From positions 8,386-72,385 of the forward strand of contig QCCZ01000003.1 of NCBI GenBank assembly GCA_003281085.1: DNA of 64,000 bases, read 5' to 3'. The position numbers and the translations under genes were made by a program. This stretch comes from OCS155 cluster bacterium AG-349-E07 (GTDB lineage: Bacteria; Actinomycetota; Acidimicrobiia; Actinomarinales; Actinomarinaceae). The notes beneath the pieces are model-generated. The model did no database searches. It was not told where the DNA came from and saw nothing but the letters and a program-made list of their open reading frames with translations. Below are positions 1 to 64,000 of the stretch, one piece after another; positions within the stretch are counted from its first letter, which is position 1; the number at the start of each line of letters is the position of its first letter.

Positions 1-1002
1 CAGGAACTTGAAAAAAAATTATTGGAAGATTCAGAATTTAAACTTTTGTGGGATCAATTTAACGAAAAAAACATAGCAAATATAAATACAGCTCTTAGTG
101 AAAAGAAAGCAACACGTGTAGCTGGTAGTGAAGTCCTAAAAGATATTGGTAAGTCTAATAAGTTTATACTAGGTGGATCAGCAGACTTAGCGGCATCAAC
201 AAAGCAGATTATTTCTGATGCAGTTTATTCGTCTGATAATCAAACTGGACAAGTTCTTGAATATGGAGTCAGAGAACATGCTATGGCTGCAATTACTAAC
301 GGCATAACCCTCCACAGCTCATTAATTGGGTTTGGGTCAACGTTCTTGGTATTTTCAGATTATATGAGGCCAAGCATAAGGCTTGCTGCATTAATGGAAT
401 TAAACTCTGTTTTTATATTTACGCATGATTCTATTTATCTAGGAGAAGATGGACCTACACACCAACCAATAGAGCATCTTATGTCACTAAGACTTATACC
501 TGGTGTTGACGTGATAAGACCTTCGAACAGTAAAGAAATAGTATATTCATATCAATACATATTTTCAAAAACAAATAATCCAAAAGTTTTAGTTTTAACG
601 AGACAAAATATTGACTATTTAGAGACCAACACTTCTTACGAAGATTTTAAAAAAGGGTATTATGAATTAGCTCATGGAACTGATGCGACAATTTTTGCTT
701 CGGGATCAGAAGTCAATCTTGCTATAGAAGTTAGTAAGTTGTTAAAAGAAAAATCAATACAGATAATTAGTACCCCGATACTAAATAAATTGAAACCAGA
801 GTTAATCGAATCTCTAGGTATTAATAATAAAGTTTTCACTATTGAGTTAGGAAGATCGATAGGTTGGCAAGATTATGTAGGACCAGTAACAAAAAGTTTT
901 AGCATAGATACCTTTGGGGCTTCAGCGCCAATTGATCAGTTAGAAGATAATTTCAATATGGAAGCTAAAAAAATATCTCAACAGATTTTAGATTTATTAT
1001 AA
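1..1002 (+). CDS. tkt: Transketolase, C-terminal portion (the 5' end lies upstream of the window)
   Basis: The frame is open from nt 1, and the track M at 22 is an internal TTG. The transketolase signature LGEDGPTHQPIEHL is present. Stop codon at 1000-1002. Confidence 0.9.
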   Translation, partial: QELEKKLLEDSEFKLLWDQFNEKNIANINTALSEKKATRVAGSEVLKDIGKSNKFILGGSADLAASTKQIISDAVYSSDNQTGQVLEYGVREHAMAAITNGITLHSSLIGFGSTFLVFSDYMRPSIRLAALMELNSVFIFTHDSIYLGEDGPTHQPIEHLMSLRLIPGVDVIRPSNSKEIVYSYQYIFSKTNNPKVLVLTRQNIDYLETNTSYEDFKKGYYELAHGTDATIFASGSEVNLAIEVSKLLKEKSIQIISTPILNKLKPELIESLGINNKVFTIELGRSIGWQDYVGPVTKSFSIDTFGASAPIDQLEDNFNMEAKKISQQILDLL

Positions 1003-1003
1003 A

Positions 1004-3973
1004 TTAACAACCTGTATAAGCACGCATAGCAGATTTTGTTCTATTTCCAGCCACACCATCAGGTATTAAACCAACTTTTCTTTGGAATGCTTTTATGGCC
1101 TCTTTTGTATAAGAACCCATTTCTCCGTCAATTATTCCAGGATTGAATCCGTTGTTTGAGAGGTATGTTTGGATATCTGCGACTGAATCCAATTTAGCTC
1201 CGGTATTATCTCTCGCATTACAAACATTAGTACTTCTACAACCTGTATAAGCACGCATAGCAGATTTAGTTTTGTTACCAACAATACCATCTGCTAGAAG
1301 ACCACTCTCTTTTTGGAATGCGATAACAGCATTTTTAGTTTTTGGCCCACTTTGTCCATCAATTGGACCAGGATTGAAACCATTATTCGATAGGAACTGT
1401 TGTACGTCTAATATTGAATTTATAACTAAACCTGAATTGTCTTTAGGAACACATGCATCGTTACCTGCATTTGGATTAGAAACTGCAGTTGTACTAGCAT
1501 CTTCAACTTCTGAACCGTTTGCAGACCACCCTTCTTGAAAAGGATTTGAATTAAATGTATCGCTTGAAATTAAAGATTTACTCACCATTTGGTTCACTAT
1601 GTATGCAACTTCACCAATAGATATTTTTCTACTTGGACAAAATTTATCTTGAAGGGAACTACAAGCTGGAATAACATCATTTGCAGCCAAAACATTAATT
1701 TCATTTGTCCATTTACTTGCACCCTCATCGGAGTATTTATCTATTGCTCCTGATAAATTTGTTGTAGATCCTGCTGTAATGGCTTTGACAAGCATACATG
1801 CAAACTGGTCTCTAGATATGGTCTCTGTTGGTTGAAACTGGAATGGACTTCCTATACATACTTGTATTCCATAATAAGGTATGCCATTAATTGCTTTTTG
1901 AAAAATGCTTTGATCATCATCACTGTATGCATTTGGTGCATCTAATGAAATTCCTCCGATAACTGTGACCACTGCAGCTGCTTCTTCTCTTGTCATAGTT
2001 TTAGCCTGACAAGCTGATGAAGTTTCAGTGCAGTTGTTTAATAATCCAGCTCCAGATAAATAATTTAACCCTGCTGTAGAAGTTGCATATTGAGCAACGT
2101 CGCCAGTTGTGCTTGTAACACTTGTACCATTAGTAGAAGTAGTGGGTGAAGTGTTAACTGTTACTGGTCCAATTGCAAGGTTAGATACGTCTGATTGACT
2201 GGAGGTTTTAAAATAATGAGAAGTAAATCCTAATTGAGATTTAATATTTCTTCCTGATTTTGTAACAGTTTTTGAAGAACCATTTCTAAAACCTTTCAAT
2301 GTCACTTCAATAGCGGCTCCAGACTCTGCTACAGATGAAATATATATATCTGTGATTGCATCAAAACAAGGAATGTCTCCACACAGTATGTTTTTGGATA
2401 ATTGATAAGTTGAGAAATCATAAGACCATGCAGCTTTTGGATTTCCTACTCTGTTATCAACTGACCAAGGATCATCAACTGTTTGGAGATATGGCCATGC
2501 CGTAGCAGAACCAAATCCAACTGCATTATTATTAGTTTTTCCACCAGTAGACGAAGAGTAGAAAGCTTGAATTACAGAGCTTTGAGTGTAACCACCAGAG
2601 TATGTTATGACTTTTCCTGATGTATTATTTACAGCTTGAACCCAATTAGGACCAGCTATTTCCTTTAGATACCCATAATAATATTGACTTGATGCGGTTG
2701 AACCAATATGACACCAACAATATGCTTGCCTAGATGTAGATAAGCCAGCGTTCAGCTCTGTAGATTGAGCTGGTATATTTTGTTTTAAATATTGATAGAC
2801 AGCATAACTCCTACCAACAAGTGCCTGAGCTTCTAATGCTTTCACATTCCAGTGAGATGGCATTTCTGCTAGTCCATATAAATACTTTTCTATATTTACA
2901 GATAAAACAACATGAAATCCTGAAGAGACATTTTGGGAACGTAATTTAAGTACACCATGTTTGTGTTCACGAGGTCCAACTCTAATTCTTCCACCGTCAG
3001 ACCAACTGATACCAATATTACAACTAGCTGTTGTTCTATTAACAAGGGGATGGCCATTAAAGTAGCATCCATTTCCATTTGAAATTACATTAATTGTTGC
3101 CCCACCACTTATTTTTAGCGGTCCAAATATAGATTCACATGACCCATCAGAACTTGCCTCGGACTTGATTTTATTTAATGTTTCAGTATCAATACTCCCT
3201 GACTGACTCAGACCAACGGATGCTTGGTAATTTTTTAAAGCATTTGATGTTTTATCACCAAAAGCACCGTCAACAGGACCGGGTTCGAAGCCTCTAGAAG
3301 TTAAGAATACTTGAACTCCTGCCACATCAGAAAGTCCATCTTGGCAAATAGAAAGCATGGGTGGACTAGATGAAGGAAGTGTAGTGAGATTTATACTCTT
3401 AGCATTTCTTGCTAGTCCAACCCACAAAGCATTATTACCAGTTGCAATATCTGGAGATGATAAGCTAATTTCAGACAGATTTTTCACGGTAGTGTCTTTG
3501 AAGTAATAATCAACAACCTCAGTAGATGTACATGAGCTAGTATTACTGCAAAAACTTGCACCAAGTTCTGTCAAACCTTTGGCACCATATTGGCTAAGTC
3601 CAACACCATGACCCCAACCACTACCAGTAAAAGTAAAAGACACTGTACTGTATCCTCTCATTGCTTGTTTTGTTGCTGGACCAACAACGCCATCAGGAGT
3701 CAAACCAACTGATTTCTGAAAAGTTATTATTGCGTTATTTGTTCTCGAGCCACTCAAGCCATCAATTGGTCCTGGATTAAACCCATTACAACTTAGAAAT
3801 GTTTGAATATCTAAGAGATTATTAAGCGGAGCCACTGCATTATCCACGCAGAACATATTTGAGTCATATTTAATCTCTAGTGCTTTTGCTTCTTCTTCTG
3901 GTGAAAATACCAATGCGAAAGCTATTAAAAACGTAAAAATATAAGCAGAATTTTTTAAAAACCCCTGTTTCAT
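1004..3973 (-). CDS. Secreted SpoIID/LytB-domain cell-wall protein with four peptidoglycan-binding repeats and SLH-like segments
   Basis: Signal peptide MKQGFLKNSAYIFTFLIAFALVFSP. Four PG_binding_1-like repeats (NGFNPGPIDG..G..T..AI..FQK..GL..DG..G..T). SpoIID-like motifs GHGVGLSQYGAKG, ALEAQALVGRSYAV and FYSSSTGGKT. SLH-like stretches TREEAAAVV and SRDQFACMLVKAI. Confidence 0.75.
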   Translation of the reverse strand: MKQGFLKNSAYIFTFLIAFALVFSPEEEAKALEIKYDSNMFCVDNAVAPLNNLLDIQTFLSCNGFNPGPIDGLSGSRTNNAIITFQKSVGLTPDGVVGPATKQAMRGYSTVSFTFTGSGWGHGVGLSQYGAKGLTELGASFCSNTSSCTSTEVVDYYFKDTTVKNLSEISLSSPDIATGNNALWVGLARNAKSINLTTLPSSSPPMLSICQDGLSDVAGVQVFLTSRGFEPGPVDGAFGDKTSNALKNYQASVGLSQSGSIDTETLNKIKSEASSDGSCESIFGPLKISGGATINVISNGNGCYFNGHPLVNRTTASCNIGISWSDGGRIRVGPREHKHGVLKLRSQNVSSGFHVVLSVNIEKYLYGLAEMPSHWNVKALEAQALVGRSYAVYQYLKQNIPAQSTELNAGLSTSRQAYCWCHIGSTASSQYYYGYLKEIAGPNWVQAVNNTSGKVITYSGGYTQSSVIQAFYSSSTGGKTNNNAVGFGSATAWPYLQTVDDPWSVDNRVGNPKAAWSYDFSTYQLSKNILCGDIPCFDAITDIYISSVAESGAAIEVTLKGFRNGSSKTVTKSGRNIKSQLGFTSHYFKTSSQSDVSNLAIGPVTVNTSPTTSTNGTSVTSTTGDVAQYATSTAGLNYLSGAGLLNNCTETSSACQAKTMTREEAAAVVTVIGGISLDAPNAYSDDDQSIFQKAINGIPYYGIQVCIGSPFQFQPTETISRDQFACMLVKAITAGSTTNLSGAIDKYSDEGASKWTNEINVLAANDVIPACSSLQDKFCPSRKISIGEVAYIVNQMVSKSLISSDTFNSNPFQEGWSANGSEVEDASTTAVSNPNAGNDACVPKDNSGLVINSILDVQQFLSNNGFNPGPIDGQSGPKTKNAVIAFQKESGLLADGIVGNKTKSAMRAYTGCRSTNVCNARDNTGAKLDSVADIQTYLSNNGFNPGIIDGEMGSYTKEAIKAFQRKVGLIPDGVAGNRTKSAMRAYTGC
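1007..1267 (-). repeat. 30-nt perfect direct repeat (1007..1036 and 1238..1267) marking a tandem duplication of the C-terminal PG-binding domain
   Basis: acaacctgtataagcacgcatagcagattt occurs twice, 231 nt (77 codons) apart. Both copies encode KSAMRAYTGC. Confidence 0.9.
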
Positions 3974-4003
3974 GTAATCATTTTAGATAAATTGATATAT
4001 ATT

Positions 4004-4384
4004 TCACATTCCAGCATTATTTTTCCAATCTCTAAACATATTAAATCCATAAGTAAAAAAAAGATAAATGATAAAAATTCCGTAAGTCAGTGGGAATAAT
4101 TTTCCTGCAAATCCTGGAAAAATTGCTGGTGGTAAAAATAATAAAGAAAAAGACATCAATAATCCCAAGAATTTATTTTTATCAAGTGCATCAAGTGATA
4201 TTGCAAATAATGTCAAATACATTAGAAAAGTTAGTAAAAATTCAGGTGAAAAAAAGTTAATTGAACTATTGTCTTCAAGAAAATAAATTAATCCAATAAA
4301 AGCCACGGTTAGCAAGATTGCTTTTTTGAAATTTTTTTTCAATATTGATATAAACATATATATTATTGTAAAGAATATATGCAA
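4004..4384 (-). CDS. Small integral membrane protein, function unknown
   Basis: 126-aa ORF with about four hydrophobic helices and no recognisable motif. Confidence 0.5.
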   Translation of the reverse strand: MHIFFTIIYMFISILKKNFKKAILLTVAFIGLIYFLEDNSSINFFSPEFLLTFLMYLTLFAISLDALDKNKFLGLLMSFSLLFLPPAIFPGFAGKLFPLTYGIFIIYLFFTYGFNMFRDWKNNAGM

Positions 4385-5041
4385 TTGAGTGAGTTTACTT
4401 ATATCTTTCTAGCACTTTGTGTGCCGTTTTTTGCTTATATCATTAAAAGCACTGATCCGAAAAAGGGCTTTAGTATTTTATTTTCTGCAATTATTGCAAT
4501 GAATATTTTTCTATATATGAATCAGTTTTCATATATTGGAGCATTTTTTCTTGCTATGTATTTAAATTTATTTAAAAGATCAGAAAAGCTTTACCTTTTA
4601 TTTCTAAGTTTTATTAGTTTTGCAGTTGGAGCATACACTCTAGTAGGCCAAACCTTATTTATGTCTGCATTGCCAATAATGATGGTATCTTCTGTATTTT
4701 CTTTAATGATGATAGGACATTGGTTTTTGGTAGATCCTACAATAAGTAGAGAGGGTATGAAAAATACAGCTTTATTTTCAACCTATTTATCGATTGGAAT
4801 CTCAATACTTGTATTTTCCGGTTTGTACGAGAGCTCATCAAGTTTATTTAATTTAATTTCTACAAATATGCTCAATAATATCATTATATTTTTATACCTC
4901 TCTGCAGCATTATTATCTTTTGGTTCATATAAATCTTTACAAGAAAAGTCGTATACGGGTGTAATGGCCAGTACAGGACTGAGTTATTTGTCATTAATTG
5001 TATCAATGGGTGCATCAGGAACATTAATACTTTCCATTTAA
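4379..5041 (+). CDS. Polytopic membrane protein, function unknown
   Basis: 220-aa ORF with about 6-7 hydrophobic segments. It is divergent from 4004..4384, and the two start regions overlap by 6 nt. Confidence 0.55.
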   Translation: MQLSEFTYIFLALCVPFFAYIIKSTDPKKGFSILFSAIIAMNIFLYMNQFSYIGAFFLAMYLNLFKRSEKLYLLFLSFISFAVGAYTLVGQTLFMSALPIMMVSSVFSLMMIGHWFLVDPTISREGMKNTALFSTYLSIGISILVFSGLYESSSSLFNLISTNMLNNIIIFLYLSAALLSFGSYKSLQEKSYTGVMASTGLSYLSLIVSMGASGTLILSI

Positions 5042-5056
5042 CACTAATCTAAGAGT

Positions 5057-5599
5057 ATGAAAATTTATACAAAGAAAGGCGACAAAGGTGATACCAGTCT
5101 TTTATATGGTGACCAGGTCTCAAAAGACAACATAGCACCAGAAGCATATGGATCAGTAGACGAACTTGTTGCTGCACTTGGCTTAATAAGGTGTGAAGAT
5201 AAATTGCCGATTGAAGTAAAAGATACTACTCTCCGAATTCAAAGAGAACTATTTATTGTTGGTGCAGAGCTAGCGACTGATAAAGAAAAAAGAAATAAAT
5301 TAGAAGATGGTAAAACAAGGGTAACTGAATCTATGATTAAAACTCTCGAGAAAGATATTGACTTTCTCACTGAAAAAAATGGCATTCCTACATATTTCGT
5401 TGTCCCCGGTGAAAATGTTATATCGGCAAAATTTGATTGGGCAAGAGTGGTTTCCAGAAGAGCCGAAAGAAAATGTGTTACATGGTATAAAACTTTGCAA
5501 ATTGAAGACACAAAAGTTGTAACCTATTTGAACAGGTTGTCAGACTTTCTTTGGATGATGGCACGTGAATTTGAAGAAGATTGGACACCAAGTAGTTAA
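5057..5599 (+). CDS. PduO-type ATP:cob(I)alamin adenosyltransferase
   Basis: The N-terminus MKIYTKKGDKGDTSL matches the family T(R/K)xGDxGxT signature. The 180-aa length is typical. Confidence 0.85.
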   Translation: MKIYTKKGDKGDTSLLYGDQVSKDNIAPEAYGSVDELVAALGLIRCEDKLPIEVKDTTLRIQRELFIVGAELATDKEKRNKLEDGKTRVTESMIKTLEKDIDFLTEKNGIPTYFVVPGENVISAKFDWARVVSRRAERKCVTWYKTLQIEDTKVVTYLNRLSDFLWMMAREFEEDWTPSS

Positions 5600-6981
5600 T
5601 GAAAGAACTATCTATTTTATTTGTAGATTCTGTGAATGATAGTCTATTAAATCATTTTAAAGACGAAGAGCAAATCAAAGATTATTTTGAAATAAATAAA
5701 TTTAAAGCAAGCAAAAAAGAGATGTTGCTTGTTCCAAAACTATATTTAAAAAATGAAAAAGATACAATTCTAGTATCTATAGATGATTCTTTAAATAAGA
5801 ATGAATTATGTGAGCTTGGCTCAAAAGTAAGAAATAAAATCCCTTTTGATTGCAATATAAGTTATCTTTTGAATTTGGAAACTGAAGTAGATCTTCAGGA
5901 ATTTACACTTGGGTTAATCCTATCAGGTTACAAATTTGAAAAATACGTTGAAACGGACTCCAAAGAAATCAATATTCAATTTGATGAGTCAATTAACATC
6001 GATGAGCAAAAATTTATAAAAGATTCAATCTATTTTGTTAGAGACCTAGTTAATTTACCAGCACTTGATAAAACTCCAGATTATTTTATTAATGAAGTTA
6101 AGCAACTAATTGATAATGAAAAAATTAAATTAACAATATTTGATAAGAAATGGTTATTGAAAGAAAATTTTGGTGGTGTAATTGGTGTCGCGCAAGGTTC
6201 TTCAAAAGACCCCTACTTTCTTGTTGGTGAATATAACACTGATGCTGATTTTCAAATAGCACTAATTGGTAAAGGCGTACTGTTTGATTCAGGTGGACTT
6301 TCGTTAAAATCTCCATCTGGAATGGAAACCATGAAAACAGATATGGCAGGTGCTGCAACTGCTTGGGCTGTTATAAAACTTGTTGCTTCACTGGGGTTAA
6401 ATGTTGGTGTAAAAGTTTATACGCCTTTGGTAGAAAACATGCCAAGCAGTACTGCAATTAGGCCCGGAGATGTTTTAAAAATGAGAAATGGAAAAACTGT
6501 AGAAGTTTTAAACACTGATGCTGAGGGAAGATTAATTATGGCAGACGCTCTAGCTTTTGCTGTTGAAAAAAAACCAGATTTAATATGTGACGTAGCAACA
6601 TTGACTGGAGCTGCGTATGTTGCTTTGGGTGTTGATATAGGTGCAGTTATTTCCAATTCAGAAAAGTATGCAGCTGAATTCATAAAATCCAATAAAAATC
6701 AGGTTGAGTCTTATCACGAACTTCCTTTATTTCAAGGTTACAAATCTTTAATAAAATCTAGCATTGCTGATATGAAAAACACTGGAGGAAGATTTGGAGG
6801 TGCAATTACTGCTGCATTAATACTTGAAGAGTTTGTCGATGAAATTCCTTGGGTTCACTTAGATATAGCAGGCCCAGCAAGAGCCAGAAGTAGTTCCGCT
6901 TTAAACCCAGAGGGTGGCACTGGCTTTGGTGTTATTGGTTTGGTGAATTTCTTTAAGCTATTGTCTAAGAATCCTCAGTAA
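5599..6981 (+). CDS. pepA: Leucyl aminopeptidase (M17 family)
   Basis: NTDAEGRL catalytic signature, plus the GKGVLFDSGG and MKTDMAGAA motifs. Confidence 0.9.
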   Translation: MKELSILFVDSVNDSLLNHFKDEEQIKDYFEINKFKASKKEMLLVPKLYLKNEKDTILVSIDDSLNKNELCELGSKVRNKIPFDCNISYLLNLETEVDLQEFTLGLILSGYKFEKYVETDSKEINIQFDESINIDEQKFIKDSIYFVRDLVNLPALDKTPDYFINEVKQLIDNEKIKLTIFDKKWLLKENFGGVIGVAQGSSKDPYFLVGEYNTDADFQIALIGKGVLFDSGGLSLKSPSGMETMKTDMAGAATAWAVIKLVASLGLNVGVKVYTPLVENMPSSTAIRPGDVLKMRNGKTVEVLNTDAEGRLIMADALAFAVEKKPDLICDVATLTGAAYVALGVDIGAVISNSEKYAAEFIKSNKNQVESYHELPLFQGYKSLIKSSIADMKNTGGRFGGAITAALILEEFVDEIPWVHLDIAGPARARSSSALNPEGGTGFGVIGLVNFFKLLSKNPQ

Positions 6982-9847
6982 ATTTACTTATAACAAAAAC
7001 TAAAGTATCACCAGTTGTCATGACTGCTCCTTGAGCAACATTTGTTCCAATGATTTTTCCATTACAATTATCTAGCTCGTTTTCTTCGAACTCTTCTTTG
7101 AGGAAAATAATAACATTATTATCCCTCATGAAATCTCTGATTAGACTTTCACCTTCTTCAGGTGTCAAAGTGCATGGTGTAATACTTGGAATAGCAGCTG
7201 AAAATTTATTACCTGAAACTTCTAGGATTACCTCTGTTCCTTCTGGTAATTCTTCACCATTTTCAATATCCTGAGTTAATACTAGACCAGGAGCCTCATC
7301 AGATTCTACTAAATTTATTGTTGGTAAAATATAAGATGAAAAGGCAATTTCTTCTGCATCTAGAATATTTAAACCAACTAATTGTGGAATTTCTATTGTA
7401 GGTATTTCATAATATTTATCTATATCACTTGGATCTAATGGCCAGTTAACAACAGGCAAGTCTTTAACTACCTCAGTCATAAATTCTTTCCACATAGGAG
7501 CAGGTACTCTTCCACCAGAAACATTTCTTATGACTTCTCCTTTTATTTCTACATCTGTGAGAGGCAACTGTTCTTCGGCAAAACCAACCCAAACTGATGA
7601 AGTATATTGGGGTATAAATCCGATAAACCATGCTTCTCTAAAGCCTTGATGAGTTCCTGTTTTTCCAGCAATCTCTCTATCATCAAGGACAGCTCTTGTA
7701 CCAGTTCCATACTGAGCTGCTACCTCAAGAGTTTTTCGCACTGCTGCTGCAGCACCTGGGTCAGGGATACTAGTCCTTGGAGATACAATATGCCTATAAA
7801 TAACATTGCCTTTATCATCCTCAATTTTTTCAATTAAGTATGTAGGTGCTAAAACACCATTTGTGGCGAATGATGAATATGCAGAAGCCATCTCAATTGG
7901 CGTTGCAGCTCCAGCGCCTAAAGTTAAAGAAATAACAGGATCTAATATTGAATTAATTCCTATTCTTTTTGCAGTAGAAGCTAATTTTTCCCCACCAAGC
8001 TCAGATGCAAGCTGTGCAAATACAGTATTTATTGATCTCCTTGTTGCTTCTTCCAAAGATATCATTCCTGAGGTATCTAATAGTTTTATAGATCTGTTGT
8101 ATTCAGCTTTATCTTGGCAAGGTTTAAAAATATATTGAATTTCTGACTCTAAATCAATTTGAGTTAGATTTAGTTGATTTTCAATAAGTTCGGGATCAAA
8201 AATTATGACTTGATCTTCTGGAATTTCTTCTCCTTCCTCTAATTCTCTATAAATTATTAAATTACCTTCAGAATCATATTGGCCTAATGCTTTTGCAATT
8301 TCCATAATTTTTTCTTCCTCAGTTTCTAACTCATCAAGATTTAAACCGAGAGGGAATTGTTTTATAAAATCTTTATTTTTAATTTCTTCAACATGAAAAT
8401 CAAAGCATTGAAGTTCAATAGCTCTATCTTGAGCATCAATTTTATTAAGGTATCTATCTGCGGTAATTGATGTTCCATAGTTTCTTACAACCCATTTTTC
8501 TCCTACACCATCAGGAGCACAAGGATAACCACAATTAATTTCAACTGGACTTCTAGAATCTCTATAGCTGTACAACTTTGCACCTGATTCAAGTGCTGCC
8601 AAAAGGGTTATTGGTTTAAAAGCGGACCCAGGATTTCTTTTACCTTGTGTTGCTAAATTGTATTGTTCTTCATCAAAAGGCAATCCTGAAGCCATTACTT
8701 CAATTGCGCCTGTGTAATTGTTAATTAATGTAATTACACCTGTTGGTTTTGGTTCATCTGGGTTTTCTTCGTCAGGATCAGGCGGAACCCAAGTATTGAG
8801 TACAGTATTTGCATGTTGTTGCAATGACAAATTAAGAGTCACATATACTTTTAAACCTCCACCTCCAAAACAATTCGTATCATCAGAGGGACAACCAAAA
8901 ACTGCTTTCTTTCTCTCTTCTTTTGTATTGCCTAATACAGCAAATTGGGGATCATTTAATAATTGTCTTTTTACTTCAGCCACAACATGTTCTGCCTGTG
9001 CTACAAAATTTTTGGATTCAACAACATTTAGAGGAGCAAGTTTTGCTGATCTTGCTTGGATATCTACTATAAACCCTTCTTTTAGCATTATATTTATGAC
9101 ATCGTTTCTTCTTTCAAGAACCCTATCTGGATATTTTCTCGGGTTGTAATAAGCAGGGCTTCTAATAATTACAACTAAGGTTGCTGCCTCATCAAGTGTT
9201 AACTCCTGAACAGTTTTATCAAAGTATTCATAAGCTGCTGATTGGATTCCATAAGCACCTGAACCCCAATAAATTGAATTAATATAATATTCAAGAATTT
9301 GATCTTTTGTGTATCTTCGTTCAAGCTCTGCTGCTACTACAGCCTCAGCTACTTTTCTTCTTATAGAAATTTCGTCACCAACAAAAGATTGTTTTGCAAC
9401 CTGTGAAGTTATAGTTGAACCACCTCTCGTTACGCCCCTTAGATTATCTAAAACAGCACTGAGAATTGCAATAAAATCTACTCCTTCGTGCTGGTAATAG
9501 TTACTATCTTCAGCAGCTAAAAGTGTGTTTATTACAAAAGGCGGAACATCTGACAAAGCAATTGGATCCCTGTTTAATCCATCATGCAATTCATCAAGAA
9601 TTTGATTATCAGAAGTATAAATGATCGAAGGTTCAGATAGTGAAACAAAATTTAATACCATTCCCTCAGCTCTTGGGAGAAATTTTTCTTCTAAATCAGT
9701 AACGACTGACATTGCAGACTTTATAGGCAGAAAGACAAAAAAACCAACCCAGGCGGCAAAAAGAAAACTACTGAGTATTAATAAAAATCCAGCTATGTAC
9801 CTTGATCCAAATCTAGTCTTATTTTCAAGGTTATGTATTTCTGCCAT
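6965..9847 (-). CDS. ponA: Class A penicillin-binding protein (transglycosylase and transpeptidase) with a C-terminal PASTA-like region
   Basis: N-terminal TM anchor. GT51 motifs EDSNYYQHEGVD and RGGSTITSQ. Transpeptidase motifs SAFK (SxxK), SIN (SxN) and KTGT. Confidence 0.9.
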   Translation of the reverse strand: MAEIHNLENKTRFGSRYIAGFLLILSSFLFAAWVGFFVFLPIKSAMSVVTDLEEKFLPRAEGMVLNFVSLSEPSIIYTSDNQILDELHDGLNRDPIALSDVPPFVINTLLAAEDSNYYQHEGVDFIAILSAVLDNLRGVTRGGSTITSQVAKQSFVGDEISIRRKVAEAVVAAELERRYTKDQILEYYINSIYWGSGAYGIQSAAYEYFDKTVQELTLDEAATLVVIIRSPAYYNPRKYPDRVLERRNDVINIMLKEGFIVDIQARSAKLAPLNVVESKNFVAQAEHVVAEVKRQLLNDPQFAVLGNTKEERKKAVFGCPSDDTNCFGGGGLKVYVTLNLSLQQHANTVLNTWVPPDPDEENPDEPKPTGVITLINNYTGAIEVMASGLPFDEEQYNLATQGKRNPGSAFKPITLLAALESGAKLYSYRDSRSPVEINCGYPCAPDGVGEKWVVRNYGTSITADRYLNKIDAQDRAIELQCFDFHVEEIKNKDFIKQFPLGLNLDELETEEEKIMEIAKALGQYDSEGNLIIYRELEEGEEIPEDQVIIFDPELIENQLNLTQIDLESEIQYIFKPCQDKAEYNRSIKLLDTSGMISLEEATRRSINTVFAQLASELGGEKLASTAKRIGINSILDPVISLTLGAGAATPIEMASAYSSFATNGVLAPTYLIEKIEDDKGNVIYRHIVSPRTSIPDPGAAAAVRKTLEVAAQYGTGTRAVLDDREIAGKTGTHQGFREAWFIGFIPQYTSSVWVGFAEEQLPLTDVEIKGEVIRNVSGGRVPAPMWKEFMTEVVKDLPVVNWPLDPSDIDKYYEIPTIEIPQLVGLNILDAEEIAFSSYILPTINLVESDEAPGLVLTQDIENGEELPEGTEVILEVSGNKFSAAIPSITPCTLTPEEGESLIRDFMRDNNVIIFLKEEFEENELDNCNGKIIGTNVAQGAVMTTGDTLVFVISKFTEDS

Positions 9848-9894
9848 GAGAAAATTCTAATCCTTATATGTAACAATATTGTACAATTAGACAT

Positions 9895-10956
9895 ATGGAA
9901 TTTTCACCAGGCTTAAGAGGAGTTATTGCTGGGGAAACCTCTATTTCAACGGTTGGTAAAGAAGGTACTTCACTTCGATACAGAGGCTATGACGCAATTG
10001 AATTGACTAAGAATAATACTTATGAAGAAGTTGCATCACTAATTATTAAAGATTCTTTAGATGGAGATGAGTTCAAAGAAGCATTTTTAAAACATTACAA
10101 CAATAAAGCTCTTGAGGATGAAACACTTTCAAAAAATATAGAGAATCTAAAATCGATTCGTCCAAAAGGAATGCATCCAATGGATTTATTAAGAACTATC
10201 GTATCTGGTGGAGAAGAAATGGACTCTGATACCGAAATTGAATCAATAGCTAGAATCAGTGCAACTGTCTGTTTCGCAATTGCCTCATATCATAAAGCTG
10301 ATACAAATACTCTTTCAGATAAGTATTTAGTTGCCAGCTCACTTTTACCGAATGATGCAAGCGATGAAATGCTTGAAGCATTAGATGATATGCTTATACT
10401 TTATGCTGAGCATGGTTTTAATGCATCAACTTTTGCAACAAGAGTTACTGCATCTACAAGAGCCGATTTAACTGGTGCAATTGTTTCTGGTATAGCAACT
10501 TTAAAAGGAGAATTACATGGTGGAGCAAATGAAAGAGCAGTTGAGTTAATTAACAGTTTTAATACAGTTGAAGACGCTGAAAAAGGAATTTACTCATTTC
10601 TTGATGAAAAGAAAAAAATTATGGGATTTGGACACGGAGTATATAAAGTTCAAGATCCAAGAAGCCCAGTTGTGAAAAACTGGGTAGAACAGTTAGTAGA
10701 TAATGATTTTTCTAAAAATAGATTTGAAATTGCAAAGAAAATTGACCAAATTATGGATGAAGAAAAAAATCTCTTTCCAAATGTCGACTTTTATGGAGGT
10801 CTGCTTTTAGCTGAATTAGGATTTGAAGTGGACCTGTTTACTCCAATATTTGTAGCAGGAAGGTCTGTTGGATGGGCTGCTCATTACTTTGAACAAAGGG
10901 AACAGGATATTTTAATAAGACCTGCGGCAAAATATATTGGGCCTTCTGAAAGATAG
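9895..10956 (+). CDS. Citrate synthase family enzyme (short form); likely 2-methylcitrate or citrate synthase
   Basis: The motifs LILYAEHGFNASTF and GFGHGVYKVQDPR are citrate-synthase signatures. The adjacent gene belongs to the PrpD family. Confidence 0.8.
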   Translation: MEFSPGLRGVIAGETSISTVGKEGTSLRYRGYDAIELTKNNTYEEVASLIIKDSLDGDEFKEAFLKHYNNKALEDETLSKNIENLKSIRPKGMHPMDLLRTIVSGGEEMDSDTEIESIARISATVCFAIASYHKADTNTLSDKYLVASSLLPNDASDEMLEALDDMLILYAEHGFNASTFATRVTASTRADLTGAIVSGIATLKGELHGGANERAVELINSFNTVEDAEKGIYSFLDEKKKIMGFGHGVYKVQDPRSPVVKNWVEQLVDNDFSKNRFEIAKKIDQIMDEEKNLFPNVDFYGGLLLAELGFEVDLFTPIFVAGRSVGWAAHYFEQREQDILIRPAAKYIGPSER

Positions 10957-10959
10957 TTT

Positions 10960-12342
10960 TTGCAAAATAAGAATTTAGATAAACAAATATTCAACTTTCT
11001 TTCTACTCCTTTGAAAAGTGATGACCATTTTACTTCTGCCAAGCTTGCAATCCTTGATACCCTTGGTTGCATAATTGAAGCAAGTACTCATGACGAAGTC
11101 AATAATTTTGCTATAGAAGATAAATCATTTAAATTATCTTCAAACCCTTTCTTAAATGTTGGGAAATTAAATTCCTACCAAGAAGTTGCATGGTATTTAA
11201 CTGTATTAACTAGATGGTTTGACTACAACGACACTTTTCTTGCAAAAGAGTGGGCCCACCCATCAGACAACTTTGGGACCGTGTACAGTTATTTTTATGC
11301 GAATCCAAATTTCAAATTTATAGACTTTACGACTGCTCTAACAAAAGCTTACGAAATTCAAGGTTCTTTATGTCTTGGGACTTCATTAAACCAACTAGGT
11401 TATGATCATGTGTTTTATGTGAAGTTAGCATCTGGAGCTGTTTTCTCATCTTTATTAAGTAAAGGAAATGAGAAAATTGTTCATAGAACTATTAATCATA
11501 TTTTACTTGATGGTCCTTCCCTAAGATCCTATAGACACTTTCCTAACGTAGGAAAGAGAAAAAGCTGGGCAGCAGCAGATGCATCAAAACGAGGGATTGA
11601 ACTCGCTAAAATCAGCCACTTAAATGATGAAGTTTATAGCTCCATCCAAGACGATAAAAATTGGGGATTTGAGAAAAATTATCTAAATGATTCTGAAATT
11701 AAATTTGGTAAAGAATTAAATGATTGGGTAATTCAAAATGTATTATTTAAAGTGTTATTCCCAGCCGAATTTCATGGGCAGTCAGCAGTTGAAGGTGCAA
11801 TCAAGTTAAGTAAAGAATTCAATCAAAATATTGATAAAGTAAAAAAAATTAACATTTTTACACATGAACCTGCAATAAGGATAATCGCAAATAAAGAAAA
11901 TTTATCTAACGCATCTGATAGGGATCACAGTCTTGAATATATGGTTTCAGCTGCTCTTCTTTTTGGAGAATTGAAATACGAAATGTACGGAAACGATTTC
12001 TCTGGATTAAACAAAATAGAAAGTTTAAGAAAAAAAATTGTTGTTAGTGAAGACTCAAATTTTACTAAAAATTACTATGAATTCTCAAAGAGACATATAT
12101 CAAACTCCATAGAAATAGTTTATGATGATAACTCCACTTCTGAAAAAATCACCATTGAAAATCCTATAGGGCATCCATCTAGAAGAGAGGAAGCCATTCC
12201 ACTATTAAAAGATAAATTCATAAGAAATGTACAAAAAGTTCTTTCTTTAGAAAAATCAATGTCATTATGGGAACAGATTATCAATTTAGAAAAAGATGAC
12301 GAATTAACTAAATTCTTTAATATCCTACAAGATAATGAATGA
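10960..12342 (+). CDS. prpD: MmgE/PrpD family protein (2-methylcitrate dehydratase-like)
   Basis: 460 aa with a TTG start. It has a PrpD-like HPSDNFG segment and family-typical length, and it follows the citrate synthase homolog. Confidence 0.7.
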   Translation: MQNKNLDKQIFNFLSTPLKSDDHFTSAKLAILDTLGCIIEASTHDEVNNFAIEDKSFKLSSNPFLNVGKLNSYQEVAWYLTVLTRWFDYNDTFLAKEWAHPSDNFGTVYSYFYANPNFKFIDFTTALTKAYEIQGSLCLGTSLNQLGYDHVFYVKLASGAVFSSLLSKGNEKIVHRTINHILLDGPSLRSYRHFPNVGKRKSWAAADASKRGIELAKISHLNDEVYSSIQDDKNWGFEKNYLNDSEIKFGKELNDWVIQNVLFKVLFPAEFHGQSAVEGAIKLSKEFNQNIDKVKKINIFTHEPAIRIIANKENLSNASDRDHSLEYMVSAALLFGELKYEMYGNDFSGLNKIESLRKKIVVSEDSNFTKNYYEFSKRHISNSIEIVYDDNSTSEKITIENPIGHPSRREEAIPLLKDKFIRNVQKVLSLEKSMSLWEQIINLEKDDELTKFFNILQDNE

Positions 12343-13207
12343 AATATTTCTTCTTGTTGGGGGAGAGGCAACTAGGCTTCAACCATTATCTACTGGAATT
12401 CCAAAAGCACTTCTAACAATAAGAGGTGAAAAGATAATTGATAAGATAATTACTCAGTTTTCACAATTTTCTGATTTTACATTTAATCTAATTTGTTCAG
12501 AAAAGCACAGACAGCATTGGAATGATTATGAAGTGTCATCAAGCAACAATATCAATCTATTATTTGAGCAAAAAAAATTAGACACAGCTGGTTATATCAT
12601 TGAAAATATTAAAACGATGCCTGATAAATTTCTATGCATGAACGGAGATTTATTATTAGACGTTGATTTAGAAAATTTCATTGATTCAGCTCGTAACTGT
12701 ACTAATTCATTAATTGGTTCATTTGAAGTTGAAAATCCATCAAGATATGGAGTTTTAAAAGTAAATGAAAAAATGGAGGTTGAAGCTTTCATAGAAAAGC
12801 CAGAGGATGACAGATTTGGAAATAAAATTAGCTTAGGACTCTATTACCTTTTCAAAAAAGATATTATGTCCATCCTTCCTTCACTTGGTATTCCTTGCTC
12901 TTTTGAGAGAGATGTATTTCCTCGACTGTCAACAAATCAATTGTTGAGTACGTATACCGTTAAAGGAAATATGATTGATGTTGGAACTAGAGAGTCATTT
13001 ATTGAAGCACACCTTGATGATGGCAAAGAAAATTGGATATCTCCAAACAATACAAAAATAAATCAAGATTCATTTATTAAAAACAGCGTTATTTTGGATG
13101 GTTGTAAAATCGGTGAAAACGTTGTGATCGAAAATTCAATTATTTCCAATAATTCCACAATTGAAAGTGGAAGTATAATTAAGAACGAAATAGTTAGAAC
13201 AAATTAA
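12335..13207 (+). CDS. Sugar-1-phosphate nucleotidyltransferase (mannose-1-phosphate guanylyltransferase-like)
   Basis: N-terminal LVGGEATRLQPLSTGIPKALL (GxGxRL-type motif). The C-terminal hexapeptide-like region is GENVVIENSIISNNSTIESGS. Confidence 0.8.
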   Translation: MNEIFLLVGGEATRLQPLSTGIPKALLTIRGEKIIDKIITQFSQFSDFTFNLICSEKHRQHWNDYEVSSSNNINLLFEQKKLDTAGYIIENIKTMPDKFLCMNGDLLLDVDLENFIDSARNCTNSLIGSFEVENPSRYGVLKVNEKMEVEAFIEKPEDDRFGNKISLGLYYLFKKDIMSILPSLGIPCSFERDVFPRLSTNQLLSTYTVKGNMIDVGTRESFIEAHLDDGKENWISPNNTKINQDSFIKNSVILDGCKIGENVVIENSIISNNSTIESGSIIKNEIVRTN

Positions 13208-13209
13208 AA

Positions 13210-14133
13210 ATGAAAATCTTAATTACGGGTGGAGCAGGTTTTATTGGCTCACACCTATTAGAAGAACTTCTATCATCTGATAATGAAATATTAGTATTTG
13301 ATAACTTTTTAACCGGTAAAAAAGAAAATGTTGAATTCAAGGGTAATTTTAAATTAATTGAAGATGATTTAGGTAATAAGAATTCATTAAATTTAATTAA
13401 AGAATTTAATCCTCAAATTTGTTTTCACTTGGCAGCCCAATCTTCTGTTGTAGTTTCTGTAGATGATCCGTTACTTGATTTTGAGCATAATATCTTACAA
13501 CCAGTCCAACTTATAAAAACTTTATTAAGCACTGATTGTAGTAAATTTGTTTTTGCCTCTTCTGGTGGAACGATATTTGGTGAGCCAAGCATTTTACCAA
13601 CTGGCGAAGAAGATTTTGCAGGCGAACCTGAGTCACCATATGGTATTGGTAAAAAGAAGTTAAACGAAATTATCAAAAGTATGACAATTAATACACATTT
13701 GTCATATTCAATTTTGAACCTCTCAAATGTTTACGGACCACGTCAAGATCCCCATGGCGAAGCAGGAGTAGTATCTATATTTTCAAATAAAATTTTAAAT
13801 AATGAAAAACCAATTATTTATGGCGACGGAGAACAAACAAGAGACTATATATATGTGAAAGATGTTGTAAATGCATTAATTTTATCTTCAAAGATTGACT
13901 CTAATTTATTTCTTAATATTGGTACGGGGATAGAGACATCAGTAAATCAATTGTTAGAAACGATAAAATCTGAATTTGCATCTGATGTAGAACCAATATA
14001 TAAGGAGTCAAGAAAAGGTGAACTTCTGCGAAGTGTTTTGAATAGTTCTAAAGCACAAAAAGAATTAAATTGGGAATCTCAATTTTCATTAAATAAGGGC
14101 ATAAAAGAAGTAGTAAGCTGGTTAAAAACTTAA
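13210..14133 (+). CDS. NAD-dependent sugar-nucleotide epimerase/dehydratase (SDR family)
   Basis: ILITGGAGFIGSHL Rossmann motif. YGIGK matches the YxxxK catalytic motif. Confidence 0.85.
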   Translation: MKILITGGAGFIGSHLLEELLSSDNEILVFDNFLTGKKENVEFKGNFKLIEDDLGNKNSLNLIKEFNPQICFHLAAQSSVVVSVDDPLLDFEHNILQPVQLIKTLLSTDCSKFVFASSGGTIFGEPSILPTGEEDFAGEPESPYGIGKKKLNEIIKSMTINTHLSYSILNLSNVYGPRQDPHGEAGVVSIFSNKILNNEKPIIYGDGEQTRDYIYVKDVVNALILSSKIDSNLFLNIGTGIETSVNQLLETIKSEFASDVEPIYKESRKGELLRSVLNSSKAQKELNWESQFSLNKGIKEVVSWLKT

Positions 14134-14828
14134 AGAAAAAAATCTTCTTGATCGTCTCTAATTAAAATCTCTGCATTTTCATTTGAGGATTCATATTTAA
14201 GTCCTCTTAAGATAGCTATTGGAATATTAATCGACTTTTCCATAACTAATTCTGCTGCACTAGCAATTTCATCAATTGTTGCAATTTCTGTTGCAAATAG
14301 TTCATTATTAAATGAGTCGTATTTCCCAATGTAGTTTGTAATAGGAGAAATACCAGAGGAACCTATTGCAAAATTAACCTGACCTTTTCTCCATGCTCTT
14401 CCAAAAGTATCAGAAATCACTACGGCTACTCTTTTTCCACTTATAGTCTCTATTTGACTTCTAAATTTATGAGCTGATTTATTTGGATCTTCGGGTAAAA
14501 GAAGAGCTTTGTTTTTCTCAATATTGGATTTATCTATTCCTGCATTTGCACATATGAAGCCGTGTTTTGTTTTTGCAATTATTAAATCCCCTCGTTTTCT
14601 AATAATTTGTTTCGTTTCACTTTTAATTAAATCTTCAAATTCATGTTCATTTAAATCTCTTTCCATACCTTCACTCTTTGAAACAATTTTTTGTGTAATT
14701 ACAAATACATCATTATTTTTAATCTCATTTCCTGACTTATTAATCAGGTCAAAAGTTATGGAAGCTAGGTCATCACCTTTTTTGACTTCGGGCAATCCTT
14801 TTACTGGAATAATCGAAATTTCATTCAT
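14130..14828 (-). CDS. cofE: Coenzyme F420-0:L-glutamate ligase
   Basis: Family-typical N-terminus (IPVKGLPEVKKGDDL) and the segment GFICANAGIDKSN. It overlaps cofD by 8 nt. Confidence 0.8.
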   Translation of the reverse strand: MNEISIIPVKGLPEVKKGDDLASITFDLINKSGNEIKNNDVFVITQKIVSKSEGMERDLNEHEFEDLIKSETKQIIRKRGDLIIAKTKHGFICANAGIDKSNIEKNKALLLPEDPNKSAHKFRSQIETISGKRVAVVISDTFGRAWRKGQVNFAIGSSGISPITNYIGKYDSFNNELFATEIATIDEIASAAELVMEKSINIPIAILRGLKYESSNENAEILIRDDQEDFFL

Positions 14829-15717
14829 AACTGAGTAGTTTTGTAGCTAATTTCTTTGAATCTTCAATTGTTTTAAAAAGAATGTTCTCTTCGTAAGTAT
14901 TGCTTAAATTATCAGAATCTCCAAAATGTACGACATATTTGTTAGCTATATTTTTATAGAATTTCTTAATGCCTTTAATATCTGCTGTGAGGCCCATATC
15001 TGTAAAGTTTTTTTTCGAAGGTCCTTTTATGGCATTGTTATTAATAAATGGGCTGATAACTATAACATTATCATGTTGAATTAATGCATCCTTTATTTTT
15101 CTTAGAGACAAAATTGGCCCGATTGATAAATAAGGATTAGAGGGGCCAATGATAATCGTATCGCTTTCTTTAATTGTTCTTATTAGTTTGCTACTAACTT
15201 TTGCTTGACTTGATCCCTTGTATGTTATATTTTTTAATCTTGGCTTTCCTCTTTTTTGGACAAAATAGTTTTGAAAATCAAGTCTTTCACCCTGCTTTGT
15301 AATTAATTTTGTACTTACCTTGTCATCAGTCATTGGAATAATTTCACAAAGAATGTTGAATTTAGATTTTATTTCATTAGTAATTTCTGTCAAAGTTTTT
15401 CCCTCATGTAGCATTTGGTTTCTAAATAAATTGGTAGCCAAATCTTTATCACCAATCATGAAATTGGTATTTAAAAATTTATTTAACTGTTCATGAACTG
15501 TAAATTTATCTTTTTTTATTCCCCATCCAAATTCACCTTCAATTCCAGCTAGACCATATATTACAGTATCTATATCTGGAGATAGTGAGACACCATTTAT
15601 ATGTTCGTCATCACCAGTATTAACAATTATCGAAAGTTTGTTCAAACTTGTTTTATATAAGCCTTTAGCAAATTTTGCACCACCTACACCACCGCTTAAA
15701 TATGTAACTTTTTTCAA
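14821..15717 (-). CDS. cofD: 2-phospho-L-lactate transferase (F420 biosynthesis)
   Basis: The N-terminus VTYLSGGVGGAKFAKGL is the CofD/FbiA signature. It is paired with cofE. Confidence 0.85.
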   Translation of the reverse strand: MKKVTYLSGGVGGAKFAKGLYKTSLNKLSIIVNTGDDEHINGVSLSPDIDTVIYGLAGIEGEFGWGIKKDKFTVHEQLNKFLNTNFMIGDKDLATNLFRNQMLHEGKTLTEITNEIKSKFNILCEIIPMTDDKVSTKLITKQGERLDFQNYFVQKRGKPRLKNITYKGSSQAKVSSKLIRTIKESDTIIIGPSNPYLSIGPILSLRKIKDALIQHDNVIVISPFINNNAIKGPSKKNFTDMGLTADIKGIKKFYKNIANKYVVHFGDSDNLSNTYEENILFKTIEDSKKLATKLLSYE

Positions 15718-15762
15718 TTTTAAGAACCTATTATTCTTGACCTTTCAACTAACATTTTAATA

Positions 15763-16011
15763 ATGATAGATAAAGATATTCTAGAAGGTTTAGCTGAACT
15801 AAACGAAACAGACTTAAAGAGAATAAAGCTTCTAGTTGATAATAAATTAAATCTTCATAAAGACATTAACGTCTCGTATAGGTCAAAAAATATTAAATGC
15901 GGTAAAGAATCATGCCAAAAATGTCCACACGGTCCATATTGGTATGCCGAATGGACAGAAAATGGAAAAAGAAGAACAAAATACTTGGGAAAAACCTTAA
16001 GTGAAGTTTAA
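15763..16011 (+). CDS. Small zinc-ribbon-like protein of unknown function
   Basis: 82 aa with a C-terminal CGKESCQKCPHGPYWYAEW motif (C-x4-C-x2-C-x-H). It overlaps the next gene by 11 nt. Confidence 0.55.
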   Translation: MIDKDILEGLAELNETDLKRIKLLVDNKLNLHKDINVSYRSKNIKCGKESCQKCPHGPYWYAEWTENGKRRTKYLGKTLSEV

Positions 16012-18187
16012 CTTTCAATCAAATAAAATTGCGACTGTATTTCCGTTTGCAATACTCTTAATATTTTTAAGAATTGATTTAATATTTCTTAACACACTCC
16101 CAACAGGTGGAGATATGGGTGCTCATATCGTACCAACTAAATTTTTTGTTGAAGAGCTTTTTTACAATTTCAAAATTAGTGGTTGGTCAAATGACTGGTT
16201 TGCAGGCTACCCTGCGTATTATTTTTATTTTCCATTACCGCCATCCATTGTTGCAATTTTAAATCTTATTCTTCCCTTCAATATCTCATTTAAAATTATG
16301 GTGTTAATTGCTTTAGTTCTTCTAGTTATTTCTATAGAAAAGTTAATAAACTTCAAAATTGGTACTTTATCTTATATTGGGTTTGCTGGAGGATTGTTAT
16401 ATCTATTAACTGAGTCTTTTACTATTTTTGGGGGTAATCTAGCATCCTCTCTTGCTGGCCAGTATTCATTCACATATTCTTTAGCATTTGCAAATTTATC
16501 AATTTATTACATACGTAATAACCTGATAAAGTATTCAGTCATTAAAGGCTCAGTATTGTTGGGATTATCCTTGCTTTCTCACATAATTCCATTTTTGATC
16601 TATGCACCAATATTTTTAATTTATTTTTTGTCTTCAAAATCTATAAATCTTGAAAAATTAATTGGGTTATTGATTTTTTTGTTTCTAACTTTGCGCTTTT
16701 CTATCTCTTTGTTTCTAAATCTAGAATTTACAACAAATATGACATACTCTCCTTACACAAAAATCAAAGATTTAATAAAGCCTGATATCCTTCCTTTTGC
16801 AATTGCGATATTTTCTTATGGAATTTTCACAGCAGGAAGAAATTTGAAAAATATATTTCTATCAACCGAAATGTACTTAATTTTTGTATCAACATTGTTA
16901 TTTTTTTATGGCCCAGAGGGTGCTTTATGGAATGGAAGATTAGTACCTTTTTTAAATTTGGGTCTAATTATCTTATTCTTCAAAATCTTTGAAGAGAAAA
17001 TGGATTTGTTAATTGAAAAAATAAAACAAAAATATTTGTTTATATTGTTTTATCTAATATGTTCATCATTCTTTATTTTTAATTATGTTCAAAAATGGCA
17101 AGATAGGTATGAAATTACAGTTTATTTCATTGCTTTTATAATTTTGCTTTCTTTCATAATTACTATTTATAAACCTAAATATGTATTAGGAATAACGCTA
17201 ATTGCATTAGTTCTGTCTTCAGTAAATTTCTTACCACATTGGTTGAATTGGAATTTTACGGGGTATGATCAAAAAGATGACTGGAGCGATATAACAAATT
17301 TATACTCTGGTTTAAATCAACTTGAGCCTGGAAGAATAATGTGGGAGCCAAATTCAGATTTAAACAAATATGGTACACCTATGGTTTTAATGACAATTCC
17401 TATGTTTACAAATCATGAAAGTATTGAAGGTCTTTATTTTGATTCGAGCATAACTACCCCTTTTCACTTTGTGACTGTATCTGGTGTTGCAGAAAGTCCA
17501 TCGAACCCAGTAGGAGGACTAAGTTATATAAATGGTGATTTTGATAGAGGAGTAAGATACATGAAAGAGTTAGGAGTTGATTATTTTATTTCTTATACAG
17601 ATTCGATTACTGAAAAAGCAATAATGTCAGACGAATTAGAGAATTTATTCCAGAGCTCTCCATTCACAGTTTTTAAAATCTATTCTGATAAAGTTCAAGT
17701 TGTTGATACTGAATTAGTAAACTTTAGTCAGCCAGAATTATTTGAAAGAATTTCTAATTCGATATTTAGACAAGAAAAAACTGATAGTTTTTTTAATCTT
17801 GCAATGAAAGAATTCAAGTTAGATAATAAAAAAAGAATTATTGAAGGAATAGATGCTGAAGAATCTCAGATTCAAAACAGACTCTCCAACAAAAAAAGTG
17901 AGATTAAAAATGTCAGAATTACAAACAACAAAATTACTTTTGAAACAGAACACCCAAATGAACTTCACATTGTCAAAGTATCATATTTTCCGAATTGGAA
18001 AATAGAAAATGGTTCTGGCCCGTATAGATTATCACCATCGTTTATGGGTGTTATCCCTAACTCTAATGAAGTAAGCATGACGTTCGAAAATACATCTCTA
18101 GAAAAATCCTTAAATATTGTTTCGTTAATAATTTTTTTACTTACAGTGTATCTTTTAGTATTTAGAATTAAAAAATATGCTAAATAA
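16001..18187 (+). CDS. Large polytopic membrane protein; putative GT-C-fold glycosyltransferase (YfhO/GtrC-like role)
   Basis: 728 aa with 12 or more N-terminal TM helices and an acidic first loop (TGGDMGAH). It has a roughly 270-aa extracytoplasmic C-terminal domain and a final TM. It sits next to GtrA-like and GT2 genes. Confidence 0.55.
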   Translation: MKFNFQSNKIATVFPFAILLIFLRIDLIFLNTLPTGGDMGAHIVPTKFFVEELFYNFKISGWSNDWFAGYPAYYFYFPLPPSIVAILNLILPFNISFKIMVLIALVLLVISIEKLINFKIGTLSYIGFAGGLLYLLTESFTIFGGNLASSLAGQYSFTYSLAFANLSIYYIRNNLIKYSVIKGSVLLGLSLLSHIIPFLIYAPIFLIYFLSSKSINLEKLIGLLIFLFLTLRFSISLFLNLEFTTNMTYSPYTKIKDLIKPDILPFAIAIFSYGIFTAGRNLKNIFLSTEMYLIFVSTLLFFYGPEGALWNGRLVPFLNLGLIILFFKIFEEKMDLLIEKIKQKYLFILFYLICSSFFIFNYVQKWQDRYEITVYFIAFIILLSFIITIYKPKYVLGITLIALVLSSVNFLPHWLNWNFTGYDQKDDWSDITNLYSGLNQLEPGRIMWEPNSDLNKYGTPMVLMTIPMFTNHESIEGLYFDSSITTPFHFVTVSGVAESPSNPVGGLSYINGDFDRGVRYMKELGVDYFISYTDSITEKAIMSDELENLFQSSPFTVFKIYSDKVQVVDTELVNFSQPELFERISNSIFRQEKTDSFFNLAMKEFKLDNKKRIIEGIDAEESQIQNRLSNKKSEIKNVRITNNKITFETEHPNELHIVKVSYFPNWKIENGSGPYRLSPSFMGVIPNSNEVSMTFENTSLEKSLNIVSLIIFLLTVYLLVFRIKKYAK

Positions 18188-18638
18188 TCTCATTAATAAA
18201 CTCACAAAAAGTGACAGCTCATTTGCTGAATTATTTAGAACATATATTGTTGGAGCATTTAATTTAATATTCGGTCTTTTTTTGAATTATATTTTTCAAT
18301 TTTTAATTTTAACTATGATTAGTTTTCCTCTTAGAACTTATTTAACTAACACATTTTCATTTGCAATTAGTGTTGTGGTTGCTTATTTTTTATCTAGAAA
18401 AATTATTTTTCAACTTTCATATCGTGATGGCTCATGGAACGAGTTCATAAAATATATTTCTGTTAGCTTACTTAATTTAGGAATCCCAATTCTTGTTTGG
18501 TTTTTAATTAATTTATGGAATCCTGAATTTCAAAAAAACGAGTTGTATTACTTATTAATTACAGTTTTAATTCATGGATCAATACTTCCAATTAAGTATT
18601 TGATTTATAAATTTTTTGTTTTTAAAGACTCTTTATAA
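18177..18638 (+). CDS. GtrA-family small membrane protein (putative polyprenyl-phosphate-sugar flippase)
   Basis: 153 aa with four TM helices and a GtrA-like N-terminal segment YIVGAFNLIFGLFLNYIF. Confidence 0.6.
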   Translation: MLNNLINKLTKSDSSFAELFRTYIVGAFNLIFGLFLNYIFQFLILTMISFPLRTYLTNTFSFAISVVVAYFLSRKIIFQLSYRDGSWNEFIKYISVSLLNLGIPILVWFLINLWNPEFQKNELYYLLITVLIHGSILPIKYLIYKFFVFKDSL

Positions 18639-19339
18639 AACGCGATTTTTAACTTAAATAAGCTCTTCAAAGTTCTTGGAATTCTTTTATATATAACTGA
18701 AACACTTGGTCTTATTTCGTTGATTTTGGCTGGAACTTCTTTAAATTCATTTCCAGTTTTTTCAATTCGAAGTAGTAGCTCTGTATCAAATAAATCTTGT
18801 GTAGAAATTACTAAATTAATATGATTATTTACAAAACTTTTCCTGACTGCTTTCATTCCGTGTGTGTCAGATAATTTAGTTTTAAATAAAATTTTTAAAA
18901 TATAAACAAAAAAATTAGTGGCTAATTTTCGTATTAATCTTCTTCCATCTTCAGAATTACTCAATCTTTTTGAAGCAATTAAACCTGCATATTTATCCTC
19001 AAGCAATAAACACTCTTTTAAAAAACTTTCAGAATAATAGTCAATATCAAATGAAATAATAATTTCATTTTTGCATTTCAAAAATCCTCTTTTAAGTGCT
19101 TCACCATAATTTGGATGATCGCTTTCAATTAAAACTATTTTGGAATTATTTTGTTCAAATTCTCTAGCGAGATTTTTTGTATTGTCAGTAGACCCATTTT
19201 CTGAGATTATGATTTCATATTCGACAGATGTTCTTTCACAAATAGAGAGAATATTATTTATCGATTCTGCAAGAATATCTTCCTCATTATGAATAGGAAT
19301 CACAATTGAAAAGTTATTAAAACTAGAGTTTGAATCCAT
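18605..19339 (-). CDS. Family 2 glycosyltransferase (polyprenyl-phosphate sugar synthase, GtrB/CsbB/Ppm-like)
   Basis: FSIVIPIHNEEDIL is a GT2 N-terminus. DxD-type motif FDIDY. 244 aa. Confidence 0.75.
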   Translation of the reverse strand: MDSNSSFNNFSIVIPIHNEEDILAESINNILSICERTSVEYEIIISENGSTDNTKNLAREFEQNNSKIVLIESDHPNYGEALKRGFLKCKNEIIISFDIDYYSESFLKECLLLEDKYAGLIASKRLSNSEDGRRLIRKLATNFFVYILKILFKTKLSDTHGMKAVRKSFVNNHINLVISTQDLFDTELLLRIEKTGNEFKEVPAKINEIRPSVSVIYKRIPRTLKSLFKLKIAFYKESLKTKNL

Positions 19340-19360
19340 GAACAGTACAATAATTGAGTA

Positions 19361-20695
19361 ATGACAAAAAATAAACTAGATTTAATTTTTAAATCTTATG
19401 ATATTAGAGGCGTTTATGGTGACAGCATAGATCAAGATATAGCATATAAAATTGGCAAAGCTTTTGCAGAATTTGTTCCAGATGACACTATTATTGTTGG
19501 TCATGACGGGAGAGTTTCTAATATTGAAATGCTTGATGCCTTTACTTCTGGAATTAAATCCATTAACAAGGAAATTATTTATGTTGGATTAGTCCCAACA
19601 GATACTGTCTATTCACTATCCGGCTTACTTAAAAAACCAGGGGCAATAATTACTGCTTCGCATAATCCAAAAAATTATAATGGCTTAAAACTCTGTAATG
19701 CTGGAGCAATACCAATAGGTGAAAACTCTGGCCTAATGGATATCAAAAAATTAGCCGATAGAAATGTAGAAATACGTATTGAGAAATTTAAAATTAACAA
19801 CAAATACTTAGGTAATGAATATTATGAACACCTAAAAAACTTAGTATCTCCAGAGAGTATTTCACAAAAATTAAATTTTGGTATTGATGGAGGAAACGGT
19901 GTATTTGGTGCGGTATTTGATACTTTAAATAATATATACAAATTCAATGTGAAGTCTATATATTTAGAAGTTGATGGAAATTTCCCTAATCATCCTGCTG
20001 ACCCATCAGACGAATCAAACTTAACTGATTTAAAAAATCTAATAATAGATAACGATCTAGATTTTGGAATAGCATTTGATGGGGACGCCGATAGAGGTGT
20101 ATTTATAGATAATCTTGGGAGAGTTATTTCAGGAAGTATGATGACAGTCTTAATATCAGAATATTTGTCTTCACAAAAAAATGAATTTAGAGTAGTCCAC
20201 AATGTAAACGTCTCTCCTCATGCTTTAAAAATGATGAAAAACAACAATATTGAATTATATAAGTGTAAAGTTGGTCATTCCAATATAAAAAAAATGATGC
20301 GTGATGTAGATGCTGATTTTGGGGGAGAACATAGCGCACATTTTTATTACAGAGATAACTTTTATGCTGATTCTGCAATTCTCACACTTTTGATATTTAT
20401 GAAATTGCTTTCCAATAATAAAGAAAAACTCAGCTCAATAATTGATAACTATAACTTTCCACCTAGTTCTGGTGAAATAAATTTTGCAGTCGAAGACATT
20501 AATGAGTCAATAAGCAAAATTAAAAGCATTTTTGAAGGGGAGTTTGATCAAACTGACGGACTTAGTTGTCTGCATAGAGATTTTTGGTTTAATGTCAGAG
20601 GTTCAAATACTGAAAATAAGTTAAGAATTAATGTTGAAGCTAATACTCAAGAGATTCTTGACCAAGTTTTAGAAAAAATTTCGAGTAGTATTTAG
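19361..20695 (+). CDS. manB: Phosphomannomutase/phosphoglucomutase
   Basis: Active-site TASHNP, metal loop GIAFDGDADR and sugar-binding GGEHSAH. Confidence 0.9.
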   Translation: MTKNKLDLIFKSYDIRGVYGDSIDQDIAYKIGKAFAEFVPDDTIIVGHDGRVSNIEMLDAFTSGIKSINKEIIYVGLVPTDTVYSLSGLLKKPGAIITASHNPKNYNGLKLCNAGAIPIGENSGLMDIKKLADRNVEIRIEKFKINNKYLGNEYYEHLKNLVSPESISQKLNFGIDGGNGVFGAVFDTLNNIYKFNVKSIYLEVDGNFPNHPADPSDESNLTDLKNLIIDNDLDFGIAFDGDADRGVFIDNLGRVISGSMMTVLISEYLSSQKNEFRVVHNVNVSPHALKMMKNNNIELYKCKVGHSNIKKMMRDVDADFGGEHSAHFYYRDNFYADSAILTLLIFMKLLSNNKEKLSSIIDNYNFPPSSGEINFAVEDINESISKIKSIFEGEFDQTDGLSCLHRDFWFNVRGSNTENKLRINVEANTQEILDQVLEKISSSI

Positions 20696-20701
20696 TTGTA
20701 A

Positions 20702-21691
20702 ATGTTAGAACATGTTTTAAATTTAGGGAATCAGTTAAAGACCGATTTAGAGACTTCAGAGGGATTTTCATCAGTTGATTATGAGAGAATTCTTATTGTA
20801 GGGATGGGTGGTTCTGGAGTAGCAGGCGATGTTCTTAAACTTATATTAAATAAACATACCAATATAGATGTAGAAGTTAGGAAAACATATAATTTAACAA
20901 AAAACCTAATTGCGGCCCGACCTTTTTGTTTATTCATTTCGTATTCTGGAAATACAGAAGAAACAATAAGTGTTGCTAAAGATGCAATAGATGAAAATTT
21001 GGAATGGGCAGTAATCTCTAGTGGAGGAGAGCTTCTAGATTTAGCAACTGAACATAATAAAAAGTTTGTCAAAGTTCCGGATGGGCTTCAGCCAAGGGCT
21101 GCATTTGGTCTCATGACTAAAGCAGTTGTTAATTATTTACCTAAGCAAACTAAAGAGATTTTTATTAATGCATGTGAGGAAGCTGGAAATTATTTAAACA
21201 ATTTAACGAAAGACGCTTCAAATGAAGTTTTTGAAATTTCTAAGGATATTGTCAATCAAATAGGATCGAAAACAGCTGTAATTTACGCTGGTTCGGACTT
21301 AACCTATTTAGTTGCTCAAAGATGGAAGACACAAATAAATGAGAATTCTAAATCTAAAGCTTATGTTGGATTCATGCCAGAAGTTCACCATAATGAAATA
21401 CTTTCATGGGAAGCTGACCAAGAGGGTTCAAAAAATAACTTTATTTTAATTCTTCTTAGAGGTGATGACTATAAAAAGATAGACAATAGATTCGAATTTA
21501 CAAAGGAAATTATAGGCTCGAAAGTAGACACCATTGATGTTAGAAATATTTCCTCTGACAATTTAATTATAGATTTGTTTCATTTAGTCTTAATAGGTGA
21601 TTTAGTAAGTGTTAATTTAGCAGATCAATTAGATATTGATCCATTTAACATTGATGCTATTGAAAATTTAAAGAAAAAATTAAAAGGATAG
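20702..21691 (+). CDS. SIS-domain bifunctional phosphoglucose/phosphomannose isomerase
   Basis: GMGGSGVAGD and SYSGNTEET SIS motifs. It follows manB, as in other actinobacteria. Confidence 0.8.
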   Translation: MLEHVLNLGNQLKTDLETSEGFSSVDYERILIVGMGGSGVAGDVLKLILNKHTNIDVEVRKTYNLTKNLIAARPFCLFISYSGNTEETISVAKDAIDENLEWAVISSGGELLDLATEHNKKFVKVPDGLQPRAAFGLMTKAVVNYLPKQTKEIFINACEEAGNYLNNLTKDASNEVFEISKDIVNQIGSKTAVIYAGSDLTYLVAQRWKTQINENSKSKAYVGFMPEVHHNEILSWEADQEGSKNNFILILLRGDDYKKIDNRFEFTKEIIGSKVDTIDVRNISSDNLIIDLFHLVLIGDLVSVNLADQLDIDPFNIDAIENLKKKLKG

Positions 21692-21694
21692 TTA

Positions 21695-22939
21695 ATGTCA
21701 ACAATTAAAGATTCAAAATTAGCAAACATAGGACATGAAGAAGTAAGTTGGGCTAGCAGACAGATGCAAGTTCTAGAGGAAATAAAAAATGAATTTTCAT
21801 CGACTAAACCTCTAAACGGCTTAAGTATTGGTGCTTGCATGCATGTAACAAAAGAGACTGCTAACTTAATGCTTACTTTAAAAGAAGCTGGAGCAAATGT
21901 AGCTCTGTGTGCATCAAATCCACTATCTACAAAAGACTCAGTTGCAGCTTATCTTGCCGAAAATGATGTCGAAGTTCATGCTGTACATGGAGTTTCTAAT
22001 GATGAATTTTTTAGACACCTTAACTCTGTTTTAGATACAAAACCAGATATTACAATGGATGATGGGGCAGATTTAGTTACTTTACTGCTTACAGATCGAT
22101 CTGACATTCCAATAATGGGTTCAATGGAAGAAACTACGACTGGAGTAATAAGGCTAAAGTCTATGGAGAAGAACAATAAACTTCGATTCCCAGTTGTGGC
22201 TGTAAATGACTCTGACACAAAGCATTTATTTGATAACAGGTTTGGCACTGGTCAAAGTGCAATGGACGGTGTTGTTAGAGCTACAGATCTTTTAATTGCT
22301 GGATTAAATGTAGTTGTGGTTGGTTTTGGTGATTGCGGAAAAGGAGTTGCAGAGAGAGCCTATGGCATGGGAGCAAAAGTTACTGTTGTTGAACCAAACT
22401 CGGTTCGTGCACTAGAAGCTTTAATGCATGGATATGAGGTTAAAAATAGTATTAATGCTGCAAAAATTGCTGATGTTGTTGTCTCAGTAACTGGAAATAT
22501 GCATGCACTTGACAAGCAACATTTTGATGTAATGAAAGATGGTGTTGTTTTGGCAAATGCAGGACATTTTGATGTAGAGATAAATTTAGAAAGACTAAAA
22601 GAGGATAGTTCAGAGGTTAATAGAGTTAGAGAACATGTTGAAAGTTATAAATATGATGGAAAAGAAATATTGGTACTTGCTGAAGGAAGACTTGTAAATT
22701 TAGCCGCTGCTACTGGGCATCCAGCATCGGTTATGGACATGTCATTTGCAAATCAAGCTTTGGCTGCTGAGTGGATTAAAGAAAACCATAAAACATTGGA
22801 AGCAAAAGTATACACCCTTCCAAGTGAAGTTGATTTAAAAATCGCTGCAACTAAGTTAGGACTCATGGGTGGAGAGTTAGAAATACTCACAAAAGAGCAA
22901 ATCGAATATCTCGACTCTTGGGAGCATGGCACCAGCTAA
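21695..22939 (+). CDS. ahcY: Adenosylhomocysteinase
   Basis: The sequence reads as typical AhcY throughout (EETTTGV, GFGDCGKG NAD site, C-terminal GHPASVMDMSFANQALA). Confidence 0.92.
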   Translation: MSTIKDSKLANIGHEEVSWASRQMQVLEEIKNEFSSTKPLNGLSIGACMHVTKETANLMLTLKEAGANVALCASNPLSTKDSVAAYLAENDVEVHAVHGVSNDEFFRHLNSVLDTKPDITMDDGADLVTLLLTDRSDIPIMGSMEETTTGVIRLKSMEKNNKLRFPVVAVNDSDTKHLFDNRFGTGQSAMDGVVRATDLLIAGLNVVVVGFGDCGKGVAERAYGMGAKVTVVEPNSVRALEALMHGYEVKNSINAAKIADVVVSVTGNMHALDKQHFDVMKDGVVLANAGHFDVEINLERLKEDSSEVNRVREHVESYKYDGKEILVLAEGRLVNLAAATGHPASVMDMSFANQALAAEWIKENHKTLEAKVYTLPSEVDLKIAATKLGLMGGELEILTKEQIEYLDSWEHGTS

Positions 22940-22941
22940 AT

Positions 22942-25536
22942 TTGAATTTATTTAAAAAAGCACTTTCAGTTGGTAGTGGGAAGTTAACTTCTGAGCTAAA
23001 TGGGATTGTTGAAGAGATAAATAAAAAAGAACAATCTTTTGAAAAATTATCCGATGAAGAAATAAAAACTAATTTTCAGAATCTTTCCGAAAAAATTGTT
23101 GATTCACCATCAGATATTGAGGTAGAAGCATTTGCGTATATAAGAGAGGCTGCAAAAAGAACACTTAATCAAAGACATTATGATGTTCAACTATTTGGAG
23201 GACTGGTTCTTCTTAGAAATAAAATATCTGAGATGAAAACTGGTGAAGGTAAAACTCTTGTTTCAACCTTGCCGATCTCTTTAATGGCTTTATATAAAAA
23301 AGGCGTTCATGTTGTAACAGTCAATGAATACCTCGCAAAAAGGGACGCAGAGTGGATGAGCCCAATTTATAATTTTTTAGGTCTTGAAGTAGGCCTGATT
23401 TATTCAAATCAAGATTATGAAGAAAAGATTGAAGCATACAAAAAAGATATTACATATGGTACCAACAATGAATTTGGTTTTGATTACCTCAGAGACAACA
23501 TGGCAATTTCAAGTGAACAACTAGTTCAAGGAGATTTGTTTTACAGTGTTATTGACGAGGTAGATTCGATACTAGTTGACGAAGCAAGAACTCCTTTAAT
23601 TATCTCTGGCAAGATAAGTGATTCAACAAAATGGTACACAGAGTTCACCAAGATTGTAAAAGGAATGAAAAGAGATGTTCACTATGATATTGATGAAGCT
23701 AAAAAACAAGTCCATCCCACGGAATTAGGTATTGAGTATGTAGAGTCAAAACTAGGTATCTCAAACTTATACGAAAACTCTCAGACAAACTTTATTCATT
23801 ATTTAACAGCATGTCTGAGAGCTAAAACAATATTTGCTAAAGATGTAGATTATATTGTCTCAAATGGCCAAATTAATATTGTTGATGAATTTACTGGAAG
23901 AGTACTTGAAGGACGGAGGTATTCAGACGGATTACATCAAGCATTAGAAGCTAAAGAAAATGTGAGAATTCAAGATGAAAATCAAACACTAGCATCAATA
24001 ACTTATCAAAACTATTTCAGAATGTATGAAAATTTGGCAGGAATGACTGGTACTGCAAAAACTGAAGAAGAAGAGTTTATTCAAATATACAATCTTGAGG
24101 TTGTTGAAATTCCTACCAACCTACCGATACAAAGAATGGATCAACAGGATGCTGTATATAAAACGAATGAAGCAAAACTGAACGCAGTTATTGAAGATAT
24201 TATTGAAAGAAACAAAAAAGGACAACCAATCTTATTGGGAACTGTATCTGTTGAAGCTTCAGAAGAAGTATCTAAACAATTAACTAGTAAAGGTATTGTG
24301 CACAATGTTTTAAATGCAAAAAATCATGAACAGGAAGCGCAAATTATTGCACAGGCGGGAAGATTAGGTGCGGTTACAGTTGCGACAAACATGGCTGGTA
24401 GAGGTGTAGACATAAAACTAGGAGGAAATCCTGAGGATATGGCAGTTCAGCAACAAATAAATGAAAATAAATTAGACGATCCAATGTATTTAGATTCAAA
24501 GATTAATGAGTTGGAGTTACAAGTAGTTGAAGAAAAAAATAAAGTTTTAGAACTTGGTGGATTGTATGTTTTAGGTACAGAGAGGCACGACTCAAGAAGA
24601 ATTGATAATCAGCTAAGAGGAAGATCTGGCAGGCAAGGTGACCCTGGAGAGTCAAGATTCTATATTTCACTTCAAGATGATTTAATGAGAAGATTTCAAG
24701 GTGAAAGAATTGAATCAATAATGAATAAACTGAATCTTCCAGATGAAGAACGAATAGAACAATCAATGGTTACTAAAAGTATAGAAAGAGCTCAAGCTCA
24801 GGTTGAATCACTCAATTTCGAAATCAGAAAAAATGTACTTAAATTCGATCAAGTTCTAAATCAACAAAGAGAAGTTATTTACAAATGGAGAAGACAGCTT
24901 CTTAGGTCAGACAGTATTGAAAATCTAATTTCGGAATGGTTTGATGATGTTGTCAGCACAATTTCAAATAATATTGAACTACATAAAAAAAATTATGAAA
25001 ACTTAGAGCATTTTAACCAATTAATTTCTGATGAACTAAGTAATTTATTAAGTGATGGAGTTAAAAAAGAATTTGTAAGAAATATCGAAATCAATGATCA
25101 ATTGCAAATTGACCATGAGCTGGAGAATCTTTTTAATAATAATGAATCACAAGACTCTGATACATTTTGGAAATTAGCAAGAGGTTCATCTTTATCATTT
25201 GTTGACCAATCCTGGAAGGATCATTTAGCTGAAATGGACTATTTAAGATCTGGAATTGGACTAAGGGCAATGGGTCAAAGAGATCCGCTTGTTGAGTATC
25301 AAAATGAGGGATATACACTTTTTGAGGATTTAATAGAGAATGTTAAATTTTCAGTAATCAGAATTCTTATGAATTTTGATAAAAGTTTTATCATACAAAA
25401 TGAAGAAAATAAGGATAATGTAAAGACTACACAAATAATTAAAGATAAGATTGGTAGGAACGATCCTTGCTATTGTGGTTCAGGTATAAAATATAAAAAA
25501 TGCGGAATGGTTGATAAATGTATAAAGAAATCTTAA
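22942..25536 (+). CDS. secA: Preprotein translocase ATPase SecA
   Basis: MKTGEGKT Walker A, DEVDSILVDEARTPLIISG, and the C-terminal zinc motif CYCGSGIKYKKC. I placed the start at TTG 22942, just after the ahcY stop. The track start at 22918 remains possible. Confidence 0.9.
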   Translation: MNLFKKALSVGSGKLTSELNGIVEEINKKEQSFEKLSDEEIKTNFQNLSEKIVDSPSDIEVEAFAYIREAAKRTLNQRHYDVQLFGGLVLLRNKISEMKTGEGKTLVSTLPISLMALYKKGVHVVTVNEYLAKRDAEWMSPIYNFLGLEVGLIYSNQDYEEKIEAYKKDITYGTNNEFGFDYLRDNMAISSEQLVQGDLFYSVIDEVDSILVDEARTPLIISGKISDSTKWYTEFTKIVKGMKRDVHYDIDEAKKQVHPTELGIEYVESKLGISNLYENSQTNFIHYLTACLRAKTIFAKDVDYIVSNGQINIVDEFTGRVLEGRRYSDGLHQALEAKENVRIQDENQTLASITYQNYFRMYENLAGMTGTAKTEEEEFIQIYNLEVVEIPTNLPIQRMDQQDAVYKTNEAKLNAVIEDIIERNKKGQPILLGTVSVEASEEVSKQLTSKGIVHNVLNAKNHEQEAQIIAQAGRLGAVTVATNMAGRGVDIKLGGNPEDMAVQQQINENKLDDPMYLDSKINELELQVVEEKNKVLELGGLYVLGTERHDSRRIDNQLRGRSGRQGDPGESRFYISLQDDLMRRFQGERIESIMNKLNLPDEERIEQSMVTKSIERAQAQVESLNFEIRKNVLKFDQVLNQQREVIYKWRRQLLRSDSIENLISEWFDDVVSTISNNIELHKKNYENLEHFNQLISDELSNLLSDGVKKEFVRNIEINDQLQIDHELENLFNNNESQDSDTFWKLARGSSLSFVDQSWKDHLAEMDYLRSGIGLRAMGQRDPLVEYQNEGYTLFEDLIENVKFSVIRILMNFDKSFIIQNEENKDNVKTTQIIKDKIGRNDPCYCGSGIKYKKCGMVDKCIKKS

Positions 25537-26622
25537 GCAAAGTTAATACCTTTTATGAAAGATTGATTTCTGCGAAGGAGTATCTTTGACTTTGAAAACA
25601 AAACAAAGAAGCTTGATCAATTAAATCTTGAAATAAATCAAAAAGGTTTCTGGGACAATCCGCAGTATGCCCAAAAGGTATCAATTGAAGCTTCTACTAT
25701 AGAAAAATTGATAACGTCTTTAAGTAGTTTAGAAAATGATCTCAAAGAGCTTAAAGAATTAATTGAACTTACTGAAGAAGAAAATATCAATGAAGAAGAC
25801 TATCAAGATGAAATAAATAAATTAGAAAATATGATTGAGGAGATTGAAGACGAAGCGCTTTATTTCGATAAGTATGATGACTTGAATGCAGTTTTGACTA
25901 TTAATGCAGGCGCTGGTGGAGTTGATGCTCATGACTGGGCTGAGATGCTTTTAAGAATGTATACAAGACACCTTTCAAGTAATAATATAGATCATCAAAT
26001 TGAAGAAATATCTCAGGGGGAAGAAGCGGGAATTAAGTCAGCATCTATAAGAATCAATGGATTTAGAGCATATGCAAATTTAGAGAGTGAAAGAGGAGTT
26101 CATAGATTAGTAAGAATTAGCCCTTTTGATAGTAATAAAAGAAGACACACTAGCTTTGCTGGAGTAGATGTAATTCCTTTAATCGAAAATAATGACGAAA
26201 TTAATATCCAAGATGATGAAATAAGAATTGATGTTTATCGATCTTCTGGAGCAGGAGGACAGCATGTAAATACTACAGATTCAGCTGTACGAATTACACA
26301 TAATGCTACTGGAATAGTTGTGGCTTGTCAGGCAGAAAGATCTCAGCTTCAAAATAAAACAAGAGCATTAGAACTTTTAAAGACAAAATTATTATTAAAA
26401 AAAAGAGAAGATGAATTGAAAAAATTGAATGAAATAAGAGGGGATCAGCACGAGGCTGGATGGGGCAGGCAAATTAGGTCTTATGTACTTCAACCATATC
26501 AGCAAGTAAAAGATTCTAGAAACAGTATTGAAGTAGGCAATGTACAGAATGTTCTTGATGGAGATATTTCCATATTTATTAAAGAGTACCTAAAATGGCG
26601 TAGACAGGGAATAAATGATTAA
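25518..26622 (+). CDS. prfB: Peptide chain release factor 2, requiring a +1 programmed ribosomal frameshift
   Basis: Frame 0 starts at ATG 25518 and gives MYKEILSKVNTFYERLISAKEYL, then an in-frame TGA at 25587-25589. The +1 frame from 25588 reads DFENKTKKLDQLN... and joins track ORF 25708..26622. SPF and GGQ motifs are present. Confidence 0.9.
25576..25590 (+). promoter_or_regulatory. RF2 autoregulatory frameshift site: internal Shine-Dalgarno-like AGGAG, 3-nt spacer, CTT TGA C
   Basis: AGGAGTATCTTTGAC has the same architecture as the E. coli prfB site (SD-like element, UAU, CUU UGA C). Confidence 0.85.
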
Positions 26623-27298
26623 GCTAGATAATGTTTCATTAGTATTTCAAGGTGGAAGTGTTGCACTTTCGAATATAAGTACGACTATAAACGAAGGAGA
26701 ATTCGTTTATCTTGTTGGTCATTCTGGAAGCGGAAAGTCTTCTTTTCTTAAACTTTTATATAAGGAGTATATTTCTACAAAAGGAAGTATTGAAGTTGCA
26801 GGACTGGATGTTGTTCAACTGCCTAGATGGAAGACACCATTGTTAAGAAGAAAACTTGGAATTGTTACTCAAGAGCCTCAATTATTAGAAAAGAGAAATA
26901 CCTACGAAAATATAGCCTTTGCTTTAGAAGTTATGGGAACTTCAAATGATGAGATCGAATCTAAAACAAATACCTTATTAGATCTTGTAGAACTGAATGA
27001 AAATGCTTTTAAGTATCCAGATCAACTTTCTGGTGGTGAACAAACAAGAGTAAGTATTGCAAGGTCATTAGCTAACAATCCAGTTGTACTTTTATGTGAT
27101 GAGCCTACAGGTAATCTTGATCCTGAATTGAGTATCCAGATAGTTTCTTTGCTTGAAAAAATCAATAGAGCTGGAACAACAGTTGTTATGGCTACACACG
27201 ATTCTTCAATCGTGAATAGAAGAAAAAAACGAGTTATTGAGCTTGCAAACGGAAAAATTGCTAGAGATGAAAGTGAAGGAAGTTATATTCTTAGGTAA
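26615..27298 (+). CDS. ftsE: Cell division ATP-binding protein FtsE
   Basis: Walker A GHSGSGKSS, LSGGEQTRVSIAR and Walker B LLCDEPTGNLD. It precedes ftsX. Confidence 0.9.
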   Translation: MIKLDNVSLVFQGGSVALSNISTTINEGEFVYLVGHSGSGKSSFLKLLYKEYISTKGSIEVAGLDVVQLPRWKTPLLRRKLGIVTQEPQLLEKRNTYENIAFALEVMGTSNDEIESKTNTLLDLVELNENAFKYPDQLSGGEQTRVSIARSLANNPVVLLCDEPTGNLDPELSIQIVSLLEKINRAGTTVVMATHDSSIVNRRKKRVIELANGKIARDESEGSYILR

Positions 27299-27301
27299 AT
27301 C

Positions 27302-28177
27302 ATGAACAAATTTTCATATGTAATAAAAAATACAATTCTAAATATGAGAAGAACTCCTTTATTGGTTTTTGCAACAATAATTGCTGTATTGGTATCTAGC
27401 TTTTTGGTTTTTACAACCCTTTCAGCCAGGTCTATTGTTCAAAACAACACAGTTAGATGGCAAAATGGTACACATGTTGTAATTTTTCTTGATGACAGGG
27501 TTACTACTACAGCACATAAACAATTACAACAGTCACTAGAAACTTACCCAGAGATTAGAACTGTAGAGTATTTTACTAAATCTGAAGCAGAGGAAGAATT
27601 TAAAATATTATTCAAAGATCAACCAGAATTATTAAGTGAAGTAGATTATGAAAAATTACCTTCGTCTTTAAGGGTAAATCTAAATGATCCATCTGATTAT
27701 GAATTAATAATTGAAAGGATGGATGGAAATCCAGCAGTTAAGGAAATAAGGACAAGTGGTGAAGCTATAGAAAGATTATTAAGCTTGACTAATACCTTAG
27801 TAATTTCAGCATCAACATTTGCATTACTTATAGGTTTTGCAGCATTCATTCTTATTATCAATACATTAAGGCTAGCTGCGTATTCTAAGAAAAAAGAAAT
27901 AAAGATAATGAGATTAGTTGGTGCATCTTCGACTTACATTAGATTGCCATTTATTTTTGAAGCAGTTTTTGAATCTTTAATTGGAACTAGTATTGCTGTT
28001 GGTCTTGGGTGGGGAATAATTGAGTATTCTAAAAATTCGATAGTAGCTGAAAGCATTTTCGACATAACAATTTCTGATAGTTATTTAATATACTTAACTT
28101 TGGTTCTACTATTGTCCTCAATAATTTTTGGATTGTTTGCTTCTTTTGTCGGAATAAGGAAAGTATTAAATGATTAG
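27302..28177 (+). CDS. ftsX: Cell division permease FtsX
   Basis: One TM, a large extracytoplasmic loop, then three C-terminal TMs. Position is directly after ftsE. Confidence 0.85.
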   Translation: MNKFSYVIKNTILNMRRTPLLVFATIIAVLVSSFLVFTTLSARSIVQNNTVRWQNGTHVVIFLDDRVTTTAHKQLQQSLETYPEIRTVEYFTKSEAEEEFKILFKDQPELLSEVDYEKLPSSLRVNLNDPSDYELIIERMDGNPAVKEIRTSGEAIERLLSLTNTLVISASTFALLIGFAAFILIINTLRLAAYSKKKEIKIMRLVGASSTYIRLPFIFEAVFESLIGTSIAVGLGWGIIEYSKNSIVAESIFDITISDSYLIYLTLVLLLSSIIFGLFASFVGIRKVLND

Positions 28178-29543
28178 AAGGTTTCTAACTCTTTCACTGC
28201 CAATATTTCTTGTTTTGACTTTAATGTTTCCAACAAATTCGATGGCTATAACTGCAGAAGATAGATTGATAGAAGTTGAAAGACAACTTCAGGCAATCGC
28301 TGAGCAAATCAGCAACTACGAAGGTCAACTTACTGATCTTGAAAATGCTATTTTGGAAAACGATAAAGATTTGCAACAAGTCAACCAAGAACTTGCAGAA
28401 GTACAATCAAGGCTATCTGCTGCTGAAAGGGAATTAGATAAAGCATTAGAAAATTACGATGGAACTTTAAATGACTTGGCTGAAGTTCAGCAGACTATTG
28501 TTCAAGAACAAACAAAACTTGGAAAAATTAAAAATGAAATATCTAATGTATCTGACGAATTGTTTGAAACTCAAAAAAACTTGGTAGAAGCAGATGATAA
28601 GTTACAAGAACAAGCTGTAAGCCTCTACATTAATGGTGTTATGAGTCCTACAACAGCATTGTTTGTGGAATTAAATGAATTATCAAGGTTTTTAGTTGCC
28701 CTAGGATATGCCTCTACAATTGTCGACTCTGCTTATGAGATCGTTGAACAACTGAATGCTTTAAAAAATCTTGCTTCAACTCAGACAGTATTTTTGACTG
28801 AAAGAGAAGAAGAAAGAGAAGAAATAGTTAATCTCTTACAAAATGAGGAAACAAGAAAAACTGAAATTTCTATTGAAGCTGAAGAATTTGCTGAAGAAGT
28901 AGAAGAGAAAAAAGAAACTGTAGAAAGAGAGAAAAGGCAAGTTGAAGCTAAAAAATCTCAGGTTCTTAGAGCTAGGCAAAATGCTCAAAGTTTATTGAAT
29001 CAAGCTAATAAAGAATTAGAAAAGCTAGATAAAGAGCATGCTGATTTAGAAAAACTTGAAGATGCAATCCAGGCAGATATAGAAAGGCTTAGTAGTGTAG
29101 GAGGTGTTGCTCCAAACAAACTAAGTTGGCCTGTAACAACGGGATATGTTTCTAGTGGATACAAATGGAGAAGGCTTGGGGGAACAACTAGTTTTCATGG
29201 CGCTATAGATATAGCAGCAAGTAGAGGCACACCAATTAAAGCTGCTGCAGGTGGTGTAGTTATTCTTGCAAGATATTATGGTCTAGCTGGAAGGACTGTA
29301 TTCATCGATCATGGTGGAGGAATGACAACTTTATATTTCCATATGGATAAAATATTAGTTTCAGTTGGTCAAACTGTAGTGACAGGTGACCAAATTGGAA
29401 CAGTTGGTTCTACAGGTCGTTCTACAGGACCACATTTACACTTTGAAGTAAGATTAAAAAATCCAAGTTCGGCTAATTGTTCACTACCATATCTTGATCC
29501 AACTTCTAGAGGTAGAGTAAATCCTTATTGTTTTCTAGATTGA
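28170..29543 (+). CDS. Secreted coiled-coil M23 (LytM-type) peptidoglycan metalloendopeptidase
   Basis: Signal peptide, about 280 aa of heptad-rich coiled coil, then an M23 domain with intact HxxxD (HGAIDIAA) and HxH (HLHFEV). It overlaps ftsX by 8 nt. Confidence 0.85.
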   Translation: MIRRFLTLSLPIFLVLTLMFPTNSMAITAEDRLIEVERQLQAIAEQISNYEGQLTDLENAILENDKDLQQVNQELAEVQSRLSAAERELDKALENYDGTLNDLAEVQQTIVQEQTKLGKIKNEISNVSDELFETQKNLVEADDKLQEQAVSLYINGVMSPTTALFVELNELSRFLVALGYASTIVDSAYEIVEQLNALKNLASTQTVFLTEREEEREEIVNLLQNEETRKTEISIEAEEFAEEVEEKKETVEREKRQVEAKKSQVLRARQNAQSLLNQANKELEKLDKEHADLEKLEDAIQADIERLSSVGGVAPNKLSWPVTTGYVSSGYKWRRLGGTTSFHGAIDIAASRGTPIKAAAGGVVILARYYGLAGRTVFIDHGGGMTTLYFHMDKILVSVGQTVVTGDQIGTVGSTGRSTGPHLHFEVRLKNPSSANCSLPYLDPTSRGRVNPYCFLD

Positions 29544-29974
29544 TGAAAGTATTTGCAGAAAATAGAAAAGCGAGAAATTCTTATGAATTTCAAGAGTTTT
29601 ATGAAGCTGGAATTGTCTTAACTGGTCCAGAAACTAAGAGTGTCAGAACTGGTGCGGTTTCAATTGTTGACGCATTCGCAATAATTGAAAATGAGGAGGG
29701 ATTTCTTATGGAAATGAACATTGAGCCATATAAATATGCGGATCAGACAGATTACAATCCAAAAAATCAAAGAAAACTTTTACTTCACAAAGGTGAGATA
29801 AAAAAACTAATTGGTTTAACTTCCCAAAAAGGATTTACATTAATCGCTACAAAAATTTTTGAAAAAAATGGGTATATAAAAGTTGAGCTTGCTCTTGCTA
29901 GAGGTAAAAAAGACTACGATAAAAGAAAAAAACTTATTGAAAAACAGCATAAAAAAGAAATTAAAAACTATTAA
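29543..29974 (+). CDS. smpB: SsrA-binding protein SmpB
   Basis: The sequence NRKARNSYEF...EAGIVLTGPETKSVR and a basic C-terminal tail. The ATG overlaps the upstream TGA (TGATG). Confidence 0.9.
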   Translation: MKVFAENRKARNSYEFQEFYEAGIVLTGPETKSVRTGAVSIVDAFAIIENEEGFLMEMNIEPYKYADQTDYNPKNQRKLLLHKGEIKKLIGLTSQKGFTLIATKIFEKNGYIKVELALARGKKDYDKRKKLIEKQHKKEIKNY

Positions 29975-31490
29975 AAACTTTCTCAGTACCTACTCTAACA
30001 TCACAAACACCTTCAAAATTTCCGTCATCCTTTTTATAAATAATTGAAATAGGACCATAAGCTTTGTTAAATTTATTTTCTACTTCAACTTCGTGCCCTT
30101 TTTTAAGTAAAATTTCTAAATTTTCATTATTAATTTTTTCGAATCTTAATTTTGATATCGTTTCACTAGAAAAATTTTCTATAACCCATCTGGGTTCTTT
30201 AATTATTTCCTCAAAAGAATCTGATTTTTGAATATAAGGTAGTATTGTTTGAATTAATAGTTGAGGTTGGTATCTTCCTCCTCTGGTGCCAGCTATAAAT
30301 TCTAAATTTCCATTTTTAGACCAAATTGTTGGTGAAAGAGTATGAAGCGGTTTTCTTCCTGGTGTTAAATAATTTGGGTGTTTTGAGTCTAGATTAAAGC
30401 CACATCCTCTATTGTGTAGGAAAAATCCAAAACTTCCTACACCTATCCTGCTCCCAATTCCGTGAAAATTAGATTGTATAAGTGATACTCCTAATCCGTC
30501 TTTATCAATTGTGTTCATATATGCAGTTCCTCCACCATGTGGTTTAGGAAAATTAAATTTTTCGGAATGGTTTGGGTTGAATAGCTTTATTTTTTCTTGT
30601 AAGTAATCTAAATCAACTCCTTTAAAATCTTTTATATTTTTTCCATAATCGTAAGTAATATTGTCTCGATCTGCGGCAAGAATTCTGTATGTCTCAATAA
30701 TTTTATGTATATCATCTTTCTCAGCATCTAACATCTCAATTGCTTTCAATGTTGATAAAGTAAGGTAGCCCTGAGTATGTGGAGGTGATGTCCAGCCATC
30801 AAACCCATAAATATTTGTATGCAAAGGCTTTTTCCATTCAGCTTTATAATTTCTTAAATCATCCAATGATAAAATTCCAGAGACACTTGAAGAGATCGAT
30901 TTTGCAATTTCACTATCATAAAAATATTCAAGGCCATTAGTTTTTAACTGCTCTAGGGTCTTTCCTAATTGAGGACGCCTTATCACTTTACCTTTTCCAA
31001 AAGGCTGGTTATCTCTGTAAAACCCATATCCAGATGCCTGTCCGCTGAGTTCCTCTTTATGTATAGTTAGAGAATTATAAAGTTCTTCGTTGATTTCAAA
31101 ACCCTCGTGACATAAATCTATTCCAAGATCTAAAATCTCCTCTACTTTTAAATTGCCATATCTTTTACTTAGCTCTATCCATCCTGCAACTGCTCCTGGA
31201 ACAGTTACAGATAATGGATGATTTAATGGTATTGATTCCATATTTTGCAAATCATTAGGATTTGCAAAAGTACCAGCATATCCGGAAGCGTCTAGAAAAT
31301 CGGGTTCATTTTTAGATGGATCCCAAACTAGCGCAAACAGGTCTCCACCAATACCACAAGTTTCTGGTGCTACGATACCTTGAATAAGATTTGTTGCAAT
31401 TGCAGCATCAACTGCATTTCCACCTTTGTTATATATTTGAGAAGCAATATCAGTAGATAGATAATGAGGTGAGACAATTATGTCATTCAT
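29961..31490 (-). CDS. ggt: Gamma-glutamyltransferase family protein
   Basis: N-terminal GGNAVDAAIA...GIGGDLFALVW. Nucleophile region GGGTAYMNTIDKDG. Confidence 0.85.
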   Translation of the reverse strand: MNDIIVSPHYLSTDIASQIYNKGGNAVDAAIATNLIQGIVAPETCGIGGDLFALVWDPSKNEPDFLDASGYAGTFANPNDLQNMESIPLNHPLSVTVPGAVAGWIELSKRYGNLKVEEILDLGIDLCHEGFEINEELYNSLTIHKEELSGQASGYGFYRDNQPFGKGKVIRRPQLGKTLEQLKTNGLEYFYDSEIAKSISSSVSGILSLDDLRNYKAEWKKPLHTNIYGFDGWTSPPHTQGYLTLSTLKAIEMLDAEKDDIHKIIETYRILAADRDNITYDYGKNIKDFKGVDLDYLQEKIKLFNPNHSEKFNFPKPHGGGTAYMNTIDKDGLGVSLIQSNFHGIGSRIGVGSFGFFLHNRGCGFNLDSKHPNYLTPGRKPLHTLSPTIWSKNGNLEFIAGTRGGRYQPQLLIQTILPYIQKSDSFEEIIKEPRWVIENFSSETISKLRFEKINNENLEILLKKGHEVEVENKFNKAYGPISIIYKKDDGNFEGVCDVRVGTEKVFNSF

Positions 31491-31589
31491 AGTAATAATT
31501 ATAAGTAATTTTTAATATATATTTCCTTTTGAAAGTTACTCGTATAAATTCAACAACTATAAACTTATAAAACAATAAGGAGTGAATTA

Positions 31590-31898
31590 ATGAAAGATAT
31601 AAATGCACAAGAATATAGCGAATTACTAAATTCCGATTCGCCAGTTGTTATTGATTTTCACGCAACATGGTGTGGTCCATGCAAAGTTTTAAGTCCAATC
31701 CTTGAAGAGTTATCAAGTGAAGTTGAAGGAGTAGAGTTTGTGAAGCTTGACGTCGATCAACATCCAGATATCGCTGGAGCCAATGGAGTTATGGGAGTAC
31801 CAACAGTAGTTATGTTAAAAGGCGGGGAAGTCAAAGAACGTTTTGTTGGTGTACAGCCAAAAGAAGTAATTAAAGAAAAAGTTTCCGCTTTAATCTAA
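31590..31898 (+). CDS. trxA: Thioredoxin
   Basis: WCGPCK active site, 102 aa, with an AAGGAG ribosome-binding site upstream. Confidence 0.92.
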   Translation: MKDINAQEYSELLNSDSPVVIDFHATWCGPCKVLSPILEELSSEVEGVEFVKLDVDQHPDIAGANGVMGVPTVVMLKGGEVKERFVGVQPKEVIKEKVSALI

Positions 31899-31899
31899 G

Positions 31900-32181
31900 T
31901 TGCTTCGAGTAGTTTTATTTTTACAAGTCTTAACCTTATCTCTGCTTATAGGTGCAGGAATTTATTTTTACAATTACGTGCAAGTAATCAATTCTGAAAT
32001 TGAAACTGTAATGTCTGTGATTCAAGAAATTCAAGCACTACTTCCAAAACTAAACGCTACTGCAGATGCTGTTTCTTCATTACAATCACAATTTGGAGAA
32101 GCATTCAAAACTCTAAGTGATCTGTCATTATTTTTTAATAACTTTCTTGAGTTATTTAGTCAATTACAAGGAAATTCCTAA
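31900..32181 (+). CDS. Small membrane-anchored protein, function unknown
   Basis: 93 aa with one N-terminal TM and a helical tail. It is tightly packed between trxA and the glutaredoxin-like gene. Confidence 0.5.
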   Translation: MLRVVLFLQVLTLSLLIGAGIYFYNYVQVINSEIETVMSVIQEIQALLPKLNATADAVSSLQSQFGEAFKTLSDLSLFFNNFLELFSQLQGNS

Positions 32182-32183
32182 AC

Positions 32184-32432
32184 ATGAATATTAAATTCTA
32201 TACAACTGACTGGTGTGGGGATTGTGTACGATCTAAAGCTTTACTTAACAAATTGAATGTTGATTTTGAAGAAATCAATGTAGATATCAACTCAGAAGCA
32301 AATGAATACATAACAAAGTTACAAAACAACCAAAGAAGAATCCCAACTATTGTATTTGAGGACGATACTTTTCTAGTTGAGCCATCTGATGTTGAGTTGG
32401 AGTTAAAACTAAAACAATTAAATTACATTTAA
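32184..32432 (+). CDS. Glutaredoxin-like (NrdH/mycoredoxin-type) protein
   Basis: 82 aa with FYTTDWCGDCVRSK, a CxxC motif at the start of a thioredoxin fold. Confidence 0.75.
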   Translation: MNIKFYTTDWCGDCVRSKALLNKLNVDFEEINVDINSEANEYITKLQNNQRRIPTIVFEDDTFLVEPSDVELELKLKQLNYI

Positions 32433-32510
32433 CCTTTGTTGTTAAAACTTTGTTAATTAACCATATGAATTCATACTTAAGATAGAATTACTTTAATTTA
32501 ATTGGTATTC

Positions 32511-33290
32511 ATGGTTGATAATAAAGCGAATGATTTTGAAATATTTATAAATAATATTTTAGATAATACAGGAAAAATTGCGTTGAAATATTTTCGTGAT
32601 ATGAAAGATCTGTCACTCAAAAGAGATATGAGTCCAGTAACCATGGCAGATAAAGAGATAGAAAAATATATTAGAACACAAATTCTTAATCATTACCCTA
32701 ATCACAATATTGTTGGAGAAGAATATAAAGAGGTTATTGGTACAGAAAATATCACTTGGTACATTGATCCTATTGATGGAACTAGGAGCTTTTTAGCTGG
32801 TAAACATGATTTTGGTACTTTAATTTCATTAGTCATTGAAGATCAGTTAGTTGCAGGAGTTATAGATTGTCCGGCCTTAAGCGAAAGATGGTCTTCATTC
32901 CAACCTGATCTTACAAAAGTAAATAACCAGCCAACTATCTGTAAATCTGTTGAAAAATTAGAAGATGCAGTAATGGCTACAACCTCTAGTCATGAATTTG
33001 GAATGAAAAAATGGAGAGCTTATCAGTCGCTAGAACAATCTGTAAAGGTAACTACTACTGGTAGTGATTGTTATAACTATGGACTTTTAGCCAGTGGTCA
33101 TATAGATATTGTCGCTGAACGATTATCTTTTCCGCATGATTATTTGCCACTAATTAAAATTGTTGAGGGCGCTGGTGGTATCATGACAGATTGGGAGGGT
33201 AAAAAATTAAATTTTGATGAAAGCAATGTTTATGTACTTGCATCTGCATCAAAGCAAATTCACGAACAGGCATTATCAAAACTTCAATAA
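32511..33290 (+). CDS. Inositol monophosphatase family protein (IMPase/HisN/CysQ-like)
   Basis: Motifs GEE and WYIDPIDGTRSF. I placed the start at ATG 32511; the track uses TTG 32502. Confidence 0.85.
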   Translation: MVDNKANDFEIFINNILDNTGKIALKYFRDMKDLSLKRDMSPVTMADKEIEKYIRTQILNHYPNHNIVGEEYKEVIGTENITWYIDPIDGTRSFLAGKHDFGTLISLVIEDQLVAGVIDCPALSERWSSFQPDLTKVNNQPTICKSVEKLEDAVMATTSSHEFGMKKWRAYQSLEQSVKVTTTGSDCYNYGLLASGHIDIVAERLSFPHDYLPLIKIVEGAGGIMTDWEGKKLNFDESNVYVLASASKQIHEQALSKLQ

Positions 33291-33295
33291 ACAAA

Positions 33296-34219
33296 ATGAA
33301 AATACTTATCTGTGATAGTTTAAATCAGCATGTTTACAAAGAGCTTGAAACAATTGGGGATTGTTTAGACATATCTAAATCTGCATCAAAAGATGAAGAC
33401 TTAGCTATTCATATAAAAGATAGTGAAATTGTATTAATACGGAGTGCCACGAAATTAACAAAAGAAGTTTTAGTTAAAGCAGAAAAATTAAAAATAATAG
33501 GTAGGTGTGGTGTTGGAATAGATAATGTTGATTTAGATTTTGCAAAATCTAGAAATATTTTTGTTACTAATGCACCCTCAGCTAATTTAATATCTGTTGT
33601 TGAGTTAACAGTTGCTTTAATAATTAGTGCATCTAGAAAATTAAGTCTTGCTGATTTGCACCTTAAGAAAGGTGAATGGAACAGATCTGAATTTTTAGGC
33701 TATGAACTTTATGGAAAAACATTAGGAATAGTTGGCTTTGGTAAAGCTGGTCGTTTAGTCGCGGATAGAATGAAAAGTTTTGGCATGTCAATTGTATTTT
33801 ATGATCCATATGTTACAGATTGGAATGGTTCAGAAGAAAGTGTCGAGCTTGATGAATTACTAAGAACTGCAGATGTAGTATCAATTCATGTAATCAAGAC
33901 TAAAGATACAGAAAACTTGATTTCTAAGGATATGCTAGATTTACTCAAACCCAGTTCAATAATTGTAAACACTTCAAGAGGTGGTGTTTTGGATGAAGAT
34001 TATTTATTTGAACTCTTAGAATCAGAGAAAATTTTTGGAGCTGGGTTGGATGTATATTCAAATGAACCGCCAGACAATGTAGAACGATATAATAGCTTAA
34101 ATCTAGTTACCACTCCACACATCGGTGCTTCTACATACGAAGCTCAACTTAAAGCGGGTTTAGAAACTATTGAAAATATAAAAAAAATTTTAGCTGGGGA
34201 TGGATCTGTAGCTCTTTAA
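33296..34219 (+). CDS. D-isomer-specific 2-hydroxyacid dehydrogenase (phosphoglycerate dehydrogenase-like, no ACT domain)
   Basis: NAD site GIVGFGKAGRLVA and catalytic region TPHIGAST. 307 aa. Confidence 0.85.
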   Translation: MKILICDSLNQHVYKELETIGDCLDISKSASKDEDLAIHIKDSEIVLIRSATKLTKEVLVKAEKLKIIGRCGVGIDNVDLDFAKSRNIFVTNAPSANLISVVELTVALIISASRKLSLADLHLKKGEWNRSEFLGYELYGKTLGIVGFGKAGRLVADRMKSFGMSIVFYDPYVTDWNGSEESVELDELLRTADVVSIHVIKTKDTENLISKDMLDLLKPSSIIVNTSRGGVLDEDYLFELLESEKIFGAGLDVYSNEPPDNVERYNSLNLVTTPHIGASTYEAQLKAGLETIENIKKILAGDGSVAL

Positions 34220-34305
34220 ATTTTAAAAAACTGTTGTAATAAAAACAAAACAACACGATAATAAAGTAACAATTTAGTTATTTAGGCTGGCACCAATAAA
34301 TTTAA

Positions 34306-35451
34306 CTAATCATCAAAATTGGCTTTTATAATTTCGTAAATTGGCCAACCATATGGAACACATCCATCAGTACCTTTACTTTGTTGCATCATTAATGGTG
34401 CAATTGCACCTTCTTTTGGACAACTTGTGTGTCCCCAGCCTAGAATATGGCCAGTTTCATGATTGATAAGATACAATCTGTAAGTTTCTAAATCTCTTAA
34501 AAAATCTCTAGCACCATTTTTCCATCTAAAGTCATTGATAACTATCTCTCTTTCATTTCTACATGAATATATCCCATTTGTTTGCAAAGGGTAACAAAGT
34601 TCGTCAGTAGTTTCAGGAGAAGCAAATATATATACGAAATCACTATCTTCAACATTTGTGTGATAGAAGCCTTTATCAGTAATGTTTATCCAGCCTTTTT
34701 CATGATTCAATATCAAATCCAATAACTTTTTTATGCACTCATGGTCGATATTTAAAGAAGACTCAACCTTTATTCCAAAATTAAACTTTTTGTCATCTCT
34801 TGTATTTATAGTTTCAACTTCAATAAGTTCAGGATTCTCTATAGGATCTTCTAAATTCTCTAGATAACAACCGTTTTTTAGATCTTCTGTTTCCAACTCT
34901 TTAGATTTTGTAACTGATTCGTCCGATAAAAATATAGATGTAATATTTTCATCTTGATTTTCTTTGATTCTTATTACTTCCTCAACTTCTTTTAATTGTG
35001 ACGTAAAGAAATTTACTTTCTCATTAATTGTTAAAGTTGAAACAATATACAAAAATGTATCTTCATCTATATTGGCATAATTATTTTTAAAATAATTCAA
35101 AGTGTATTCATAATGTTCAATATAAGCATCTCTTTTACTATCGATAATTTTTAATGAATTTTCCCATTCTGAAAGACACTCTCTTGTTAAGCTGAACCAA
35201 TTTCCTGTTATGTAACATAAGTCACTTATAGACTCCAGAGAAGATGTTGTTTCTTTTTCAAAATCAAAACTTGGATAAGCATATTTTTCGATTTTAACTA
35301 CAGGTGTTGTTGTTGTGGTAGCTTCAAATAATGTTGTTTGAGTTACTTCTACACTCTCTTCAGAATCATTATTGTTAAAGAAGTTTATTCCAACTACACT
35401 TACGGAAATTAAAAATACAAAAAGGAGTAAGCCTTTAGTGTTTTGTTGCAT
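34306..35451 (-). CDS. Secreted metzincin-like zinc protease (DUF3152-like)
   Basis: N-terminal TM/signal sequence, a Thr-rich linker (TTTTTP), and HETGHILGWGH, which matches HExxHxxGxxH. Confidence 0.7.
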   Translation of the reverse strand: MQQNTKGLLLFVFLISVSVVGINFFNNNDSEESVEVTQTTLFEATTTTTPVVKIEKYAYPSFDFEKETTSSLESISDLCYITGNWFSLTRECLSEWENSLKIIDSKRDAYIEHYEYTLNYFKNNYANIDEDTFLYIVSTLTINEKVNFFTSQLKEVEEVIRIKENQDENITSIFLSDESVTKSKELETEDLKNGCYLENLEDPIENPELIEVETINTRDDKKFNFGIKVESSLNIDHECIKKLLDLILNHEKGWINITDKGFYHTNVEDSDFVYIFASPETTDELCYPLQTNGIYSCRNEREIVINDFRWKNGARDFLRDLETYRLYLINHETGHILGWGHTSCPKEGAIAPLMMQQSKGTDGCVPYGWPIYEIIKANFDD

Positions 35452-35491
35452 ATGTATATGTTAAAAGTACTTTAAATTCTTACAAGGTACT

Positions 35492-36052
35492 TTATTTTTT
35501 ATAACCTTTTTCGTCAATAAATTCCTCAGGCTCTAAACCAAGTCCATCGGCAACTCTATTGATGTAATTAAAGTAGGAAATTACTTGAACTATTTCTGAT
35601 ATTGCTTTGTCATCAAAATTATTTTTTTGTAATTCTTTGTAATCAAATTGTGTTATTTCACCCGGTTTCAAAGTCAATTTTTCCGCAAAATTGCATAAAG
35701 CGATTTGTTCTTTTGTTAAGCTACTTTTTTTCCAATCATTAGCAATCTCATCAACTAATTTTTGGTCTTTTGTCTCCGACCGGAGATCATATAAATGTGC
35801 TCGAATTCAATATTCGCATTCATTGGAAATTGAGGTGATTACTGCAAGTAATTCTCTATCAAAACGAGATATCTCTAAATTTCCAAACATTGTTGAATTA
35901 TATAATCGCATTGAATCTCTTAAAATTTCTGGGGTTTGAGATTGAATAGTCAGTATGTTCCAAATTCTCCCAGCTCTTCTCAAGCCTTTCTCGTACTCTT
36001 TTTTAAGAAGACCAGTAGAGTCCTTAAATTTGAACAATTTAATAAATGCCAT
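35492..36052 (-). CDS. AhpD/carboxymuconolactone-decarboxylase-family peroxidase-related protein with an in-frame TGA at the CxxC site (candidate selenoprotein; the alternative is a very recent pseudogene)
   Basis: Track ORFs 35807..36052 and 35492..35677 share one frame. The read-through gives ...RELLAVITSISNECEY-TGA-IRAHLYDLR...FAEKLT...YINRVADGLG, about 186 aa. The TGA is at 35807..35809 on the complement. Confidence 0.7.
35773..35786 (-). promoter_or_regulatory. Candidate bacterial SECIS apical hairpin
   Basis: The mRNA forms UCUCC-GGUC-GGAGA starting about 20 nt 3' of the in-frame UGA. It is locally G+C-rich and is built from codons uncommon in this genome (CUC CGG UCG GAG). Confidence 0.4.
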
Positions 36053-36082
36053 ATTAATAATTTTTACTTAAAATAAGGGTGT

Positions 36083-36526
36083 ATGCAACTTCCTAATGAA
36101 CTTAAGCAAGCAATTGATAACAATGCTTTTTGTGCATTATCAACAAAAATCAATGAAAAAGAGATCCAGAATCATTTAATGTGGGTTGATTACAAAGATA
36201 ATAAAATTCTTATCAATACAGAGCAAGGAAGAAAAAAAACAGTAAATATTAGGAAGGAACCAAATATTTCATTAGTTATATTTCATCCATCTGATATGTA
36301 TACATGTTGGGAGATAAGGGGCGTTGTTGGGAATATTGTTCAAGATTCAACTGCAAATGACCACATAGATTATTTATCAAATAGATATTCAGGTAAACCA
36401 TATGGTAGAACAAAAGATGTCACTTGGGAGCAAGCAGGATTCAAATCCAGAGAAATATGGGAAATAGATATTAATAAGGTTATATCTATGGTCAGCAGAG
36501 CTCAGGCAAAATCAGATTCAGAGTAA
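36083..36526 (+). CDS. Pyridoxamine 5'-phosphate oxidase-fold protein (probable F420/FMN-dependent PPOX class)
   Basis: 147 aa with a split-barrel-type sequence (ALSTKINEKEIQNHLMWVDY...ILINTEQGRKK). F420 biosynthesis genes are present in the window. Confidence 0.6.
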   Translation: MQLPNELKQAIDNNAFCALSTKINEKEIQNHLMWVDYKDNKILINTEQGRKKTVNIRKEPNISLVIFHPSDMYTCWEIRGVVGNIVQDSTANDHIDYLSNRYSGKPYGRTKDVTWEQAGFKSREIWEIDINKVISMVSRAQAKSDSE

Positions 36527-37146
36527 AACTTTAAAAAAGGATTGTTCTCAAAAGATTCCTGTTCTGCTCCTAGAAATTCTTTAATTAAATTTTCTGCATT
36601 TAATGAGATATCCCCACCTCTAGATTCGATGTGTCCTGATTTTCTAAATAAATCCTGAGGAATTTTTTTCATAAATCTTTTAAAGTTTTCCTCTGATATT
36701 CTTAGATACTTTGCAAGTGATAATTCTACTTTTATTGATTGTGGCAAGACATTGCAACTAAACACATATATAGAAGCAAACATAGCCCAATCTAACGGCG
36801 AGGGTCTTCTGCCTTTTTCAAAGACTGTAAAATCGTAATTAGGGAAAAATTTGTAAGGAGAGTAGGCTAATCCAGACTTGTCAGATAAAACTTTATAAAT
36901 ATATCGATCAAGTAACTTAATATCCATATTTGGAATGTTATTTTCAATTGTTAATTTACCAATTTGGAATTCACTCTCAGAAGGATGAATGACTAATTTA
37001 CAGATTACAATTTTTCCAAAATAGTTTTCTATTTCTACATCAAGTTGAATATTTTTTGGTATAAAAATTAACCCATCATTATCATTTGAATCAATTACCA
37101 CTTGTAATTGTTCGTTTAGTTCAAAGCTTTTGTTATTAATTTTCAT
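36502..37146 (-). CDS. Hypothetical protein
   Basis: 214-aa ORF with no recognisable motif. It fills the gap between the PPOX-like gene and ssrA. Confidence 0.5.
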   Translation of the reverse strand: MKINNKSFELNEQLQVVIDSNDNDGLIFIPKNIQLDVEIENYFGKIVICKLVIHPSESEFQIGKLTIENNIPNMDIKLLDRYIYKVLSDKSGLAYSPYKFFPNYDFTVFEKGRRPSPLDWAMFASIYVFSCNVLPQSIKVELSLAKYLRISEENFKRFMKKIPQDLFRKSGHIESRGGDISLNAENLIKEFLGAEQESFENNPFLKFYSESDFA

Positions 37147-37198
37147 ATTTCAAATAATCTAATTCTCAAGTATAATTTTAGAACTAATAAAACTGTAT

Positions 37199-37536
37199 GG
37201 GGGTGAACTGGCTTCGACTTTGAAGCGAGTCTCTCAGTAGCGAGTCGAGGGTCCTAGGGCCTCGTAAAAAACGTAGGAAAACAATATAACTGCCAAACCT
37301 AAGTTGGCTTTAGCAGCCTAACCGCTGCTCGTCACCTATCGGGGCTCCCACCTCGGATAGAAATGGCGTCGAAATGTGGGATGCTGAGTTGGGTTACCGA
37401 CTGACTCTTAAGATTTAGGTAAACCTGTTAGGTTATAGGTTCCGATGACTTGCCTGACAGTAAAACATCGGATGCACTCGGAGAAGCTGTTTGATAGCTT
37501 GGAAGGACCGGGGTTCGACTCCCCGCACCTCCACCA
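37199..37536 (+). ncRNA. ssrA: tmRNA (SsrA)
   Basis: The 5' GGGGGUG pairs with the 3' CACCUCC, including the G3:U alanine identity pair. T-arm GGGGTTCGACTCCCC, discriminator A and encoded CCA. The tag ORF is GCC AAA CCT AAG TTG GCT TTA GCA GCC TAA (37292..37321), ending ...KLALAA. The resume-codon choice is tentative. Confidence 0.92.
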
Positions 37537-38714
37537 TGAATAAAATATATGATGTTGCAATTGTAGGGGCTGGTATTGTTGGTCTCTCAACGGCTCTAAA
37601 ATTACAAGAACAAGGTAAAAATGTTCTTGTATTAGATAAAGAAAAATCTCCAGGGACCCACCAATCTGGTAGAAACTCAGGAGTTATTCATTCTGGAATT
37701 TATTACAAACCTCAGTCTTTCAAATCAAATCTTTGTATTAGAGGCAGAGATCTTTTAATTGATTTTATGAATTCGGAAAGTATTCCATTCAGAATTGAAG
37801 GAAAAATTGTAGTTGACCATGATGTAGAAAAAATTACTCACTTAAACAATAGAGCTAGAGAACTCAACATGGATGGTGTAAGGCCTTTGGAAAGAAATGA
37901 GATACTAGATTTAGAACCAAATTGTAAATTTGAATCAGCATTATATGTTCCTCAAGCTGGAGTAGTTGACTATAAGGTTGTAACAGAGACAATTGCAAAG
38001 AAATTTGAGACACTAGGGGGAACTGTTAAATTTTTTCAAAAAATAAAATCAATAGATTCAAAAAATGATTTAAAAATTCTTACCAGTGATAAGGAAACAT
38101 TTACTTCAGAATATCTAATAAACTGTGCAGGTTTATTTTCTGATACAGTTGCTTTAATGGATAATATTAAGCCTAATTTGAGAATAATTCCTTTTAGGGG
38201 TGAATATTTTGTATTGAACCAGGAGAAATCTAATTTAGTAAATAATATGATTTATCCAATAAGTGATCCAAACTTACCATTTTTGGGAATTCATCTTACC
38301 AAAACAGTTGATGGTCAAATTGAAGCTGGTCCAAATGCAGTTTTAGCATTTGCTAAGGAGGGATATAAATGGAGTAACATCAATGTTTTTGAATTTAGTA
38401 AAACAATTTCATACAAAGGAATGTGGAAGCTAGGCAAGAAATACTTTGGTACAGGAATTTCTGAGATGTATAGATCATTAAACAAGAGAGTATTTCTAAA
38501 GGAAATATTAAATTATATTCCTAATGTTGAGTTAAAAGATTTAGAACCCCGAGTAGCTGGAGTGAGGGCTCAAGCTGTGAGTTCCAGTGGCGACTTGATT
38601 GACGATTTTGTTTTTGAAGAGGGTAATAATTCTCTTCATGTTCTAAATGCACCAAGCCCTGCAGCAACAGCTTCTCTAGCTATTGGTGAGTACATTGCAG
38701 AAAAGATTAACTAA
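37536..38714 (+). CDS. lhgO: FAD-dependent L-2-hydroxyglutarate oxidase/dehydrogenase-like oxidoreductase
   Basis: MNKIYDVAIVGAGIVGLSTA Rossmann N-terminus and LhgO-like length. The track extension back to 37491 reads through the tmRNA and is rejected. Confidence 0.8.
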   Translation: MNKIYDVAIVGAGIVGLSTALKLQEQGKNVLVLDKEKSPGTHQSGRNSGVIHSGIYYKPQSFKSNLCIRGRDLLIDFMNSESIPFRIEGKIVVDHDVEKITHLNNRARELNMDGVRPLERNEILDLEPNCKFESALYVPQAGVVDYKVVTETIAKKFETLGGTVKFFQKIKSIDSKNDLKILTSDKETFTSEYLINCAGLFSDTVALMDNIKPNLRIIPFRGEYFVLNQEKSNLVNNMIYPISDPNLPFLGIHLTKTVDGQIEAGPNAVLAFAKEGYKWSNINVFEFSKTISYKGMWKLGKKYFGTGISEMYRSLNKRVFLKEILNYIPNVELKDLEPRVAGVRAQAVSSSGDLIDDFVFEEGNNSLHVLNAPSPAATASLAIGEYIAEKIN

Positions 38715-40470
38715 TTTTTTCTCCAGTTTGAACTGACCATAGCTTTGAGTAAACCCCATTAATTTCTAAAAGGCTTTCGTGATTTCCAGATTCAACAACT
38801 TCACCTTCTTCTAAAACGTAAATAATTTCAGCATTTCTTATCGTGGATAAACGATGCGCTATTGCAATAACAGTCCTTCCTTCTTTTAAAGTATTAATAG
38901 ACCTCTGTATTGCAGCTTCAGTTTCATTGTCAACGGCTGAAGTTGCTTCATCTAAAATTAATATTTCTGGATTTTTTAGTATTGCTCTTGCTATTGAGAT
39001 TCTTTGCCTTTGCCCACCTGATAGCTTTTGCCCTCTTTCTCCAACGATTGTATTTTCTTTATTAGGCAATAGATTTATAAATTTGTCAGACTCTGAAAGT
39101 CTTGCAGCTTCCCAAACTTCTTCATCTTTTGCATCTAGATTTCCGTATGCAATATTTTCAAAAACTGTACCTTCAAATAAGAATATATCTTGACTTACCA
39201 ATCCAATTTTATTTCTCAGACTGTCTAGTTCTAAATCTCTTATATTCTTGCTATCAAATTTAATTTCTCCAGAAGTTGAATCATATAATCTCAAAATAAG
39301 TTTTATTAGAGTAGATTTCCCAGAACCTGTACTTCCAACAATCGCTGTAGTTTGACCTTTATTTATATCTATAGAAATGTCATTTAAAACCGGAAAATTT
39401 TTTACATATTCAAAATTTAGATTTGATATCTCAATTTTCGTATTAAAACTTGTGAGCTTTTTAGTTCCATTATCAATTGTGGGTGAAGTATTTTTTAAAT
39501 TTATAATTCGTCTAAATGATGCCATTGCCTTTTGATAGGAATCAAAAATTACCCCAAGTTCAGTCAATGGCCATAGTAATCTCTGTGTTATAAATAGCAT
39601 TACTGAATAGGTTGCTACTTTAATTTCTCCATCCAAGGCTAAGAAACCACCAATTAAAAGTGTCGCTGTAAATCCAAATAGTATTGCAATTCGAATTATG
39701 GGAATAAATGCTGCAGATAATCTTATTGCATGATAATTTGCACTTTTAACCTCATTTGATGAAAGAGTTATTCTTTCGCTTTCTTTTTTTTCTCTATTAA
39801 AACTTTTTACTGTGAGTATTCCTGTAATAGAGTTCGAAAGATTGGCATTTAAATTTTCTATATCATTTCGAATCTTTGTATACCTTTCTGCAATTCTGTT
39901 AGTGAATCTAAGTGAGCCAAAAATAATTATTGGAATGGGTATAAAGGCAAACACAGCAACTAGCGGTGAAATATACAAGAATGTTCCACCAATAACAAGA
40001 ACGGTTGTAGCAGTTTGAACTAGTCTGTTTGCACCGTTATCCAAGAAAGTCTCTAGTTGATTTACATCATCATTGAGTATCGCCATCAATCTTCCAGAAG
40101 ATTTATTTTCAAAAAAAGCCAAATCAAGACCGAGGACATTGTTAAAAGCATCTGTTCGTAGAGAATGTTCAATATCTTGGGAGATATTTCTCCAAGTAAC
40201 AGCTGCAATGTAGTCGAATGCTGATTCGAGTCCCCATATTATGAACGTTAAGACGGCGAGTATAATTAATTGCTGTCTTCTGTCGCTGTATCCAAGATTT
40301 CCTATAAAGGAATCAGATCCTTCAACCACTATATCTATCGCAATACCAATCAAAATAGGAGGAGCTAGGTCAAATATTTTATTTAGTATTGAATAAATTA
40401 TTCCTCTACGGACCTTAGTGCCTTGCTCAAGTGCGTATTTAAATAAATCTCTTAAATTATTTTCTTTCAT
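38707..40470 (-). CDS. ABC exporter, fused permease and ATPase (MsbA/MdlB-like)
   Basis: Six-TM N-terminal half, Walker A GSTGSGKST, signature LSGGQRQRISIARA and Walker B ILILDEATS. Confidence 0.9.
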   Translation of the reverse strand: MKENNLRDLFKYALEQGTKVRRGIIYSILNKIFDLAPPILIGIAIDIVVEGSDSFIGNLGYSDRRQQLIILAVLTFIIWGLESAFDYIAAVTWRNISQDIEHSLRTDAFNNVLGLDLAFFENKSSGRLMAILNDDVNQLETFLDNGANRLVQTATTVLVIGGTFLYISPLVAVFAFIPIPIIIFGSLRFTNRIAERYTKIRNDIENLNANLSNSITGILTVKSFNREKKESERITLSSNEVKSANYHAIRLSAAFIPIIRIAILFGFTATLLIGGFLALDGEIKVATYSVMLFITQRLLWPLTELGVIFDSYQKAMASFRRIINLKNTSPTIDNGTKKLTSFNTKIEISNLNFEYVKNFPVLNDISIDINKGQTTAIVGSTGSGKSTLIKLILRLYDSTSGEIKFDSKNIRDLELDSLRNKIGLVSQDIFLFEGTVFENIAYGNLDAKDEEVWEAARLSESDKFINLLPNKENTIVGERGQKLSGGQRQRISIARAILKNPEILILDEATSAVDNETEAAIQRSINTLKEGRTVIAIAHRLSTIRNAEIIYVLEEGEVVESGNHESLLEINGVYSKLWSVQTGEKIS

Positions 40471-40481
40471 AAATTTTTTAA

Positions 40482-40883
40482 TTATTTACTAATCTTATTT
40501 ATTCCATCTCTAATTTCTTTTAGCAATAATACCTCTTTTGATTCTGCAGCTGCTTCTTCAGTTTCTTCATCAGAAACAATGTCTTCAAAATGGTTGTATG
40601 CTTTTATTACTAAAAACATTACAAAGGCAATAATTGTATAGTTTATTACTTCCCCTAAAAAAGCTCCAAAAGAGCCTGCAGACATACCAGATGCAGGATC
40701 TATATCTCCAAACATTCCTAACTTATCTAAATTAGGAAGATTTATTATTAAACCAATCAATGGCTCAACTAATCTCTTGGTAAAAACATCAACCAATGAC
40801 TTAAAAGAAGCGCCCATAACAAACGCTACTCCAAGTTCAACAACATTCCCTCTATTGATAAAATCTCTAAATTCTTTAATCAA
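40482..40883 (-). CDS. mscL: Large-conductance mechanosensitive channel
   Basis: The N-terminus MIKEFRDFINRGNVVELGVAFVMG is canonical MscL. 133 aa with two TMs. Confidence 0.9.
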   Translation of the reverse strand: MIKEFRDFINRGNVVELGVAFVMGASFKSLVDVFTKRLVEPLIGLIINLPNLDKLGMFGDIDPASGMSAGSFGAFLGEVINYTIIAFVMFLVIKAYNHFEDIVSDEETEEAAAESKEVLLLKEIRDGINKISK

Positions 40884-40935
40884 AATTCCTCCTATTGTTT
40901 TTATAAATAATAGAATACATGTAATCTAATAACCT

Positions 40936-42336
40936 ATGAGAAAATTTTTACTTACTTTATTATGTTTAGTTTTAATAACCTGTTCATCAGGAACCGGTGA
41001 AGAATCTGTTTCTGAAATCCAATCAGAAGAAACTACAACTACTGAAAGTACTACAACTACATCTACCTCTACAACAACAACTGTTTATGAAGAGCCCCCG
41101 TTTGCAATTGATGAGTTTGGGTTAGAGATTCAAGAACCGCCGACGGAAATCAAAGAGCAATTAGCTGAATTAATGAAATTTATTGAGAGAAGAACAGGTT
41201 TAGAATTTATAGAAGAACCTCTTTATGATTTTTATACTCTTAACGATTATCAAGAATATAACGCTCTTTCTTTTCTAGACGATTTTGAAGAAGATTATGA
41301 AGAGGGTGAGTGGGAAAGAGCTGTACTTTCAGAGAACATGTGGGGTTTAAATGATTACTCACCAGACCAACTTTTAAATTTACAAGTTGAGTTCCAACGT
41401 TGTTTTTCTGCTGGTTCATACAATTTATTAGATAAAACGCTAAGAGTTCCTATAAAATCAGGTCAAAAAAAGCTAAATTTTTATGAACAGAGAGTAGTAA
41501 TCCATGAACTGGTTCATTCCTTACAGGGTATGCATTTTGAGGTATCTGAGTGGTATCAAGAGATGGATGACTTAGATGATTTCTCAAACTACCCAGGAAT
41601 TAGAGCATTAATGGAAGCTCAAGCTGAATGGGTAGAAGCAAAATGGATTGATAGTTTAGATGCATATGACCGTCAAACGATGCAAGCACAGATTCCAAAT
41701 ATTTCCTGTAGGGTTCAGCTTCCAAATTATTTTTATATACCGTCAGACTTGTATTACACCTATGGTCCAATACTTTCAAGAGAAATTATCAACAAAGGAA
41801 AAATGGCAGCTTTAAATGACGCACTAGGTGAGTATAAAAGAACCGGCTTAACAAACCTCCCAACTTCAGAGCAGATATATTCCCCTGAAAAGTATTTTGC
41901 TAATGAAAGATATGAAGTCATCGAAATTGCTGATGTTGAAATTAATAATTTTGAGTTAATAGATGAAGGTACAATTGGATCTTTAGACCTAGTTTATCTT
42001 TTACAAGACACCATTGGACCTATCCCAGCAATTACTGCTGCAGTTGGAATCGGGGGAGGTTCATGGAAAGACTACGTTGATTTATCTGGCAATTTAGTAA
42101 TGACTGTCAAAATAAGTGGAGATACTCCTGCTGACCTTGATGAAATATATGATGCATATATTTTATGGGGAGATACCCAAAAAAGATTTACAGATGTAGT
42201 TGAACAGTACAACGGAGTAATATATAAAGGCTCGACCAACGTATGGATTTCAAAGCAAAATGGTTTTGTAAAACTGGTACTTTCTCAAGACTTAAACATT
42301 ATTGATGAAATCTCATCGCAGCTTGGTGACCTATAA
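40936..42336 (+). CDS. Lipoprotein with a Thr-rich linker and an HExxH motif (putative zinc metallopeptidase), function unknown
   Basis: Lipobox LVLITC, linker TTTTESTTTTSTSTTTT, and HELVHSLQ with downstream Glu-rich EAQAEW. Confidence 0.6.
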   Translation: MRKFLLTLLCLVLITCSSGTGEESVSEIQSEETTTTESTTTTSTSTTTTVYEEPPFAIDEFGLEIQEPPTEIKEQLAELMKFIERRTGLEFIEEPLYDFYTLNDYQEYNALSFLDDFEEDYEEGEWERAVLSENMWGLNDYSPDQLLNLQVEFQRCFSAGSYNLLDKTLRVPIKSGQKKLNFYEQRVVIHELVHSLQGMHFEVSEWYQEMDDLDDFSNYPGIRALMEAQAEWVEAKWIDSLDAYDRQTMQAQIPNISCRVQLPNYFYIPSDLYYTYGPILSREIINKGKMAALNDALGEYKRTGLTNLPTSEQIYSPEKYFANERYEVIEIADVEINNFELIDEGTIGSLDLVYLLQDTIGPIPAITAAVGIGGGSWKDYVDLSGNLVMTVKISGDTPADLDEIYDAYILWGDTQKRFTDVVEQYNGVIYKGSTNVWISKQNGFVKLVLSQDLNIIDEISSQLGDL

Positions 42337-42341
42337 ACAAA

Positions 42342-43157
42342 GTGGGTACTCTATATATCTGCCCAACCCCAATTGGAAATTTAGACGATGTATCACAAAG
42401 ACTCATTGATGTATTAAACAATGTCGATTTAATTTATTGTGAAGATACAAGACGTGCAAAAAAACTTTTAAATCATTTTGGTATTGAAACAGATATAGAG
42501 TCTTACTTTATTGGCAATGAAGTCAATAAAATTGAAGATATCAAAAGTCATTTGGGAAATAATTTAAACTTAGCTCTTATTTCTGATGCAGGTACGCCTT
42601 TAATTTCCGATCCAGGTAATAAATTAGTAGAGACTGTAATTAGGGAAGGATTTAGAGTTGTATCAATACCCGGTCCCTCAAGTGTCCTAGTAGCTTTAAC
42701 TCTTTCTGGATTCGACATTTCAAATTTTCAATTTTTAGGATTCATACCTAAATCAGGAAAAGAACAAAGGGAATTCTTAATAAAGTTATTAAATGCTCAA
42801 ATGCCAAGTGTCTGTTTTACTTCTCCAAAACGTGTAATAAAAGATCTTGATTATTTTGAAAAAAATGGATTGAATTCACAAATAACAGTTTGTAGGGAAT
42901 TAACAAAAAAATTTGAAACAATTCACCGAGGCGATATCGCAGAAGTAAAACAAAAGCTTAGCTCAGATAATCTCAAAGGAGAAATAACACTCGTCATCGC
43001 ACCTAGTAAATTAAATACAAATGTAAATTTTGAACTAGATTCTGCATTAAAAATATTATTAGATAATGGTGTTCCTAAAAGAGATTTAGCAAAAGCAGTA
43101 TCCCTAATTACGGACATTCCCGTAAACGAAATATACAATAAAATTAAAGATTCTTAA
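42342..43157 (+). CDS. rsmI: 16S rRNA (cytidine1402-2'-O)-methyltransferase
   Basis: The N-terminus LYICPTPIGNLDDVS is characteristic, as is ISDAGTPLISDPG. GTG start. Confidence 0.88.
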   Translation: MGTLYICPTPIGNLDDVSQRLIDVLNNVDLIYCEDTRRAKKLLNHFGIETDIESYFIGNEVNKIEDIKSHLGNNLNLALISDAGTPLISDPGNKLVETVIREGFRVVSIPGPSSVLVALTLSGFDISNFQFLGFIPKSGKEQREFLIKLLNAQMPSVCFTSPKRVIKDLDYFEKNGLNSQITVCRELTKKFETIHRGDIAEVKQKLSSDNLKGEITLVIAPSKLNTNVNFELDSALKILLDNGVPKRDLAKAVSLITDIPVNEIYNKIKDS

Positions 43158-43383
43158 TATCGTCTATACAATTAGAACATAGAAATTTATCTTTGAGTTG
43201 ATATGTAACATCTTTGGATCCACATATAGAACAAGTTTGATAGCCTTTTGTAATTATTAACTTTTTATCTTCAACATACATTGAGATTTCACTATTAGCT
43301 TCAACATCAAGAGCTTTCCTAATGGATTTTGGAATTACAACCCTTCCAAGATTATCAATTTTACTTCTGTTACCTTTACTCAT
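43144..43383 (-). CDS. AbrB/SpoVT-type DNA-binding protein with a C-terminal zinc ribbon
   Basis: DNLGRVVIPKSIRKAL swapped-hairpin motif. C-terminal CSICGS...CSNC. Confidence 0.65.
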   Translation of the reverse strand: MSKGNRSKIDNLGRVVIPKSIRKALDVEANSEISMYVEDKKLIITKGYQTCSICGSKDVTYQLKDKFLCSNCIDDIKNL

Positions 43384-43413
43384 AAATGTATTTAATCCTA
43401 TGCTTATATAGTA

Positions 43414-44193
43414 GTGAATAAAAATAAAACATTAGAGCAATTCAAATGGGTAGACACGCATTGTCATCTTCAACTTTGGAGTAATGAAATCGATGAAAAT
43501 GACTTATTTAATCTAGAGTATGTAGTGATTCCAGGTGTTGATGTTGAGTCTTCATTAAAAGCAAAGCAAGTTTCTGATAGTTTAAAAAAATTGTCCTATT
43601 GGTCAGCAGGCTTGCATCCACATCAAGCCAGTGAATTTGAAACATTAAAAGAATCACTTGATACTTTATTTATCGAAGCAGACTTGATTGGCGAAACTGG
43701 ACTTGATTACTACCGCAATTTATCATCAAAGGAAGATCAGATAAATAGCTTTCTTTACCACCTTGAAGTTGGTGAAAAGCTTTCTAAACCAGTAATTGTT
43801 CATTGCAGAGATAGTTTTTCTGATATATATAAAATTCTTAGTGAGAGAGAAAGCAATAATAAAATTATTCTACATTCATGGACTGGGGGTAATAAGTGGA
43901 CTAAAAAGTTTGCAGAACTAGGTGTTTATTTCTCTATATCTGGAATTGTAACGTACGACACTGCTCTAGATTTGCAACTAGCAGTTAATAATATCCCATT
44001 AAACAAAATTTTAGTTGAAACAGACATTCCTTATTTAGCTCCTGAACCTTATAAAGGACAAAAAAATAAACCGTCTTATATCATGTATACTGCTGAAAAA
44101 ATTTCAAAAATATTAGATATATCTCTGAATGAGTTTTCAGAACTTACTAAAAAAAATACTGATAGATTATTATCTCGAGATTTACATGAGTGA
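43414..44193 (+). CDS. tatD: TatD-family metal-dependent hydrolase
   Basis: WVDTHCHL and GETGLDYY motifs. 259 aa. Confidence 0.88.
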   Translation: MNKNKTLEQFKWVDTHCHLQLWSNEIDENDLFNLEYVVIPGVDVESSLKAKQVSDSLKKLSYWSAGLHPHQASEFETLKESLDTLFIEADLIGETGLDYYRNLSSKEDQINSFLYHLEVGEKLSKPVIVHCRDSFSDIYKILSERESNNKIILHSWTGGNKWTKKFAELGVYFSISGIVTYDTALDLQLAVNNIPLNKILVETDIPYLAPEPYKGQKNKPSYIMYTAEKISKILDISLNEFSELTKKNTDRLLSRDLHE

Positions 44194-44977
44194 ACAAGAA
44201 TGGGTTGAAAAATTAGAATCAAAGCCAAATTATAAATTAGGCCAAAACTTTTTAATTGATTCAAATATATCAAGAAAAATTACAAAATTAGTTCAGGGAC
44301 AATTAGCAGATCCAATAATTGAAGTTGGTCCTGGCACGGGATCTTTAACTAGTGAATTATTAAAAGACAATTACAGAATTAAAGCAGTAGAAATTGATGG
44401 GAATCTTGCAGAGATTCTAAATGAAAGATTTATTGATGTACCTAATCTAGAGATCTTCAATGAAGATGCAATGGAATTTGACTACACACAACTTCAAGGT
44501 CCTTGGTGGATTTTTGTATCGAATTTGCCTTACAATATCGGAACAAGATTGTTGGTTAAATTGATAACTGAAGTTCCTGTAATTCATAGATATGTTGTCA
44601 TGGTTCAAAAAGAGGTGGGAGATAGAATTGTTGCTAATCCTGGAGGAAAAGAATATGGGGCTTTATCAGTCTTATTTAAATTATTTACTGAATCTAAGAT
44701 TCAATTTGATGTTTCAAAAAATTGTTTCTATCCACCTCCAAAAATTACTTCTTCTGTTCTGACTATTCAAAGAGAGACTATTTTGGATGAAGAAACAAGA
44801 ATTCGAGCATTTGAAATATCTAAAATTGCTTTTCAACAAAAAAGAAAAAAAGTGAGAACATCACTCAAATCAATAATCTCTGAGGGCCGTCTTGTTGAAT
44901 TAGGAATAGACCCTAATAATCGCGCAAGTAATTTAACTCCTGAAAATTATTATGATATTGCAAAGGACATATTGTGA
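44186..44977 (+). CDS. rsmA: 16S rRNA (adenine1518/1519-N6)-dimethyltransferase
   Basis: LGQNFLID and EVGPGTGSLT SAM motifs, plus NLPYNI. The start at ATG 44186 overlaps the tatD end by 8 nt. Confidence 0.9.
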   Translation: MSEQEWVEKLESKPNYKLGQNFLIDSNISRKITKLVQGQLADPIIEVGPGTGSLTSELLKDNYRIKAVEIDGNLAEILNERFIDVPNLEIFNEDAMEFDYTQLQGPWWIFVSNLPYNIGTRLLVKLITEVPVIHRYVVMVQKEVGDRIVANPGGKEYGALSVLFKLFTESKIQFDVSKNCFYPPPKITSSVLTIQRETILDEETRIRAFEISKIAFQQKRKKVRTSLKSIISEGRLVELGIDPNNRASNLTPENYYDIAKDIL

Positions 44978-45795
44978 AAATATTATCTTCAGCAAAAATC
45001 AATCTTAATTTAAAAATTCATGATGGTTTACAAGATAATTATCACAAGATTGAATCAGATATTATTCCTGTTGGTATTTTTGATGAAATAGTAATTAAAG
45101 AAAGTCAAAAAGATCAGATTGTTTTTAATATTGACAAATTAAATTATGAGTTAACAACAATTCATAAATCTTTATCATTAATGAGAAAACTCAATCCTTC
45201 TTTTGATAAATCCTTTGAAATCAAAGTTGATAAGCAGATACCAATAGAATCTGGACTTGGTGGAGGAAGTTCAAACGGTGCAGCAATAATCAATTTCCTC
45301 TGTTCAAATTATGAATTATCAATGCCTTCTTACCATGATGTCGTGAAGCAAGTTGGAAGTGATGTTCCATTCTTTATAAATAAACAACCAGCAACTATAT
45401 CAGGTATTGGTGAAAATGTTCTAAATCTGAATGATACTCCACCAATGAAAATCATTATTGCTGTCCCAAAAAACGGTTTGAGCACAAAAGAAGTCTTTGA
45501 AAAATATGACGAAATACAACCAAAGGACACTGATAAGTATTTGTGGAATGGTGTCTCACTTTTTAATGATCTCTGGAATATATCTACAGAAATCTACCCA
45601 GAACTTAATGCAATAAAAGAAAACCTTGAAGAGAGATACAAAAAAAACTTTTTTATGTCCGGTAGCGGGTCAGCTCTTTTTTCATTGTTTGAAGAACATG
45701 AAGAGATTGAAGAAATAGATTCTGAAGAATACAATCTTAAATATTTTTCAATAACTAAGAAAATTGATTGTAGTTTCTCTCAAAATGACGATTAG
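44974..45795 (+). CDS. ispE: 4-diphosphocytidyl-2-C-methyl-D-erythritol kinase
   Basis: GHMP kinase motif PIESGLGGGSSNGAA and N-terminal KINLNLKI. It follows ksgA, as in actinobacteria. Confidence 0.88.
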   Translation: MKILSSAKINLNLKIHDGLQDNYHKIESDIIPVGIFDEIVIKESQKDQIVFNIDKLNYELTTIHKSLSLMRKLNPSFDKSFEIKVDKQIPIESGLGGGSSNGAAIINFLCSNYELSMPSYHDVVKQVGSDVPFFINKQPATISGIGENVLNLNDTPPMKIIIAVPKNGLSTKEVFEKYDEIQPKDTDKYLWNGVSLFNDLWNISTEIYPELNAIKENLEERYKKNFFMSGSGSALFSLFEEHEEIEEIDSEEYNLKYFSITKKIDCSFSQNDD

Positions 45796-45814
45796 AATAT
45801 ATTTGCATAACAAT

Positions 45815-45889
45815 TGGGGGATGGTGTAATTGGCAACACAATGGGTTTTGGTCCCATCGTTGAGGGTTCGAGTCCTTCTCCCCCAGCCA
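45815..45889 (+). tRNA. tRNA-Gln (anticodon TTG), CCA encoded
   Basis: Hand-folded cloverleaf. Acceptor tggggga/tccccca. D stem gtgt/acac with a GG loop. Anticodon stem atggg/cccat with loop ttTTGgt. T arm gaggg-ttcgagt-ccttc. Confidence 0.9.
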
Positions 45890-45900
45890 TCAATTTTGAA

Positions 45901-47265
45901 ATGAATGTATCAGGAGTAATATTAGCCGCAGGTAAAGGGACTAGAATGAAGTCCAATTTACCAAAAGTCTTACATTCTGTTTTAGGAAAAAAATTAATTT
46001 CATACGCTCTAGAGGTTATTGAGGATATAAATACTAAATATGTTGTAGTAGGGCATGAAGCTAAACAAGTTATGGAAGCTCTGCCAGAATCACTTAATTT
46101 TGTTATCCAAGTGGAGCAAAAAGGTACAGGACATGCAATTTCAATACTGTTAGAGGATAAAAAATTTGCTAATGATACATCTGAATATATTCTTGTTCTT
46201 CCAGGCGATGTACCAATGATCAATAGCAGTGATATTAAAAATCTAATTAAAAAAGTAACTGACTCTAGTTCAACAATTGGCTTTCTTACATCTAAGGTCT
46301 CTAATCCATTTGGATATGGAAGAGTCATTCGACAAAATAAACAAATAAAAATTGTTGAGGAAAAAGACTGCACAGAAGAAGAGAGGTTGGTCGATGAAAT
46401 TAATTCAGGGATATATTGTTTTGAAAAAGAATTTCTCCTTGAGCAAATCAACAATTTGAATACCTCTAATGCGCAGGGAGAATTTTATATAACTGACTTA
46501 ATAGGTATTGCAAATAATGAAAAAAAAGATATTGTTATAGTACAAGTAGAAGAAGATTCAATAAGAGGAATAAATTCTATGGGCCAACTAAATGAAGTTG
46601 AAGACACTCTGTTAAAGCAAACAATACAACAATTCATGGACGAAGGTGTTTACTTTCAAGACCCAACCTCTACATATGTAGATTCAACTGTTAAAATTTC
46701 TGCTGGTACAAAAGTTTACGCAAACAGTCATTTAAAAGGTGAAACGGAGATAGGTCCTGATTGTGAGATTGGACCAAATGCTCAAATTAATAATTCAAAA
46801 GTTGGCCAAGGTTCAAAAGTATTAAATTCAGTGGTAGACGATTCAATTATTGATGCTGGAGGTCAAATAGGACCTTTTGCACACATTAGACCTGGTTCAG
46901 AACTAGGAGAAAATGTGAAGGTTGGAGCTTTTGCTGAAACAAAAAAATCGAAGATTGGTAAGGGAAGCAAAATTCCTCATCTTGCATATGTAGGTGATGC
47001 AGAATTAGGCTCAGGTGTTAATTTTTCTGCAGGAGCAATAACAGTCAATTACGATGGTAAAAATAAACATAAAACTGATATTGAAGACGGAGCATTTATT
47101 GGATCAGATGTCATGCTTGTTGCTCCAGTAACTATTGGAAAAGAATCAATGATAGGTGCAGGTTCTGTAATTACAAAAGATGTGCCTTCAAAAGCGTTAG
47201 GTATTGAAAGAAGTGATCAAAAAAATATAGATGGCTATATGGATAGAAAGAAAAAAAATGATTGA
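45901..47265 (+). CDS. glmU: Bifunctional UDP-N-acetylglucosamine pyrophosphorylase / glucosamine-1-phosphate N-acetyltransferase
   Basis: The start MNVSGVILAAGKGTRMKS is the LAAGxGTRM motif. C-terminal hexapeptide repeats. The track extension to 45814 runs through the tRNA. Confidence 0.92.
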   Translation: MNVSGVILAAGKGTRMKSNLPKVLHSVLGKKLISYALEVIEDINTKYVVVGHEAKQVMEALPESLNFVIQVEQKGTGHAISILLEDKKFANDTSEYILVLPGDVPMINSSDIKNLIKKVTDSSSTIGFLTSKVSNPFGYGRVIRQNKQIKIVEEKDCTEEERLVDEINSGIYCFEKEFLLEQINNLNTSNAQGEFYITDLIGIANNEKKDIVIVQVEEDSIRGINSMGQLNEVEDTLLKQTIQQFMDEGVYFQDPTSTYVDSTVKISAGTKVYANSHLKGETEIGPDCEIGPNAQINNSKVGQGSKVLNSVVDDSIIDAGGQIGPFAHIRPGSELGENVKVGAFAETKKSKIGKGSKIPHLAYVGDAELGSGVNFSAGAITVNYDGKNKHKTDIEDGAFIGSDVMLVAPVTIGKESMIGAGSVITKDVPSKALGIERSDQKNIDGYMDRKKKND

Positions 47266-48235
47266 GCAACCTGGCAAGAAAAAAATGCTTCTTTTTTCAG
47301 GTTCATCAAATGTTGAACTTGCGCAAAAAGTAGCTTTAAATCTTGGAACTGACTTATCAGAAGTAGAGAGAAAAGAATTTGCTAGTGGTGAGATTTATTT
47401 GAGACTTGGTGAGAGTGTAAGAGGTGCAGACTGTTTTGTTATGCAAAGCCATTCTGGTGATATCAATAGAACAATTATGGAACAACTACTCATGATAGAT
47501 GCTTTAAAACGCGCTTCAGCAAAACGAATCACAGCTGTACTTCCTTTCTATCCATACTCAAGACAAGATAAAAAAGCACTACCTAGGGAACCAATATCTG
47601 CAAGATTAATAAGCGATATGTATGTTGCTGCAGGTGTTGATAGAATGGTATCTATCGACTTACACACTCAGCAGATACAGGGATTTGTTGATCAGCCATT
47701 TGACCATCTAACTGCTATGCCACTTTTTGTTGAATATTTTAAAAATAAATTTGATGGTCCAATTTCTATTATTTCGCCTGATGCAGGTGGAGTAAAGAGA
47801 GCAACTATATTTGCAAAACATCTTGATGCGTATGTAGGTTTTGTACATAAAAAAAGAGATCCAAAAATACATAACGAGGTAAAGTCTTTCACGATAATTG
47901 GTGAAGTTGAAGACAGACATGCAATCCTACTAGATGACATTATTGACACCGGAGGCACTATCGCAGCCGCTTCAAGAATTTTAAAAGAACGTGGAGCTTT
48001 ATCTGTAAATGTAGCAGCTACCCACGGTATATTTTCTGAGGGTTCAGTAGAAAAATTACAAGATGCTCCAGTAGATAAAATAATCGTCACAGATACTTTG
48101 TTGCAGAATGGAAATCCTGAAAAATTAGGAAATGTTGAGTCCCTGAGTGTTTCTCCAATAATTGCAAGTGCATTAACATCTATATTTACTGATGACTCAG
48201 TCTCAGCATTATTTATGGGTGAAAACGTTTTATAA
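47258..48235 (+). CDS. prs: Ribose-phosphate pyrophosphokinase
   Basis: LFSGSSNVELAQKVA N-terminus and PRPP-binding loop ILLDDIIDTGGT. The start is either 47258 or a nearby Met. Confidence 0.9.
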   Translation: MIEQPGKKKMLLFSGSSNVELAQKVALNLGTDLSEVERKEFASGEIYLRLGESVRGADCFVMQSHSGDINRTIMEQLLMIDALKRASAKRITAVLPFYPYSRQDKKALPREPISARLISDMYVAAGVDRMVSIDLHTQQIQGFVDQPFDHLTAMPLFVEYFKNKFDGPISIISPDAGGVKRATIFAKHLDAYVGFVHKKRDPKIHNEVKSFTIIGEVEDRHAILLDDIIDTGGTIAAASRILKERGALSVNVAATHGIFSEGSVEKLQDAPVDKIIVTDTLLQNGNPEKLGNVESLSVSPIIASALTSIFTDDSVSALFMGENVL

Positions 48236-48244
48236 GGAGAAAAA

Positions 48245-48484
48245 ATGGCAGGAACTTTGAAAGCAAGAATTTATATGGTTGGCTCAACCTCAGCTATAGA
48301 AGTTGATATAAAAAATAAAGAAAAATTCTTAGATGAAATTAAAAATTTAACTTCTTCAAATGAATTTTATATTCATAAAGATGATGAAGGTGAAATTGCA
48401 GTCAATACATCATTAATTCAGATTATTGAATTCTCAGATGACGGTGAAAATAAAAGGGGAGCGGGCTTAGTTTCTAACCGTTGA
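48245..48484 (+). CDS. Small conserved actinobacterial protein (DUF3107-like)
   Basis: 79 aa. The pattern of an early beta strand, an acidic middle and ...IQIIEFSDD resembles DUF3107. The assignment is from memory only. Confidence 0.5.
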   Translation: MAGTLKARIYMVGSTSAIEVDIKNKEKFLDEIKNLTSSNEFYIHKDDEGEIAVNTSLIQIIEFSDDGENKRGAGLVSNR

Positions 48485-48752
48485 TAACTAGACCGGTTTT
48501 ACGATACTGTCTTCTTATTGATTTTCTCTCATCTTCAGTTGTTCCGCCCCAGATACCAGAATCTTGATTAGTTCTTATAGCGTATTCAAGACATTCAGTT
48601 ACAACAGGGCACTCCATGCATATTGCTTTTGCTTCATTAGCTTGTTTCATTGCTTTCATTGAAGATCCAACAGGAAAAAACAGATCAGTGTCAGAATAGA
48701 CACAGCCACCCTCTAGCATCCAATCTTCTTGTTCAAATTCCATTTTTAACAT
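48474..48752 (-). CDS. whiB: WhiB-family [4Fe-4S] transcriptional regulator
   Basis: Four Cys (C-x24-C-x2-C-x5-C) and the GIWGG turn followed by a basic tail. The start is probably at an internal Met (MLKMEF...), not the track start at 48833. Confidence 0.88.
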   Translation of the reverse strand: MLKMEFEQEDWMLEGGCVYSDTDLFFPVGSSMKAMKQANEAKAICMECPVVTECLEYAIRTNQDSGIWGGTTEDERKSIRRQYRKTGLVING

Positions 48753-48834
48753 TTGCACATACCTTATTACTTTGTGAAATATTTCACAAGCTTGACATTT
48801 AATATTACTCAACTTTAATTTATATGGAGGCATT

Positions 48835-49491
48835 TTGAGAAAAATTTTTGGACATAGGGGTCTGCCCCATATTTATAGGGAAAATTCAATAACAGGTTTA
48901 AATAAAGCATTTGAATACTGTGATTATGTTGAAACTGATGTTCGAATTACAGCCGATAATAATATTATTTTATTTCATGACCCTGATATAAATGGACAGT
49001 TTATTAACGAACTTTCTACAGAAGAAATACTAAGTAAGTTAGATGATGTTGAAAAAGATGAATTGATTTTATCATCAAGAGATCAAATAGAAGGAAAAGT
49101 TAATTTTGAAATTAAAACAAATAGTTTAGAAAAAACTCAAATAGACATACTATTTCAAAAAATGCTCTCTCTTTTGTCACCTCAAGATATTGTTACCTCA
49201 TTTAATTGGAAAGCAATCCAAGACTTCAAAGAATTATTTACTTGCAATTATGGAATAATACTTGATCAAGAAGATGCCTTATTTCAAGCAAAATCTTTAT
49301 CAATACATGATGAACATTTATTTTTTATGGTTGAGAAAACTTTATTAGATAGTAGGAATTTTGATTTGCCATTTCAAAAGACGGGAGTATGGACAGTTAA
49401 TGATGAAAAAGATTTTCAACATTTTATGGAGCTAGGTGTATTCGGAATAATTACAGATATTCCTGATACAATGCATATATATAGAAAGTAG
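48835..49491 (+). CDS. Glycerophosphodiester phosphodiesterase family protein
   Basis: FGHRGLP...ENS...ETDVRIT.D....FHD motif series. Confidence 0.75.
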   Translation: MRKIFGHRGLPHIYRENSITGLNKAFEYCDYVETDVRITADNNIILFHDPDINGQFINELSTEEILSKLDDVEKDELILSSRDQIEGKVNFEIKTNSLEKTQIDILFQKMLSLLSPQDIVTSFNWKAIQDFKELFTCNYGIILDQEDALFQAKSLSIHDEHLFFMVEKTLLDSRNFDLPFQKTGVWTVNDEKDFQHFMELGVFGIITDIPDTMHIYRK

Positions 49492-49494
49492 ATT

Positions 49495-49941
49495 ATGGCA
49501 ATATCAGATGATTTAAGTGCTGCTTTAAAAGAAGCAATGAAAGCAAAAGATAAGCCCAAGCTTGATGCAATTAGACAAGTTCAGACAGAGGTAGCAAAGA
49601 AAAAAGCTGAAAAAGGTGAAGAAGCTACGGATGAACTAGTTTTAGGAGTCATTTCTTCTTATGTTAAGAAGATGACAAAAGCAGTTGAAGAGTATCAGTC
49701 ACTTGGTGATAGAGGCACTGAAATGGCTGAAAAAATTCAGTTTGAAATTGATTTCTTAAGCGAATGGTTGCCTGAGCAGCTTAGTGACGAAGATGTTGAA
49801 AAAATTATTGATGGAGTTCTGAGTGAGATGGGCGAAGTTGATATCTCCCAAATGGGTAAAGTAATTGGTGCTGTTATGTCTAAAGGTGAAGGTATAGATG
49901 GCGCTGTGGTAAGTAGACTTGTAAAAGAAAAATTAACATAA
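49495..49941 (+). CDS. GatB/YqeY domain protein
   Basis: The LSAALKEAMKAKDK..LDAIR N-terminus is typical of YqeY. 148 aa. Confidence 0.8.
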   Translation: MAISDDLSAALKEAMKAKDKPKLDAIRQVQTEVAKKKAEKGEEATDELVLGVISSYVKKMTKAVEEYQSLGDRGTEMAEKIQFEIDFLSEWLPEQLSDEDVEKIIDGVLSEMGEVDISQMGKVIGAVMSKGEGIDGAVVSRLVKEKLT

Positions 49942-49983
49942 AGATTCCTTAAAACTTAAGATTTTTAAATTAACATTTATTGT

Positions 49984-50985
49984 GTGAAAACTTTTAAAGT
50001 AGTGCTTTTTGCTTTTCTCTCAATCAACATAGCCATTTGGTTGATTACCTATTTTTTAAATATAAATTTATTTTCAGTTCTAAGAATAGAATCTCCAAAT
50101 ATTGCAATAGCTGAACCTTCATACAAACTTTCTTCTAATGTAGTAAATTCAAATGATCCATATAATGTCGCATTTATACTTTATGATTCTGAATGTAATA
50201 GATTTGGTCCATTTAGTTTTGAAGAGGCATTAATTGAGCTTACTAAAGGCTTAACTACAACATGTAGTTTAACAATACCTGATGAGAATGCTGTTTTGAT
50301 TAATCTACATGAAAGAAGAGATGGAAGTAATACGGGTATTAAAAATGACGTGACTAATTTTCTTTATTCTTTAATTCAAGCTCCAGCTATAAACATAGCC
50401 GAGCCATCTTACAAACTTAATTCCAATACTGTCCTCGAAGATGTTTCATATCCTGGATTTGAAGGGGATGAAGATTCTAATCTCAGAATCCAGCTTGCAA
50501 TATATCAACTACCAGATCCTCTGAGAACAATATTAACTTCCGAAGTAGATGTTTTAAATGGTTGCCATCCTTATGGTGAAGCTTTATTCAATAGATGTGT
50601 ATTCGGAGTATTTGATCCAGTAGGTTATGGTGCTGATGGAAATTATGGGAATAATTGGGCTATGACAATTTGGATATCAGATAGAGGGATACAATCTGGA
50701 AAATTAAAAGATATTCTTATTCACGAAGCTGCGCATGCCTATTCATATTTAGTCTTGAGAGGATGTATTTTGCAAGGTGGAACTACCTTTAGAGAACTTG
50801 CACATCAAAGATATGGTGATGACGAGAATCTAGCAGATGTTTTTGTTTATTATTATGGGGGAAAGTGGACTAACTATTACAAGCTCGACTATCTTCCAGA
50901 GCAAGATCGCAAATGGGTAGCTGATATGATTGACTATTGTGGGGTTTATCAAGAAGCAGTTTCAGCATTAACAATTTCTTCATAA
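49984..50985 (+). CDS. Membrane-anchored or secreted HExxH protein with an internal duplicated motif, function unknown
   Basis: N-terminal TM, a repeated NIA(I)AEPSYKL(S/N)SN motif (near 50098 and 50392), and ILIHEAAHAY. Confidence 0.55.
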   Translation: MKTFKVVLFAFLSINIAIWLITYFLNINLFSVLRIESPNIAIAEPSYKLSSNVVNSNDPYNVAFILYDSECNRFGPFSFEEALIELTKGLTTTCSLTIPDENAVLINLHERRDGSNTGIKNDVTNFLYSLIQAPAINIAEPSYKLNSNTVLEDVSYPGFEGDEDSNLRIQLAIYQLPDPLRTILTSEVDVLNGCHPYGEALFNRCVFGVFDPVGYGADGNYGNNWAMTIWISDRGIQSGKLKDILIHEAAHAYSYLVLRGCILQGGTTFRELAHQRYGDDENLADVFVYYYGGKWTNYYKLDYLPEQDRKWVADMIDYCGVYQEAVSALTISS

Positions 50986-51039
50986 AATCTACAAAATTAA
51001 TTGTTGTTTGACTCAAAATAACATTTATCCTTACTAATT

Positions 51040-52299
51040 ATGAAAAATAATTCATATTCAGTAGCAGTTTTAGGTGCAGGAAATATTGGCTCTGCAGTTA
51101 TATCTCGATTGTTACAGCTTGATAATGAGGTAATTAATATAAATCTTTCTAAGGTTTTAGTGTCTGATTCTACTAAAGACAGAAGTTTTGATTCGGATCT
51201 TACAACTGAGGATTTTAGTGAAATTGCAAATGATGAAAATATTGATTTAGTAATTGAAGTTTTAGGTGGAGTAGAACCAGGAAAAGAGTACATTAAAGAA
51301 CTCTTACAAAAAGGAAAATCAGTAATTACTGCAAACAAAGATATCATTGCAGATTGTGGTGAAGAATTGATAAAGACGGCTCAGGACAACAATACCTGTT
51401 TATATTTTGAAGCAGCAGTCGCAGCTGGTATACCTGTTTTAAAACCACTCATTGAAAGTCTAAGAGGAGAGGAACTCTCAAGGGTTGCTGGGATTATTAA
51501 TGGAACAAGCAATTACATCCTGACTGCAATGGAAGAGGGCAGCACATACGGTGATGCATTACAAAATGCTCAAGAATTAGGCTATGCAGAACCAGATCCT
51601 ACAAATGATGTCGAAGGTATAGATGCAAAATATAAAGCCATGATTTTATCACTACTGTGTTTTGGTGTATCTCCATCGACTGATGATGTTTACACAGAAG
51701 GTATTTCTAAAATTACAAAAGAAGATTTCGATTGGGCGAAAAGACTAAACAAGACCATAAAACTCGTAGCTCAAATTGATAATGGTCAAGAAGGTTTTAA
51801 TGCAAGAGTGTACCCAGCTCTTGTTGACAGCAAGCACCCCCTTGCAGCCATAAGAGGTGCATTGAATGCTGTGCTTGTTGAAGGTGACAATATAAACCAA
51901 TTAGTATTTTCTGGACCTGGTGCTGGTGCAGCACCAACTGCAAGTGCGATTATTGGAGATGTTCTTAGCGCATGTCATCAAATGGCAAGTAACCAAACCA
52001 ACTGGTATCCATTACGAACTCCAAAAACAGGAGACAAAGCTATAAAAGATGTTAATTCAAGTTGGTTTATTAGGCTTTCAGTCAAAGACGAACCGGGTGT
52101 TCTTGCAGCTATTGCAAACTTATTTGGAGAAAACAGTGTAAGCATCGAAAGTGTTATTCAAGAAGGAAGAGGAGATAACGCAGAGTTAGTTCTAGTTACT
52201 CATGAGGCTGCAGAAGAAGATTTAACTAGCTCCATAGACAGTATTGCAAACCTCAAAAGCGTTAGCTCTGTAACATCTACAATCAGAGTTTATTCATAA
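51040..52299 (+). CDS. hom: Homoserine dehydrogenase with a C-terminal ACT domain
   Basis: VAVLGAGNIGSAV NAD site and the central GIINGTSNYILT motif. Confidence 0.9.
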   Translation: MKNNSYSVAVLGAGNIGSAVISRLLQLDNEVININLSKVLVSDSTKDRSFDSDLTTEDFSEIANDENIDLVIEVLGGVEPGKEYIKELLQKGKSVITANKDIIADCGEELIKTAQDNNTCLYFEAAVAAGIPVLKPLIESLRGEELSRVAGIINGTSNYILTAMEEGSTYGDALQNAQELGYAEPDPTNDVEGIDAKYKAMILSLLCFGVSPSTDDVYTEGISKITKEDFDWAKRLNKTIKLVAQIDNGQEGFNARVYPALVDSKHPLAAIRGALNAVLVEGDNINQLVFSGPGAGAAPTASAIIGDVLSACHQMASNQTNWYPLRTPKTGDKAIKDVNSSWFIRLSVKDEPGVLAAIANLFGENSVSIESVIQEGRGDNAELVLVTHEAAEEDLTSSIDSIANLKSVSSVTSTIRVYS

Positions 52300-52303
52300 A
52301 CAA

Positions 52304-53629
52304 GTGATCACATACCATTCAACACGTGGAAGCAAATCAACACTCTCTTTTAAAGATGTTGTCTTATCAGGTGTTGCAGATGATAAAGGATTGTATTTAC
52401 CAAACGGAACCACATTAGAAAATTTAAGCAATTTAACTCAAGAAGATTTAAGTTATGAAGATTTTGTTAAGACAATATTTATTGCCTTAGATAAAAACTC
52501 TGCCAACTACCTTGATGATTTATCAATTTATTCAGGTTTTGAAAACTCACCGGAGCCAGTACTTAGAGAGATTGAAAACAATAAATATGTTATGGAACTA
52601 TTCCATGGTCCTACAAAATCATTTAAAGATTATGCACTTCAACCGCTTGGTGCAATTGCAGATAGAAGATTGGAAGAGGTCGGTGAGAGAGGGTTAGTAA
52701 TTGTTGCAACAAGTGGAGACACAGGAAGTGCAGCAATTCAGTCTGTTAAAGATTCAAATAATATTGATATTGTTGTACTACACCCTCACAATAAAGTAAG
52801 CGAATATCAAAGACGTCAGATGACTGAGGTTATTCAAGACAATGTATTAAATATTGCAATCGATGGCTCTTATGATGACTGTCAACAAATTGCAAAAACT
52901 CTTTTACAGGAAAATGCATTTAACAGAAGAGTAGTCTCATTGAATTCAATTAACTGGTTGAGAGTAATGGGTCAGACAGCCTATTATGTATGGCTTACAA
53001 AACAATTTACAAATCCTATCAATATCTCAATTCCTTCCGGTAACTTTGGAAATGCTTATTCAGCTTGGTTCGGGAGAAGCAAAGGCCTTCCAATAAATGA
53101 AATATTCTGTGCATCAAATATGAATGATGTACTTACAAGATTCATTGCAAGTGGTACCTTGGAACCAAAGGAAACTATGCCGACTGTCGCACCGAGTATG
53201 GATATACAGATACCATCTAGTTTAGAGAGATTGATTTATGATTTAGAGGGAGATACATCATCTTTTTATGACCAATTACAAAGTGAAAAGGTTGCAACAT
53301 TAAGCGAAGACGCAACAAGGAAATTACAAAGTATCTTTTCTTCAAAATCGTTTGATGATGAAATGATTTTGAGAGAAATCAAAGACTTCAATAAAAATTA
53401 TGACTGGATTGTCGATCCTCATACTGCAACAGCTGTTTCGGAGAAAGTCTCTTTCGGCTCGAATCTTCCAGTTGTTGGAATAGCGACGGCATCTCCCGAA
53501 AAATTTAGTAATGTAATCTCCTCCGTGATTTCATCATTTTCAGTAAAAAACTCAGAAAATACTGAGGATTATATTGTTTGTAGGTCCGATTCTTCAACAG
53601 TTGAAAATACAATAAAAGAGTATTTTTAA
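52304..53629 (+). CDS. thrC: Threonine synthase (long form)
   Basis: PLP-lysine motif FHGPTKSFKD and ATSGDTGSAA. It follows hom. Confidence 0.9.
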   Translation: MITYHSTRGSKSTLSFKDVVLSGVADDKGLYLPNGTTLENLSNLTQEDLSYEDFVKTIFIALDKNSANYLDDLSIYSGFENSPEPVLREIENNKYVMELFHGPTKSFKDYALQPLGAIADRRLEEVGERGLVIVATSGDTGSAAIQSVKDSNNIDIVVLHPHNKVSEYQRRQMTEVIQDNVLNIAIDGSYDDCQQIAKTLLQENAFNRRVVSLNSINWLRVMGQTAYYVWLTKQFTNPINISIPSGNFGNAYSAWFGRSKGLPINEIFCASNMNDVLTRFIASGTLEPKETMPTVAPSMDIQIPSSLERLIYDLEGDTSSFYDQLQSEKVATLSEDATRKLQSIFSSKSFDDEMILREIKDFNKNYDWIVDPHTATAVSEKVSFGSNLPVVGIATASPEKFSNVISSVISSFSVKNSENTEDYIVCRSDSSTVENTIKEYF

Positions 53630-53671
53630 AAAAATTTTCAATTCTTAAATAAATTATTGTAAGATGCCCAT

Positions 53672-54292
53672 ATGGCTGATATCCAACAAGACGGTAGAGC
53701 AAGACGGCAGCAAGATATTTTTGACCTTAATAGGATAAAACTTATCAATACAGCTGTTGATGTCATAAATGAAGTTGGAGATATTAGAGAAGTTACTCTG
53801 ACACAAATTGCAAAAGAAGCAGGTGTTTCGCCTGCAACAGCATACAATCATTTTCCCGACAGAATGGAAGATGTGTTTTCAGCGATTGTTCACTCAAAAA
53901 TGGATGTAGCTGCAAACATGGGTGCTACACTTGCAGACAACTCTTTAAGTGTCGTAGATAAATTAAAACAGATTCCAGTTACGTATGCAGAAAACCTCAT
54001 CAGCCTTGGATACACTGGAAAAGTTTTAATCATTCAGATGTTTAATTTAGTCAATGTAAACAAATGGCTAGACCAAGATCCAGTACAAGCAATTACAGCT
54101 TTACTGAGTAATTCTGAGGAATATAAGGACAGAGCAGATGAAATTGCTGTGAATGTGGCAACTGCATTTAGGGGAGCAATGTTTGAATATGCACTAAATA
54201 TTGGTGATCATGAGCTATTTAATAGATATTCAGAGGAGTTTTTCTTAAAAACTTCTGAAAATTTAATAGAAAACATACTAAAACAGTACTAA
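53672..54292 (+). CDS. TetR-family transcriptional regulator
   Basis: N-terminal HTH VTLTQIAKEAGVSPATAYNHF. 206 aa. Confidence 0.85.
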   Translation: MADIQQDGRARRQQDIFDLNRIKLINTAVDVINEVGDIREVTLTQIAKEAGVSPATAYNHFPDRMEDVFSAIVHSKMDVAANMGATLADNSLSVVDKLKQIPVTYAENLISLGYTGKVLIIQMFNLVNVNKWLDQDPVQAITALLSNSEEYKDRADEIAVNVATAFRGAMFEYALNIGDHELFNRYSEEFFLKTSENLIENILKQY

Positions 54293-54346
54293 ATTTTTTA
54301 AAAATAACATTTACTTTAAATCAATTCCAGTTAAACTGAAATTAAG

Positions 54347-54370
54347 TTAATTAGAATTAAATCTAATTAA
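54347..54370. promoter_or_regulatory. Perfect 9-bp inverted repeat with a 6-bp spacer (TTAATTAGA-ATTAAA-TCTAATTAA); candidate operator between tetR and the giant gene
   Basis: Read directly from the sequence. The position is suggestive, but the AT-rich background makes a chance palindrome plausible. Confidence 0.3.
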
Positions 54371-54411
54371 AAATAAAGTTGTTGTGTGTGATAAATAAAT
54401 ATTATTTTATA

Positions 54412-57400
54412 TTGTGTTGTCTTAGAGTAAGGTCGTTTTTTCACGCCATCAACTATAAAAAAATCACAACAACTACACTCCATGTCCTTCTGTTTGTAAT
54501 AATGTTTATCTCTTCTTGGGCCACACCTCAAGAAGAAGCGTACGCAAATGAAATATGGGCATGTAACGACTCTTCAGAGAGAGCGTATTTCTATAAACTT
54601 GACTGGGAGTTTACTGACAACTTTTTTACAATCTCTCAATATGTTGCAACATCAACATCGACAGTTAACTTAGATGAGACCCAAGTCAGTTTATCTGGAT
54701 TAACGGTCGGGGGAACAAGCATAACTGGTGTAAAAGGTATTAATGGTTTGGCCATGTCACCTACTGGAAAGATGTATGTAACAATCACATCTTCAGCAAA
54801 CGGTACTGATCTTTTCCAAATTAATACTGATGGTTCACTTACACACTTAAAAAATATGGGATCGTATGGAACTATTGGGCAGTTGGATTTCTATCAGCTA
54901 CCAGGTGGTGGTGGACACTACGGTTTCTCATCTGGTGAGTATGTCTCAAAAGATGGCATAGACAGAATTTATTTCTCACAGGGTGCCTTTGATACTGACT
55001 CTGATGGAAATGGTTCAGATATAGCACGACCAAATTCAAATATGATCTACAACGTATCAAACGGTACAACAACTACCTTTCCAGACCCAGGTTTCGTCAG
55101 CCCAATTAATGCTGCTGACTATGCCTATGTAGGGGACTGGGATGGATATGAGTTGGTAACATATGATGCAATCAATAACAAAATACATAGATTTGATATT
55201 GATAATCCATCAAGCTCTTCTTCAGTCGATCCACAAACAAGTGCGTTTTCTGGAGCAAGTACTGTACTCTCAGCATTCTCTTATAAAACACCCGAGGGTG
55301 AGATTCGATTTATTGTAGATGACACAAACGGTATGCGTTTTGAGATTGTAAGAAATGGAACAAATAACTATAGCGTTACACAAAAAGGAAGCTCTTTCTT
55401 AACAAACAACTCTGATGGTGCCTCTTGTGGACCTAATGCATTTGATCCATTTTCACCAACATTTAAAGCCACTCTCTCAGCATGTTCAAATGGTTTTGCA
55501 ACACCACAACTTAAAATCACAAACAACAAATCAAGCACACAATACTTTGATGTAGATGTAAGCGTAGATGGAGGTTCGTTTACGAGTCTTGTAGATGGAC
55601 AGTCGGTGGCTCCTGGTAATGACGTAACGCTCTCGGCCAATCCGGAATATGACGGCAGAACAATACAATTCCGTATGCGCTACAACTCATCTAATCCAAG
55701 TAATTTTGCAACTTCCTACAATGTAGGTTCACTATTAACTGTCAGTGGTTGTGGAAACTATACCTTAGCTACTGGTTCTGTTGCAACTGCAAATGGAACA
55801 TGTTTAGGTGATGGTACATCAAAGCCCACAATTACTCTTACAGCAACTGGTAACACGACAGTATTTTTTGATGTTGAGTACAAAGTCGGAAGTAGTGCTT
55901 GGCAGGCATTAAAAGACGGTGAGCAAGTTGCTGTTGGTTCACCAGAGACATACGAGATAACGTCAGCCGTAGCACACAACTCTTCGGTTACATTTAGGTA
56001 TATTGTTGGAGCGAGCAATCCATCTGGCACGGATTGGACAGAGACGTCTAGTGTATCTGTTAACTGTCCTGTGTACAGTATGACTGCAAGTCTAAATTCA
56101 CCTTCATGTACAAATAATCAACCATATAAGCTCTACACATTGACAATTCAAAATACAGGTAATCAACCTGCTTATGCTCACATTCAAGGAAATATAAATC
56201 AACAGGGTCAAGCCGGAACTTTAAATTGGATTGATAGTTCTAGATATATTAGTGGTGGTTCGACAACTACTGTTAGTTTTCAAATGTGGCATGGTGTTAC
56301 ACCAGATATTCGTTGGATTTACACTACTACTTCGTCAGGATATAATCTTTTAACAAGTGGTGTTAACGGATCTTATACATCTAATTCAAATTATGGATCC
56401 TATGTTAAATCTGGGGATTCCTATCTGACACTCACTGACTCAGAGGTAGACTGTTTCTATGTAGGTAATGGTGGTTCCTCTAATAACTCAAGTAGCAACT
56501 ATAGCAATACGTCAAAAACTATATCACAGGTTTGTGATGCTCAGGGAAGTGCTATTGCAAGATTTACAATTACACAAAGAGATTCAGCGAACGATAGCTT
56601 TAATGGTTTTATTGATGTTGATTACTCAACAAATGGTTCAACGTGGTCAACTCTGGCTGATGGTGTAGCATTTAATGATGGAGTAACGTTAACCTACGAC
56701 TCACCATCTACATTGTCCTCGGGATCTACTGCGTATTTTAGATTTAGAATTGACGATACAGATCCTGATAGTACAGCAGCATGGGGTATCTATACCCAAG
56801 ATATAAATTGTCAGGCTGATTTTAATATTTCACAGGCAATAAGTTCATGCACGTCATCAGGTCAAACCTCAACACTTACCATTACAAATAATGAGTCTCA
56901 GACAATTTACTACAGAGCCGTACCATCAAAAATCAGTGCCGGGCCTTTAACATCAACACAGAGTAACTATGAGGATGATGATGTACAGCTATTTTCTATT
57001 GCTGCAAATACAACCTATACACACACTACAACAAAAACTTATACGTATGGTGTTGCAAGTAATATGTACTGGAGGGTTCAAGGTTCATTTACACAAAATC
57101 CTGATTGGACTAATACTACACTCCACAATAGAGTTCACACGGGTGTAGTCGCTACAGATTGTAATCCTTCAACTACAGCTACTTATGCAATGAGTACTTG
57201 TACTATCACAGGAAAAACATCAACGCTTACAATAACAAACAATGAGTCAGCAACAATCTATGTCAGGGTTCAGCCATCAGAGGATAAACTCACAACAACA
57301 AGTTATCAGGACTCTTCCTATTATGACACTTCACCAGCACCAATTGTTTATGCCATACCTGCAAATACGACAGTAACGTATGATGCAAGTGCTAGGCCTG

Positions 57401-60400
57401 GATTTCAAGAAACCTACTCATCAGACTCCGGCCAAGTTTATTGGGCTCACTGGAGATATCAAGTTTCCTATGTTGAAAATGTAAGCTGGCAGGCTCAAGC
57501 ATTTCCTTACGTCTATGTAAGTAGAGCAAGAAATGCGGGTGATATCTCAAGTGGTTCGTATCAAATTGATTGCAATAGATATGAGACTAGCCCAACCACA
57601 TCGAATTTTTACCAATATCAATTTGAAGACAATACACACCCAAATGCCTGTATAAATGATTCAGCTTGGGTGACAAATGAGTTTTACGATACTGCTTACA
57701 ACAACAACGCAGATTACAACAAGATGTGGTGGATTTTTGAGTACTCAATCGATGATGGAAGTAACTGGTCAAATGCAAATATTTTTTACAGAAGACATGC
57801 GAATTCTAACACTTTAGATTCTGGCAATAACTTTAGATCTCCATCTTCACAACCCACAAATAATGGATGGACAGCAACTACAACTACAGGAACTCTTATT
57901 AATACTACTAACTATAGTTATAGATATTTTACTATCGGAACAAGAGTTGCCGATGGCTCCATTGTTAAATTGAGATATAAAAAGGCATTTACTCAAGCAG
58001 AATTGGCGAATGTAAATTACATAGAACTTGGCTCACAAAATAAATCACAGGCAGACAGAACTGCAGAATGTGATGTCGATTTAACAGATTTTATTGAGGG
58101 TAGTGGAGGTACTGATGTGACCGTAAATGGTACCGTCGTTTCCAATTTACTAACACAAGGTACCTGTCAAAACAATTCTAGTACTGGATATGCTGACACA
58201 CTATTTTCAATCAAATCAGATTCTGGATCAGCTATATATTACATGAAGTTAGAGAAAAAAGTTGATGGAGCTAATGACTGGACAACGGTTTACTCAAATT
58301 ATCAATTAAATGCTAACTCATTACTTCAAGAATCTGTACAGCTTAATCATGGACAAACCATTCAATACAAACTACATCTCTCACCAGATACTGGAGACTT
58401 TTCGAATGCGACTGCATATACCACACCAGTTCTGACAGTTAACTGTCCAAGTACTGGTGCACAGTTAGTTTTTGCATTAGGAGACTGTGTATCTGGTGGG
58501 AATAAACCTACAGTAACAATAACGAATACTGGCTACCTGACAGCCCATTACGATGTCGATTACTCCATTGATCAAGGCAGCAACTGGCTTGATGCATTTG
58601 GTGCAGATGTATATCAAACTGTTCTACCAGGTGAAACAAGTACATTTACCTTTACGCCAACTATCACACAGGGTCAGACTGTGACTTTAAAATACAGGCA
58701 TGCTCCAACATCACCAGTTAGTTCAGGTGCATTCACAACAGTGAATAACACAATCCTTGTTGATTGTGATGTTAATGCAACTATAGGCGATGTGTTACAA
58801 GTATCTACAGCAGCAACATGTTATGGAGGAAATCAGCGATTTAAGGTCAAAGTAGATAATGATGAAACTACTTCAATACAGCTTCAGTATAGAGCTTCAG
58901 AAGATGGAGGTACCTCTTGGCCACATACAGGAAGTGTTACTGTAAACGCATCTTATGACAACTATGTAACAATACCTGTCGATTTTCAACACGGTGAAAG
59001 CATAACATTTGAGCTCAGAACAGAACTTACACCAACATCTTCATACACCACATATACTACAAAAGGTCCTTTTACAGTTGATTGTTCTGTTGACAATTAC
59101 CTAGCATTTACAGCAACGTATGACGGATGTTCCTCAATGGGACCTGATATATTGGAATTTAGAGTAGCTAAATCATCTGGAAATATTCCAGGTGCAAATT
59201 ATTACCAGTATTTACACTTTGATATTGAGATTTCTCACGATGGTAATACATGGAATCCATTCGGACCATGGATCAAAAATCATCTCAATAATAATAACTA
59301 CATGTCTAATAGTTATTACAACGCAAGTTATCCAAGTCACTCAGGGTTTATTGATGTGGGTACTTATTCTGGTAGCAATGCCTATTGGAGTGCATATCAT
59401 TTCACAGACTCTACTCACGATTACAAAATACGTTATCGATACTACAACTCTACAAGTTCAGGTCATGACCATGCTTCTTTAGCAAATCTTCCGTGGACTG
59501 TAATGGATGTAGATAAAGATTTAGGTTGTGAATCAAATGATATTGAACCAGTCACTTTAGTTTCTACACAACAACAATGTCAGGAAAATAGAGGAAAAGT
59601 TGAGTTTACATTTACTGATACTACCGTTTCACATAATACCCCTTACGAAGAGGCAACATTAATTTATAGATACTCAACAAATGGAGGAACGACGTACTCG
59701 GCTCATCAGAAAGCATATCTGAATAACACGACTTCGTTTTTGCTTCCCGATAATACAACATTACCAAACACCACAGTAATTACTGTTCAGTGGGGATACA
59801 TTAGAGATTTTAACAAATTAAGTTCTTATTTTGACCATATTGGCACAACGGACAAAAACGGTCTTTATACGAGAATGCCAACTAGTTCTCAAAATAATAA
59901 TGACACCACTTTGTCAACAAACTTCAGAACAGTAGTATATGAAAATACTACTAATATCTCTGTAGACTGTGATCCTGATTCTACATATTCGCAGACTGTA
60001 ACTGAGTGTGTGTGTAGTGATGGTGGTGCTAATTCAACATTAACTATTAATAATAACGAAAACTATACAACCTATTACAAGGTTATGTATTCATTGGATG
60101 GTGGCTTAACATGGCAGTACTCTAATCCGAATATTGAGTCGGCTTACGACATATCGGTTGCGGCGGGGGCCCAAGACTCATCGCAGACAGTATTTGTACC
60201 TGATGGACAAACAATTACGTGGAGAATAAAAGACACTACTAATGGTGGTGACTTTGTTGGTCAAGACTGGGAATCTGTAGATGCAAGCGAGACTGTTGAC
60301 TGTGGTTGTTCTGGTGGTGTTGTAGATCTTACTCTTGGTTCTTGTGGAAATGGTGCTGCTACACCAACAGTAACTTTGGATGTGAATTCCACAGATACAA

Positions 60401-63400
60401 CATATTTCAAGATTGAGTACAAGAGAAGTACTGACAGTGATTGGGTAGTGTACAGAGCACAGGAAACTGTTACGGGTGGTAATGATGCTCAGTTACAGTT
60501 AAATGTTACTGTTCCTCACTCTGCGTCTATTCAAGTTAGATATAGAATCAGCAAAAGCACTTCTACATTAGCAACTGCAGATTTAAAGTATACCGATACA
60601 TTGATGGTTGACTGTCCATTTAACACAGTTTCGTTTACTCCAAATGCACCAGTTTGTACCACAAACAACGTGCAACAACCAAACCTTACTGTGGTTAATA
60701 CAACATCATCGACATCGGCAGCTTATGTAAGAGTTCAATATAAAATTATCACCACTGCAACAGAAGGAGAATTATCATCTGGTACATGGGTAAATACCTC
60801 TCTATTCGATGATCTCCTTCCAGCAAATGGAGCACCATATATTACTGCAGACTCGATAAATGTCGCTGAAGGCCAAAAAATAGTCTGGAGATATGAATGG
60901 TCATATACCTCAACTTTTACAGGTAATTGGACGTATGACAACACTGCTTCATTTGTCAATTGTGTGACCAATTTTACGGTTACTCAATCACTTGGTGTTT
61001 GTACTAATGGTGTCAAAGCGTCAACACTTACAATAACTAATAACGAAACATACGGAACTTTATATTTCAAGGTCGAAAGGTCCTTTAACGGTACTAACTG
61101 GGAAGTTGTTGATTCAACTATTGAGATTAATCACTCGAGTAATCTAAATATCACACCAATAGATGTTCAACATACACAAAGAATATATTGGAGAGTAACT
61201 GCATCAACAGTTCAAAATAATTTTGGAGCTGCATATTCAACAACTGCAGATGTAGTGCAGTCTGATATAGTTGATTGTCCAGTTGTTGGAGGAACAGTTG
61301 AATTCACATTAGGTAACTGTGTCGCTGGAGCACAACAAGCCACACTTACACTAAAAAACCCAGTTTCATCAAATGACAATACATGGTTTCATATTCGATA
61401 CTCAGTAGATGGTGGCAACAACTACCAAACCATAGTTGAGGATGTACAGCCTGGTCAGCAAGAGACAAGAAACGTCTCTGTACCATCTGGTCAGAGACTT
61501 AAAGTAGAATATTATCCACATACTCAAGTAGCAAGTCCTTCAGGGGTATCTTATATTGAACTTACTGATAGTGCTGTTTCTGATTGTACTTTTGACACTA
61601 TTCAATCATTATCAATGGGCGAATGTGATACAAACGGTCAGGCTACAGCTACTTATGTAATCCAAAACAATACAGGTACAGATCTACGTTACAAGATTCA
61701 ATACAAAATTCAAGGTGAGAGTGGATTTACAACCCACACAGCTGATCTTCTTGTAAGTGCTAATTCCTCGGCAAGTCCATTTACACAATCTGTTCCTTCA
61801 GGAAAATATATTGAGTGGAGATATGCTGTATCAGATGATCAAAATACACTGGCAACAGCCCCAGCCCAAGCAGCTTTACAATCAACTGCAGTAAATTGTG
61901 ACATTATTGATCCAAGTTTCTTAATATCACAAGGGTCATGTAGAGACGGAACCAAAGAAGGTTACTTCTTTGCAAAGAATGGCGCTTCTGCAACATCGGA
62001 TGTATATTTTCAAGTTGAATCAAAAGTTAACGGAGGTGCGTGGACATCTGAAAACACAGTAATTGTTGCGCCTAATTCTCAAGTGCAAATTCAAAAACCA
62101 AATCTTACAAACACTGATACGATTCAGTGGAGATATAAGACTTCCAAGGACAACGTTACCTTCTCAACAAACTATCAAGAAACAACTGTAATGACAATTT
62201 CATGTACATCACAAAATGAAGTTGATGGTTCAATTGGAAACACATGTGCATCTAATGGTTCTAAAACCGCAACAGTCACATCAGTAAATAACAGTTCTTC
62301 AGACGTATATTATTTGATCGAGTATGCACTCGAACAAAATCCTTCAAACTGGTTATCAGTTACAGACAGTTTTGGATTACCAACTCAGGGAAGTAAAGAT
62401 GATCTTGTCAACCTACCAGAGGGTAGTTACTTTACCTTAAGGTATAAGACTTCTACTAGTAATAGCTTTACAGGTGTTGAGTATAAAACTTTAGAAACTT
62501 TGGGACCAGTTAATTGTTCAGGTGATATTGAAGTAAGAGTTGCATTAGACGCGTGTGTTGATGGTACGAGAAATTCAGTATTTTATTACCGCAATAGAGC
62601 AAGCACAGGGGCACCAGCATTTTTTGAAATTGAATATCAAATCGATGGTGGAACATGGACTAATCCAAAAGGCGCACAGACAAATAATTACTATACAGCT
62701 ATACAGAATGGTGTAGAAGAATCTGTTTCAGTTTCGGTACCTTCAGATTCTACAATTTCGTGGAGATATAAAGATACACTATCTGTGAATGCTTTATCAA
62801 CAAAATCATTCGAATTGGCAACACCCACTCCTTTGTCGGTATTATGTGGGGGTCTTCTTGAACACACAGTTGCAATTGGATCTTGTGTCGACAGAAAAGC
62901 CTCATCAACACTTACTTTGAAAAATGTTGGCTCTGTTGATGTGTATGCGGATATTTGGATTAGTTATGATGGTGGAAATTCATGGAATAACCATGCAATA
63001 AGCCAGAAAGTTACAACGACTGCTGATAAGGTATTTACTCAAAACAACATTGCGAATGGATCAATTGTTAAGTGGAAGTACAAGTATGCCAGTACAGCTA
63101 CAGGTGTTTCAAGTGCTGATGAAGTAACAACGGAGGACAAAACCGCAATTAATTGTGATGAAATAGTTATTAGCCAATTAACTTATGAACATAGTTTCGC
63201 TAATTGTGTAGAGGGACAAAGGATTGGAACCTTTAAAATTAACAATCCTTCAACAACAAACAATATTGTTTATGTAGAAGTGCAATATAGAACAAAGTCA
63301 TCTCTAAATGGTACTTGGTCAGGCTATACGACAATGCCTATCGAGGCAATCAATGCTGGGTCCTTTAAAGAATTTAGCGCACCTGCTTTAAATGCTAATG

Positions 63401-64000
63401 GTTATATTAACTGGCAATTTAGATCTTCGTTAGCTAATAATGACTTCGCAGGAGCTTGGACAAATGCTTCATCATCCTACAAATCTGAGTGTTCAATAGA
63501 CTCAACATTTACGCATACTTTAGGTAATTGTGTAGATGGAGAGCAGTACTCTATTTTAACCATTAACAATACAGGATCTGTTACTCAGTACTATAACGTT
63601 CAAGTACAAATCAATAATGGAACAGCAGAGACAAAGTTTGCAAATGTCGCAATCTCGTCTGGATCAAGTGGTGAGTTTAAATGGCCAATCAGACAGGGAG
63701 AGTCAATCAGATGGCAATTTATTGCATCTATAGACACTGACTTTAGTGATGACAATTCAGTACCATCATTATCTAAGACAAACCAATGTACACCTGTCTT
63801 TACATTGCAAACTCAAACAGCCTGTCAAGATGCGTCTACAGTAAATAACAACCAAGAAACCAATACGAAGGTAACATTAACTTTGAATAACACTTCTTCA
63901 GTCGATGGAAGTGTGACTGTTCAATATAGATATTTACAAACTGATACATGGAAGACTTTAACGACCACTCCAATTAATGCTAATCAACAAAAGACCGTTG
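54412..64000 (+). CDS. Giant secreted repetitive surface protein, 3' end beyond the window (at least 3196 codons)
   Basis: The frame with positions = 1 mod 3 has no stop from 54367 to 64000. I translated it by hand across the region and spot-checked several lines. The signal peptide is ...KKITTTTLHVLLFVIMFISSWATPQEEAYA/NE. Only non-ATG starts (TTG 54379, 54382 or 54412; GTG 54388) keep the signal peptide. The other five frames contain only ORFs of 96 aa or less. Confidence 0.9.
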   Translation, partial: MCCLRVRSFFHAINYKKITTTTLHVLLFVIMFISSWATPQEEAYANEIWACNDSSERAYFYKLDWEFTDNFFTISQYVATSTSTVNLDETQVSLSGLTVGGTSITGVKGINGLAMSPTGKMYVTITSSANGTDLFQINTDGSLTHLKNMGSYGTIGQLDFYQLPGGGGHYGFSSGEYVSKDGIDRIYFSQGAFDTDSDGNGSDIARPNSNMIYNVSNGTTTTFPDPGFVSPINAADYAYVGDWDGYELVTYDAINNKIHRFDIDNPSSSSSVDPQTSAFSGASTVLSAFSYKTPEGEIRFIVDDTNGMRFEIVRNGTNNYSVTQKGSSFLTNNSDGASCGPNAFDPFSPTFKATLSACSNGFATPQLKITNNKSSTQYFDVDVSVDGGSFTSLVDGQSVAPGNDVTLSANPEYDGRTIQFRMRYNSSNPSNFATSYNVGSLLTVSGCGNYTLATGSVATANGTCLGDGTSKPTITLTATGNTTVFFDVEYKVGSSAWQALKDGEQVAVGSPETYEITSAVAHNSSVTFRYIVGASNPSGTDWTETSSVSVNCPVYSMTASLNSPSCTNNQPYKLYTLTIQNTGNQPAYAHIQGNINQQGQAGTLNWIDSSRYISGGSTTTVSFQMWHGVTPDIRWIYTTTSSGYNLLTSGVNGSYTSNSNYGSYVKSGDSYLTLTDSEVDCFYVGNGGSSNNSSSNYSNTSKTISQVCDAQGSAIARFTITQRDSANDSFNGFIDVDYSTNGSTWSTLADGVAFNDGVTLTYDSPSTLSSGSTAYFRFRIDDTDPDSTAAWGIYTQDINCQADFNISQAISSCTSSGQTSTLTITNNESQTIYYRAVPSKISAGPLTSTQSNYEDDDVQLFSIAANTTYTHTTTKTYTYGVASNMYWRVQGSFTQNPDWTNTTLHNRVHTGVVATDCNPSTTATYAMSTCTITGKTSTLTITNNESATIYVRVQPSEDKLTTTSYQDSSYYDTSPAPIVYAIPANTTVTYDASARPGFQETYSSDSGQVYWAHWRYQVSYVENVSWQAQAFPYVYVSRARNAGDISSGSYQIDCNRYETSPTTSNFYQYQFEDNTHPNACINDSAWVTNEFYDTAYNNNADYNKMWWIFEYSIDDGSNWSNANIFYRRHANSNTLDSGNNFRSPSSQPTNNGWTATTTTGTLINTTNYSYRYFTIGTRVADGSIVKLRYKKAFTQAELANVNYIELGSQNKSQADRTAECDVDLTDFIEGSGGTDVTVNGTVVSNLLTQGTCQNNSSTGYADTLFSIKSDSGSAIYYMKLEKKVDGANDWTTVYSNYQLNANSLLQESVQLNHGQTIQYKLHLSPDTGDFSNATAYTTPVLTVNCPSTGAQLVFALGDCVSGGNKPTVTITNTGYLTAHYDVDYSIDQGSNWLDAFGADVYQTVLPGETSTFTFTPTITQGQTVTLKYRHAPTSPVSSGAFTTVNNTILVDCDVNATIGDVLQVSTAATCYGGNQRFKVKVDNDETTSIQLQYRASEDGGTSWPHTGSVTVNASYDNYVTIPVDFQHGESITFELRTELTPTSSYTTYTTKGPFTVDCSVDNYLAFTATYDGCSSMGPDILEFRVAKSSGNIPGANYYQYLHFDIEISHDGNTWNPFGPWIKNHLNNNNYMSNSYYNASYPSHSGFIDVGTYSGSNAYWSAYHFTDSTHDYKIRYRYYNSTSSGHDHASLANLPWTVMDVDKDLGCESNDIEPVTLVSTQQQCQENRGKVEFTFTDTTVSHNTPYEEATLIYRYSTNGGTTYSAHQKAYLNNTTSFLLPDNTTLPNTTVITVQWGYIRDFNKLSSYFDHIGTTDKNGLYTRMPTSSQNNNDTTLSTNFRTVVYENTTNISVDCDPDSTYSQTVTECVCSDGGANSTLTINNNENYTTYYKVMYSLDGGLTWQYSNPNIESAYDISVAAGAQDSSQTVFVPDGQTITWRIKDTTNGGDFVGQDWESVDASETVDCGCSGGVVDLTLGSCGNGAATPTVTLDVNSTDTTYFKIEYKRSTDSDWVVYRAQETVTGGNDAQLQLNVTVPHSASIQVRYRISKSTSTLATADLKYTDTLMVDCPFNTVSFTPNAPVCTTNNVQQPNLTVVNTTSSTSAAYVRVQYKIITTATEGELSSGTWVNTSLFDDLLPANGAPYITADSINVAEGQKIVWRYEWSYTSTFTGNWTYDNTASFVNCVTNFTVTQSLGVCTNGVKASTLTITNNETYGTLYFKVERSFNGTNWEVVDSTIEINHSSNLNITPIDVQHTQRIYWRVTASTVQNNFGAAYSTTADVVQSDIVDCPVVGGTVEFTLGNCVAGAQQATLTLKNPVSSNDNTWFHIRYSVDGGNNYQTIVEDVQPGQQETRNVSVPSGQRLKVEYYPHTQVASPSGVSYIELTDSAVSDCTFDTIQSLSMGECDTNGQATATYVIQNNTGTDLRYKIQYKIQGESGFTTHTADLLVSANSSASPFTQSVPSGKYIEWRYAVSDDQNTLATAPAQAALQSTAVNCDIIDPSFLISQGSCRDGTKEGYFFAKNGASATSDVYFQVESKVNGGAWTSENTVIVAPNSQVQIQKPNLTNTDTIQWRYKTSKDNVTFSTNYQETTVMTISCTSQNEVDGSIGNTCASNGSKTATVTSVNNSSSDVYYLIEYALEQNPSNWLSVTDSFGLPTQGSKDDLVNLPEGSYFTLRYKTSTSNSFTGVEYKTLETLGPVNCSGDIEVRVALDACVDGTRNSVFYYRNRASTGAPAFFEIEYQIDGGTWTNPKGAQTNNYYTAIQNGVEESVSVSVPSDSTISWRYKDTLSVNALSTKSFELATPTPLSVLCGGLLEHTVAIGSCVDRKASSTLTLKNVGSVDVYADIWISYDGGNSWNNHAISQKVTTTADKVFTQNNIANGSIVKWKYKYASTATGVSSADEVTTEDKTAINCDEIVISQLTYEHSFANCVEGQRIGTFKINNPSTTNNIVYVEVQYRTKSSLNGTWSGYTTMPIEAINAGSFKEFSAPALNANGYINWQFRSSLANNDFAGAWTNASSSYKSECSIDSTFTHTLGNCVDGEQYSILTINNTGSVTQYYNVQVQINNGTAETKFANVAISSGSSGEFKWPIRQGESIRWQFIASIDTDFSDDNSVPSLSKTNQCTPVFTLQTQTACQDASTVNNNQETNTKVTLTLNNTSSVDGSVTVQYRYLQTDTWKTLTTTPINANQQKTV
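55426..64000 (+). repeat. Protein-level tandem array of at least 24 complete Cys-delimited modules (99-166 aa) plus a partial 25th
   Basis: The boundary Cys codons start at 55426, 55750, 56065, 56452, 56809, 57160, 57571, 58069, 58444, 58765, 59083, 59527, 59968, 60301, 60613, 60961, 61276, 61585, 61897, 62203, 62515, 62845, 63154, 63490 and 63787. All are in one frame. Confidence 0.85.

Follow-up and report, generated by a model that had tools for sequence, protein, structure and literature searches.

A probable selenoprotein gene of Candidatus Actinomarina: an in-frame UGA in the CxxC motif of an AhpD-like enzyme and a putative SECIS hairpin downstream

In the 64,000-nt stretch of genomic DNA analysed here (the window), two minus-strand open reading frames are separated by a single TGA, at the site where a family of redox enzymes carries a catalytic cysteine, which raises the question of whether this triplet is a selenocysteine (Sec) codon, a sense codon of another kind, or a stop within a broken gene. 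The two frames are in fact one, as the sequence-only reading of this locus had stated. The coding sequence is complete and occupies 35492..36052 on the minus strand, from an ATG at 36052-36050 to a TAA at 35494-35492, and it translates without a frameshift into 186 sense positions including Sec82. The one internal TGA (35807..35809, minus strand) is codon 82 and occupies the second redox site of the motif C79-x-x-U82; its local context reads ...SISNECEY-TGA-IRAHLYDLRSET.... With Cys placed at 82, the protein scores 134.2 bits against TIGR01926 (cut-off 81.8; residues 16-176 of 186 covered) and 30.9 bits against Pfam CMD (cut-off 23), so the family match claimed earlier over about 186 residues stands above the curated threshold. 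The PcaC (gamma-carboxymuconolactone decarboxylase) model gave no match at E <=0.01, the matching models being the generic Pfam CMD and the AhpD-type NCBIfam models. Residues 16-176 also match PDB 6K40 (E 7.6e-25), and sequence matches to five solved AhpD-like structures fix the fold. Judged by these matches, the gene belongs to the TIGR01926/COG2128 'AhpD-like' family, which is catalogued among the selenoprotein families with a CxxU motif (PMC13188914, PMC1088965, PMC2398784).

The proton relay of AhpD consists of Glu118/Cys130/His132/Cys133/His137 in the Mycobacterium tuberculosis enzyme and of Glu36/Cys48/Tyr50/Cys51/His55 in PA0269 (PMC3141380). In the present protein, the spacing read from the translation places all five relay positions in the segment E67-x11-C79-E-Y81-U82-x3-H86 (35795..35854, minus strand), where E67, C79, Y81, U82 and H86 follow the pattern E-x11-C-x-[HY]-C-x3-H and are invariant across 42 Actinomarina sequences. 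Sec82 thus corresponds to Cys133 of M. tuberculosis AhpD and to Cys51 of PA0269. In the alignments, C79-E-Y-U82 lies opposite CVYC of 6K40 and CYYC of 3C1L, and Cys is likewise found at the aligned site in 2OYO and 2PFX and in other Acidimicrobiia homologues annotated as 'peroxidase-related enzyme' (P0046-P0056), in agreement with the earlier assignment of the TGA to the second Cys of a CxxC motif. Sec82 stands at one of the two catalytic CxxC positions, that of the presumed nucleophile.

The window is about 96% identical at the DNA level over 20.6 kb to single-cell (SAG) contigs of Ca. Actinomarina, and orthologs of the gene at 72-99% identity are present in 41 Actinomarina species genomes. 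Codon 82 is TGA in all 48 aligned genomic sequences, the TGA-bearing genomes being those of 41 Ca. Actinomarina species and 6 Gemmatimonadota, and it is TGA again in 6 further metagenome orthologs, one of which comes from a Pirellulaceae MAG. Neither TGC nor TGT occurs at this codon in any of the 53 sequences, and Cys at site 82 is absent among orthologs of at least 70% identity. The 104 codons that follow the TGA contain no further stop or frameshift in any of the 53. Values of dN/dS are 0.066 before and 0.149 after the TGA, at a dS of about 1.3-1.6, which amounts to saturation at synonymous sites. Past the TGA, the C-terminal half contains SYFNYINRVADGLG, the block in which the family is most conserved. 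By these sequence measures, the half of the frame downstream of the TGA is under purifying selection. An alignment of orthologs had been proposed in the sequence-only reading, with relatives bearing TGC or TGT and a decaying local copy named as the outcome that would point to a young pseudogene; the alignment instead returned TGA in 47 genomes and 6 metagenome contigs, in a frame that is intact and selected.

These data bear directly on three readings in which no Sec is involved. If UGA were reassigned or leaky throughout the genome (code 4/25-like, read as Trp or Gly), the internal triplet would need no special explanation, and 51 database orthologs are indeed stored with W at site 82. The DNA beneath the stored W is nevertheless TGA, and the loci do not yield the stored protein under code 11; the W at this site is a product of gene calling under code 4, applied to short AT-rich contigs. 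In the window, moreover, 7 of the 41 long ORFs end in TGA, including the M23 peptidase gene, and for four of the six that were checked (prpD-like, tatD, rsmA and glmU) the end of the NCBIfam profile is reached at the terminal TGA. The gene for RF2, prfB (441 bits), is present with a UGA-dependent +1 frameshift site, CTT TGA C, at 25584-25590, and no long gene of the window other than the AhpD-like gene has an internal TGA. The view that TGA is a normal stop elsewhere in this DNA is thereby upheld. As UGA terminates genes, RF2 is present and the internal UGA is a single case, codon reassignment (table 4/25) was excluded, and what likelihood is left to it is close to nil. The use of TGA as an ordinary stop in this genome could equally be taken to favour a young pseudogene, in which a nonsense mutation has struck the catalytic Cys codon so that an 81-residue N-terminal fragment, or nothing, is made. 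Public records hold exactly such an 81-aa product, as 'hypothetical protein' or 'alkylhydroperoxidase family enzyme', on >1,400 contigs (P0139, P0140). This is at odds with the fixation of the same TGA in 41 Actinomarina species with saturated synonymous sites as well as in other phyla, with the undamaged state of the downstream codons at a dN/dS of 0.15, and with the location of the most conserved family block after the TGA; on sequence grounds, conservation effectively refutes the pseudogene, to which we give scarcely any credence. Another reading has two small proteins made, an N-terminal one of 81 aa and a C-terminal one re-initiated past the TGA, and gene callers do report C-terminal fragments whose start is L87, taken as M (P0066-68), or an internal TTG (35677). 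There is, however, no conserved start codon or ribosome-binding site after the TGA, the supposed starts are TTA, TTG or CTA Leu codons that vary among species, and the AhpD fold, with its relay residue H86, extends across the TGA junction, which makes a split product exceedingly improbable.

Downstream of the TGA the mRNA can form the hairpin UCUCC-GGUC-GGAGA (35786..35773, minus strand), a putative bacterial SECIS core made up of the 5-bp stem UCUCC/GGAGA and a GGUC tetraloop, for which conservation and covariation provide the evidence. It begins 20 nt after the TGA, the distance estimated earlier, and its loop occupies +29..+32, numbered from the U of the UGA, so that UGA and loop are 25 nt (+4..+28) apart. 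Shuffled sequence would be expected to contain the 12-nt core of the hairpin, CTCCGGTCGGAG, 0 times; the window has it once, and no second copy of the motif is found elsewhere in it. R91 is encoded by CGG, S92 by TCG and E93 by GAG in 42/42 Actinomarina sequences, and the codon of L90 is only ever CTC or CTT, a C-to-U change that retains a G-U pair; the other Arg and Ser codons of the gene are drawn from 3-6 synonymous codons. The hairpin codons had been called uncommon, and the counts agree: in the long ORFs of the window, Arg is encoded by CGG in 0.9% of cases, Ser by TCG in 4.5%, Leu by CTC in 4.9% and Glu by GAG in 24%. Stem pairing is intact in 96% of cells (36 distinct sequences), and compensatory changes from U-A to C-G and from C-G to U-A occur in the Gemmatimonadota and metagenome orthologs, so that two pairs covary; a third pair shows a wobble change. 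With rare codons frozen in all 42 Actinomarina sequences and pairs that covary between phyla, selection on the RNA hairpin, of which there had been a hint, is now shown by sequence comparison. A conserved peptide motif, D-L/F-R-x-E-V/T, dictates part of the hairpin, and a Cys-form homologue retains a degraded version of it at -3.5 kcal/mol.

The support for the hairpin derives from its conservation and not from its folding energy. The latter is -6.9 kcal/mol (ensemble -7.6) at a z of -0.67, and 40 of 200 shuffles fold equally well; the CUU variant reaches only -4.0 kcal/mol, and the hairpins of the GC-rich orthologs range from -6.8 to -11.4 kcal/mol. In a 63-nt segment of the window the global minimum-energy fold is a different one unless the ribosome-covered 5' part is removed, the hairpin becoming the minimum-energy fold when the first 15 nt are treated as covered. 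The predicted minimum-energy structure also offers, tentatively, an extension of the stem by G22-C38 and U21-A39 with a bulged A23 (35771..35789, minus strand). This lower stem was rejected on the grounds that its outer pair is not kept (column 21 is C in several species and column 39 varies) and that covariation is absent. Rfam searches returned no SECIS or other relevant family for the whole window at gathering thresholds, and only chance snoRNA-type matches, with no SECIS, for 35450-36100 at E <=10.

For comparison with the bacterial SECIS (bSECIS) consensus, we used the bSECISearch model as quoted in PMC13188914. In that quoted form, it allows 3-9 nt for the apical loop and 4-16 bp for the upper stem, ranges within which the 4-nt loop and 5-bp stem of the hairpin fall, and a distance of 16-37 nt from UGA to apical loop, which likewise includes the spacing observed in the window. 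The quoted model further expects G as loop nucleotide 1 or 2, with G or U as the usual next base. The GGUC loop fits this rule, as do the loops of the orthologs in other lineages (CGGGCC, CGGGAU, CGUGUU, CGUGCU, GUA and GUU), every lineage having a G in the first or second position and then G or U. On energy alone, the hairpin stays just short of the minimum free energy of -7.5 kcal/mol or lower given there.

The decoding of UGA as Sec presupposes a dedicated machinery. A preprint that is non-peer-reviewed and concerns related genomes reports selA, a divergent selB, selC and selD in 84/84 complete genomes of Actinomarina and puts the number of selenoproteins at about 5 per genome (bioRxiv 10.64898/2026.04.03.716425). 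The same report overtakes the remark in the sequence-only reading that no such proteins were known to it in streamlined marine actinobacteria, as Sec use in Actinomarina is now on record. In the window and 48 related loci, ARAGORN detected no tRNA-Sec but only tRNA-Gln and tmRNA; tblastn with Escherichia coli SelA, SelB and SelD gave no match in the window or in all flanks (about 20 kb, 47 loci), and none of the intergenic gaps of the window is large enough for another unannotated gene. In a protein search with E. coli SelD, the 120 matches listed were all from Enterobacterales.

A subtler alternative is that the UGA is recoded at this site, but not, or not always, with Sec. Cys could be carried on tRNA(Sec) at low selenium, Cys insertion via the Sec pathway being known in other systems, or the hairpin could stimulate near-cognate read-through to give a Cys, Trp or Arg enzyme. 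The minimal and weak hairpin would suit such a scheme, as would the Arg found at the site in two homologues (P0053, P0063) and open-ocean selenium concentrations, which are quoted in the preprint as sub-nanomolar to low-nanomolar (bioRxiv 10.64898/2026.04.03.716425). On the other hand, the homologues have a catalytic Cys at this position, the family is catalogued as one of CxxU selenoproteins, and the complete Sec pathway is reportedly kept by the lineage. Were Cys intended, TGC or TGT would also be the cheaper solution, and yet neither occurs among the 53 sequences. We therefore regard recoding with another amino acid as very unlikely, and favour, at a probability of roughly 0.93, a functional selenoprotein gene of Ca. 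Actinomarina in which UGA-82 is decoded as Sec by way of the small hairpin. The in-frame TGA is almost certainly a real Sec codon of a small antioxidant-type redox enzyme, and those checks suggested in the sequence-only reading that were carried out all spoke for Sec.

In the selenoprotein reading, a ribosome arriving at UGA-82 would meet mRNA that has just emerged and folded into UCUCC-GGUC-GGAGA, with the loop 25 nt past the UGA; we infer that SelB would bind here and that selenium would be incorporated. The product would be a 186-residue, all-helical AhpD-like thiol-selenol oxidoreductase with the redox pair C79/U82 inside a Glu-Cys-Tyr-Sec-His relay. Homology suggests that it most likely serves in peroxide or disulfide detoxification, either directly or through re-reduction of a peroxiredoxin, and that a dithiol donor, for example a lipoyl protein, probably supplies its electrons. 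A scan of ten ORFs in the vicinity showed no ahpC, prx or lipoyl-enzyme gene, and the neighbours, DUF3152 and a PNPOx-like gene, carry no functional clue. One Cys-form homologue of the Acidimicrobiia lies directly 3' of an E1-alpha/E1-beta/E2 2-oxoacid dehydrogenase operon, the sole lipoamide hint encountered.

As a selenoprotein the gene is correctly identified but ordinary, the family having been known from ocean metagenomes since 2005, and knowledge of the mechanism of selenoproteins or of AhpD-like enzymes is unchanged by it. Its value lies in the correction of a widespread annotation error, public records giving the gene either a length of 81 aa and the name 'hypothetical protein' or a code-4 translation that puts Trp in the active site, and in linking an ocean selenoprotein family that ranks among the most abundant to a named lineage with a streamlined genome that is itself very abundant. 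Of the selenoproteins that the preprint left uncharacterised, roughly five per genome, one can now be named, and a concrete putative SECIS is at hand for Actinomarina, where Rfam models fail, that could seed the search for other selenoprotein genes. More speculatively, the invariant 14-nt UCUCCGGUCGGAGA (5 bp plus GGUC) may represent a lineage-specific, near-minimal SECIS, short of the customary energy threshold, that the reportedly divergent SelB recognises largely by its sequence, and the AhpD-like protein may be both a principal reason that a genome of ~1.1 Mb keeps the whole Sec pathway and the source of much of the ocean 'AhpD-like 1' signal, a proposal that we consider possible but doubtful.

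Among known systems, the RNA element invites comparison with the E. coli fdhF SECIS, whose apical loop is GGUC and lies at about +22..25 from the UGA. Both form a stem-loop that lies inside the gene immediately 3' of the UGA and is capped by GGUC; here, however, the stem is 5 bp (7 with the bulged A), and on the fdhF numbering the loop is about 7 nt further from the UGA. For the protein, DR1765 of Deinococcus radiodurans (6K40) is the best match of solved structure, its NRCVYCAVSH aligning with NECEYUIRAH, although DR1765, from a different phylum, has Cys at the second position where Sec is found here. Knockout of DR1765 renders D. radiodurans H2O2-sensitive, and rescue needs the CxxC motif (PMC8945050). 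M. tuberculosis AhpD (Rv2429) shares the CMD/AhpD fold family, and its E-x11-C-x2-C-x3-H pattern maps to E67/C79/U82/H86. Its reductant is a lipoamide protein and its electron acceptor AhpC, and its identity to DR1765 is only 12% (PMC8945050). The present protein is likewise distant from it in sequence, no ahpC lies beside the gene in the window, and the middle relay residue is Tyr, as in PA0269, whereas that of M. tuberculosis AhpD is His. The closest likeness is to the marine 'AhpD-like' family (COG2128/TIGR01926, CxxU), which came to light in 2005 in the Sargasso Sea metagenome and was named 'AhpD-like 1' in the GOS survey of 2008 (PMC1088965, PMC2398784), in line with the earlier statement that Sec-containing AhpD-like proteins occur in marine surveys. 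The two share TIGR01926 membership (134 bits here), a CxxU motif with Sec second, a surface-ocean habitat and a small G-containing apical loop after the UGA, and nothing essential differs between them. The marine surveys dealt with reads without an organism, whereas here the gene is placed in Ca. Actinomarina, with TGA in 41/41 species genomes and a putative SECIS defined.

The AhpD-like gene (36052–35492, minus strand) is a single unbroken frame of 186 positions that begins with ATG, ends with TAA and carries one in-frame TGA, at codon 82 (35807–35809), with no frameshift, as the sequence-only reading had described it. Standard ORF calling splits this frame into pieces of 81 and 61 aa; the sequence around codon 82 is SISNECEY-TGA-IRAHLYDLRSET. 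With Cys placed at position 82 for profile scoring, the protein reaches 134 bits against TIGR01926 ('peroxidase-related enzyme', cut-off 81.8) and also matches the AhpD core domain and Pfam CMD, in agreement with the peroxidase-related CMD-like family proposed for it. Five solved AhpD-like structures match as well, most closely 6K40 (D. radiodurans DR1765, E 7.6e-25), and their CxxC aligns on C79/U82, which places the TGA at the second Cys of the redox motif, as had been claimed. Among Cys forms, the closest relatives are proteins of other Acidimicrobiia named 'peroxidase-related enzyme' (47–49% identity); they carry Cys where Sec stands here, but C79 is replaced by Thr. The candidate selenocysteine is supported by conservation of the TGA, by its pairing with Cys, and by selection on both the downstream frame and the hairpin 3′ of the TGA, and we regard the gene as a genuine selenoprotein gene with a probability of about 0.93. 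Two homologous database proteins (P0053 and P0063, ∼46–49% identity) have Arg instead of Sec (C-D-Y-R, C-H-Y-R); this codon, if CGA, differs from TGA by one base.

Scanning a single genome for each species recovered 48 loci, 41 from Ca. Actinomarina, OCS155 or Actinomarinales genomes (protein identity 72–99%) and six from Gemmatimonadota/Longimicrobiales (41–44%). The Actinomarina single-cell assemblies AG-410-M23 and AG-447-L16 are collinear with the window over 20.6 kb, with a DNA identity of 96%; G+C content is between 28 and 38%. A pseudogene, in which the TGA would be a disabling stop, is ruled out by these orthologs: TGA lies exactly at codon 82 in all 47 full-length genomic ones, none of which has another stop or a frameshift before the normal terminator, and six more from metagenomes show the same pattern, with an in-frame TGA and the frame otherwise open. 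Among the metagenome orthologs with TGA are a Pirellulaceae MAG and contigs with 45–67% G+C; in one distant metagenome form the TGA is codon 95. Moreover, the frame past the TGA is intact, and the family's best-conserved block, SYFNYINRVADGLG, lies in it. Synonymous sites are saturated among the Actinomarina sequences (median dS 1.3–1.6), and dN/dS is 0.066 before the TGA and 0.149 after it, so the downstream half is translated and under selection. Reassignment of UGA as a sense codon is likewise ruled out. TGA is a normal stop in the window, as stated before, terminating seven of its 41 long ORFs; in the prpD-like gene, tatD, rsmA and glmU the NCBIfam match runs to the end of the profile at the terminal TGA, TGA likewise closes the M23 peptidase gene, and no other long gene of the window has an internal TGA. 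In addition, prfB (RF2; 25518–26622, plus strand; TIGR00020 441 bits versus a cut-off of 370) retains the classical programmed +1 frameshift (site 25584–25590): its frame-0 leader starts with ATG at 25518, runs for 23 codons to an SD-like AAGGAG, and the autoregulatory site ...AAGGAG TAT CTT TGA C (25575–25590) precedes the shift into the main frame. As this device requires UGA to be read by RF2, it counts against reassignment. Only the 304-aa portion of prfB past the shift appears in an ordinary ORF listing.

The hairpin UCUCC-GGUC-GGAGA (35786..35773, minus strand) begins 20 nt past the TGA, and the earlier description of gene and hairpin was correct in each detail checked. Its evolutionary signal is strong, whereas its thermodynamic signal is weak (−6.9 kcal/mol, z = −0.67; 40 of 200 shuffles fold equally well). 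The window has a single copy of the 12-nt core, versus 0 expected from shuffles. Across 42 distinct Actinomarina sequences R91 CGG, S92 TCG and E93 GAG are invariant and L90 is only CTC or CTT, the C-to-U change retaining a G-U pair; elsewhere in the gene Arg positions use 4–6 synonymous codons and Ser positions 3–5. The codons are uncommon in this genome, as had been noted (CGG 0.9% of Arg, TCG 4.5% of Ser, CTC 4.9% of Leu), and a conserved peptide, D-L/F-R-x-E-V/T, dictates part of the hairpin sequence. The four core pairs are kept in practically every sequence that has the TGA, and the helix keeps its position across lineages. The covariation sought in relatives is present at two adjacent pairs (U-A becomes C-G in 10 sequences and, one pair on, C-G becomes U-A in three). 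In GC-rich lineages the stems are 6–8 bp, and the loops (CGGGCC, CGGGAU, CGUGUU, CGUGCU, GUA or GUU) invariably have G as the first or second nucleotide and G or U next. Judged by the bacterial SECIS model quoted in PMC13188914 (e.g. 16–37 nt spacing, −7.5 kcal/mol), loop size, stem length, loop G and spacing (25 nt) all agree, and the energy falls narrowly short. If the ribosome is taken to cover the first 15 nt past the UGA, the hairpin is the minimum-energy fold of the remainder. The closest Cys-form homologue (described below) retains a degraded hairpin (−3.5 kcal/mol), possibly left over from a Sec ancestor.

Neither tRNA-Sec nor selA, selB or selD is found in the window or in the flanks of any related locus. 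The preprint 'Actinomarina, resolved' (April 2026, bioRxiv 10.64898/2026.04.03.716425) reports selC, selA, selD and a divergent selB in 84 of 84 complete Actinomarina genomes, no selenouridine synthase, ∼5 predicted selenoproteins per genome and no significant matches to four Rfam SECIS models; its text and available supplement name no AhpD-like or peroxidase-related selenoprotein. SelB carrying Sec-tRNA(Sec) would bind the GGUC hairpin and insert Sec. Public annotation of the gene is wrong in two forms. The 81-aa piece stands as 'hypothetical protein' on >1,400 contigs (clusters P0139 and P0140, also named 'alkylhydroperoxidase family enzyme', cover at least 999 and at least 455 contigs). The other form (P0001–P0044) covers the whole frame but has Trp in the active site, and stems from code 4 calls on short AT-rich contigs. 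Where 51 database proteins store 'W' at the codon-82 position the underlying DNA is TGA, and code 11 translation of their loci does not give the stored protein; the 'W' is a product of code 4 gene calling.

The window neighbours (a DUF3152 protein, a PNPOx-like protein and tmRNA) give no clue to function. The selenoprotein gene and the PNPOx-like gene (36083–36526) diverge from start codons only 30 nt apart (gap 36053–36082), therefore the promoters must overlap neighbouring coding sequences; neither gene has an obvious upstream Shine-Dalgarno. A 214-aa ORF (36502–37146, minus strand, TGA terminator) without Pfam or NCBIfam match overlaps the PNPOx-like 3′ end by 25 nt. The tmRNA gene (37199–37536, plus strand; tag AKPKLALAA, in some species AKPKLAVAA or AKPKLAIAA) keeps a distance of ∼1.1 kb to the selenoprotein gene in 37 of 41 Actinomarina loci (near 8517–8860 in L002–L041), a conserved local synteny although extensive gene-order rearrangement within the genus is reported in the preprint. 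Further away, a giant ORF (54379–64000, plus strand; >3,207 codons, 36–38% G+C, above the rest of the window) continues past the right window end with no Pfam match for either half, a notable size for a ∼1.1 Mb genome.

The closest Cys-form homologue (L053 3001–3570, on a 2.64-Mb contig of an Acidimicrobiia MAG) reads T-R-Y-C, having lost the first Cys and kept that at the Sec position, and is possibly a Sec-to-Cys conversion. It starts 4 nt past a 2-oxoacid dehydrogenase E1-alpha/E1-beta/E2 (lipoyl) operon, which hints at a lipoyl donor or lipoyl-linked function. A dithiol donor would supply the electrons, and a C79/U82 selenenylsulfide may cycle while peroxides or oxidised peroxiredoxin are reduced. 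The Sec position corresponds to the second Cys of M. tuberculosis AhpD, presumably its nucleophile. Mycobacterial AhpD is lipoamide-dependent, and DR1765 knockout renders D. radiodurans H2O2-sensitive in a CxxC-dependent manner (PMC8945050).

The spacing E67-x11-C79-x-Y81-U82-x3-H86 is the same as in the proton relays of M. tuberculosis AhpD (Glu118, Cys130, His132, Cys133, His137) and PA0269 (Glu36, Cys48, Tyr50, Cys51, His55) (PMC3141380), so that Sec would take one of the two catalytic positions. As the sequence-only reading stated, marine surveys contain such proteins: the CxxU 'AhpD-like protein' (COG2128) was the most numerous new selenoprotein family of the Sargasso Sea (27 sequences; PMC1088965), and 'AhpD-like 1' ranked fourth in family abundance in GOS (299 sequences, 37 samples; PMC2398784). 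Reviews give the family as TIGR01926, CxxU (PMC9312934, PMC13188914), and the kind is therefore already known. The present addition is small, namely TGA in 41 of 41 recovered Ca. Actinomarina species genomes, a defined SECIS and the annotation error. The gene is a typical representative of an established family, and its lineage has recently been reported to use Sec.

What the first reader, a model, noticed from the sequence alone, without database searches (positions are those of the whole stretch)
55426..64000. At least 24 tandem Cys-delimited modules with a shared signature that matches no named repeat family I know
After residue ~340 the protein is a string of modules, each ending in a (V/I)(D/N)C-type boundary Cys. 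Each has a second Cys 10-31 residues into the next unit. Apart from one ECVC and one CGC there are no other Cys. The shared signature is C-x(10-31)-C-x(3-9)-(S/T)-x-(L/F)-T-(I/V/L)-x-N-x(3-7)-(Y/F)(Y/F)-x-(V/I)-(E/Q)-Y-x(3-6)-G-G-x-W ... G-x-x-(I/V)-x-(W/F)-(R/K)-Y ... (V/I)-(D/N)-C. Examples: LGVCTNGVKASTLTITNNETYGTLYFKVERSFNGTNWEVV...RIYWRV...IVDC, and LGNCVAGAQQATLTLKNPVSSNDNTWFHIRYSVDGGNNYQ...VSDC. The alternating pattern suggests beta-sandwich domains. The T-I-T-N-x-G variants recall the CARDB/DUF11 strand motif, which is speculative. The strict two-Cys rule suggests one disulfide per module, clamping either the first and last strands or the inter-module linker. I saw no long identical DNA repeats between modules, so the array looks old and diverged rather than recently amplified.
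Basis: seen in the sequence. Interest (0 to 1): 0.8.

Follow-up and report, generated by a model that had tools for sequence, protein, structure and literature searches.

The report
Disulfide-stapled giant wall-anchored fibril protein
The region encodes most of a ~3,660-residue cell-wall-anchored surface fibre of the tiny marine bacterium Candidatus Actinomarina. It has a propeller-like head on about 28 unnamed Ig-like modules, and each module seems to be pinned shut by one disulfide, a cross-link used in the place where related Gram-positive adhesins use isopeptide or ester bonds.

Summary
One ORF (about 54388 to beyond 64000, + strand) encodes a signal peptide, a ~290-aa head and then 24 complete modules plus one partial module. 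Each module is delimited by Cys. All 49 Cys-Cys gaps alternate short (12-32 aa) and long (86-140 aa); the longest alternating run in 20,000 shuffles was 10. Every module Cys is invariant in 26 relatives at 36-94% identity.

The organism is Ca. Actinomarina. Full-length orthologues are 3,628-3,761 aa with 28-29 modules. They end in an LPxTG/[FY]AxTG sorting signal and are followed directly by a class-E-like sortase gene.

AlphaFold2 gives a confident 7-strand Ig/FN3-like sandwich for one module (pLDDT 94). Foldseek finds no PDB match at E<=1e-3. Pfam, NCBIfam and a PDB sequence-profile search give nothing significant. Profile-profile comparison links the N-terminal half of the module, including its Asp-box hairpin, to Bacteroidota SprB-type repeats (92-94% probability).

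Cys parity in 6-, 12- and 28/29-module relatives, strand geometry, coevolution and the CVC...CGC module all favour an intramodule disulfide from the end of strand A to the tail after strand G. I could not measure the distances because no model coordinates were available.

Best reading: a new stalk-domain family in a sortase-anchored fibrillar surface protein with a disulfide "covalent spine". The function (adhesion or spacing) is inferred.

The parts
53672..54292 (+). TetR-family regulator gene immediately upstream. It is part of the conserved gene neighbourhood and is a possible regulator.
   Evidence: Pfam TetR_N, E = 3.2e-7. The same position is kept in front of the giant gene in L013 and in the divergent clade L015. 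A regulatory link is inferred only.
54388..64000 (+). 5' ~87% of the giant surface-protein gene. It runs off the window end, and about 450 codons are missing, including the sorting signal.
   Evidence: The frame is open from 54367 to 64000. Candidate starts are GTG 54388 (as called in 94%-identical P0001) and TTG 54412. Full-length orthologues are 3,628-3,761 aa. dN/dS is 0.06-0.33 in every region against three alleles.
54388..54522 (+). Long N-terminal signal peptide: n-region, then KKITTTT-LHVLLFVIMFISSWA. Cleavage is probably after SWA, or after AYA at 54546.
   Evidence: Read from the translation. The same layout occurs in P0014, P0029 and P0032. The cleavage site is inferred, not predicted with a tool.
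54547..55428 (+). N-terminal head domain (aa 46-339), all-beta and probably a beta-propeller, bracketed by conserved Cys51 and Cys339.
   Evidence: The AlphaFold2 model has low confidence (pLDDT 57) and is all beta. Every Foldseek PDB hit is a beta-propeller: LGI1 EPTP, WD40, Atg18 and the fucose lectins AFL, FleA and PLL, at TM 0.3-0.49. One blade matches a designed Kelch propeller, 7ong. There is no Pfam hit. It is the best conserved long region: 55-58% identity to the divergent clade against 17-69% for single modules (most 25-50%), and 44% invariant columns. Cys51 is present in 25/25 and Cys339 in 26/26 aligned sequences.
55429..63789 (+). 24 complete tandem Cys-delimited Ig-like modules (stalk).
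- Boundary-Cys codons start at 55426, 55750, 56065, 56452, 56809, 57160, 57571, 58069, 58444, 58765, 59083, 59527, 59968, 60301, 60613, 60961, 61276, 61585, 61897, 62203, 62515, 62845, 63154, 63490 and 63787.
- Inner-Cys codons start at 55483, 55801, 56107, 56533, 56848, 57199, 57649, 58165, 58486, 58819, 59128, 59578, 60007, 60343, 60655, 61000, 61318, 61624, 61939, 62245, 62554, 62884, 63205, 63529 and 63823; the last belongs to the partial module 25.
   Evidence: Cys table; module alignments; Cys columns conserved 27/27; AlphaFold2 of module 16, pLDDT 93.9; alternation test.
59968..60309 (+). Module 13. It carries a second Cys pair (ECVC near the start, DCGC at the end) and is the most conserved module.
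   Evidence: Cys 1866/1868 and 1964/1966 are conserved 27/27. Identity to the divergent clade is 66-69%, and 48% of columns are invariant, more than in the head.
63790..64000 (+). Start of module 25, cut by the window end.
   Evidence: In P0001 the chain continues with three more canonical modules and a divergent C-terminal stapled domain. An acidic linker and the sorting signal YAITG + TM + RRGYRY follow.

Best explanation
The window holds the first ~3,200 codons of a ~3,660-codon gene for a sortase-anchored fibrillar surface protein of Ca. Actinomarina.

**Proposed route and architecture**
- Export uses a long Sec-type signal peptide.
- An N-terminal ~290-aa beta-propeller-like head is the likely ligand-binding tip.
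- About 28 tandem ~105-aa Ig/FN3-like beta-sandwich modules form a stalk. I estimate it at roughly 100-130 nm.
- A C-terminal [LFY]-[PA]-x-T-G signal, a TM helix and a basic tail are processed by the class-E-like sortase encoded directly downstream. This links the protein covalently to peptidoglycan.

**The disulfide staple**
- Each module, and also the head and the last divergent domain, is closed by one disulfide.
- It joins the Cys at the end of strand A (LGxC) to the Cys in the tail after strand G (V-D/N-C).
- The tension-bearing path along the fibre would then run: strand A, S-S, next strand A, S-S, and so on.
- This is a covalent 'spine'. It would make the stalk nearly inextensible and resistant to unfolding and proteolysis. 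Isopeptide and ester bonds do this job in other Gram-positive adhesins.

**Status of each step**
- Shown: the module array, Cys invariance, the Ig-like fold prediction, the sorting signal and sortase synteny, and the organism.
- Inferred: the disulfide connectivity, the mechanical role, the stalk length, and binding by the head.
For: **Array and Cys rule.**. All module Cys are invariant in 27 sequences at 36-94% identity.

**Anchor and sortase.** Orthologues end in LPETG, LPDTG, LPSTG, IPFTG or FA(D/R)TG, YAITG, followed by a hydrophobic stretch and R/K-rich tail. The next gene has a Sortase domain (PF04203, E = 9e-31) and is closest to class E. It is syntenic in two clades whose giant proteins share only 39% identity. 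The organism is Ca. Actinomarina.

**Fold.** pLDDT 93.9 and pTM 0.81 with strands 5-15, 18-27, 34-41, 48-56, 61-70, 76-82 and 93-99. The neighbours are FN3, C3 MG, CARDB and the Cpe0147 repeat, at TM 0.45-0.58.

**Connectivity**
1. *Parity.* In complete or near-complete relatives with 6 (P0032), 12 (P0029) and 28-29 modules, the conserved Cys series starts with a lone Cys in the head and ends with a boundary-type Cys. All Cys pair only under (head, head), (A_i, B_i). The short-loop scheme leaves two orphans that are 930-3,600 residues apart.
2. *Strand geometry.* Residues 5-15, between the boundary Cys (residue 1) and the inner Cys (residue 14), form one continuous, confidently predicted strand. 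These two Cys should therefore be about 30 A or more apart (the geometry is my inference).
3. *Coevolution.* Mean-field DCA on 679 modules (Meff 218) recovers the sandwich pairings. It ranks CysA-CysB 6th. It also couples the A-B turn (16, 18), the E-F turn (68-71) and the tail (102, 105).
4. *Module 13.* It has extra Cys at +2 from both A and B (CVC...CGC), conserved 27/27. This requires the A and B regions to be adjacent.

**Biological context.** Actinobacteria fold exported pilins oxidatively through MdbA (PMC9974433, PMC5478893). First-to-last-strand cross-links that form a spine are documented for Cpe0147 and the Mobiluncus adhesin (PMC10619420, PMC8382745). dN/dS of 0.06-0.33 shows that the whole gene is under purifying selection.
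Against: - The tool returns no model coordinates, so Cys-Cys distances were never measured. The connectivity rests on indirect arguments.
- The Cys columns are nearly invariant, so their DCA coupling depends on few sequences and on gap patterns. No natural Cys-pair knock-outs were found.
- No thiol-disulfide oxidoreductase (MdbA/DsbA) or VKOR gene was identified in the window. Only a cytoplasmic-type thioredoxin CGPC ORF was seen.
- The head model has low confidence (pLDDT 57), and no known adhesive domain is detected.
- Ca. Actinomarina is described as a streamlined planktonic organism, which makes classical adhesion less obvious.
- No expression or proteomic evidence was examined.
- The sorting signal itself lies outside the window and is taken from 94%-identical and more distant orthologues.
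Confidence: 0.62

Rival explanations
1. Same protein and same anchoring, but the fibre is not an adhesin. It would act as a passive spacer or protective brush on a planktonic ultra-small cell. Possible roles are raising effective size against grazers, keeping phages or particles at a distance, or scaffolding a glycocalyx. The head would cap or cross-link fibres and would not bind a foreign ligand.
For: - Ca. Actinomarinales are described as highly streamlined epipelagic plankton (PMC7771536).
- The gene takes about 1% of a ~1.1 Mb genome, and its length class is conserved at 28-29 modules across genera. This fits a ruler-like length requirement.
- Close alleles are mosaics. dS is 0.27-0.32 in the head but 1.46 in modules 16-24. 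This is typical of surface structures exchanged by recombination under phage or predator pressure.
- No known adhesive domain was detected.
Against: - The head is the best conserved long region (44% invariant columns; dN/dS 0.06-0.11). This suggests a specific and conserved interaction.
- Head-on-stalk with a C-terminal LPxTG anchor is the canonical architecture of Gram-positive fibrillar adhesins (PMC8286594).
- Propeller heads resemble lectin propellers, but only weakly.
Confidence: 0.28
2. The disulfides are short loops across the inter-module linker (boundary Cys B_(i-1) to inner Cys A_i, 12-32 residues apart). They would rigidify the hinges and would not staple the domains.
For: This is sterically the simplest pairing in sequence terms, because consecutive Cys pair. 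DCA also shows coupling between columns 1-15 and 104-117, ranked 9th and 14th.
Against: - It leaves Cys51 and the last boundary Cys unpaired in the 6-, 12- and 28/29-module architectures.
- The 11-residue strand predicted with pLDDT 93-97 between the two Cys puts them at opposite ends of the domain.
- In module 13 it would still need a long-range 1868-1966 bond, so the A and B regions must touch in any case.
- The Cys-Cys DCA couplings involving columns 1 and 117 are confounded by gaps.
Confidence: 0.08
3. The modules are simply divergent members of an existing family (SprB repeat, Big/I-set Ig or CARDB/DUF11). The protein would then be an ordinary member of that family, for example a SprB-like motility adhesin.
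For: The module HMM scores 257 bits on a 39-repeat SprB protein. hhalign gives 92.6% and 94% probability over 45-50 columns, including the inner Cys and the Asp-box. SprB-type units show the same two-Cys rhythm, 26/56 and 28/72.
Against: - Pfam SprB, Big_x, I-set and CARDB models do not reach threshold on any module.
- The similarity covers only the N-terminal half of the module.
- The units differ in length: 105 aa here against 82 or 100 aa.
- Full-length (1-105) matches among 1.84 billion representatives are confined to Actinomarina-like proteins and a few actinobacterial LPxTG proteins.
- Anchoring is by sortase in an actinobacterium, not by a type IX secretion system (T9SS), so SprB-type gliding is excluded.
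Confidence: 0.1

Closest known systems
Cross-linked Ig-like stalks of Gram-positive LPxTG adhesins: Clostridium perfringens Cpe0147 (Thr-Gln ester bonds), Streptococcus pyogenes Spy0128/CnaB (isopeptide bonds), and the Mobiluncus mulieris 7,651-aa adhesin (PMC10619420, PMC8382745)
   Same: Single-chain giant protein with an N-terminal tip domain, tens of tandem Ig-like stalk domains, and a C-terminal sortase signal. Each domain has one covalent cross-link joining the first-strand region to the last-strand region, so that a continuous covalent spine runs from wall to tip. The Cpe0147 repeat (4ni6) appears among the Foldseek neighbours.
   Different: - The cross-link here is inferred to be a disulfide, not an autocatalytic ester or isopeptide bond. 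There are no conserved Lys/Asn/Glu or Thr/Gln/HxDxxDxxQ columns; only the Cys are invariant.
- In the Mobiluncus adhesin the disulfide is a local 8-residue staple between adjacent strands, not the first-last link.
- There is no sequence homology.
- The host is a free-living marine oligotroph, not a pathogen or commensal.
SprB repeat (Pfam PF13573) and related ~100-aa Asp-box Ig-like repeats of Bacteroidota T9SS surface proteins
   Same: Local profile-profile similarity (92-94% probability) covers the inner Cys, strand B (S/T-L/I-T-I/V-x-N), strand C and the Asp-box hairpin (Y-S-I-D-G-G-x-T-W). Both have exactly two Cys per unit in a short/long rhythm (26/56, 28/72 against about 13/90). Both occur in giant tandem arrays on cell surfaces.
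   Different: The Pfam model does not detect the Actinomarina modules. Only half of the module aligns. The unit length differs, as do the phylum and the secretion and anchoring system (Sec plus sortase against T9SS). SprB-type arrays such as P0036 are near-identical recent amplifications, whereas this array is about 27% identical.
Fibrillar adhesin-like (FA-like) proteins as defined by Monzon et al. 2021 (PMC8286594)
   Same: Tandem stalk domains in one chain, a distinct N-terminal domain, and a Gram-positive anchor motif (LPxTG or LAxTG) at the C-terminus. The N-terminal head and C-terminal anchor polarity is typical of Actinobacteria and Firmicutes.
   Different: Neither the stalk module nor the head belongs to any of the listed Pfam stalk or adhesive families, so that pipeline would not have found it. 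Adhesive function is untested.
Disulfide-containing actinobacterial pilins (Corynebacterium SpaA, Actinomyces FimA/FimP) folded by MdbA
   Same: Actinobacterial sortase substrates whose Ig-like domains need exoplasmic disulfide formation (PMC9974433, PMC5478893).
   Different: Those are polymerised pilins with one local disulfide in one domain plus isopeptide bonds. Here a single chain carries about 30 serial end-to-end disulfides and no isopeptide signature.

Membership tests
Sortase-anchored (LPxTG-type) cell-wall protein | C-terminal tripartite sorting signal: LPxTG-like motif, hydrophobic segment, positively charged tail | tested here: met
   The signal is not in the window, which is truncated. 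It is present in full-length orthologues, for example P0001 (94% identity) ...YAITGTNVGRLIILFGSLLMLIGGLILRRGYRY and P0014 ...LPSTGSNVGSIIITLGTMLMAAGALILRKSFRY. 24 of the 26 relatives carry it; the other two (P0005, P0007) are truncated.
Sortase-anchored (LPxTG-type) cell-wall protein | N-terminal secretion signal | tested here: inconclusive
   A positively charged n-region and the hydrophobic LHVLLFVIMFISSWA are read from the translation and conserved in relatives. No signal-peptide predictor was available.
Sortase-anchored (LPxTG-type) cell-wall protein | A sortase encoded in the genome, ideally adjacent | tested here: met
   The next gene has PF04203 Sortase (E = 9e-31) and the TLTTCHP catalytic motif. 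Its best NCBIfam match is class E at 126 bits, below the 160-bit cut-off. The synteny is kept in L013 and L015.
Fibrillar adhesin-like protein (PMC8286594) | Multiple stalk domains repeated in tandem within one polypeptide | tested here: met
   24 complete modules in the window and 28-29 in orthologues. The fold is Ig/FN3-like.
Fibrillar adhesin-like protein (PMC8286594) | At least one adhesive (ligand-binding) domain | tested here: inconclusive
   The N-terminal ~290-aa domain has no Pfam or NCBIfam hit. A low-confidence model resembles beta-propellers, including fucose lectins. Binding was not tested.
SprB repeat (PF13573) | Match to the Pfam model at or above the gathering score | tested here: not met
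   No SprB hit at E<=1 on the whole protein or on 19 single modules.
SprB repeat (PF13573) | Remote homology of the unit in profile-profile comparison | tested here: inconclusive
   hhalign gives 92.6% probability and E = 4.5e-7, but over only 50 of 105 columns. Shuffled controls give 1.1% or less.
SprB repeat (PF13573) | Occurs in Bacteroidota proteins with a T9SS C-terminal sorting domain | tested here: not met
   The host is Ca. Actinomarina (Actinomycetota) and the C-terminus is a sortase signal.
CARDB / DUF11 | Match to the Pfam models PF07705 / PF01345 | tested here: not met
   CARDB scores E = 0.13 in 1 of 19 modules, and DUF11 is not listed. The CARDB structure 3idu is only a generic neighbour (TM 0.46-0.50, E = 0.02).
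Asp-box (BNR) motif | S-x-D-x-G-x-T-W beta-hairpin | tested here: met
   A strict motif occurs in 11 of 25 modules and degenerate forms in the others. It lies between predicted strands 34-41 and 48-56. Orthologues have precomputed PF02012 hits. Weak Reelin_subrepeat-B hits are also seen; reelin subrepeat B also carries an Asp-box (own knowledge). The Asp-box is a motif found in several folds (PMC2716378), not a domain family.
Isopeptide (CnaB/Spy0128-type) or ester-bond (Cpe0147-type) stalk domains | Conserved Lys + Asn/Asp + catalytic Glu/Asp, or Thr + Gln with HxDxxDxxQ | tested here: not met
   The only invariant columns in alignments of 19, 48 and 70 modules are the Cys. No such motif appears in the consensus.
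Isopeptide (CnaB/Spy0128-type) or ester-bond (Cpe0147-type) stalk domains | Covalent link between the first and last strand regions of each domain (functional analogy) | tested here: inconclusive
   Inferred for a disulfide from parity, strand geometry, DCA and the module-13 double pair. Distances could not be measured because no coordinates were available.
Classical Ig (I-set/V-set) domain | Core disulfide between strands B and F | tested here: not met
   The Cys lie at the end of strand A (residue 14) and in the coil after strand G (residue 106) of the model. There is no Cys in strands B to F.

The most novel reading that the evidence does not exclude
Serial end-to-end disulfides would be a third, independently evolved chemistry for building a covalent 'spine' through a bacterial surface fibre, alongside isopeptide and ester bonds. 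The fibre would use a previously unnamed Ig-like module family distantly tied to SprB-type repeats. It and its dedicated sortase would be a core, length-controlled organelle of about 100-130 nm, a sizeable fraction of the cell's width, on one of the smallest free-living cells known. It might be that cell's only sortase substrate. Its role would be in plankton ecology (spacing, grazing or phage avoidance, or capture of a conserved ligand), not in host adhesion.
Probability: 0.25. Interest if true: 0.75.

Novelty: new variant of a known kind. Interest (0 to 1): 0.55.

Why it matters
- **An unnamed stalk-domain family.** If the connectivity is right, this is a stalk domain that curated libraries do not name. 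It would also be an example of disulfides doing the force-bearing job that is documented for isopeptide and ester bonds in Gram-positive adhesins.
- **A redox-switchable fibre.** Unlike those bonds, a disulfide spine could be switched by redox conditions, which makes the idea directly testable by single-molecule pulling with and without reductant.
- **Cost in a streamlined genome.** Ca. Actinomarina has a ~1.1 Mb genome, yet about 1% of it goes to one protein with its own sortase. This operon is conserved across genera. The main genomic description of the order does not mention it (PMC7771536), and my full-text searches found no paper linking Actinomarina with a sortase or an LPxTG protein.
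- **A link across phyla.** The similarity to SprB-type repeats hints at an old, cross-phylum superfamily of two-Cys, Asp-box Ig-like surface modules.

Tried and rejected
- **Family libraries.** Pfam-A and NCBIfam on the whole protein and on 19 single modules gave nothing above threshold. The weak hits were Reelin_subrepeat-B, F5_F8_type_C, CBM_2, NPCBM_assoc and CARDB.
- **PDB sequence-profile search.** The module profile gave nothing below E = 0.4. The head profile gave only a repeated single-blade match to a designed Kelch propeller.
- **First AlphaFold2 job.** The head plus module 1, with an 11-sequence alignment, gave pLDDT 57. This is too weak for anything beyond 'propeller-like'.
- **Measuring Cys-Cys distances.** This was not possible. 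Structure prediction returns no coordinates, and none are written to /data.
- **Natural Cys knock-outs.** Among 679 aligned modules the Cys are essentially always present, so the search was uninformative.
- **The search for homologous proteins.** The module profile returned only 5 short fragments. P0073 returned only 5 unnamed proteins including the query itself.
- **A second family member in the window.** I tested whether the Cys-rich exported ORF 1004-3973(-) belongs to the family. The module HMM does not hit it.
- **Positive selection.** I considered this as the cause of the hypervariable proximal stalk and rejected it. dN/dS is 0.14-0.19 there, while dS is about five times that of the head, which points to recombination between old alleles.
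- **SprB-like gliding adhesin and classical B-F Ig disulfide.** Both were rejected on the membership tests.
- **Oxidoreductase.** An MdbA/DsbA/VKOR gene was looked for only crudely, with a CxxC scan of the ORFs upstream of position ~43,200. None was found, which is not evidence of absence from the genome.


Full report
**1. What is in the sequence**

The frame starting at 55426 stays open to the window end. It opens after a stop at 54367. Candidate starts are GTG 54388, which is the start called in the 94%-identical orthologue P0001, and TTG 54412. Residue numbers below count from 54412.

From residue 339 onward the protein has 52 Cys. Boundary Cys lie in V-(D/N)-C contexts. Inner Cys follow 12-32 residues later in L-G-x-C contexts. 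The only extras are ECVC (1866/1868) and DCGC (1964/1966).

All 49 successive gaps alternate short and long. In 20,000 shuffles of the same residues the longest alternating run was 10.

Cutting at the boundary Cys gives 24 complete modules of 100-167 aa and one partial module. They align on a common signature in which only the Cys columns are invariant.

Modules are on average 27% identical, and neighbours are no more alike than distant ones. At the DNA level only 19-31-nt imperfect repeats on the STLTITNNE motif are found.

**2. Whose gene it is, and its full architecture**

A search of 5.8 billion proteins found 26 relatives at 36-94% identity. Most are 3,628-3,761 aa, so the window lacks about 450 C-terminal residues.

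All full-length relatives end in a Gram-positive sorting signal. One clade has LPETG, LPDTG, LPSTG, IPFTG or FPRTG. The window's clade has FA(D/R)TG, YAITG or FGPTG. A hydrophobic segment and an R/K-rich tail follow.

Genome contigs that encode the head domain are titled Candidatus Actinomarina, OCS155 or Actinomarinales. These organisms have ~1.1 Mb genomes at 32% G+C (PMC7771536). The 10,977-nt gene is thus about 1% of the genome.

The gene neighbourhood is housekeeping: TatD, KsgA, IspE, GlmU, Prs, WhiB, Hom, ThrC and TetR.

Directly downstream, with the start overlapping the stop, lies a 542-554-aa protein with a Sortase domain. PF04203 scores E = 9e-31, the catalytic motif is TLTTCHP, and the nearest NCBIfam is class E. 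An 8-TM protein and a small HExxH protein follow.

This order is identical in a clade whose giant protein is only 39% identical.

Shorter relatives exist:
- P0029 has 12 modules, a signal peptide and LPIADTG. It sits in the same position after thrC and is followed by a second family gene.
- P0032 has 6 modules and is fused to, or read through into, a sortase.
- P0073 is a high-G+C actinobacterial LPRTG protein with the same 12-17/80-83 Cys rhythm.

**3. What the module is**

No Pfam-A or NCBIfam model reaches threshold on the protein or on single modules. A PDB sequence-profile search also finds nothing.

I ran AlphaFold2 on module 16 plus the next strand, using an alignment of 70 paralogous and orthologous modules. 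It gave pLDDT 93.9 and pTM 0.81. The strands are at 5-15, 18-27, 34-41, 48-56, 61-63/67-70, 76-82 and 93-95. This is a seven-strand FN3/Ig-like sandwich.

Foldseek against the PDB gives no match at E<=1e-3. The best neighbours (TM 0.45-0.58) are complement MG domains, FN3 domains, ApaG, CARDB (3idu), CsgC/H and the Cpe0147 repeat. The fold class is ordinary, but no specific structural relative exists.

The Y-S-x-D-G-G-x-x-W element between strands C and C' is an Asp-box hairpin. It is strict in 11 of 25 modules. It explains the weak BNR and Reelin_subrepeat-B hits.

The module HMM was scored against 1.84 billion representatives and found only 337 proteins at E<=1e-3. Full-length matches are confined to Actinomarina-like proteins, their fragments and a few actinobacterial LPxTG proteins.

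Partial matches (profile positions ~5-90) fall on Bacteroidota surface giants. One of them carries 39 SprB repeats (PF13573).

Those SprB-type units also have exactly two Cys per period, spaced 26/56 or 28/72. Their 'inner' Cys aligns with the module's inner Cys.

hhalign gives 92.6% probability against SprB-type units and 94% against Bacteroidota 100-aa Ig-like units, over 45-50 columns. Twenty column-shuffled controls give 1.1% or less.

I read this as a distant relationship of the N-terminal half of the module to SprB-type Asp-box repeats. It is not membership of PF13573.

**4. Which Cys pair with which**

Four indirect lines agree.

*(i) Parity.*
- The conserved series begins with a single Cys near the start of the head (Cys51, 25/25) and ends with a boundary-type Cys. 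This holds in the 28/29-module, 12-module and 6-module architectures.
- Pairing (51, 339) and then (A_i, B_i) uses every Cys.
- Pairing across the linkers leaves two orphans at opposite ends of the molecule.

*(ii) Strand geometry.* The segment between a boundary Cys and the next inner Cys is one continuous 11-residue strand predicted at pLDDT 93-97. By beta-strand geometry (my inference) this puts the two Cys about 30 A or more apart.

*(iii) Coevolution.*
- Mean-field DCA on 679 modules (Meff 218) recovers the C-F, A-B, B-E, C-C' and F-G pairings.
- It ranks the inner-Cys/boundary-Cys pair 6th.
- It also couples the A-B turn (16, 18), the E-F turn (68-71) and the post-G tail (102, 105). These all lie at the same end of the domain.
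- The Cys couplings themselves are weak evidence, because the columns barely vary.

*(iv) Module 13.* It has a second Cys at +2 from both partners (CVC...CGC), invariant in 27 sequences. This requires the two regions to lie side by side.

I therefore favour one disulfide per domain from the end of strand A to the tail after strand G (about 0.75). The linker-loop alternative is unlikely (about 0.1).

**5. How it most likely works**

*Shown.* The protein has an exported-protein layout, an Ig-like tandem array, a sorting signal and an adjacent sortase.

*Inferred.*
- After Sec export the domains fold oxidatively. Actinobacteria are known to do this for pilins through MdbA (PMC9974433, PMC5478893).
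- The sortase cleaves at T-G and attaches the chain to peptidoglycan.
- The ~28 modules form a stalk. I estimate it at 100-130 nm, taking 3.5-4.5 nm per Ig-like domain (own knowledge).
- The stalk presents the conserved propeller-like head.

With A_i-B_i disulfides, about 90 of every ~105 residues are trapped behind a covalent bond. Tension would then pass only through strand A and the S-S bond. The stalk could not be extended by unfolding.

This is the 'covalently linked spine' logic described for ester- and isopeptide-bonded adhesins (PMC10619420; mechanical blocking in PMC8382745), achieved here with a different chemistry.

The whole gene is under purifying selection, with dN/dS 0.06-0.11 in the head and 0.11-0.33 in the stalk. 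Close alleles are mosaics:
- The head is 93-96% identical between them.
- Modules 10-13 reach 100% identity.
- Modules 16-24 are only 47-72% identical.
- dS is 1.46 in modules 16-24 against 0.27-0.32 in the head.

This indicates recombination between old alleles of the wall-proximal stalk.

**6. Function**

The head-on-stalk layout with a C-terminal anchor is that of fibrillar adhesins (PMC8286594). However, no known adhesive domain is present, and the organism is a streamlined planktonic bacterium.

I rank 'tip-presenting fibrillar adhesin or ligand catcher' first. 'Passive spacer or protective fibre' is a serious rival at about 0.28. The conserved head favours a specific partner. The conserved length class and the allelic mosaicism fit either reading.

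**7. Comparison and novelty**

The closest functional analogues are Cpe0147, Spy0128/CnaB stalks and the Mobiluncus giant adhesin. The closest sequence relatives outside the family are SprB-type repeats.

The protein meets the defining features of a sortase substrate and two of the three features of an FA-like protein. It fails the membership tests for SprB (Pfam), CARDB/DUF11, isopeptide/ester domains and classical B-F Ig domains.

I found no paper that describes this protein. The Actinomarinales genome paper does not mention a giant, sortase or LPxTG protein.

I classify it as a new variant of a known kind: a fibrillar sortase-anchored surface protein built from an unnamed module family, with a probable disulfide spine. 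Interest is 0.55. The identity is solid. The main uncertainties are the disulfide connectivity, which was not measured, and the biological role.

Noticed in passing
L013:20977-22605 (+) and L015:19224-20888 (+), the gene directly downstream of the giant gene (outside the window): The dedicated sortase is unusually long at 542-554 aa. It has an N-terminal TM helix and a ~290-aa predicted cytoplasmic region containing a RecA C-terminal domain (PF21096, E = 9e-19). A second TM helix and the class-E-like sortase domain follow. The fusion is conserved in two clades. I know of no described RecA_C-sortase fusion.
   Followed up: partly
L013:22602-24167 and 24174-24956 (+); the same genes are in L015:20888-23279: Two conserved genes without Pfam hits follow the sortase. 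One is a 521-aa protein with a signal peptide, a ~190-aa outer domain and 8 predicted TM helices; it has a weak NF041501 'FGLLP motif membrane protein' hit. The other is a 260-aa membrane-anchored protein with a Thr/Pro-rich linker and an HESSH (HExxH-like) motif. They may belong to the same surface-fibre operon.
   Followed up: partly
window 55429-63789 compared with L001, L003, L004 and P0002-P0006: Close alleles are mosaics. The head is 93-96% identical and modules 10-13 up to 100%, but modules 16-24 are only 47-72% identical. dS is 1.46 in modules 16-24 against 0.27-0.32 in the head, and dN/dS stays at 0.14-0.19. This suggests recombination between old alleles of the wall-proximal stalk, not positive selection.
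   Followed up: partly
window 59968-60309 (module 13): The module with the extra Cys pair (CVC...CGC) is the most conserved part of the whole protein. Identity to the 39%-identical clade is 66-69%, and 48% of columns are invariant against 44% in the head. It may be a special joint or a second functional site.
   Followed up: no
L014:2386-7371 and 7655-9259 (metagenome contig, 38% G+C); P0032: A more distant lineage has a 12-module version (1,661 aa) in the same position after thrC. A second gene of the same family follows it directly. Another relative (P0032) has 6 modules fused to, or read through into, the sortase. Module number therefore differs between lineages (6, 12, 28-29) but is fixed within Ca. 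Actinomarina clades.
   Followed up: partly
P0036, P0114, P0117, P0066, P0083, P0140 (Bacteroidota-type surface giants among the HMM hits): SprB-type and related Asp-box Ig-like repeats also carry exactly two Cys per unit in a strict short/long rhythm (26/56, 25/53, 29/52, 28/72). Their first Cys aligns with the Actinomarina inner Cys. The 'one staple per unit' rule may therefore be a shared and undescribed feature of a cross-phylum superfamily.
   Followed up: partly
window 1004-3973 (-): This 989-aa exported protein has 22 Cys. By eye it has repeated peptidoglycan-binding-type motifs (L..FL...GFNPGPIDG..G..T..AI..FQ) around a central domain. The module HMM does not hit it. The even and high Cys count fits routine disulfide use in this organism's exported proteins. 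It was not checked against Pfam.
   Followed up: partly
window 37199-37536 (+) and 45815-45889 (+): A tmRNA gene (tag AKPKLALAA) and a tRNA-Gln(TTG) are present. The mechanical ORF 45814-47265 (GlmU-like) overlaps the tRNA at its TTG start, so the true start must lie downstream. The orthologue in L013 is called at 474 aa against 483 aa here.
   Followed up: no
window 54001-64000 compared with the rest: The giant gene is 36.5-39% G+C, against about 27-37% (mostly 30-35%) in the other 2-kb windows. This probably reflects its Thr/Ser/Gly/Ala-rich composition (T 13%, S 11%, N 8%), not foreign origin. It was not tested.
   Followed up: no
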